A stretch of 32,000 nucleotides of DNA from Dickeya dadantii NCPPB 898 (GCF_000406145.1 NZ_AOOE01000043.1:30001-62000); one strand, 5' to 3'. Counted from the stretch's first letter, positions 1-32,000 are shown. Notes: a model not told the origin generated them from the sequence alone. Numbers and translations are program-made.

Positions 1-2
1 GT

Positions 3-1187
3 GAAGGGTTTAAAGTCGCCGGCGATGACATTCTGCTGGATGTGATCCAGCTGTATGTGCTGCCGGCGTTGCAGGTCGCGCTGAAAAAAGCCGGCGTCAC
101 CAGCCCGGACAGCCTGATGACCCGGCTGTTCGGCAGCGAAGGCCGCATGGACGGCCAGCTGACGCTGCGCCAGCAGGTCACGCTGCAAATGTTCATTCCT
201 ATCGGTCAAGCGATTCTGGAAGCCTACGAACAGTTCGACCCGCTCGATCTGAACGCGGAAATCGACACCACATTCGGCGAAATGCTGCCGCAGGCGCCGA
301 CGCGCAAAGTACTGGAATACGTCAACAGCGAGATCCAGCGTGAATTGCCGGACGAGGAAACGCCGTTCGATATTCTGCAGGTGCCGCTGATTCTGCGTCT
401 TGGCAAGCTGCACAGCGAATTTCTGGCCAACCGCATGAGCATTACCCAGCACCTGCGGCTGATGTCGGAAGTGGTGTCGCTGTATGCCTGCGACGTGCTG
501 CTGCTGACCGGCCGTCCGTCCCGTTTTCCGGGTATTCAGGCGCTGTTCCGCCACCTGCAGCCGCTGCCGATTAACCGCATGATGTCGCTGGATGGCTATC
601 ACACCAGCGACTGGTATCCGTTTAACAAGCGCGGGCGTATCGAAAACCCGAAATCCACCGCCGCGGTGGGCGCGATGCTGTGCCTGCTGGCGCTGGATCT
701 GCGTCTGCCCGGTTTCTACTTCAAAGCCGGGGATTTCGAACCCTATTCCACCGTGCGCTACCTCGGTATGTTGGACAGCAGCCACACCCTCACCACCGAT
801 AACGTCTACTATAACGATATCGATCTGGATGACGCCGATTTCACGCTGGACGATCAGTCCGGTTTCGAAGTACGCGGCTCACTGTGCCTCGGCTTTCGCC
901 AGTTGGACAACGAACGCTGGCCCGCTTCACCGCTCTACTCGCTGTCGATCGTCGATCCGGAACTGGCCCGCAAGGTGGCCGGCGACAGCGTACTGCACGT
1001 GCGCCTGAAAGTGGTGCCGGGCGACGATAACCTCACGCCGGAACGCGTCGAGATCGCCGACGCGGTGCTAGGCTCCGGGCTCGCCATTTCGCCGCATCAG
1101 CTAAGGCTGAAACTCAACACCTTGTCCAGCACGGTTTCCGGCATGGCACATTACTGGATCGATAGCGGGAGCGTCTTCAAGAAATGA
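3..1187 (+). CDS. srfB: SrfB-family (putative virulence factor) protein, C-terminal ~395 aa; 5' end lies upstream of the window
   Basis: The reading frame is open from the window edge (frame 3), and the first in-frame Met at 42 is not the true start. The stop overlaps the next start (ATGA at 1184-1187). The motif DVLLLTGRPSRFPGIQALF (493-549) resembles the Hsp70/actin-fold adenosine motif (VLLVGGxxRIPxVQ). The family name rests on remembered srfABC architecture (about 1000 aa SrfB followed by about 800 aa SrfC), not on an alignment. Confidence 0.55.
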   Translation, partial: EGFKVAGDDILLDVIQLYVLPALQVALKKAGVTSPDSLMTRLFGSEGRMDGQLTLRQQVTLQMFIPIGQAILEAYEQFDPLDLNAEIDTTFGEMLPQAPTRKVLEYVNSEIQRELPDEETPFDILQVPLILRLGKLHSEFLANRMSITQHLRLMSEVVSLYACDVLLLTGRPSRFPGIQALFRHLQPLPINRMMSLDGYHTSDWYPFNKRGRIENPKSTAAVGAMLCLLALDLRLPGFYFKAGDFEPYSTVRYLGMLDSSHTLTTDNVYYNDIDLDDADFTLDDQSGFEVRGSLCLGFRQLDNERWPASPLYSLSIVDPELARKVAGDSVLHVRLKVVPGDDNLTPERVEIADAVLGSGLAISPHQLRLKLNTLSSTVSGMAHYWIDSGSVFKK

Positions 1188-3688
1188 AACCATTAACGCC
1201 CAAACAGCTGTCGAGCCGTCTCAGCCGTCAGTTACAGTCCGTTTCGCAAGGCGTGGATCAGGCGATCGCCTGGGTGGATGAAACCCGGCGCAACGTTCCC
1301 CGCCTGGATATGGAAGCCGATCGGCTTATCGTCAAGCTGCGGCGCTGTCGCAACAAGGCCCGCGGCCTGTCCGATTCGTCGTTAAAAGAGATCGCCATGG
1401 GCATGTTCGGGTTGGCTCAGGGCGGCAAAACTTATCTGCTGACCTCGCTGGCCGGTAACGAAAACGGACGAATTGAAACCTCTATCGGCGGCGTTACGTT
1501 GGATTACCAGAAAAACATCAATCCGGACAACCAGCAACCGGCCTTTGTCACCCGCTTTACCCGGCAGGCTGAAGGCAAAAACACCCCGAATCCGGTACAG
1601 GTCCAGTTGCTCAACGAGGCCGATATCGCCCGAATTATGGCCTATGCCTTCGTACTGGAAGACAGTCAGAACCCGGCGCCGGAGCTTGACGAACAGCATA
1701 TCGCCGAGCACCTGAAAACCCTGTCGTTGCACCGCCAGCAGGAAGCGGTGCCCGGGCTGGACGGCGATGACGTGGTCGCGTTGTGGGATTATCTGGTGCG
1801 CCACGACGCCCGGCGTCAAAAGCCGCTGGAACGCAAATTCTGGCCGCTGGCGGTGGAGCTGGCGCCGCACCTCAGCATCGACGACCGCGCCAGCCTGTTC
1901 TCGGTTCTGTGGGGCGAACAGTCGGAATACACTTCGCTCTACCGCCATTTCGCCCACACGCTGGAGCAATTGTCCGGCACCCGCAAGGTACTGGCGCCGA
2001 TCAGCCTGCTGGTGGATGAATCACTGCAACCCGACAGCGGTATTTTCAACGCCAACCTGTTCGACCGGCTCAATAGCCCTTCCGATCTCAGCGCGCAGGT
2101 GCGCCCCATCGTCAACGGCCGCGCGGCCAGAAATGTAGAGCTGTCGCTGGCGGAACTGCTCATGCTGGCGGCTGAAGTGCAAATTCCGCTGCTGTCACCG
2201 CCAAAGGAAACGTTGTTCGAACAGGTGGACCTGCTCGATTTTCCCGGTTTCAGCCTGCAGGACGAGCCGGAATTCGAGCCGGACGAGGATAACCCGGAGC
2301 GGCTGTTGCGCCTCAAGCCACACCCGTTGTCCCGTGCATTGCTGCGCGCCAAACGCGCCTATCTGCTGGAGCGTTATACCGACGATCAGGAAATGAATCT
2401 GCTGATGGTCTGTACCGCCGCCGCCTGCAAAGCGGACGTACGCCACGTCGGCCGGGCGCTGGATTTTTGGGTGCGTCATACCCAGGGTGAAAACCCGCAA
2501 GTCCGTAGTCGCCGCAAACCCGGCCTGATCTGGGCGGTGACCCGTCATGACCGGCGTTTCACCCACGGCTATAACAACGATGAAGCGGTACAGCGTTACG
2601 TGGGTAACCCCGGCGATGCCTGGGGCACCATGCTGGCGATGGACAAGCGCGGCATCAACAGGATGGCGGCCTGGCTGGACGCGGAGGTTCGCCGTGAAGT
2701 CAAACTGGGGCGCATCAACGAACAACTGAGCGAATTGCAGCGCGAGCTGTCCGATAACCTGCTTGGCAGTTGGTATCAGCCGGCCGGCGCCGATGACCCG
2801 GCGCACAAACAGCATATCGCCGAGTCGATGCTCAAAGCGTTGCAAACCCGAACCGGCGTGCACGGCGAACTGCTGGAACGGCTATTGCCTTCCCGCGATG
2901 AACTACGTCGGCTGTATCTGCAACAACAGGAACAGGCGCAACGCAACTTCGCGTCCTATCAGGAAGCGCAGGATACGGCGGTGCCGCTGGTCAGCTATGA
3001 ACCGTTTGGCGTCGGGATGGATATCGACCTGTTCAGCGATGACGCCGACCCGAGCGAAGAAGACGAAACTGTCGTCGCGCCGGCGCCGACCGAGGAAGAG
3101 CAAACCGAAAACCACAGCTATGAAGCGGAGTTCGCCCGTAATCTGTACCGGTATTGGATCAACCACTTGCGCAACCTACCGGAAAACGTCGCCATCATTG
3201 AATTACTGGGGATTAACCGCCCCACCATCGAAATGCTGGTGGAGGAACTGATTACGGCCAGCGTGCGGCTGAAGATTGACGATGAGCTGCAAACCATGCT
3301 GTTGGATTCCGGGCAACTGGGTATTAACCGGGAAAGCAAAGCGGATCGACAGGTTTCGCGCGCGCTCAACGTGCTCGGCGATTTCGTCGCCTGGCTAGGC
3401 TTTCAGCAGGTGCCCGAGGCCGGCCGACCGGACAGCCGCGTCAACAAAGGCAACAAGATCTTTGCCAAGCCGGAAAAGCAAACGGCCAACTTCGGCACCT
3501 CCCGACGGTTGACCAAACTGTCGGCGACGCCGGTCAACAATACCGCCTATTACATTTATGACTGGCTGATCGGCCTGAACGAGATGATTATCCAGAACGC
3601 CGGCTATGCGGCTGGGCGTGACATCAAACCCAAACAGCGCGAACGTCTGGGAACGATTCTGGGTCTGATCAAACCGACCGAAAGCTGA
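1184..3688 (+). CDS. srfC: SrfC-family large P-loop NTPase (putative virulence factor), 834 aa
   Basis: Translationally coupled to the upstream gene. Walker A GLAQGGKT (1406-1429), a DxxG-type motif VDLLDFPG (2224-2247) and a G4-like LIWAVTRHD (2525-2551). An acidic low-complexity linker (DDADPSEEDETVV...TEEEQTE) follows, and then a hairpin terminator. Confidence 0.55.
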   Translation: MKPLTPKQLSSRLSRQLQSVSQGVDQAIAWVDETRRNVPRLDMEADRLIVKLRRCRNKARGLSDSSLKEIAMGMFGLAQGGKTYLLTSLAGNENGRIETSIGGVTLDYQKNINPDNQQPAFVTRFTRQAEGKNTPNPVQVQLLNEADIARIMAYAFVLEDSQNPAPELDEQHIAEHLKTLSLHRQQEAVPGLDGDDVVALWDYLVRHDARRQKPLERKFWPLAVELAPHLSIDDRASLFSVLWGEQSEYTSLYRHFAHTLEQLSGTRKVLAPISLLVDESLQPDSGIFNANLFDRLNSPSDLSAQVRPIVNGRAARNVELSLAELLMLAAEVQIPLLSPPKETLFEQVDLLDFPGFSLQDEPEFEPDEDNPERLLRLKPHPLSRALLRAKRAYLLERYTDDQEMNLLMVCTAAACKADVRHVGRALDFWVRHTQGENPQVRSRRKPGLIWAVTRHDRRFTHGYNNDEAVQRYVGNPGDAWGTMLAMDKRGINRMAAWLDAEVRREVKLGRINEQLSELQRELSDNLLGSWYQPAGADDPAHKQHIAESMLKALQTRTGVHGELLERLLPSRDELRRLYLQQQEQAQRNFASYQEAQDTAVPLVSYEPFGVGMDIDLFSDDADPSEEDETVVAPAPTEEEQTENHSYEAEFARNLYRYWINHLRNLPENVAIIELLGINRPTIEMLVEELITASVRLKIDDELQTMLLDSGQLGINRESKADRQVSRALNVLGDFVAWLGFQQVPEAGRPDSRVNKGNKIFAKPEKQTANFGTSRRLTKLSATPVNNTAYYIYDWLIGLNEMIIQNAGYAAGRDIKPKQRERLGTILGLIKPTES

Positions 3689-3695
3689 CCCCTGC

Positions 3696-3720
3696 GGCGG
3701 AGCATTACGCTCCGCCCTTT
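3696..3720 (+). terminator. Rho-independent terminator after srfC-like gene
   Basis: Perfect 8-bp stem ggcggagc / gctccgcc (3696-3703, 3709-3716) with loop attac, followed by a short cttt tract. It lies 8 nt after the stop. Confidence 0.6.
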
Positions 3721-3942
3721 CAGCATAAAAGTTTACACAATCAAATAATTATGCTGCTTTCCTTATCCAAAATTTCGATAAAATCACGTTATAAATCAGG
3801 CTGGTCTTGCAAAAATACGACTCTCACGTCATAGTTTTACACGGGGTGTGCACTGCCGTACCGAATAGGTAACGAATACTTTTATTATCATGTTTTTTCT
3901 TTGATTCGCCCGGTTTAAAACAATATTGTCGATGTTAAAAAG

Positions 3943-3980
3943 TACTGTTGACGCTAAAAAATACTGTCAACGCTAAAAAA
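3943..3980. repeat. Two tandem 19-bp direct repeats, each ending in an A6 tract
   Basis: tactgttgacgctaaaaaa / tactgtcaacgctaaaaaa, 17/19 identical. The central hexamers GTTGAC and GTCAAC are reverse complements of each other. A third A-tract sits at 3937-3941, giving about 19 bp phasing. The repeats lie in an AT-rich region about 275 bp upstream of the 4256 start. Confidence 0.8.
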
Positions 3981-4255
3981 GGCACGCAGGCTACCCCGTT
4001 CTTTTTTCCACCATCATGACGACCGGACTGTTGCTCCTGCAAAGGAAAACAGAACGGCCCTTCTTCCAGGGATATCGGGTTGCAGTTATCCATTGGGTGT
4101 GTTCTGACACCTGTATTGGCATACCAGACTGCGGGTGATGTCGCCTTAGGCAACGTCGCCGAAAAACGATAGTGATCCCCGTTCCACGACGCCTGACACC
4201 GCTCAGACGCGCGGTTTTCTCTCAGCTGTTCACGACATGGCACAGGTAACACATC

Positions 4256-4714
4256 ATGAGTAACAGTAGTGAACCCGACACCGCCTTTGACGATTTTCTG
4301 ACCCTATCCGCCCTGCTTACCGGTTTCAGTCAGTTTGAACTGACCGGCACCGGACTGGCTCACGATTATTTCACCTGGCTGCAGCACAACGCCGCCGCAC
4401 CGTTCAAACAACTGCTGCACGACTTTGCGGCGCAACCGGATGATGACGCATTACGGCTCAACTGGCTGGAAGCCACGGTGCTGACATCGCTGACGCTCGG
4501 CCCGGTCGCCCGCAGCCTGCTGCGTTTATGGTACACCGGCCAGTGGGTGCCCATTTCTTCGAAGTCGGACGCCGCCGCCTGTTTTCTCAGCGACGCCGCC
4601 TGGCGCGAGGCGTTGATCTGGCAAGCCATCCACGCCCACCCGCAGGCGATCCGGCAGCAGGAATTCGGCGCCTGGGCCGAACCGCCCATTGCGGAGTGGA
4701 GAACGCGCGGATGA
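4256..4714 (+). CDS. Small (gamma-like) subunit of a FAD-dependent sugar/polyol dehydrogenase complex, 152 aa
   Basis: The stop overlaps the GMC flavoprotein start (ATGA at 4711-4714). The size and the N-terminal FLTLSALLTG...L..DYF..L pattern resemble FAD-sorbitol/gluconate dehydrogenase small subunits. No twin-arginine signal is visible at the N terminus. Confidence 0.55.
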   Translation: MSNSSEPDTAFDDFLTLSALLTGFSQFELTGTGLAHDYFTWLQHNAAAPFKQLLHDFAAQPDDDALRLNWLEATVLTSLTLGPVARSLLRLWYTGQWVPISSKSDAAACFLSDAAWREALIWQAIHAHPQAIRQQEFGAWAEPPIAEWRTRG

Positions 4715-6549
4715 ATCTCATCACCCCTCATCAGGCTGAGCAGACCGATTACGACGTGGTGATCGTCGGCGGCGGCATTGCCGGTTCGCTGATGGCAAAA
4801 ACCCTGACCCGCGGGGGAAAACGCTGCCTGATACTGGAGGCCGGCGACGGTGATAACCTGCATTACGCCGGATACCGGCATACGCTGCAGCGTTATCGCC
4901 AGCATCCGGGCAAAAACCATCAGGTATCCGGCCCACGTAACGTCAACGCGCCGGCGCCGCACGATACCGCCCTCCAGCCCCTGATGCCCGACGGCTATGA
5001 CGACCGCGGCTATCTGGTGCAACGTGGTCCGTTACCATTCAGTTCCACCTACTGCCGCCAGCTCGGCGGCACGTCGCTACAGTGGCTCGGCAGCGCCATG
5101 CGCATGCTGCCGGAAGATTTCGAATTGCAAAGCCGCTACGGTATCGGGCTGGACTGGCCGTTGCGCTACAACGATCTTGAACCCTGGTATCGGGCGGCGG
5201 AGTACGAACTGGGCGTCTCGGCCAATGTAGAGGAACAGGCGTATCTGGGAATCCGGTTTCCGCCGGATTATGTCTATCCGATGCAAGGTCTGCCCCCTGC
5301 CTGGGGCGATCGACAGCTGGCGCGCCGCCTCAACGGCATGACGGTTATGGAAGACGGACAGGCGACACCGTTGACCCTGCGCGGCACGCCGTCCGCGCGC
5401 AACGGCGTGCCGCACCCCGGTTACGAACACGGCCGCGGCTATCATCCTCGCGGCGCGGCAGGCAGCCCGCATCTCGGCCTGCGCTGCTCCGGCAATAGCT
5501 ATTGCACGCCGCTCTGCCCGACGCAGGCTCGCTACAACGCGTTGAAAACGCTGGAAGACGCCGATCCGGCATTGCTGGACGTCGTCACCTGTAGCGTAGC
5601 GCACAAGTTGCTGATCGACCCATCGACCGATGCCATCACCGGCGTTCAGTTTCGCCATTATGTGCATCAGGAAACGGCATTGCATCACCTGCATACCGTC
5701 AGCGCCCGACGCTATGTGCTGGCCGGCAACGCCATTGCCAATGCGGTGCTGTTGCTGGCGTCCGATGCCTGTAAAGGTAACGATCTGGTTGGGCGTCATC
5801 TGATGGATCACCCGGTACTGCCGGTCTGGGGCCGGGCCGACGCGCCCTTGTGGCCGATGCGCGGCCCGCTCGCCACTTCGGGGATTGAAGCCATGCGGGG
5901 CGGCCCGGCCCGCGCGCATCGCGCGGCCTATCGCATCGAGCTGAGCAACGACGGCTGGCGCTGGCCGGTCAACGCCTTATACCACGATATCGAACACCTG
6001 CTGGCGGAGCCGTTGTGCGGCGCCCGCTTACGCAGCCAAATGCGCGAACGGCTGTCGCGGCAATTCAGCGCCCGCTGCCTGGTGGAACAGTTGCCGGAAT
6101 ACAATAACCGGGTGACCATTCATCCTGACTACCGCGACGCGCTGGGCAATCATCGTCCGGTCATCCACTATGACCTGTCGCTGTACACCCGCACCGGCGT
6201 CGCGCGCGCCGGCAACGCTATGCGCCAGATTTGCCGGCACGCCGGCATTCGCGATCACAGTCATTACTCGCCCGACGACCCCGGCTACTTTACCTGTCAG
6301 GGGCAGCCGCTGGCGTTTGTCGGCGCCGGGCATATCGCCGGCACGCACTGTATGGGCAGCTCGCCCCATCATTCGGTGGTTGATCGCCAGCAACGCAGTT
6401 GGATTCATAAGAATCTCTATCTGGTGGGAGCCGGCAACATGGTCAGCATGGGAACGGCGCCGCCCACCCTGACGCTGGCGGCGTTGACGCTATGGGCCGC
6501 GCGCACAATTCTTTCCGAACTGGACAGAATGTGTGCCAGCACACGTTAA
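4711..6549 (+). CDS. GMC-family FAD oxidoreductase (gluconate 2-dehydrogenase / FAD-glucose dehydrogenase alpha-like), 612 aa
   Basis: The N-terminal Rossmann motif DVVIVGGGIAG carries GxGxxG at 4768-4785. The Cys-rich motif C-SGNSY-C-TPL-CP (5485-5520) matches the CxGNxxCxPxCP region of flavoprotein dehydrogenase subunits. I chose the start at 4711 (MNLITPHQ) rather than ORF-track 4528, because 4711 overlaps the upstream stop and places the FAD motif at residues 15-25. Confidence 0.8.
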   Translation: MNLITPHQAEQTDYDVVIVGGGIAGSLMAKTLTRGGKRCLILEAGDGDNLHYAGYRHTLQRYRQHPGKNHQVSGPRNVNAPAPHDTALQPLMPDGYDDRGYLVQRGPLPFSSTYCRQLGGTSLQWLGSAMRMLPEDFELQSRYGIGLDWPLRYNDLEPWYRAAEYELGVSANVEEQAYLGIRFPPDYVYPMQGLPPAWGDRQLARRLNGMTVMEDGQATPLTLRGTPSARNGVPHPGYEHGRGYHPRGAAGSPHLGLRCSGNSYCTPLCPTQARYNALKTLEDADPALLDVVTCSVAHKLLIDPSTDAITGVQFRHYVHQETALHHLHTVSARRYVLAGNAIANAVLLLASDACKGNDLVGRHLMDHPVLPVWGRADAPLWPMRGPLATSGIEAMRGGPARAHRAAYRIELSNDGWRWPVNALYHDIEHLLAEPLCGARLRSQMRERLSRQFSARCLVEQLPEYNNRVTIHPDYRDALGNHRPVIHYDLSLYTRTGVARAGNAMRQICRHAGIRDHSHYSPDDPGYFTCQGQPLAFVGAGHIAGTHCMGSSPHHSVVDRQQRSWIHKNLYLVGAGNMVSMGTAPPTLTLAALTLWAARTILSELDRMCASTR

Positions 6550-6664
6550 ACGCGAAAAAAGCGCTACAAAAGATGATGATATTCGGGTTTCATGCTACGA
6601 ATAAATAGATAAGACTAACTACACACTTCGTCACTGCCGCCACTGACTAAGACGGAATAACATC

Positions 6665-8221
6665 ATGAACTTAAACGAACACGCCACACACCAAGATTTG
6701 GATGCTATGTTCAGGGAAAAAGGCTACGTCAAATTAACCAGCCATAAGGATCTGGCGCACGAGTTAGACGATATCCGGGACTTATTGCAAAAAGCGATGG
6801 TGCTGGAACACGCGGTAATCCCCCCCTACCTTACAATGCTTTATACGATGAATGACGACATCGATCCGCGTGTCCCCGAGGTGATTCATTCCGTCGTGAT
6901 TGAAGAAATGCTGCATTTTGTCATGGTCGGCAACCTGCTGAATGCGGTGGGCGGCACGCCAAATATCAGCGGCCACGATTTTTTGCCCGATTACCCGGCC
7001 ACGCTGCCGTTCGGCATCGAAGATCTGGAAATTCAGCTACACCCGTTTTCTCAGCACGCCATACATCAGGCGATGCAAATCGAACACCCGAAATACGTGC
7101 GTCCGGACGTGGTAGCCAGCCATGTCTGCAGCGACATGTCGATCGGCGAATACTACGTCTATATCGAATCACGCCTGCGGGCGGCGGTGGAATCTTTCGG
7201 CGAAAAGGCCGTGTTCTGCGGCGACCCCACCCGCCAGATTGAGCCGGAGCAGTTCTGCCACGGTTCCTACGGCGCCGTCATTCCGGTGACCGATCTGGAC
7301 AGCGCGGTCGCCAGCCTGCGTCAGATTTGCGATCAGGGCGAAGGCTCGCCGCACAATATCTGGCAGGGCGAAGACAATGACGTCCCGCACTATTATCGCT
7401 TCAACGAAATCTACTGCGAGCGGCTGTACGCCCACGGCGACACCATCGCCAGCGGCCCGACCGGCGAACCGTTGACGATCGAATGGGACAAGGCCGTCAG
7501 AACCCACAGCGCGGCCAAAGTCAGCGACTATCCGGAAGGCGAGTTGCACAAGGCGATTGTGCGCTTCAACCGTCGCTACTGCGAATTGCTGGAAAACCTA
7601 CAGTTGGCGCTGTCCGGCCGCCCGTTAAAACTCACCCCGGCGGTGATGGCGATGGGCGCGCTGCGGGAGGATTTCCGGGCGATCGTCTCCCATCCGTTCC
7701 CCGGCGACAACGCCTACCGCGCGGCGCCGACGTTCGAGTATACCCCGCCGCCGCCGCCGCGTTTTCAGGCCAAGAGTCAGGCGGTCACGTTCTCCAACAA
7801 CCAGGCTACGCTGGAGAAACTCGGTCAGGCCTATGCCGCGGGCGACCTGCCGATGGCGCTCACCTGCCTGAGCGAACAGTTGGTGTGGGACATGACCGGC
7901 CCGGTGGATGTGCCTTATACCGGCGTGTTCTACGGCCACGAAGGTTTCTCCCGTTTCTGGTCGCTGATGAGCCAGACGGTAGAATTCAGCAGCGAAGTGG
8001 TGGAAAAAGTCTTCTTCAGCGACAATCAGGCAATGGCTTACGGCAGCCAGCAGGGGATCACCAAATCCACCCGCGTGCCTTACAGTTACGACTGGGCGAT
8101 ACGCTATGAGTTCACCGACGACCACCGTATCCGGCTGATGCGCAACTACTTCAACCCGATGCGTATTCAGGCCGCGCTGGCCGCTACGCCGCCGAAACCG
8201 CGCTCGTTCATCAACAAGTAA
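6665..8221 (+). CDS. Ferritin-like domain protein fused to a C-terminal NTF2/SnoaL-like domain, 518 aa
   Basis: The N-terminal motifs AMVLEHAVIPPYLTMLYT (about 6790-6845) and EEMLHFVMVGNLLNAVGG (from 6902) are typical of the ferritin-like (VioB N-terminal type) family. A PPPPP linker is at 7745-7759. The last ~130 aa (about 7787-8180) look like a SnoaL/NTF2-like domain. No CxxCH heme motif is present, and a strong terminator follows. Confidence 0.6.
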   Translation: MNLNEHATHQDLDAMFREKGYVKLTSHKDLAHELDDIRDLLQKAMVLEHAVIPPYLTMLYTMNDDIDPRVPEVIHSVVIEEMLHFVMVGNLLNAVGGTPNISGHDFLPDYPATLPFGIEDLEIQLHPFSQHAIHQAMQIEHPKYVRPDVVASHVCSDMSIGEYYVYIESRLRAAVESFGEKAVFCGDPTRQIEPEQFCHGSYGAVIPVTDLDSAVASLRQICDQGEGSPHNIWQGEDNDVPHYYRFNEIYCERLYAHGDTIASGPTGEPLTIEWDKAVRTHSAAKVSDYPEGELHKAIVRFNRRYCELLENLQLALSGRPLKLTPAVMAMGALREDFRAIVSHPFPGDNAYRAAPTFEYTPPPPPRFQAKSQAVTFSNNQATLEKLGQAYAAGDLPMALTCLSEQLVWDMTGPVDVPYTGVFYGHEGFSRFWSLMSQTVEFSSEVVEKVFFSDNQAMAYGSQQGITKSTRVPYSYDWAIRYEFTDDHRIRLMRNYFNPMRIQAALAATPPKPRSFINK

Positions 8222-8245
8222 CGCGCACGATTTCTTCTCTTTCCC

Positions 8246-8274
8246 GCACCGCCAGCCCGGCGGTGCTTTTTTTT
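8246..8274 (+). terminator. Rho-independent terminator after ferritin-like gene
   Basis: 8-bp stem gcaccgcc / ggcggtgc (8246-8253, 8259-8266) with loop agccc, followed by T8 (8267-8274). Confidence 0.85.
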
Positions 8275-8296
8275 CGCTTCACAGACTTTTTTCGCC

Positions 8297-9061
8297 TCAC
8301 AGACTGAAGAACGGCTCCACGATCTGCTGCACGTCGGGGATGGCGGTCGCCACATGCATACCGCCCACCTCATAACTTCCGCGATATTTCACCACCAGCC
8401 CGGCTTCCGTACAGATCACCACCCCGGCGGCGATATCCCAGATGCTGGTGTTTTTCTCCACGTAACCGTCAGTAAACCCCAACGCGGCAAACCCCAGTCC
8501 GACAGTAGCGCAGCGATAGCGCGCCACCGCCCAGCCTTCATCACGCAGGTAGCCGTCCAGCATCGCCACTTCCGCCGCCGCCCACTTATTACTTTCCCCC
8601 AGCGCCACCAGCCGAACCTCGCTGAACGGCACCTGACGGCGATACGGCATCCCGTTACGCCATACGCCGCAGCCTATCGCCGCCGACAGCGTCAGGTTCA
8701 ACATCGGCAACGCAACGGTGCCGACCATCGCCAGCCCGTTTTCGACATACCCGATCGAAATGCCCCACAGCGGCAAACCGCGCAAAAAGTTGGTGGTGCC
8801 GTCTATCGGGTCGATGGCCCAGAAACTATCGCCGGCTTCGCCGCCCATTTCTTCGCCCAGAATAGCGTCCTGCGGAAACGCCTCCCGCAGACGGTCGCGG
8901 ATCAACTGCTCGACCTGCCGGTCCGCATCCGACACAAAATCATTGGCGGATTTCTGTTCCACCACCACGCTGTCACGCCGGGCAAACAACTGCCTTGCCA
9001 GCAACGCCGCTTCCTCCATGACCGTGTTGGCGGTCTCAAAGCGCAACTGCAAATCAGACAT
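8297..9061 (-). CDS. Inositol monophosphatase family phosphatase, 254 aa
   Basis: Family motifs are present: LGEEMG, WAIDPIDGTTNF and WDIAAG. A GGAGG Shine-Dalgarno lies 7 nt upstream of the ATG. It is the last gene of the minus-strand operon. Confidence 0.85.
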   Translation of the reverse strand: MSDLQLRFETANTVMEEAALLARQLFARRDSVVVEQKSANDFVSDADRQVEQLIRDRLREAFPQDAILGEEMGGEAGDSFWAIDPIDGTTNFLRGLPLWGISIGYVENGLAMVGTVALPMLNLTLSAAIGCGVWRNGMPYRRQVPFSEVRLVALGESNKWAAAEVAMLDGYLRDEGWAVARYRCATVGLGFAALGFTDGYVEKNTSIWDIAAGVVICTEAGLVVKYRGSYEVGGMHVATAIPDVQQIVEPFFSL

Positions 9062-9071
9062 TATATCCTCC

Positions 9072-9156
9072 GGTTATCAACCCACTTTGGCTCTCACCCC
9101 AGTTTGGTTCTCACCCCAGCTTGGTTCTCACCCCAGCTTGGTTATCAACCCAGCAA
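9072..9156. repeat. Five tandem copies of a 17-bp unit (GGTTCTCACCCCAGCTT) filling the GDPD/IMPase intergenic spacer
   Basis: The units are 9072-9088 ggttatcaacccacttt, 9089-9105 ggctctcaccccagttt, 9106-9122 and 9123-9139 ggttctcaccccagctt (identical), and 9140-9156 ggttatcaacccagcaa. The last unit contains the GDPD stop codon (9145-9147), and the first abuts the IMPase Shine-Dalgarno. Confidence 0.95.
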
Positions 9157-9903
9157 ATCGGGAATATCAGACAGGATCGTCTGGGCGCCATTATCGAGGA
9201 AGCGCCGGGCCTGAGCGGCATCATTGACGACTGCCACCGCGTATTCGATATCGCTGTCCGCCAGGATGTGCTGGGCCTCGTCATCCAGCAGCTCCGACAG
9301 GCAGTGCAAAATCTGGCAATGGGTTTCCTGCAACAACGCCACCGGGCGCCTGGGCGGCACCACCACGGCAAACGCCCGCGGTACATCCGGCATCAGCCGC
9401 GCCGCCGCCTGAATGGAACGAACGGAAAAACTCGACAGAAACAGCCGCTCGCGGTTGGCGGGCCACATTGATTTCAGTACGCCCAGCGCCACCTCCGCCG
9501 TTTCCACGTCGTCGCCTGCGGTCGGTTTCAGTTCCAGCTGCAATCCCATATCCAGCTCCAGCACGCATGCAATCAGCTCCTGCAGCGTCGGGATGGTTAC
9601 CCCGGCGAACGCGTCGCCGAATTGCGCGCGCGCCTCCAGCTGGCGAATGTCCGCCAGCGTCAGGCCGGCGACCAGACCGCGCCCATTGGTGGTGCGATCC
9701 ACCCGATCATCATGGATGATCACCGGCTGGCGATCCCGCGTCAGTTTGACATCCACCTCCAGCCACTTTGCCCCCAGTTGCGCCGCCTTACGCATGGCAA
9801 CCAGCGTATTCTCCGGCGCCAGCGCCGAGGCGCCGCGGTGGGCGATTAATGCATCATTCACCACGCGGTGGTGACGAAGGTGATCGGTTATCACATCAGA
9901 CAT
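9145..9903 (-). CDS. Glycerophosphodiester phosphodiesterase (GDPD/UgpQ-like), 252 aa
   Basis: Catalytic motifs are present: IAHRGASALAPENT and EVDVKLTRDRQPVIIHDD..DRTTNG. An AGGGAA Shine-Dalgarno lies upstream of the ATG at 9903. Confidence 0.85.
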   Translation of the reverse strand: MSDVITDHLRHHRVVNDALIAHRGASALAPENTLVAMRKAAQLGAKWLEVDVKLTRDRQPVIIHDDRVDRTTNGRGLVAGLTLADIRQLEARAQFGDAFAGVTIPTLQELIACVLELDMGLQLELKPTAGDDVETAEVALGVLKSMWPANRERLFLSSFSVRSIQAAARLMPDVPRAFAVVVPPRRPVALLQETHCQILHCLSELLDDEAQHILADSDIEYAVAVVNDAAQARRFLDNGAQTILSDIPDLLG

Positions 9904-10062
9904 AATGGTTTCCCTGGTGTTTCAATACATCGGTGTTGAGTAAGAAAATATGTTGAATTAAAAATGCGTTTGGCCTTGCCCGCGTCGGATACAACAAACG
10001 GTTTTTAAACGTCTGTTGTTCAAACGTCATCACGTCAAGCGTCATAACAAGGCCGCGCGATG

Positions 10063-11196
10063 TCATTTCAGCATCACGTTTTGAATAAACTGCTTTTTGA
10101 TTTCGTCGCCCAATGGCTTGGCCGCCCAGGCGAAACTGCGCGACCGATCCAGCGAATCCGTCGCCTGAGCGCCGTCGTCCGCCGGCGTCAGCAGCGCCGT
10201 ACCGAACTGCGAGTGAAAGCGCCGTTGCGTGTCCGGCTGCGTCAGCCAGTGGATGAACAGTAATGCCGCCGCCTTATGTTTGGCGTTGGCCGGGATCCCC
10301 ACCACATTGCCGCCGCCCGGCATGCCAAAATCAGGAAGGTAGAATTTGATATCCGGCGACACTTCGCCTTTGTGTTGCAGCGACAGCACCAAATCCTCCC
10401 ATGAAGCGGCGAGCTTAAATTCGCCGGCATTCAGTCGGGTGATGCTGTCGGCATTGGACGCGCTGATCACCATGCTGCCTTTGTAACGGTTGAACCAGCT
10501 CCAGGAGGGCGCAAGCCGCTGCAACACCGCCGGCGCGGCATTGCCGTCACGGTAGTTGACGTCGGTGACCAACGCCCGGGTAACGGATTCGATAAACGCC
10601 GGACCGGAGCCGCCATTCTCTACGTTAAAGGTGAATTCACCGGGGTTTTTCACCAAAAACTGTTCGAACTGCGGCAGCGAATGCGGCAGATCGGCCGTGT
10701 CGATGCGCGCAGAATTGTAGGCGATCACGGTCTGATTGCCCCAGAACGCCACCGCGTAGCCCTGGGTATCAACCCCTTCGATCTGGTAGCTTAGTTTGTC
10801 GCCGGCCGGCAATCGGGCTTTGAGCGGCCCCCAGAACAGTTTGGGTCCGTTAAGTAACCCGAACTGGCTGCCGCCCACCGAGATCACGTCGATATCGCCC
10901 TGCTCACGATGCTGCTCCGCCAGCAGTTTGTTGATGCTGGCCATCGCCTCGCCATCGGGAATGGTGACCCGAATGCCATACTGTTTCTCGAACGCCTTCA
11001 CCTCTTCGCGCAATCGGTCCTGATAGTACCAGTTGAACCAGACAAGCTGACCTTCCTGACGCGCCTGCGCTTCCACCGCCTGCCAGGACAGGCTAGACAA
11101 ATCCGGCGTCTGGGCCTGCACCCGCAGTAACGGCAGCAACAGTACCAGCAACGCCGCCAGTCGCCCTATTTTTGACAGACTGAGTCGAATGAACAT
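10063..11196 (-). CDS. ABC transporter periplasmic substrate-binding protein (PotD/family-1-like)
   Basis: The signal peptide MFIRLSLSKIGRLAALLVLLLPLLRVQAQ follows the Met at 11196, which has a GGGGA Shine-Dalgarno about 8 nt upstream. The ORF track extends to 11229, a possible alternative start. The gene sits directly downstream of two permease genes. Confidence 0.75.
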   Translation of the reverse strand: MFIRLSLSKIGRLAALLVLLLPLLRVQAQTPDLSSLSWQAVEAQARQEGQLVWFNWYYQDRLREEVKAFEKQYGIRVTIPDGEAMASINKLLAEQHREQGDIDVISVGGSQFGLLNGPKLFWGPLKARLPAGDKLSYQIEGVDTQGYAVAFWGNQTVIAYNSARIDTADLPHSLPQFEQFLVKNPGEFTFNVENGGSGPAFIESVTRALVTDVNYRDGNAAPAVLQRLAPSWSWFNRYKGSMVISASNADSITRLNAGEFKLAASWEDLVLSLQHKGEVSPDIKFYLPDFGMPGGGNVVGIPANAKHKAAALLFIHWLTQPDTQRRFHSQFGTALLTPADDGAQATDSLDRSRSFAWAAKPLGDEIKKQFIQNVMLK

Positions 11197-11231
11197 GCAA
11201 GATTCCCCTGAATGATTAAGCGGCATCATCG

Positions 11232-12065
11232 TTATCCCTTATTGACGAACGCAGACGCCGGAACATGTCTGAGACAGCGCTCCATCAGCAGCATCAACAA
11301 CACGTTAGGCACCACCAGAATCAGCGACACCACCGCCGCATTAGGCCGAATGAAGTTATAACCCAGGTACGAATACAGAATGGTCGGCACGGTGATAAAG
11401 TCGGGCGCGCCCACAATGTAGGAAACGGAAAACTCTTCGATGGACAGAATGAACACCATGATTATCGCCGCCAGCGCCCCGGATTGAAGCGCCGGCCAGT
11501 AGGCCACCCGGAAGATTTCCCGCCGGGATGCGCCCAGGTTGCGCGCCGCATCCACCAGATCCTGCCGGACCTGACTGAAAGAGACGCTCAGAATGCGGAT
11601 GGCGTACGGCAGAAACAGCACCGTATGACCGAGGAAAATCCCCATGAACCGCGAGTACACCCCCAGGCGCATCAGCAATGAGGAGAAGAACACCGCCACC
11701 ACGAACCCCGGCAACACGATCGGCAGCAGCGTCAGCGCCTGTGCCAGCCCTTTGCCGGGAAACGACAGGCGGCCAAAGGCATAAGCGGTCGGCATCGCCA
11801 GCAGCAGGCAGGTCAGCGTCACCATCGGCGCCAGCAGATAGCTGTGCAACAACGCATCGGGCAGCGAGGTGTTGTTCCATAATTCACGCCAGCGCTGCAG
11901 CGACAACACCGGCGGGAAGACATCCGGGTACGCCCACGGGTGAGACGGATCCACCAATGACCACAGCACCGCCATGGCAAACGGCAGAATCAACCACACG
12001 GTCCCCAACAGCAGGATCACCACCACCAGCAGGCGGTTGAGTCGGTCAATCACGGTCTGCTGCAT
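11232..12065 (-). CDS. ABC transporter permease, 277 aa
   Basis: A multi-pass hydrophobic protein with the EAA-type loop DAARNLGASRREIFRVAYWPAL. It lies 3 nt downstream of the preceding permease. Confidence 0.85.
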   Translation of the reverse strand: MQQTVIDRLNRLLVVVILLLGTVWLILPFAMAVLWSLVDPSHPWAYPDVFPPVLSLQRWRELWNNTSLPDALLHSYLLAPMVTLTCLLLAMPTAYAFGRLSFPGKGLAQALTLLPIVLPGFVVAVFFSSLLMRLGVYSRFMGIFLGHTVLFLPYAIRILSVSFSQVRQDLVDAARNLGASRREIFRVAYWPALQSGALAAIIMVFILSIEEFSVSYIVGAPDFITVPTILYSYLGYNFIRPNAAVVSLILVVPNVLLMLLMERCLRHVPASAFVNKG

Positions 12066-12068
12066 CGG

Positions 12069-12923
12069 TTATTTCCCTATTCTGTGCACGGCCGCGCGGG
12101 CCGCGACCGCCAACAACCCGGCCCCCGCCAGCGACAACAACATCAGCATCACCGCCACCACCGCCGCCTGATTCCAGCCTTCAGCGCCCGACTGCTGAAC
12201 CCGCAGCATCAGTTGCGACATGGAGTTGAGGTTGACCGGCCCCGCCACCGACTGAAAGGAAAAATCACCGGCGGCGCCGATAAAGATCAGCATCATCGCC
12301 GTTTGCAACGCCCGCAGCGTCAGCGGCAGCACGATGCGACGAAAACGAACCCAGGCGCCGGCGCCAAGATTGCGGGCGGCGTCCAGCACCGTGTCGCCGA
12401 TAGCCTGAACCGAACCACTCAGCAACAGCAACGCAAACGGCATCTGTTTCCAGACCTGCAACAGAATCACGCCGATGCCGTTGGCGTCGTTTTGCATACG
12501 AATCGGCCGCTCCGTCAGCCCCAGTCGTAGCATGGCGACGTTGAGAAACCCCTGATAAGAGATGAAATTGACGAACAGAAACGCCGCGGTCAGCCCCGGC
12601 ACCAGCAGCGGCGCTTTCAGCAACGCACGCAGGGTGACGGCCCCCGGAAACGGCTTGCGCAGCCAAATCGCCAGCGGGTAGGCCAGCGCCGCCGACAGCA
12701 GCGCGCTAACCAGCGCAATGCGCGCCGAGTAGAAAAAAGAGCGCCACAGCTGTTCGTCGGTCAGCATGGTTTGCCAGAAACGCAGCGATAACCCGCTGTC
12801 GCCGGCAAAATTAAAGAACCCCAGCGACTGGGAAAACGCCATCCCCAACACTGCGCCCATCGCCAGCACGATGATCCCCAGCCCCGGCAGCAGCATCAGG
12901 TAAGCCATCAGCGACGATCTCAT
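12069..12923 (-). CDS. ABC transporter permease, 284 aa
   Basis: A hydrophobic protein with the EAA loop DAARNLGAGAWVRFRRIVLPL. Its start overlaps the ATPase stop (ATGA at 12920-12923). Confidence 0.85.
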   Translation of the reverse strand: MRSSLMAYLMLLPGLGIIVLAMGAVLGMAFSQSLGFFNFAGDSGLSLRFWQTMLTDEQLWRSFFYSARIALVSALLSAALAYPLAIWLRKPFPGAVTLRALLKAPLLVPGLTAAFLFVNFISYQGFLNVAMLRLGLTERPIRMQNDANGIGVILLQVWKQMPFALLLLSGSVQAIGDTVLDAARNLGAGAWVRFRRIVLPLTLRALQTAMMLIFIGAAGDFSFQSVAGPVNLNSMSQLMLRVQQSGAEGWNQAAVVAVMLMLLSLAGAGLLAVAARAAVHRIGK

Positions 12924-14002
12924 GCCGCCACCGCTTCGCGCAAAAACTGCAACGCGCCGGGCGGCAGTGAAAAATAATAGGTTTCCCCTTCCAGCAGCGG
13001 CTGATAACCCAGCAGTTGAATCCGGTAATGAACGCTGTCGCTATCCTGATGACAACCTTCGATATCCGTCAGGTTGCCGAGAAAGGTCTGGCGTTTAACC
13101 CGCAGCGAGAAGATATTCTGCCCCAGCGCGGGCAACGACAGCAGGCAGGCGTTTTCCGGCCGCCAGCACAGATAGACCCGCTGCTGAGCCGGCGGCTCGT
13201 CCGACGCAACCACGAATTCACCCAGCGCGGTGTCGACCCGATACTGCCCGGCGTCCCCATCCCGCGCGGTAACCGTGCCCACCATGATGTTGGCGGTGCC
13301 GATAAAATCGGCCACAAAGCGGTTAACCGGCCGGTGATAAATCTCCTGCGGGGTTCCGGACTGAATTACGCTGCCGCCGTGCATCACGATCACCTTGTCG
13401 GACATCGCCAGCGCCTCCGCCTGGTCGTGGGTCACATAAACCGCGGTGAAACCGTGCTTACGCTGTAAGGTACGGATCTGCAACCGCAGTTGTTCACGCA
13501 GCCGAGCATCCAGATTGGACAGCGGTTCGTCGAACAGCATCACATCCGGGCGCACCGCCATTGAGCGCGCCAGCGCCACCCGCTGCTGCTGACCACCGGA
13601 TAGCTGGGTGGGTAATTTATCCAGATGCCCGGCCATCGCTACGGTCAGCGCGGTTTCCACCACCCGATGACTCAACGCCTCACGTGGTACTTTGCGCTGC
13701 TGTAACCCAAAGGCGATGTTTTCCGATACCGTCAGGTGGGGAAACAGCGCATAAGACTGAAAGCACATCGCCGTATTGCGTTTTTCCGGCTCCAGGCCGT
13801 TCATTTCCCGGCCGCCGATGCGAATGCGCCCGCCGTCCAGCGGGACAAAACCGGCAATGGCGCGCAGCAGCGTGGTTTTGCCGCACCCGGATGGCCCCAG
13901 CAGAGTGACGAACTCCCCCTCGTTAACGTCAAACGACACCCCTCTAAGGACAGGAACGTCACCGTAAGCCACACTGGCGCGTTCCACTTCCAGTCTACTC
14001 AT
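12920..14002 (-). CDS. ABC transporter ATP-binding protein (PotA/UgpC-like with C-terminal regulatory domain)
   Basis: Walker A GPSGCGKTT, signature LSGGQQQR and Walker B MLFDEPLS are present. I chose the ATG at 14002 (MSRLEVERAS, GGGAGA Shine-Dalgarno 8 nt upstream) over the TTG at 14026 used by the ORF track. Confidence 0.9.
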   Translation of the reverse strand: MSRLEVERASVAYGDVPVLRGVSFDVNEGEFVTLLGPSGCGKTTLLRAIAGFVPLDGGRIRIGGREMNGLEPEKRNTAMCFQSYALFPHLTVSENIAFGLQQRKVPREALSHRVVETALTVAMAGHLDKLPTQLSGGQQQRVALARSMAVRPDVMLFDEPLSNLDARLREQLRLQIRTLQRKHGFTAVYVTHDQAEALAMSDKVIVMHGGSVIQSGTPQEIYHRPVNRFVADFIGTANIMVGTVTARDGDAGQYRVDTALGEFVVASDEPPAQQRVYLCWRPENACLLSLPALGQNIFSLRVKRQTFLGNLTDIEGCHQDSDSVHYRIQLLGYQPLLEGETYYFSLPPGALQFLREAVAA

Positions 14003-14351
14003 TACATGGTCTCCCGTGAGTCGCAAGGCATCATGTTCAGCAAGGTGAAAACGTCATTAATTCAACTTATAATGCAGTATGCATAATAATAATGACAGAT
14101 ATGTTGCAAGAATGTAATGGGAAAATCATGAATCAATCTATTGATATAAAAATAAATATCTAAATTTTCACTGTGACTATCTTTATTTCCGGGTTGCATA
14201 TCATGCATGGCGCAATTATCATTCATAATGTTTAATAATTAACATGATATACACTAGCGACAATGCCCCGCAGGTGCTGGTTTAACTGCACGATTTGGCG
14301 ATATAAAAAGGAACTGCACACCATGAACACTCGCGCTGGAACCTGCGTCTG

Positions 14352-15476
14352 ATGCGGTCAATACTTCACCATAACGAAAGCATCACCGTGAACGAACGCA
14401 TGGTGCTGGACATTGTTCGCCGCCATCGAAACATCATGCGCTCGGCGGTTTCTCCGCTGACCAACCTCACCCAACCGTCGGTGCACCGCATCATCGACAG
14501 CCTGCTGGAGCGCGGGCTGCTACGGCTGGGCGAATGCATCGTGCACGGACGCGGCAAACCCAGTCCGGCGCTGGAACTGGCGCCCGCCGCGCGCTACAGC
14601 ATCGGCATTTCGGTAAATACGGATATGCTGGCGTTCTGCCTGTGCGATTTCAGTTGCCAGGTATTGCATGAAGAAACGCTGGATATCGCGCTGAATGACC
14701 GCACTCGGGCGATGTTTACGCTGAAAGACCGGGTGCGCAAGACGCTGCAACACTACGCTATTCCGGCGTCGACGGTCGTCGGCATCGGGTTTGCCATCGC
14801 CGGTTATCTGATGGAAGAAAAGCGGTTGTTCAATGCGCCGGAGCCGCTGCGCGACTGGTCACTGGTGGATCTCAAAAGCGAACTGGAAACGTTGTTCGAC
14901 CTGGACGTCTGGACGGAGAACAACGCCACTACCGGCGCAATTGGCGAATCGGTGCTGGGCGCGGGGCTGTACTATCCCACCTTCGGCTACCTGTCGTTCA
15001 ATTACGGCTTTGGCGCCGGCCTCATCCTCAATGGGCAGCCGTTTTCCGGTGCGTTCGGCAATGCCGGTGAGATCAGCCGCATTTATACCGAGCAGGAATT
15101 CACCTCCCGTCCGGCGCTGGGTGAACTGATCAAGCGGCTTAATGCGCGCGGTATCGATATCCAGCGGGTAAGCGCCCTGCGCCAGCAGTTCGACCCGCAA
15201 TGGCCGGGCGTAGACGACTGGGTGGCGGAGGTCAGGCCATACCTGAACCGGGCGATTGACGCGCTGCGGGCGGTGATTGACCCGGCCGCCATCGTGTTCG
15301 GCGGTGAATTGCCGACGGCGCTGGGCAAGATGCTGCTCGACGTGCCGCCGATCCAGCAGCCGCCACGTTACGGTCTCGCCGCCCAATATCCCCAACTGTT
15401 GCTAAGCCAGATCCAGCACGACCCGTCGGTGATTGGCGCGGCGTTGATGCCGCTTAAAGCACGTTATTTCGCCTGA
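14352..15476 (+). CDS. ROK-family transcriptional regulator (NagC/Mlc-like), 374 aa
   Basis: The N-terminal wHTH pattern is NERMVLDIVRRH...LTQPSVHRIIDSLLERGLL, followed by a sugar-kinase-like fold with GNAGEISRIY. The usual ROK CxCGxxGC zinc motif is not visible. The gene is divergent from the ABC operon across a 325-bp AT-rich region. Confidence 0.75.
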   Translation: MRSILHHNESITVNERMVLDIVRRHRNIMRSAVSPLTNLTQPSVHRIIDSLLERGLLRLGECIVHGRGKPSPALELAPAARYSIGISVNTDMLAFCLCDFSCQVLHEETLDIALNDRTRAMFTLKDRVRKTLQHYAIPASTVVGIGFAIAGYLMEEKRLFNAPEPLRDWSLVDLKSELETLFDLDVWTENNATTGAIGESVLGAGLYYPTFGYLSFNYGFGAGLILNGQPFSGAFGNAGEISRIYTEQEFTSRPALGELIKRLNARGIDIQRVSALRQQFDPQWPGVDDWVAEVRPYLNRAIDALRAVIDPAAIVFGGELPTALGKMLLDVPPIQQPPRYGLAAQYPQLLLSQIQHDPSVIGAALMPLKARYFA

Positions 15477-15532
15477 CGCCCGTTTGGCGTAAGCCAACTG
15501 CAAACCAGAGATTATGAGTGACGGCGTCACGT

Positions 15533-16426
15533 TTAAACCGGCGTCGACGCGGCCGTCAGCAGCGTCACCAGGGTGGCGACCTCGGCGTCGCAGGGCTGCT
15601 TTTCTTCCTCTACCACCAGATATAACGGGGTGAAACGCCGACCGCCCTGTGGCAGCGACAACGGCTTCAGCTCGCCGGAAGCCAGCCAGGGTGCGATACG
15701 CGCCTCCGGCATCCAGCCATAACCGACGCCATGCATGACCGCTTCTATCGCGGCTTCCACCGTGGTGAACGTCCAGTTTTCCGCGCTGGCCGGCTTACGC
15801 AAACTGTCTTTTTGCTGTTGTCGGTCGATGATTTCAATCAGCGGATATGCCGCGAGATCCTGAAACGCCAACGGCGCGGCTAACCGGTGCAACGGATGAT
15901 CGGCCCGTGCTACGGCCACAAACGCCATTTCCATCAGCAGCCTTCCCCGATTGATGCCGTCCCACGGCCGGGAAATCAGCCAGATATCCGCCTGACGATC
16001 CGCCAGTTGCGCCCGATTTTCACTACGCAGCACCTCCATCAGGTGCACCTGCGTATGCGGGTGGCGAGACTGAAAATCGCGCAGTGCGCCAAACAGCGTG
16101 GACTTGGGAAAAATGCTGTCCACCACCAGGTCGATTCTGGCTCGTCCGCCACGTCGCAGCACCTCCGCCCGCGACTCCAGCGCCTGAAAGGCATTGAGCA
16201 ACGGGATAACCTGCGCCAGCAATTGCTGCCCCTGCGCCGTCAGCACCGTTCTGCGCCCGGATGGCGCCAGCAGCGACACCCCCAGCCGCTCCTGCATCAA
16301 CGACAATTGATAGCTGACCGAAGATTGACTGCGGTTGAACGCTTGCGCCGCCGCGGCAAAGCCGCCCAGTTCCACCACCGCCTGCAGCAGCGTCCATTGT
16401 TCCAGTGTGGTTTTCGTCAACACCAT
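15533..16426 (-). CDS. LysR-family transcriptional regulator, 297 aa
   Basis: The N-terminal LTTR HTH is LEQWTLLQAVVELGGFAAAAQAFNRSQSSVSYQLSLMQERLGVSLL. The gene is divergent from the phenolic acid decarboxylase gene. Confidence 0.9.
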   Translation of the reverse strand: MVLTKTTLEQWTLLQAVVELGGFAAAAQAFNRSQSSVSYQLSLMQERLGVSLLAPSGRRTVLTAQGQQLLAQVIPLLNAFQALESRAEVLRRGGRARIDLVVDSIFPKSTLFGALRDFQSRHPHTQVHLMEVLRSENRAQLADRQADIWLISRPWDGINRGRLLMEMAFVAVARADHPLHRLAAPLAFQDLAAYPLIEIIDRQQQKDSLRKPASAENWTFTTVEAAIEAVMHGVGYGWMPEARIAPWLASGELKPLSLPQGGRRFTPLYLVVEEEKQPCDAEVATLVTLLTAASTPV

Positions 16427-16465
16427 GCTTCAGCCCGCCTTTGTATACCTAACGACTGTTTATGC

Positions 16466-16484
16466 ACCGAACCTATCGTTCGGT
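16466..16484. promoter_or_regulatory. Candidate LTTR operator: perfect 7-5-7 palindrome ACCGAAC-CTATC-GTTCGGT
   Basis: Read directly in the LysR/padC divergent intergenic region, 40 bp from the LysR start and 110 bp from the padC start. LTTR sites are typically dyads in this position. No binding data exist. Confidence 0.35.
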
Positions 16485-16593
16485 TCATCACCTCAATTCA
16501 TCTAATTATCGAATTAATTAGCGCTAAAAACAGCGTTATTAATCAACTTAATCCGCTTTTATACTCCAGATAAGTCAACAGAAGGAAAACAGT

Positions 16594-17100
16594 ATGAGTA
16601 GCTTCGACAAACAGGATCTCAGCGGTTTTGTGGGAAAACATCTGGTCTATACCTACGACAACGGCTGGAATTACGAGATATACGTGAAAAATGACCACAC
16701 GCTGGATTACCGTATCCACAGCGGCATCGTGGGCAATCGCTGGGTGAAAGACCAGCAAGTGTTTATCGCCCGCGTCGCCCGCGACGTCTGCAAGATCTCC
16801 TGGACGGAACCAACCGGCACCGACGTAAGCCTGATCATCAATCTGGGCGATCGGATTTTCCACGGCACCATTTTCTTCCCCCGCTGGGTGATCAACAACC
16901 CGGAAAAAACCGTCTGCTTCCAGAACGATCACATCCCGCTGATGGAGTCCTATCGTGCGGCAGGCCCGGCCTACCCGACTGAAGTGATTGACGAATTCGC
17001 CACCATTACCTTTGTGCGCGACTGCGGCGAAAACGATAACAGCGTCATCAATTGCCCGGCCAGCGACCTGCCGGATAATTTCCCGCAGAATCTGCGTTAA
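16594..17100 (+). CDS. padC: Phenolic acid (p-coumarate/ferulate) decarboxylase, 168 aa
   Basis: Near-colinear with remembered Bacillus/Lactobacillus PAD sequences (YTYDNGWNYEIYVKNDHTLDYRIHSG, SWTEPTGTDVSL, HGTIFFPRWV, VCFQNDHI). An AAGGAA Shine-Dalgarno lies upstream and a terminator follows. Confidence 0.92.
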   Translation: MSSFDKQDLSGFVGKHLVYTYDNGWNYEIYVKNDHTLDYRIHSGIVGNRWVKDQQVFIARVARDVCKISWTEPTGTDVSLIINLGDRIFHGTIFFPRWVINNPEKTVCFQNDHIPLMESYRAAGPAYPTEVIDEFATITFVRDCGENDNSVINCPASDLPDNFPQNLR

Positions 17101-17108
17101 GTCCCCCC

Positions 17109-17137
17109 ACGGCGGCCCGTCCGGTCCGCCGTTTTTT
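17109..17137 (+). terminator. Rho-independent terminator after padC
   Basis: Stem acggcgg / ccgccgt (17109-17115, 17126-17132) followed by a T-run at 17133-17137. Confidence 0.7.
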
Positions 17138-17335
17138 CTTTCCTGCCGTACCGTATTCCCCCTACGTAATACGTCTGCATCGGGCAAAACCAGACTTCAC
17201 CTAATTGACCGGCAACGCCATAAATTGAAGTGGAACGCCATTTTGAAAAATGCAAAAATCATTCGTCCCGCGTGAATACCGCCTGTTTTCACGGTTTACA
17301 GAATAACCGTTCACTTTATTTATGGATGAAGAAAT

Positions 17336-18613
17336 ATGGATATTTTGCTTAGTCTGGTCAAAACCCCTGCGGTGATTATCGCCATCGTGGCGTTTCTCGG
17401 ATTGCTGTTTCAGCGCGCCCCGCTTTCCCGCCTGATTACCGGTACGTTTCTGTCTTTTATCGGTTTCACCATGATCAAAATTGGCGGCAGCATTCTGATG
17501 AAAGTGCTGACCGCCTTCAGTTCGTTGTTTTCTCACGCCTTCGATATTGTCGGCGTGGTGCCCAGCAATGAAGCGATTATGGCGGCGACCATTGACAAGA
17601 TTGGCGCGACCGCCGCGCTGATCCTGCTGTTCGCCATGGTGCTAAATATTCTGCTGGCCCGATTCACCCGGCTGAAATACATCTACCTGTCGCTGCATCT
17701 GGTGCTGTTCATGGCCTTTGCCTTCACCGCGGTACTGATTCAGCTTAATTACAGCAATACCACTATCATTGTGGTGTCCTCGCTGTTGATCGGCCTTTAC
17801 ATGGCCGCGTCGCCCTATATTCTCAGCCGGTTCAGCCGCGATATCATCGGTTCCAACGAATACGCCATTTCCCATGCCGCCATCTCGTCTTATGTGCTGG
17901 GGTCTTATATGGGGAAATGGTTCGGCAACAAAAACAGCAACACCGAGCACCTGACGCTCAGTCAGCGCTTCGACTTTCTCCGCGAGCCGAATGTCGCCAC
18001 ACTGCTGACCATGTTGGTGCTGTTGCTGCTTTCCTGCCTGTTCGCCACCCGGCCGCAAATCAGCGACGCTATGGTGATGGTGTACGGCGCTGGCGCGGCG
18101 GATAAAAACGTAGTGATTTTTATTCTGGAACAGTCCGCCACCTTCGCCTGCGGGCTGTATCTGGCCAAGGCCGGCGTAAACCTGTTCACGGCTGAAATCG
18201 TGCCGGCGTTCAAGGGCTTCGCCAATGTGTTCGCCCCCGGCGCCATTCCGGCGGTCGATGTGATGGTGCTGTTTACCAAAGCGCCCAACGCCACGCTGAT
18301 CGGCTTTCTGATCAGCTTCTCGGTGGAGCTGGTGTGTATTCTGCTGTTCCCGCTGGTTGGACTGCCGATTATCGTGCCCGGCATCATGGCCAGCTTTATC
18401 ACCGGCGGCGCCGCCGCCATTTTCGGCAACGCCACCGGCGGCGTGCGCGGCGCGATTATCGCCAGCAGTCTGAATGGCCTGCTGCTGTGCGTGCTGCCGG
18501 CGCTGACATTGCCGCTGTTTTCGCATCTCGGCGCGCAGGGCGTCACATTCGCCGACCCGGATTTCACGCTACCGGCGCTGATTCTGGATCATCTGCTGCG
18601 CTGGTTTAACTGA
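17336..18613 (+). CDS. PTS ascorbate-family IIC membrane component (UlaA/SgaT-like), 425 aa, with no adjacent IIB/IIA genes
   Basis: A polytopic membrane protein. Its N-terminal region and overall pattern (..GTFLSFIGFTMIKIGGSIL..AIMAATIDKIG..) resemble E. coli UlaA. It is a monocistronic unit flanked by terminators. Confidence 0.7.
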   Translation: MDILLSLVKTPAVIIAIVAFLGLLFQRAPLSRLITGTFLSFIGFTMIKIGGSILMKVLTAFSSLFSHAFDIVGVVPSNEAIMAATIDKIGATAALILLFAMVLNILLARFTRLKYIYLSLHLVLFMAFAFTAVLIQLNYSNTTIIVVSSLLIGLYMAASPYILSRFSRDIIGSNEYAISHAAISSYVLGSYMGKWFGNKNSNTEHLTLSQRFDFLREPNVATLLTMLVLLLLSCLFATRPQISDAMVMVYGAGAADKNVVIFILEQSATFACGLYLAKAGVNLFTAEIVPAFKGFANVFAPGAIPAVDVMVLFTKAPNATLIGFLISFSVELVCILLFPLVGLPIIVPGIMASFITGGAAAIFGNATGGVRGAIIASSLNGLLLCVLPALTLPLFSHLGAQGVTFADPDFTLPALILDHLLRWFN

Positions 18614-18653
18614 CGTCTCGTTCAATCCACCCCAAACAATCCATCAAAACAAA

Positions 18654-18682
18654 ACGGCAGGCTCTGGTGGCCTGCCGTTTTT
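18654..18682. terminator. Bidirectional terminator between convergent IIC gene and MCP gene
   Basis: 9-bp stem acggcaggc / gcctgccgt (18654-18662, 18670-18678), with an A-run upstream and a T-run downstream. Confidence 0.8.
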
Positions 18683-18705
18683 CTTGGTGATACCGAAACG
18701 CCGGC

Positions 18706-20682
18706 TTAGAACGTCGTCCAGTTATCCGATGACGAGCTGGCTGGACGGCCGGCGGGCAACGCGGCGGTACGGGCGCTGTTATCTGTCATCCGCGCGCTGC
18801 TATCCGTCATCCGCGGGCGTACCAGCGCCGGGGCGTGGCCGGATAGCGCCGGTTCATCCTGTGGCGACAGGCGGAAGACCGACACCAGCCGCGACAGATT
18901 CGCCGCCTCATCCTCCAGCGAATTCGACGCCGCGGACGATTCATGCACCATCGAAGCGTTCTGCTGAATAGTGGTGTCCATTTCCGATACCGCCGCGCCT
19001 ATTTGCGCAATGCCACGGCTCTGTTCATCCGACGCCGAAGCGATTTCGCCCATGATGTCGTGGACCCGCTTAACGGATGCCATAATGTCATCCATCGCGC
19101 TCCCCGCATCCGACACCAGCACCGTCCCGGTATTGACCCGGGTCACCGATTCTGAAATCAGCCCTTCAATCTCTTTGGCCGCCTGAGAACTGCGCTGCGC
19201 CAGATTGCGTACTTCACCGGCCACCACCGCGAAACCGCGCCCCTGCTCCCCTGCGCGCGCCGCTTCCACCGCGGCGTTCAGCGCCAGGATATTGGTCTGG
19301 AACGCAATGCTGTTGATGACGGTGGTAATATCGGAAATCTTTTTCGAACTGCCGGAGATGTCATCCATAGTCTGAATCACCTTGTGGATGATCTCACCGC
19401 CCCGATTGGCGTTACCGGAAGCCTGCTCGGAAATCTGGCTGGCATGGCGGGCATTGTCGGCGTTGTTTTTCACCGTAGCGGTCAACTGTTCCATGCTGGC
19501 GGCGGTTTCCACAATCGCCGACGACTGCTGCTCGGTACGCGAAGACAAGTCGTTGTTGCCGGCGGCGATATCCGAAGAGGCTTTCGCCACGCTGTAGACG
19601 CTGTGCCGAATGTCGGCGATCAGCTGGCGCAGTTTTTCAGTCATCGACATCATCGCCAGCGTCAATTGCCCCAGTTCATCATGACGCTCCACCACCACGC
19701 TGGCCGACAGATCGCCGCCGGCGATCTTCTCCGCCAGTTTCAGGTTGGCGATCACCGGTCGGGTAATCTGGCGGGTGACCGACCAGGCAATGAACAGCCC
19801 CAACACTGCGGCGGCAATGCCGGAAATAATCGTCTGGAATACCGAGTTATTGATAATATCGTTGTTACGAGCGCCGATTTTTTTGAGAATCCCGTCGATG
19901 TCGTTAATCAGCTTATCCCCGGTCGCTCTGAGCGCGGAATCGGTCGTTCTCAGTTGATTAACCTTATCGTTATATTTCACGCCGCTCTGGTTATAGCGCT
20001 CAATTCGGCTACCGAGTTCGCTGACGCTATTTTTAGCCTCCGCAGGGAGCAATCCATTCAGGCCGTCGAAGGATTTTTTCGCCTGATCATAAACGCCCTG
20101 CATCGATTTAAACGCCGCTTCGCTGCCTTCTTTTTGCAACAGATGCACTTTATCCACCAACTGTGCGTAGAGCACGCTGGTCTGATGATATTGCCGTAAC
20201 AGATTGATATCGCTAGAACTGACGTAGAACGCATCGCTCAGGGCTTCTTTCTGGTCAAGCGCGGCGATCTCTTTGGTGACATCGTTCATGCCGTCAACAC
20301 TGCTTTTGACACGATCGATATTTTTGGCGTATTCCGTAAAGTCCTGCGCCACATTGCTGAAATCGCTCTGATACGTCGCATCCCAGCGCAGCGCGTTGGC
20401 TTTTTCATTTAGCTGACGAGCCTGTTCAAGGTATTTATTCAGGTTGTTGAGGTTGTCATTATTGAGCGTATACGTGAATTTAATCCGGGCAATTCGGGTA
20501 AGATCAATAAAGTTTCCCATTTCATTCATGATCGAACTTTTAATATATAAATCCTGAATCATGAAAAAACGAACCGAGCTGAAGGCCGACGCCAGAATAA
20601 CCAGCAGCAGCACCAGGCCAAATCCGCCATACATCTTGTGAGAGATCTTTAGATTTCGCACATAATTCCCAAACACACTCAT
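18706..20682 (-). CDS. Transmembrane methyl-accepting chemotaxis protein with large helical periplasmic domain and C-terminal NWTTF pentapeptide
   Basis: Two TM segments ([16 protein letters not shown] and [17 protein letters not shown]) flank a helical periplasmic region of about 250 aa. A HAMP domain follows, then the conserved tip [30 protein letters not shown]. The protein ends DNWTTF (18709-18723). I chose the start at 20682 (MSVFGNY..., GGAG/AAGG upstream) over ORF-track 20769. Confidence 0.9.
18775..18816. repeat. In-frame 21-bp tandem duplication inside the MCP C-terminal tether
   Basis: gctgttatctgtcatccgcgc / gctgctatccgtcatccgcgg, 18/21 identical. It encodes [14 protein letters not shown] on the minus strand. 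Confidence 0.9.
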
Positions 20683-20863
20683 CCTTGCTTCTCCGACTGG
20701 GTGGAATGCGCCGTGATAAAGGCGACAGATATTTTTACTTATCGGAAGATAATGATGTTTTTTTAGCAAAATCTAGTGACGAGAATCACACTTAACGCAA
20801 AATAATGCTTTATTGCAATCAGAAGTGATTGGCTCTCATCATCAAACCGCGTTAATCAACACC

Positions 20864-20892
20864 CAAAAAGCCCCTGCCGGAAGGCAAGGGCT
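20864..20892 (-). terminator. Rho-independent terminator (minus strand) after the 189-aa secreted-protein gene
   Basis: On the minus strand this reads agcccttgcc-ttcc-ggcaggggct followed by ttttt. The stem is 10 bp with one mismatch. Confidence 0.7.
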
Positions 20893-20916
20893 AAGCAGTC
20901 GGGCAAGGAAATAGGA

Positions 20917-21486
20917 TTATTTGACCGCCGCCAGACTTTTGCCAATCGCCAGAACTGTACTGGCCTGACGCTGCTGGGCCGGCTCAAACATTTTGTTGTC
21001 CACCAGCGTTACCGGCTGGATTTCGATGATGCGACCTTTCACCACGGCAGAGCACAGCGAATGCACCACCTGGTCATTCAGAATGGTCAGCAGGCAACGG
21101 AACTTCGGCGTGCCGTCAGCGACCAGATCCTTTTTTTCCGGCCGGATACGCTGGCGCAGCATCTCTTTCTCGGAACTGGCGACCACGACATCCAGTTCGC
21201 TATCGCCAGCCGCCGTCTGCCCGTTGGTCAATGGCGGCATATAAACGGTTACCAGCGCCTTACGCTTGGTTGCGGTATCCACATACTCCGCCTGCACCGA
21301 ATGCTCTTTCGCATCCACCTCCACCTTCTGCCGTTTCAAACCATCGACAACGGCCGGCAGTGCGTCGCCCAGCTGTTGAGAGGTATAACCGGCGATCAGG
21401 TCCGGATTGCCGTTGTCGGCAAAACCATAGAGCGGCATAGCCAGCAACAGACCGCACAGCCCTTTCGTTATAACGCCCTTACTCAT
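20917..21486 (-). CDS. Hypothetical secreted/periplasmic protein, 189 aa
   Basis: A strong AAGGAGA Shine-Dalgarno precedes the ATG at 21486. The signal peptide is MSKGVITKGLCGLLLAMPLYGFA, and the mature part has two Cys residues. I recognise no family. The ORF-track start at 21534 was rejected. Confidence 0.65.
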   Translation of the reverse strand: MSKGVITKGLCGLLLAMPLYGFADNGNPDLIAGYTSQQLGDALPAVVDGLKRQKVEVDAKEHSVQAEYVDTATKRKALVTVYMPPLTNGQTAAGDSELDVVVASSEKEMLRQRIRPEKKDLVADGTPKFRCLLTILNDQVVHSLCSAVVKGRIIEIQPVTLVDNKMFEPAQQRQASTVLAIGKSLAAVK

Positions 21487-21942
21487 GTTCTTCTCTCCTT
21501 TAATAAATGCGTCTGATTTTTTGATACAAACCATCCCCTGATAACACTATATATCGAATTGTTTTTTTATCAGTGTGATAGCGTCAATTTTTACCGCAAT
21601 TCGGTTGCTCTGACGCAGTATCCGCAATTCAGCGCGACCATCGGTAGCCCGCCGCGCGGCATTTTCCCGGCGCTCATCCGTTCACCCTGTTCCGCTCTAC
21701 ATGCACATCAGCAACGAAGCCGAACCCAGAGCAGGTTATACACGCCTTTTGCCGCATCACTCGGTGATCAACAGCGAATCAATAAGTGACAACGTCACTT
21801 AAAAGACTGGCGCACTGTACCACGGCAACTATAGTTTTGTTGGGTGACCCGATACGACTCAGTCCTCTGCATGGCCGCCGGTTGCGCGGTGCAGTGAACC
21901 AACACGTTGAAAACCCATGACAATGGAAAAGAAGGGAACATC

Positions 21943-22467
21943 ATGAAACTGAAAGCATTGATTCTGTCCAGCCTGTTCGTTAGCGCGATAGCCGGCGCGG
22001 CAAGCACCACGGTAACGCTAAAAGAGGCGCTGCCGACCGGAGACGGCAATACGCTTGGTGATATTACCATCACCGAAACAGAATACGGCCTGCTGTTCAG
22101 CCCCAGCCTGAAAGGATTGCCGCCGGGCATTCACGGCTTCCACGTGCATGCCAACGCCAGCTGCGCGCCGGGCGAGCAGAACGGCAACAAGGTGCCGGCA
22201 CTGGCGGCCGGCGGCCATCTGGACCCACAAAAAACCGGCAAACATCTTGGCCCTTACAACGACAAAGGCCACCTTGGCGACCTGCCGGGGCTGGTGGTCA
22301 ATGCCGACGGCACCGCCAGTTACGAGGTGCTGGCACCACGGCTGAAATCGCTATCGGAGGTGAAAAACCACGCGCTGATGATCCATACCGGCGGCGATAA
22401 CTACTCGGATATGCCAAAAGAGCTGGGCGGCGGCGGCATGCGTATCGCCTGCGGCGTTATTCAATAA
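21943..22467 (+). CDS. sodC: Periplasmic Cu,Zn superoxide dismutase
   Basis: The signal peptide is MKLKALILSSLFVSAIAGAAS. Metal-ligand motifs GFHVHANASC, GGHLDP and HLGDLP are present, along with the C-terminal GGGGMRIACGVI. The start is at 21943 (AAGGGA Shine-Dalgarno), and the ORF-track TTG at 21907 was rejected. Confidence 0.93.
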   Translation: MKLKALILSSLFVSAIAGAASTTVTLKEALPTGDGNTLGDITITETEYGLLFSPSLKGLPPGIHGFHVHANASCAPGEQNGNKVPALAAGGHLDPQKTGKHLGPYNDKGHLGDLPGLVVNADGTASYEVLAPRLKSLSEVKNHALMIHTGGDNYSDMPKELGGGGMRIACGVIQ

Positions 22468-22702
22468 CATGTTGTCAACCGACGCGGCCCAACCGGCGGC
22501 GTCGGCCATCTCTGCACGTTTTTCAGTCCCCCTTTGTTTGCGCGGCATTCCTGATAAAACACCGAAAACATTAGATTTTATTAATTATAATCTGTCGTTA
22601 TTAATCATTTCTATCACCACTTATTACCTTATTGATGCCAAGGTTATTACCGATGTGATCCTGTACACGGAAATGAATTTCTTGCTTATACCGTTGATAG
22701 CA

Positions 22703-22718
22703 GGTGATCGAGATCACC
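22703..22718. promoter_or_regulatory. Perfect 7-2-7 palindrome GGTGATC-GA-GATCACC carrying two GATC sites, upstream of the FIST-MCP gene
   Basis: Read directly, about 77 bp upstream of the ATG at 22795 in an AT-rich promoter region. A third GATC is at 22657-22660. The function is unknown. Confidence 0.3.
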
Positions 22719-22794
22719 CTATACCCTGAAAGCATCTCGTAGGATGAACTGTGCTTCCCATTAAATTAATTTAAATATAGGGAGTGGGAATATC

Positions 22795-24738
22795 ATGTCA
22801 TCTTTCCTGAGCCATATCGCAATCCCGGGTTTAAAAAGGAACCGCCCTGCACGTGGGGCCTATCGCTGCGATGCTTTACCCTCCTCGCTGTCAGCCCTCG
22901 GGTTACCATCAAAACCGGGGTTGCTGCTGGTATTTGTGCCACCTGAAGCCAATTTTTCAGAGGTCAACCGCGCCTGGCAACGTTTCTCTGCCCCCCATCG
23001 CACCGTTATCACCCTTTCCTCCACCGGCGCATTATGCAGCCAGCGCAATAATTCCACTTACTGCGACATGAACGGTCCGTATGGCAGCTGGCTGTGGATG
23101 CCCCAATCACTGATCGCTAAACATGAAGTGCATCTGGTGGATCTGCACATGCATGACAAACCCAGCGCCCGCGCCAGGATCGATGCCATCAGGCAAGAAC
23201 TGGAACGCCTGGATGTCAGTTTGCCGCTCTCTTCGGATAACACGTTTGCGCTGATTTATTGCGATGGCCTGGCTGCGTCGGAAGGGTTTCTGATGCAAGC
23301 CTGGTATGCCTGCCGCCGTTTCCCCTGTCTGACCATTGGCGGCGCGGCAGGCGGGCGGCTCGATTTCAGCGGAACCTACATCGGTGCGGACAATACGGTG
23401 CTGCAAGGAAAAGCCGTGATTGTGTTCTGCCAGATGGCGCCCGGTAAGTCTTTTGCGCCGTTCAAGAGCCAGAACTTTGATCCGACAAAACAAAGCTGGC
23501 TGGTGGCGGAAGCCGACCCCGTCGCCCGCACGGTTAAGTCCGTCTTTGACGCCAACGGCCATGAGCAACCCATCATTGAGGCGATCGCCTCATGTTTGCG
23601 CTGCCCGCCGAACCAAATCAGCCAGCATCTGACAGGAAAAACCTTTGCGGTTAAAGTCAACGATGAATACTTCGTCCGATCCATCGCATCGATTAAAGAA
23701 GACCGCATTGCCTTTTTCTGCGATCTGGAGTTTGGCGACCGTCTGTATCTTATGCAGTCAACGGATTTTATCGCCACAACCGAGCGGGACTGGCAACAGT
23801 TCATATCGCAATATGGCAAACCGGATCTTGTTCTACTCAATGACTGTGTACTACGCCGTGCGGGCAACCCCAATTTGGAACAGGCCCAATTCTTTGATCA
23901 GGTCCCCGCGGCGGGTTTTTCCAGTTTTGGTGAAATTCTGGGTGTGCCGATCAACCAGACGCTATCTGCGCTGGCATTTTTCAGTCGTGATGTTAAGGCG
24001 ATGACGCACTTCCCGGTCGAATACGCCGCGTATGCTGGCCACTACGCTCAGCGTTCCCTGCGGCGTTGGGAAGCCTTGCATGACATTCAGTCCGCGGTGG
24101 TCAAACAAGTGGTCGATTACGAGCAGGCGCTGGCGCCATTGCTAACGGCCATGCCGCAGCTTGAGCAGGCAACGTTACGACAAAGCGATACGCTGGATGT
24201 GGCCCAGACCAGTATTCGCGCGATTAGCGAATCCGCCGCAAAGACGCAGGAAGCGCAGATCCGGCTTGAAACCGGCCTCAACGATCTGGAGCGTATTTCA
24301 AAAGGCATCAGTCATATCACCAGCGGCATTAACGCCATTGCGGATAAAACCAATCTGCTGGCGCTGAATGCGGCGGTGGAGGCCGCGCGCGCCGGCGAGG
24401 CGGGCCGGGGATTCGCCGTGGTCGCCGACGAGGTACGCAAACTGGCCAGCTCATCCAAAGAGCAGGTGGATGCCACCACTCACAGCATCAACGAAGCCGT
24501 TGAAACCATCGCGCATATTCGCACCATTGCACAGCAGACGGTAACGACGACAACGCAGATGGCGGATAAAAGCATCTCGGCGGCGAATCAAATCGCCGAT
24601 ATGAGCGCGGAAACCGAGAAAGACCGGTCCAATATGACCGCTAACCTGGGTAATTTGAAGGATCTTGCCAAAGGTATGGATGCTATGCAGGATGCCGTCA
24701 ACCAGTTGACCACCCTGCAAAAACTCGCCTCCTCCTAA
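22795..24738 (+). CDS. Soluble (no TM) chemoreceptor: N-terminal FIST_N/FIST_C sensory module plus short MCP signalling domain, 647 aa
   Basis: No hydrophobic segments are present. The FIST-like patterns are [12 protein letters not shown]...[12 protein letters not shown] and [20 protein letters not shown]. The MCP tip is [31 protein letters not shown], about 113 aa from the C terminus. There is no NWETF-like tail. A GGGAGTGGGA Shine-Dalgarno lies upstream. Confidence 0.7.
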
Positions 24739-24911
24739 ATCGGCCCTCAACCGGCGGCGGCCGTTCTTCCCACCCGCCGCCTCCGGCGCTTCCCTGAAAA
24801 ATCATGCAGTTTTTATGTGACAGACAGCGCTATTAAAGCGACAATGCTGACCACGCTTAAATCAGGTCACCACGTCATCGTAATTGGCCGACGTTTCACA
24901 ACACGATATCC

Positions 24912-25451
24912 ATGCAGACATTTTTATTTGACACGCTACCAACGCCCATCGGGGAATTATTATTGATTGCCGATGAAAATTATCACCTTAGGGCGGTGGA
25001 ATGGCGTGAATATGAAGAAAAATTATCTCAATCTCTGAATAAGCGTTATCGCCACGATCCATTCGTGTTAAAAGCCTGTAATAATCCTGGTGGATTAACC
25101 GATGCTCTGCGCGCCTATTTCGCCGGCGACCTGCATATCATTGAAACGCTGCCGGTAGCCGCCGCCGGCACCGACTTTCAGCACCAGGTATGGCAGGCGC
25201 TTCGCACTATATCCTGTGGCAGTACAACCACTTATGGCGATTTGGCCGCCAGACTCGGCCAACCGGGCGCCGCGCGCGCCGTTGGTCTGGCCAATGGCGC
25301 CAACCCGATCAGCATCGTGGTCCCCTGCCATCGTGTTATCGGTGCGCAAGGCGCGCTCACCGGTTATGCCGGCGGCATTCATCGCAAACAATGGTTATTA
25401 ACCCACGAAGGGTATTTGCCACAGCGGAATTTATTCAATACCGACCATTAA
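24912..25451 (+). CDS. ogt: Methylated-DNA-protein-cysteine methyltransferase
   Basis: The active-site motif IVVPCHRVIG, the TYGDLA..G.P.AARAVG.A motif, and a position immediately upstream of fnr as in E. coli. Confidence 0.9.
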   Translation: MQTFLFDTLPTPIGELLLIADENYHLRAVEWREYEEKLSQSLNKRYRHDPFVLKACNNPGGLTDALRAYFAGDLHIIETLPVAAAGTDFQHQVWQALRTISCGSTTTYGDLAARLGQPGAARAVGLANGANPISIVVPCHRVIGAQGALTGYAGGIHRKQWLLTHEGYLPQRNLFNTDH

Positions 25452-25580
25452 CTTACCGTGGATGATGTAGCCGCAGGGTAAAAAATCCGAATGTGATGGT
25501 AAAAATATTAATAAGCTCACTATTTATTGGTCAGTTCCAGAGATAGCAGATCTTATCAGACTCAATAAAAGCTGTTAAAA

Positions 25581-25594
25581 TTGACCGATATCAA
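25581..25594. promoter_or_regulatory. FNR box TTGACcgatATCAA (autoregulatory site of fnr)
   Basis: Matches the TTGAT-N4-ATCAA consensus at 9/10 positions. It lies 21 bp upstream of the fnr ATG, and E. coli fnr carries a near-identical site at its promoter. Confidence 0.7.
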
Positions 25595-25614
25595 TTATCG
25601 CCTGAGTAAAGTCT

Positions 25615-26367
25615 ATGATTCCTGAAAAGCGAATAATCCGACGCATTCAGTCTGGCGGTTGCGCAATCCATTGTCAGGACTGCAGCATCAGCCAGCTGTG
25701 TATTCCTTTCACGCTGAACGAGCATGAACTTGACCAGCTCGACAACATCATCGAAAGGAAGAAACCCATCCAGAAAGGGCAAGCGTTGTTCAAGGCCGGT
25801 GATGAACTGAAATCACTGTACGCCATCCGCTCAGGCACCATCAAAAGCTACACCATCACCGAACAGGGTGACGAGCAGATCACCGGTTTCCATCTGGCGG
25901 GCGATCTGGTCGGGTTCGACGCCATCGGCAACGCCCAGCACCCCAGCTTTGCTCAGGCGCTGGAAACCTCCATGGTGTGCGAGATTCCGTTTGAAACGCT
26001 GGATGACCTGTCCGGCAAAATGCCTAATCTGCGTCAGCAGATGATGCGGTTGATGAGCGGCGAAATCCGTGGCGATCAGGACATGATCCTGTTGTTGTCA
26101 AAGAAAAACGCCGAAGAGCGACTGGCGGCGTTCATCTACAACCTGTCCCGCCGTTTCGCCCAGCGCGGCTTCTCACCTCGCGAATTCCGCCTGACCATGA
26201 CCCGCGGCGACATCGGCAACTACCTTGGCCTGACGGTGGAAACCATCAGTCGCCTGCTCGGCCGTTTCCAGAAAAGCGGCATGCTGGCGGTGAAAGGCAA
26301 ATACATCACCATCGAAAATATCGAAACGCTGGCCGAACTGGCCGGCAACTCACGTAGCAAAGCGTAG
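25615..26367 (+). CDS. fnr: Fumarate/nitrate reduction transcriptional regulator FNR, 250 aa
   Basis: Nearly identical to remembered E. coli FNR, including the N-terminal Cys cluster [29 protein letters not shown] and the [19 protein letters not shown]. Confidence 0.98.
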
Positions 26368-26500
26368 CACCCCCATCCCCTGACCGGATCAATGATTGCT
26401 CTGAATTGTCGATCCGGTCTTCATCACCAGTTGTTCAAAGCGATTTCCTTGCGTTACTCTTAACGGGCAGGCTGCAGCGTGACAGCCAACAGGAGGAGCT

Positions 26501-27466
26501 ATGGCGAAGTATCAGAACTTACTGGTAGCTATTGACCCCAATCAGGATGACCAGCCCGCGTTACGACGGGCCGTTTATCTGGTCCAGCGGCTTGGTGGCC
26601 GTATCAAGGCATTTTTGCCTATTTACGACTTTTCCTACGAAATGACCACCCTGCTCTCTCCGGATGAAAGAACCGAGATGAGACAAGGGGTTATCGCCCA
26701 ACGAACCGAATGGATTGCGGAACAGTGTAAATACTATCTTGATGCGGGAATCGCTATTGATATCAAGGTAGTCTGGCATAACAAACCTTATGAAGCCATT
26801 ATTCAGGAGGTCATTGCCGGCAAACACGACTTATTGCTCAAAATGGCTCATCAGCACGACCGGCTGGAAGCGGTGATTTTCACTCCGACCGACTGGCAGT
26901 TGTTGCGTAAATGCCCTTGCCCGGTGTGGATGGTGAAAGATCAGCCGTGGCCGGAAGATAGCCGTGCGCTGGTGGCGGTCAATCTGGCCAGCGAAGACCC
27001 GTATCACGATCCGCTCAATATCAAGCTGGTGTCGGAAGCGCTGGATCTGGCCCGGCAGGTCAATCAGACCGAGGTCCATCTGGTGGGCGCCTATCCGGTC
27101 ACGCCCATCAATATCGCCATCGAATTGCCGGATTTCGACCCCGGCGTTTACAACGGCGCCATTCGTGGTCAGCACCTGCTGGCGATGAAATCACTGCGAC
27201 AGAAATTCAACCTGGACGAGCGGGTTACCCATGTGGAAAAAGGGCTGCCGGAAGAAGTGATTCCCGACCTGGCAGAACATTTGCAAGCGGGCGTGGTGGT
27301 GCTGGGATCGCTGGGGCGGACCGGTTTGTCCGCTGCGTTTATCGGCAACACGGTGGAGCATGTGATTGATCACCTGAAGTGCGATCTGCTGGCTATCAAG
27401 CCGGACGATTTCGTCTCTCCGGTGACCTTGCAAGGGGAAGCCGACCACCCGGACGAAAACGCCTGA
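26501..27466 (+). CDS. uspE: Universal stress protein E (tandem Usp domains), 321 aa
   Basis: [30 protein letters not shown]... with a second Usp domain ending [36 protein letters not shown]. An AGGAGG Shine-Dalgarno lies upstream, and the gene sits downstream of fnr as in E. coli. Confidence 0.92.
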
Positions 27467-27498
27467 CGGCTGCCGTTCGTCGCACACACCATTAAATG

Positions 27499-27526
27499 AC
27501 AACGGGGGCCAGATGGCCCCCGTTGT
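27499..27526. terminator. Hairpin terminator shared by convergent uspE and pntB
   Basis: Perfect 12-bp stem acaacgggggcc / ggcccccgttgt with loop agat. The flanking T/A tracts are weak. Confidence 0.7.
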
Positions 27527-27553
27527 GTTGCTGCAACCAACCGCCTGGCGGGA

Positions 27554-28942
27554 TTACAGCGCTTTCAGAATCGCCTCGACGCTTTCTTTGGCATCGCCAA
27601 ACAGCATCTGGGTGTTTTCCTTGAAGAACAGCGGGTTCTGTACACCGGCATAGCCGGTATTCATCGACCGTTTGAACACAATCACGTTTTGCGCTTTCCA
27701 CACTTCCAGCACCGGCATACCGGCAATCGGGCTATGCGGATCTTCCTGCGCCGCCGGATTGACGGTGTCGTTGGCGCCGATCACCAGCACGGTGTCGGTA
27801 TCAGCGAAATCATCATTGATTTCATCCATTTCCAACACAATGTCGTAAGGCACTTTGGCTTCCGCCAGCAGCACGTTCATATGCCCCGGCAAACGCCCGG
27901 CCACCGGGTGGATACCGAAACGCACGTTGACGCCGCGCGCCCGCAGTTTGGCGGTAATGTCATGCACCGGATACTGTGCCTGCGCCACCGCCATGCCGTA
28001 CCCCGGTGTAATGATCACCGACGTGGAGTTTTTCAGCAGTTCCGCCACCTCTTCCGCCGTGGTTTCACGATGCTCGCCCACCGCCTCATCACTGCTGGTG
28101 GAAGAACCATCGGTACCGAAACCACCGGCAATCACGCTAATGAACGACCGGTTCATCGCCTTGCACATGATGTAAGACAGGATGGCGCCGGAAGACCCGA
28201 CCAACGCGCCGGTAACGATCAGCAGATCGTTGCTCAACATGAAGCCAGCGGCCGCCGCGGCCCAACCGGAATAGGAGTTCAGCATGGAAACCACCACCGG
28301 CATATCCGCGCCGCCGATAGACGCCACCAGATGCCAGCCAAACGCCAGCGCAATCAGCGTCATCAGCAACAGCGCAAACACCTGCATTGCTACGCTGCCG
28401 GTTTTAACAAACACCAGCAACAGCAGGAATGACAATACCAGCGCCAGCAGATTCAGCTTATGACGGTTAGGCAACATCAGCGGTTTAGATGAGAACAAAC
28501 CGCGTAGCTTGCCAAACGCGACGATCGAGCCGGTAAAGGTTACCGAACCGATGAAAATCCCCAGAAACACTTCGGTCAGATGGATATTTTCCATGATCGG
28601 GTCGGCAATATCGCCTTCGCCGATAAAGCTGTTAAAACCGACCAGCACCGCCGCCAGACCGACAAAACTGTGCAGAATCGCCACCAGCTCCGGCATCTCG
28701 GTCATTTCCACTTTGCGAGCCAGATGCACGCCGATAGCGCCGCCAATCACCATCGCCGCGATAATCCACCCCACGTTGCCGGCGTTCGGCCCAAGAATGG
28801 TCGCCAGCAGCGCAATGGTCATCCCGCTGATGCCGAAAATGTTCCCCTGACGGGACGTCTCGTGTTTGGATAAGCCAGCCAGGCTGAAAATAAACAAAAT
28901 TGCAGCAACGATATACGCTGCCGTCACTAGTCCTCCAGACAT
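27554..28942 (-). CDS. pntB: NAD(P) transhydrogenase subunit beta, 462 aa
   Basis: [34 protein letters not shown]..., a membrane domain plus a C-terminal NADP(H) domain ([20 protein letters not shown]). It lies 10 nt downstream of pntA with an AAGGGG Shine-Dalgarno. Confidence 0.97.
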
Positions 28943-28952
28943 CCGTTACCCC

Positions 28953-30485
28953 TTAATTCTTGCGGAACATTTTCAGCATGCGCTGAGTGACGGTAAACCC
29001 GCCGAAAATATTGATGCTGGCGATCAGCACGGCGATGAAAGAGAAAAAGGACACCCATCCACCATGTCCGATCTGCAACAACGCGCCCACCACAATGATG
29101 CCGGAAATGGCATTGGTGACCGACATCAACGGCGTATGCAGCGCGTGGCTGACGTTCCAGACCACGTAGTACCCCACCACGCAGGACAGCGCGAATACGG
29201 TGAAGTGCGACAGGAACTCTTTCGGCGCCACATTCGCCAGCCAGCCAAACAGCACAATCGCGATAGCGATGAAAATAAATTTCTTCCAGGGCGACGCGGG
29301 TTTAGCGTCCTGCTGCGCGACGGCCGCCGCGGCCGGTTTGGCCTGTTGCGGCTGAGCGGAAACCTGAATCGGCGGCGCCGGCCAGGTGATTTCGCCGGCC
29401 TTGATGACCGTTACGCCACGGATGACGGTATCCTCGAAATCGATCTCGATCTCGCCGTTCTTCTCTTTGCACAGCAGCTTCAACAGGTTCACCAGATTGG
29501 TGCCGTACAGTTGTGAAGACTGGGTCGGCAAACGGCTCGGCAGATCGGTATAACCGATGATTTTCACACCATTTTCCGTCACCGTGACCCGATCCGCGAC
29601 GGTCAGCTCGCAGTTACCGCCGGTCTGGGCCGCCAGGTCGACAATCACGCTGCCGGGTTTCATGCTCTGCACCATCTCTTTGGTGATCAAGCGCGGAGCC
29701 GGTTTGCCGGGGATCAGCGCCGTGGTGACAAGAATATCCACCTCTTGCGCCTGCGCCGCGAACAACGCCATTTCCGCCTTGATAAAGGCTTCAGACATCA
29801 CCTTGGCGTAGCCGTCGCCGCTGCCGGCTTCTTCTTCGAATTCCAGCTCCAGGAACTCGGCGCCCATGCTTTTAACCTGTTCTTTCACTTCCGGGCGGGT
29901 ATCAAACGCACGCACAATGGCGCCCAGGCTGCCTGCCGCGCCAATCGCGGCCAGACCCGCCACGCCCGCGCCGATGATCAGCACCTTGGCCGGCGGCACT
30001 TTACCCGCCGCCGTGATCTGACCGGTGAAGAAACGGCCGAATTCATGCGCGGCTTCGACAATGGCGCGATAACCGGCAATATTCGCCATTGAACTCAACG
30101 CATCCATCGACTGTGCGCGCGAAATACGGGGAACGGAATCCATCGCCAGCACCGTCACCTGGCGGGCCGCCAGCGTTTCCAGCAATGCCGGGTTCTGCGC
30201 CGGCCAGATGAAGCTGATGATCGTGCTTCCGGCACGGGTCAATTCCACTTCCTCATCCAGCGGGGCGTTAACCTTGAGCAGGATATCGCTCTGCCAGACA
30301 GCCGCCGTATCCAGAATCGTTGCGCCGGCCTGCTCGTAAGCCTCATCCTCAAAACTGGCGAGTTTTCCGGCCCCACGCTCAATGGCGACCTCAAAGCCCA
30401 GTTTCAGCAGCTGCTCCACCGTTTTTGGCGTGGCTGCGACACGGGCTTCATTGGCCAACCTCTCTTTTGGTACACCAATACGCAT
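28953..30485 (-). CDS. pntA: NAD(P) transhydrogenase subunit alpha, 510 aa
   Basis: [33 protein letters not shown]..., the Rossmann motif [16 protein letters not shown], and C-terminal TM helices. Confidence 0.97.
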
Positions 30486-30995
30486 TGTGAATCCCTTTTC
30501 GTTGTCACGAAGGTTTTATATGGTTGTGTCAATCACCTAAAAACTAACTTGTCGCCGTTGCCAGCACCCTCAGGCGATAGCGATAAGTCCCTTTATAACC
30601 TACTTAAAATGGAATTAATGATCCACCGCTAAAACCATTAGGTTCTAAAAGCAGAATTTTGACAGGTGACGATGGCTATTTATGGTTAAAAATCACAGCT
30701 AAAACAGATTTTTCTAACATTATTACCATATTAATGTTTCGAGCCATCTCACAAAAAGCCCCTGTTAACGCTTTGTTAAGCGCACTGATTCTGATAAATA
30801 TCGTTTATAAAAGGAATTCGGTTATTAATAGTGATTATTTCCATTTTTCTCTTCTTCCATTATCAACTCAGCGGTTTTGCGGGATTTGGCTTAAAATGCA
30901 GAGGCATAACGTCAGGTTCCGTGCCATAATCAGCGGCTACCACAGAAGATGGCTTGGTACGTATTCACCGTATGCGTCAGGCGAAAGGATTTTTT

Positions 30996-31946
30996 ATGAA
31001 GCTGAAAACTAGCGTTGTTGCATCAACTCTTTTATCAATAGTAGCGTTTTCGGCGCAGGCTGCGCAGGAACTTACGCCAGAGAAAGCAGAATCACTAAAA
31101 CCCTTTGAGCGTATTACCTTTTTAGGTCGTTACGATGCCATTTACGAAGCAGCGTCCGATGCCTCTAAAAAGGCGGATGAGCGTGGCGCGGCGGCTTTTT
31201 ATATCCAAAGCACCTCGGAAGTGAACGGTGGGCGCTGGGCCGTTACCGTGGATCTGTACCACAAGGACGCGCCGGAAGCGACCAAAGACACCAACTACCG
31301 TGAATTCAGCGGCGTGAAAGAACTGCCGAAAGATGACGCGGTACGTCTGGAACCCTATGACACGGTCACAGTCACCGGTTATTTTGGCAACCAGCCGGAA
31401 GTGAATGAAGCCATTGGCAAAGCAGCCAAGCAGAAAAACGCGTATTCCTTCTATATCGTGCGTCAGGTCGATATCAACTCCAGCGGCGCAACCCAGTCCA
31501 TCACCGCTTTCGTCTACAAAAAAGATGCGCCGAAACGTCAGGTGCAAAGCCCGGACGCCATCCCGGCAAACTCGGAAGCCGGCAAAGCAGCGATTGCCGC
31601 TGGCGGCGCAGCGGCTTCCAAAGTGGAAATCCCTGGCGTAGCTACCTCTTCTAGCCTGAGTAATAAAGTGGGTAACTTTTTCCAGACCCAGTCTTCCTCT
31701 GTCGGATCACGTTACAGCGTCACCATGCCCGATGGCACAAAAATTCAGGAGCTGAATAACGCGACGGCGGCACAGATGGCACCGTTTGACTCCATTAGCT
31801 TCCGTGATAGCTTCAGTAGCCCCACGGATATTTCTGAAGAGGTAGCGAAGCGAGCGGCGAAAAAAGGCGCCAAGTTCTACCACATCACCAAAGAGTGGCA
31901 GGAAAACGGCGACCACTACACCATCAGCGCCGACTTGTATAAATAA
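30996..31946 (+). CDS. ydgH: YdgH-like periplasmic protein with three DUF1471 (YdgH/BhsA/McbA) repeats, 316 aa
   Basis: The signal peptide is MKLKTSVVASTLLSIVAFSAQA. Three internal repeats each end ..A.FYI....(N)G.....DLYK/HKD. The gene is divergent from pntA as in E. coli. The start is at 30996 (AAAGGA Shine-Dalgarno), and ORF-track 30954 was rejected. Confidence 0.8.
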   Translation: MKLKTSVVASTLLSIVAFSAQAAQELTPEKAESLKPFERITFLGRYDAIYEAASDASKKADERGAAAFYIQSTSEVNGGRWAVTVDLYHKDAPEATKDTNYREFSGVKELPKDDAVRLEPYDTVTVTGYFGNQPEVNEAIGKAAKQKNAYSFYIVRQVDINSSGATQSITAFVYKKDAPKRQVQSPDAIPANSEAGKAAIAAGGAAASKVEIPGVATSSSLSNKVGNFFQTQSSSVGSRYSVTMPDGTKIQELNNATAAQMAPFDSISFRDSFSSPTDISEEVAKRAAKKGAKFYHITKEWQENGDHYTISADLYK

Positions 31947-31986
31947 TCGTTTTGTACAAATAACCATGGTTCGATGCATAAAAAAA

Positions 31987-32000
31987 CCGCCTGTTGGCGG
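31987..32000 (+). terminator. Possible terminator hairpin after ydgH, cut by the window edge
   Basis: ccgcc-tgtt-ggcgg preceded by A7. The downstream T-tract cannot be seen. Confidence 0.3.

Follow-up and report, generated by a model that had tools for sequence, protein, structure and literature searches.

A Tat-less GMC flavoprotein pair beside a ferritin-like/NTF2 protein in Dickeya dadantii: possible reduced copy of a widespread cytoplasmic three-component enzyme module

Membrane-associated gluconate, sorbitol and FAD-glucose dehydrogenases consist of a gamma subunit with a TAT signal, an alpha subunit carrying FAD and a 3Fe-4S cluster, and a triheme cytochrome c. A locus of Dickeya dadantii NCPPB 898, situated in a 32-kb stretch of DNA (32,000 nucleotides, hereafter the window), encodes apparent relatives of the first two components next to a ferritin-like/NTF2 fusion protein. 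The original prediction, made from the DNA alone, was that a di-iron protein replaces the cytochrome and that the three proteins form a self-contained soluble oxidase or oxygenase. It described a 152-aa gene coupled through ATGA to that of a 612-aa GMC flavoprotein with GxGxxG and C-x5-C-x3-C-P motifs, no Sec or Tat signals, no following CxxCH gene, a 115-bp gap free of terminators, and a 518-aa protein with E and EExxH motifs, a PPPPP linker and a SnoaL/NTF2-like C terminus, whose gene is followed by a T8 terminator; all of these features were recovered, at the coordinates given below.

The three genes, like all other features described here, lie on the plus strand: the small gene at 4256-4714, the GMC gene at 4711-6549, overlapping it by the ATGA (CGCGGATGAATC), and the third gene at 6665-8221. 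Between Dickeya species they are under strong purifying selection (dN/dS 0.04-0.09 across all three; 0.09 for the small subunit, 0.06-0.07 for the GMC protein and 0.04 for the 518-aa protein), and they are therefore taken to be real genes. The AT-rich intergenic region that extends from the srfC stop to the ATG at 4256 (3689..4255) is the presumed promoter of the pair; identity with D. oryzae and D. undicola is 76-85%, and the region contains no match to the sigma-70 consensus. A TAA in frame at 4247-4249, upstream of the small-gene ATG, precludes an N-terminal extension of the small subunit. An intrinsic terminator (8246..8274) with an 8-bp GC-rich stem (hairpin 8246-8266) followed by T8 lies 3' of the third gene. 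CxxCH is absent from every ORF of at least 60 aa in the whole window.

The small subunit (4256..4714) is distantly homologous to the "hitchhiker" gamma/FdhS subunits but has no Tat signal. It matches PF12318 (FAD-SLDH, E 4.7e-4) over profile positions 31-142 only and, since the match begins at position 31, the signal part is missing; likewise, the family profile matches residues 46-135 of the fructose dehydrogenase small subunit 7w2j_B (E 0.01), a region past the 7w2j_B signal peptide. Inspection, together with the start of the FAD-SLDH match, revealed no RR/Tat or Sec-like leader at any of the three N-termini. The small-subunit homologues in the 80 loci surveyed below start 5-25 residues before a conserved LSxxLTGF motif, and none has an RR motif or Tat signal.

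The 612-aa protein (4711..6549) contains the GMC_oxred_N and GMC_oxred_C domains, and its best solved relatives are the alpha subunit of Burkholderia cepacia FAD-GDH (BcGDH, 6a2u, E 6e-67) and the fructose dehydrogenase large subunit (7w2j, E 2e-59). In BcGDH, the 3Fe-4S cluster is bound by Cys212, Cys218 and Cys222 and adjoined by the small subunit, the flavin is linked to His105, and His476 and Asn519 are catalytic (PMC6719666). The Dickeya protein has the FAD-binding GxGxxG (G20-G25, 4768..4785), the predicted cluster ligands, aligned to the three BcGDH cysteines, in C259-x5-C265-x3-C269-P270 (5485..5520), and the equivalent of His476, H541 (6331..6333). The surrounding signature RCxGNxxCxP[IL]CPxQA is kept in nearly all of about 90 linked GMC matches scored there, the two exceptions being a frameshifted MAG copy and a misaligned match. 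Three positions deviate. S260 occupies the place of Cys213, which in BcGDH is disulfide-bonded to gamma. Q124 (5080..5082), a substitution of this strain, stands at the flavin-linking His105 position (alignment to 6a2u; PMC6719666), where D. oryzae and the remaining family GMCs scored have His. P584 (6460..6462) takes the position of catalytic Asn519 and is Dickeya-specific, three Dickeya species having GTAPPTLT where every other family GMC scored has G[TS][SA]N. Taken together, the alignments, the missing leaders and the CxxCH scan support the view that the two proteins are a Tat-less, cytochrome-less relative of the alpha-gamma pair of FAD-GDH and fructose dehydrogenase.

The third protein matches the PF12902 Ferritin-like domain (6665..7744) with its residues 41-250 (E 1.3e-53). 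It contains E48 and E80-E81-x-x-H84, and the six candidate di-metal ligands (E48, E81, H84, E140, E226 and H242) do not vary across 43 homologues (28-91% identity) and are present in 3hl1, a Caulobacter structure. In an AF2 model of the domain (pLDDT 87-90), E140, E226 and H242 lie at helix ends, whereas the ligands of classical di-iron bundles are mid-helix. The sole significant Foldseek match is 3hl1 (E 6e-9, TMt 0.71-0.74), followed by weak matches to ferritin, Dps, bacterioferritin and Mn catalase; Foldseek returned no characterised di-iron enzyme as a close structural neighbour. Profile and structure searches thus place the protein inside the ferritin-like folds, in keeping with the original prediction. 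A PPPPP linker (residues 361-365, 7745..7759), adjoined by residues of low pLDDT (366-375) and differing in length among homologues, leads to the SnoaL/NTF2-like domain (7826..8134; SnoaL_2, residues 388-490, E 6e-7, above the Pfam cut-off). This domain has a PDB sequence match in 3fgy and Foldseek matches to NTF2-like proteins, including ketosteroid isomerase and TerC (TMt 0.84-0.89), and to limonene epoxide hydrolase structures (TMt 0.67-0.82), and its alignment among homologues shows many invariant Tyr, Asp, His and Arg positions. Judged by fold and conserved residues, the protein is a member of the ferritin-like superfamily, probably with two irons, and has an NTF2 C-terminus. Fe-S domains in combination with PF12902 have a precedent in other proteins of the family, which carry fused CDGSH [2Fe-2S] and Fer4_19 domains. 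Some homologues are labelled in UniRef as "iminophenyl-pyruvate dimer synthase domain" proteins.

The linkage of the three genes was surveyed in the 80 closest genomic relatives of the 518-aa protein, 77 of which gave evaluable loci. A GMC gene lies directly upstream of the ferritin-like gene in 68/77, and the small subunit is present as well in 61-64 of these loci. The linked loci span at least seven phyla (Proteobacteria, Actinomycetota, Bacteroidota, Cyanobacteria, Chloroflexota, Acidobacteriota and Myxococcota), and none of the 1131 ORFs in the 80 loci contains multiple CxxCH motifs. In Saccharothrix, an actinobacterial locus with called genes, there is a 4-bp overlap between start and stop codons, and GMC/ferritin-like pairs are tandemly co-duplicated in several loci. 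The ferritin-like protein is fused to the small subunit in Sorangium (L062), P0064 and P0071, and to the GMC protein in P0157 and L072. These natural fusions argue for a physical complex and, because the BcGDH small subunit adjoins the cluster, would put the ferritin-like domain near the 3Fe-4S center. The stoichiometry is not simply 1:1, since Serratia-type operons encode two GMCs per ferritin-like protein. The trio is thus a conserved, widespread and uncharacterised three-protein module and no chance neighbourhood; the expected linkage to the GMC pair in other genomes was clearly borne out. A full-text literature search found no description of the combination.

To the reading that the Dickeya genes are a reduced copy of a cytoplasmic three-component enzyme module, in which the ferritin-like partner replaces the cytochrome, we give an even chance. 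The GMC protein, with its FAD and surface 3Fe-4S cluster, would be held together with the Tat-less "hitchhiker" homologue, and the PF12902 protein would be the partner of the pair, a role played in the periplasmic FAD-GDH, fructose-DH and sorbitol-DH complexes by a membrane-attached tri-haem cytochrome c. The flavoprotein would oxidise an alcohol or sugar-like substrate, and electrons would pass from FADH2 through the 3Fe-4S cluster to a carboxylate/histidine-bridged di-metal site formed by E48, E81/H84, E140, E226 and H242. This site could reduce O2 or H2O2, or activate O2 to oxygenate a small molecule that the fused NTF2 domain would help to bind. An electron path from FAD over Fe-S to di-iron is plausible; complex formation, metal content, direction of electron flow, substrate and product are inferred. 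The helix-end placement of three of the six candidate ligands, the lack of a characterised di-iron enzyme among the close structural neighbours and the two GMCs per ferritin-like protein in Serratia-type operons speak against this reading, as do the substitutions, the GMC-less relatives and the conserved spacer described below. If true, the module would link the oxidation of a substrate to intracellular oxygen chemistry, an arrangement for which we found no prior description.

The strongest competitor, which we regard as possible but unlikely, makes the proteins neighbours in a pathway: the GMC pair would oxidise a substrate and give up the electrons to O2, to a quinone or to some soluble carrier, and the ferritin-like/NTF2 protein would be a separate enzyme that converts the product of the pair, for example through oxidative cleavage, hydroxylation or isomerisation, with electrons of another origin. 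This would suit the accessory enzymes that co-vary with the module. In Actinomycetota, Acidobacteriota and others they include two xylose-isomerase-like TIM barrels together with GH15 and GH63-like hydrolases; Bacteroidota have an ABM monooxygenase, and Serratia and Balneatrix have an ADC-like protein, a third GMC and UbiD/UbiX. The pathway reading would also suit the survival of the ferritin-like/NTF2 gene alone in Lonsdalea and strain C52, the fusion of PF12902 in other proteins to small-molecule-binding folds (SRPBCC, VOC or NTF2) at the same C-terminal position, and a separate SnoaL_2 gene that adjoins a GMC-less PF12902-CDGSH protein. However, pathway order alone is hard to square with ferritin-like fusions to a non-catalytic small subunit. 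The strict retention of a surface 3Fe-4S cluster in the absence of genes for a cytochrome or another acceptor, the gene overlaps of 4 bp and the joint tandem duplication of GMC and ferritin-like genes speak against it as well.

The module appears to be shrinking in Pectobacteriaceae, and the Dickeya trio is, by gene content, a cut-down copy of an operon of 7-8 genes seen in Serratia, Balneatrix and others; relative to Serratia it lacks GMC2, GMC3, the ADC-like gene and UbiD/X. Musicola retains about the last 40 GMC codons and a diverged small subunit (42% identity) beside an intact ferritin-like/NTF2 gene, and Lonsdalea and strain C52 lack both the small and GMC genes; the remaining gene is intact in strain C52 and under purifying selection in Lonsdalea (dN/dS about 0.1). 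Because the ferritin-like/NTF2 protein is kept in these relatives, it can work without a GMC donor. Moreover, the 115-bp spacer before the third gene (6550..6664) is unusually conserved, with 94-98% identity among three Dickeya species whose flanking genes differ at 35-60% of synonymous sites, and the 5' part of the spacer is found again ahead of the orthologous gene in Lonsdalea, where the GMC gene is absent. It contains no terminator-like site and has no Rfam match; its conservation suggests that the third gene is separately transcribed, and it probably holds that gene's own promoter or operator.

Such observations could mean that the Dickeya pair is a catalytically crippled remnant that is being lost and that only the ferritin-like/NTF2 protein works, unrelated to the GMC protein and under its own promoter. 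The loss of an otherwise invariant catalytic Asn to P584 and of the flavinylation His to Q124 would agree with this, as would the gene losses and the spacer motif common to Lonsdalea. We nevertheless consider it rather improbable, for both genes are intact and of equal length in three Dickeya species, with dN/dS of 0.06-0.09 at dS up to 1.4, the FAD motif, Fe-S cysteines and catalytic His are all kept, and no terminator separates the genes. The reduced-module reading accommodates the same facts differently: given the GMC substitutions and the GMC losses in sister genera, the ferritin-like/NTF2 protein would be the core selected function here, and the electron donor role of the GMC pair may have become altered or optional. 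The electron path may thus be degenerate in Dickeya, considering P584/Q124, the losses in relatives and the likely promoter. The claim that a di-iron protein replaces the cytochrome is supported as regards the conserved ferritin-like partner and the absent cytochrome genes, and is weakened at this locus by P584/Q124 and the GMC-less relatives. Similarly, the trio is linked, Tat-less and cytochrome-less as predicted for a soluble oxidase or oxygenase, but its self-containment is doubtful in the Dickeya lineage in view of the substitutions, the GMC losses and the conserved 115-bp gap.

VioB, RebD and StaD, which share the PF12902 domain, act downstream of H2O2-producing flavin amino-acid oxidases, and catalase activity has been reported for RebD. 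It is improbable that the 518-aa protein works as a di-metal peroxidase or catalase, akin to rubrerythrin or Mn catalase, which removes H2O2 formed by the flavoprotein and O2, perhaps with electrons from the 3Fe-4S cluster: membership in a superfamily that includes rubrerythrins and Mn catalases, the weak Foldseek matches to bacterioferritin, Dps and Mn catalase, the VioB relationship, one PF12902 protein fused to an animal-haem-peroxidase domain and a dehydrogenase-rubrerythrin chimera coupling oxidation to H2O2 reduction (PMC11926857) favour it, yet it leaves the highly conserved fused NTF2, SRPBCC or VOC domains and retention in Lonsdalea without the flavoprotein unexplained, and the protein lacks a rubredoxin domain and is not significantly similar to either rubrerythrin or Mn catalase.

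Compared with known systems, the Dickeya pair most resembles the direct-electron-transfer complexes, namely B. cepacia FAD-GDH (6a2u), Gluconobacter fructose dehydrogenase (7w2j) and the sorbitol and gluconate 2-dehydrogenases, in its GMC fold, FAD, aligned three-Cys 3Fe-4S motif, catalytic His and small helical partner, encoded directly upstream and translationally coupled. It differs from them in the Tat-less small subunit, predicted cytoplasmic location, lack of a tri-haem cytochrome c gene, PF12902 partner gene and the three substitutions (S260, Asn to Pro and, in this strain, His to Gln). Caulobacter CC_0557 (3hl1), a "ferritin-like protein" from structural genomics and the sole solved PF12902 member, shares Pfam family and fold with the 518-aa protein (profile E 9e-14), including the Glu/His positions in LExxTIPxY, EMLH, IExP, DQGEG and H, but has no NTF2 domain and no annotated function. 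VioB has a PF12902-type domain, and residues 76-248 of the 518-aa protein match its model TIGR04492 weakly; at 33.9 bits against a cut-off of 1250, membership was rejected. VioB, RebD and StaD (iminophenyl-pyruvate dimer or chromopyrrolic acid synthases) each work with an FAD-dependent oxidase; unlike the 518-aa protein, they are haem proteins of about 1000 aa, and no tryptophan-pathway genes lie near the Dickeya trio.

The proposed path follows the logic of bacterial multicomponent di-iron monooxygenases such as sMMO (whose FAD/[2Fe-2S] reductase serves a di-iron hydroxylase), rubrerythrin and flavodiiron oxidoreductases, in which electrons run from flavin over Fe-S to a carboxylate-bridged di-iron site and on to O2 or H2O2. 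These enzymes have no sequence or close structural relationship to the Dickeya proteins, and their donor is NAD(P)H or H2, whereas here it would be an alcohol or sugar oxidised by the GMC protein. A hydrogenase-rubrerythrin chimera invites comparison with the proposed path (PMC11926857). Finally, among other enzymes that combine a GMC protein with a small subunit, the Methylacidiphilum AceDH (GmcA/GmcB) is a two-subunit GMC enzyme with a [Cu-4Fe-4S] cluster at the interface (bioRxiv 10.64898/2026.06.11.731722). It differs from the Dickeya pair in being Tat-exported and periplasmic, in its cluster and motif, and in having no described ferritin-like partner; common to both is a GMC/small-partner scaffold with an interface metal cluster, and the use of [Cu-4Fe-4S] by AceDH indicates that this scaffold is chemically versatile.

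FAD-dependent dehydrogenase complexes of the FAD-GDH type are periplasmic and cytochrome-linked, and form the basis of direct-electron-transfer glucose sensors. The Dickeya dadantii locus analyzed here, which adjoins srfABC, contains three co-directional plus-strand genes: one for a small protein of 152 amino acids (4256–4714), one for a 612-residue GMC flavoprotein (4711–6549), whose ATG overlaps the stop codon of the small gene (ATGA), and, after a 115-bp gap, one for a protein of 518 residues (6665–8221), with a GC-rich hairpin and T8 run at its 3' side (8246–8274). The srfB/srfC genes (42–3688) lie upstream, separated from the trio by an AT-rich spacer of 567 bp. The 518-residue protein is 100% identical to a D. 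dadantii database entry over the aligned part and 91–96% identical to its counterparts in D. chrysanthemi, D. undicola and D. oryzae. The motifs on which the original prediction was built, GxGxxG (4768–4785) and C-x5-C-x3-C-P (5485–5520) in the flavoprotein and E48, EExxH (80–84) and the PPPPP linker (361–365) in the 518-residue protein, are all located exactly where it had placed them. The claimed lack of a heme gene also stands, as CxxCH occurs in none of the ORFs of at least 60 amino acids across the 32-kb window, and nothing resembling a redox partner was found in the gene content of the remainder. That remainder includes a block of about 16 kb (8297–24900) encoding an inositol monophosphatase, a GDPD, a sugar-type ABC transporter, ROK and LysR regulators, a PTS EIIC, two MCPs (one with a FIST domain) and a periplasmic Cu/Zn superoxide dismutase (SodC), situated between the 518-residue protein gene and ogt, fnr, uspE and pntAB. 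In Lonsdalea, the latter four genes come after the orthologous gene and one small reverse-strand ORF; the phosphatase, GDPD and ABC transporter of the block are also found in Musicola and in Pectobacteriaceae strain C52.

The flavoprotein matches both GMC_oxred_N and GMC_oxred_C, with the GxGxxG FAD site at its N terminus. Among solved structures its closest relatives, in alignments spanning almost the entire protein, are the alpha subunit of the Burkholderia cepacia FAD-GDH (BcGDH, PDB:6a2u; E 6e-67) and the large subunit of the Gluconobacter fructose dehydrogenase (FDH, PDB:7w2j; E 2e-59). In the alignment with 6a2u, C259, C265 and C269 fall exactly on BcGDH Cys212, Cys218 and Cys222, which bind a surface 3Fe-4S cluster in the crystal structure (PMC6719666). 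The Dickeya protein possesses the three-cysteine 3Fe-4S motif, and the presence of such a cluster is predicted. The adjacent Cys213, which in the periplasmic BcGDH forms a disulfide with the gamma subunit, is replaced by Ser260. The extended motif RCxGNxxCxP[IL]CPxQA is retained by nearly all linked GMC matches, the two exceptions being a frameshifted copy in a metagenome-assembled genome (MAG) and a misaligned match. We further mapped onto about 90 family GMC matches the functional positions of BcGDH, in which His105 is the covalent FAD link and His476/Asn519 the catalytic pair (PMC6719666). The catalytic histidine (H541 in the window) is universal among these matches. The catalytic asparagine is replaced by proline (P584) in three Dickeya species and is asparagine in every other member scored at this site, and the flavin-linking histidine is replaced by glutamine (Q124) in the window and in D. 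undicola and is histidine in all others scored. Thus, of the His/Asn pair and the flavin-linking histidine that characterize FAD dehydrogenase complexes, the window protein keeps only the catalytic histidine.

The 152-residue protein yields a match to PF12318 (E 4.7e-4) that starts at profile position 31 and, at 20.9 bits, lies below the 24.2-bit cut-off; seven of 19 members of the small-subunit family match this profile individually (best E 3.5e-5). Pairwise phmmer comparison of the small subunit with the PDB produced only noise, so a family profile was required; built from the 19 members, it matches residues 46–135 of the FDH small subunit (7w2j_B), beyond the Tat signal of that protein (E 0.01). 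By these profile matches the small protein is a remote homologue of the "hitchhiker" gamma subunit of FAD dehydrogenase complexes, encoded beside the alpha subunit. An in-frame TAA (4247–4249), nine nucleotides before the ATG, rules out a longer N terminus. The predicted absence of a twin-arginine signal was confirmed: there is no RR in the window protein, the Pfam and PDB matches begin past the signal region, and in the 80 related loci described below all family small subunits start a few residues before a conserved LSxxLTGF, none with a twin-arginine leader.

A ferritin-like fold for the 518-residue protein, proposed from motifs, was borne out by profile search, with a match to PF12902 ("Ferritin-like") at E 1.3e-53 and 182.6 bits against a cut-off of 22.3. 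The C terminus matches SnoaL_2 (E 6e-7, 30.4 bits against a cut-off of 27) and the structure 3fgy (E 6e-7). The AlphaFold2 model (pLDDT 89.9) consists of two domains joined by a disordered linker, and the C-terminal one aligns with NTF2-like proteins, including ketosteroid isomerase and TerC, with Foldseek TMt of 0.84–0.89; it is a member of the SnoaL/NTF2-like superfamily with the alpha+beta cone fold. As NTF2 matches dominated the Foldseek search with the full-length model, the search was rerun on the ferritin domain alone. Its sole significant structural neighbor is 3hl1, a structural-genomics structure of the Caulobacter protein CC_0557 (Foldseek E 6e-9, TMt 0.71–0.74; profile E 9e-14), and the next matches, to mini-bacterioferritin, Dps and Mn catalase, are weak (E at least 0.1). 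The classical di-iron classes compared were soluble di-iron monooxygenase hydroxylases, rubrerythrin, Mn catalase, RNR R2 and AOX; among characterized di-iron enzymes, searches of Pfam, NCBIfam and PDB sequences gave no match except a weak one to Ferritin/bacterioferritin over helices A–B (E 0.006–0.04). The protein therefore belongs within the ferritin-like superfamily, far from characterized di-iron enzymes. Six residues, E48, E81, H84, E140, E226 and H242, do not vary across 43 homologues (28–91% identity) and are aligned in 3hl1. The classical di-iron ligand set comprises four glutamates and two histidines, and the invariant residues are candidates for a di-metal site; since three of the six lie at helix ends in the model, we regard this site as putative.

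PF12902 is a large family, comprising 6479 clusters at 50% identity with E ≤1e-3 and 1687 with E ≤1e-30. It is represented by one orphan crystal structure (3hl1), and the domain is shared with VioB; beyond the distantly related VioB-type enzymes, no characterized member was found. Its fusion partners are diverse (database protein clusters P0025, P0030, P0150, P0091, P0097, P0109, P0132 and P0140) and include CDGSH plus Fer4_19, animal heme peroxidase, PLD, endonuclease I, SRPBCC polyketide cyclase and VOC/glyoxalase domains; in several proteins of 820–1070 residues, PF12902 is C-terminal, following a region of about 500–650 amino acids without a Pfam match. The fusions to CDGSH [2Fe-2S] and Fer4_19 domains, in P0025 and P0030, indicate that PF12902 has been repeatedly paired with Fe-S electron carriers. 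In other family members, SRPBCC or VOC domains take the position of the NTF2 domain.

The genomic association of the ferritin-like protein with the GMC protein, on which the original prediction depended, was examined in its relatives. A scan of one genome per GTDB species identified 452 relatives, the best 80 loci of which were searched by tblastn with the small and GMC proteins of the window. Of the 77 loci whose upstream sequence was long enough to judge, 68 have a GMC homologue ending immediately before the ferritin-like gene, and 61–64 of these loci also have a small-subunit homologue, either before the GMC gene or directly 3' of the ferritin-like gene. Within this best-80 sample, the loci are from Gamma-, Beta- and Alphaproteobacteria, Actinomycetota, Bacteroidota, Cyanobacteria, a Melainabacteria MAG, Chloroflexota, Acidobacteriota and Myxococcota. 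In Saccharothrix, the one actinobacterial locus with called genes, the three genes overlap by 4 bp (GMC 8079–10004, ferritin-like 10001–11113, small subunit 11110–11619), and several loci carry tandem duplicates in the order small-GMC-ferritin-GMC-ferritin-small. None of the 1131 ORFs in the 80 loci has two or more CxxCH motifs. Given the family-wide lack of twin-arginine leaders and of multi-CxxCH proteins and the retention of the cysteine motif, the Tat-less, cytochrome-less, ferritin-like-linked layout is a property of the clade and not of the window alone. Natural fusions occur as well. The ferritin-like protein and the small subunit form a single ORF in Sorangium sp. So ce375 (426–1997 of the fetched locus L062) and in two independent database clusters (P0064 and P0071). 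In a 922-residue GMC-ferritin-like fusion (P0157), the GMC part retains the cysteine motif and shares 40% identity with the window protein, and a locus from a metagenome-assembled genome shows read-through from GMC into ferritin-like (L072, 7216–9999). Because the BcGDH small subunit packs beside the 3Fe-4S cluster (PMC6719666), a ferritin-like domain fused to that subunit would be brought close to the cluster. Fusions in both directions are evidence for a physical complex, and the proteins are probably physically associated.

The genes that accompany the module point to small-molecule metabolism, with glycosides involved in some phyla. In Actinomycetota, Acidobacteriota, Chloroflexota, Cyanobacteria and others, two xylose-isomerase-like TIM barrels are found with it, and GH15 trehalase-like and GH63/MGH1-like hydrolases, a TMEM175 channel and a protein of about 317 residues without a Pfam match are encoded nearby; the Bacteroidota accessory gene is an ABM monooxygenase. 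The 317-residue protein accompanies the module across several phyla, in 17 loci (including L031, L033, L036, L037, L047, L051, L053, L055, L056, L062, L063, L068, L071, L074, L075 and L078) and displays an N-terminal GxWxGxG-like motif, typical of nitrobindin/lipocalin-like barrels. The closest full-length relatives with the NTF2 fusion come from Serratia, Balneatrix, Parachitinimonas, Calothrix and a Melainabacteria MAG, and belong to an operon of 7–8 genes: small subunit, GMC1, GMC2, ferritin/NTF2, an ADC-like protein of about 290 residues, a third GMC, UbiX (in some) and UbiD; the ADC-like protein is fused to the ferritin/NTF2 protein in forms of 824–840 residues. This gene order is conserved among Serratia fonticola, Balneatrix alpica and metagenomes (L081, 5938–15815; L083, 5936–16885; L085, 2269–12651). 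The Serratia-type operon, whose context may point to an unsaturated or aromatic acid, looks like an uncharacterized pathway combining alcohol oxidation with prFMN-dependent decarboxylation. With the small-molecule context and the SRPBCC, VOC and NTF2 domains taken together, an oxygenase or oxidase is a better fit than a simple sink for electrons. Iron storage or Fe-S assembly, roles that a ferritin-like protein might suggest, are rejected: the domain, a multi-helix unit of about 360 residues, is built like 3hl1 and unlike the ferritins that assemble into cages, and its fusion partners are enzyme-like. Membership in the VioB/RebD/StaD type, heme enzymes of about 1000 residues (TIGR04492), is ruled out for the shorter 518-residue protein by a partial match, over residues 76–248 only, of 33.9 bits against a cut-off of 1250.

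Compared with the Serratia-type operon, the Dickeya locus is much reduced. Its flavoprotein is the GMC1 orthologue (59% identity versus 45% to GMC2), and GMC2, the ADC-like protein, the third GMC and UbiD/UbiX are all missing. At this site downstream of srfABC, loss of the module among relatives is progressive. Musicola keenii (L091, 7744–9000) represents a naturally occurring intermediate stage in the disappearance of the GMC/small pair: the GMC gene is almost wholly deleted, with approximately the last 40 codons left, the small subunit is kept in diverged form (a 161-residue ORF, 42% identity), and the ferritin/NTF2 gene is intact and 83% identical. In Lonsdalea species and strain C52, the ferritin/NTF2 gene alone remains of the trio, and in Lonsdalea it evolves under purifying selection (dN/dS about 0.1). 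In three Dickeya species, the small and GMC genes are intact, of the same length and under strong purifying selection (dN/dS 0.06–0.09 at dS up to 1.4), and are therefore not pseudogenes. A fair reading is that the Dickeya lineage depends on the ferritin/NTF2 protein as the one indispensable component, with the GMC pair as a modified and perhaps optional partner.

The 115-bp spacer ahead of the ferritin/NTF2 gene (6550–6664) is 94–98% identical among three Dickeya species, whereas flanking synonymous sites differ by 35–60% and the upstream intergenic region is only 76–85% identical among Dickeya. Its 5' part (AAACNNGANAAAANCNNTACAAAA) recurs ahead of the Lonsdalea orthologue. This conservation and recurrence suggest a dedicated regulatory element; the spacer, which has neither an Rfam match nor a terminator, is probably a promoter or operator of the ferritin/NTF2 gene, though it might instead be an RNA element. 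A sigma-70 consensus scan found no promoter at the locus, and an Rfam scan of 3600–8400 returned chance-level matches only. The best Fur-box candidate in the two intergenic regions has 7 mismatches in 19 positions, which gives no indication of regulation by iron. Upstream of the small-subunit gene, a 19-nt direct repeat occurs in tandem and in perfect register (3943–3980; TACTGTTGACGCTAAAAAA / TACTGTCAACGCTAAAAAA); no copy was detected when D. undicola, D. oryzae, Musicola and Lonsdalea were searched for the pattern. A GTG-started ORF of 105 codons lies antisense within the same region (3935–4252, minus strand) and is probably spurious.

The original prediction is partly upheld, namely for a cytoplasmic, cytochrome-less dehydrogenase pair with a ferritin-like partner, conserved linkage and probable physical association. 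Its description of the unit as self-contained is weakened for the Dickeya locus by the active-site substitutions, the losses in relatives and the conserved spacer; the locus is a reduced, atypical and possibly altered copy, of interest mainly at the level of the family. For the family, a functional three-protein unit is highly probable. The linkage, the fusions and the pairing of PF12902 with Fe-S domains best support a reading in which a ferritin-like protein substitutes for the cytochrome as the partner of the 3Fe-4S cluster; that this subunit is the redox acceptor of the cluster we consider an evenly balanced proposition. More tentatively, the large, phylum-spanning family might consist of cytoplasmic heterotrimers (a GMC-FAD/3Fe-4S protein, a small subunit lacking a Tat signal and a di-metal protein of PF12902) and represent oxidases or oxygenases of a new, NAD(P)H-independent class, in which the two electrons from an alcohol or sugar substrate would pass directly, through the Fe-S cluster, to a di-iron centre that would activate O2. 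The combination was indeed absent, as a characterized GMC/ferritin-like complex, from the full-text literature searched, which lay mostly outside subscription journals.

If this scenario is correct, it would provide the first functional handle on PF12902 and its first assigned function, and could uncover a new, NAD(P)H-free way of linking substrate oxidation to reactions of O2 or H2O2. Retention of the surface 3Fe-4S cluster and the "hitchhiker" in a cytoplasmic branch that has exchanged the cytochrome for a ferritin-like protein would demonstrate that the small subunit serves structurally, apart from any part in Tat export, and the Dickeya, Musicola and Lonsdalea series would amount to a natural dissection of the dispensable parts. 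Substrate leads come from the glycoside hydrolases and sugar-isomerase-like TIM barrels of Actinomycetota and other phyla and from UbiD/UbiX in Gammaproteobacteria; for experiments, the Serratia or actinobacterial versions are better suited than the Dickeya locus. With the FAD-dependent dehydrogenase complexes, the module shares the alpha-subunit fold, the 3Fe-4S motif and the small subunit, but it lacks the Tat signal and the multi-heme cytochrome c, and the Dickeya flavoprotein departs further at the catalytic asparagine and the flavinylation histidine; the module thus resembles these complexes without being a member. No relationship to multicomponent di-iron monooxygenases, rubrerythrins or Mn catalases could be detected, although the proposed path from flavin through Fe-S to a di-metal site would run parallel to theirs; under the more tentative reading, the module would be a substrate-driven analogue of the multicomponent di-iron monooxygenases.
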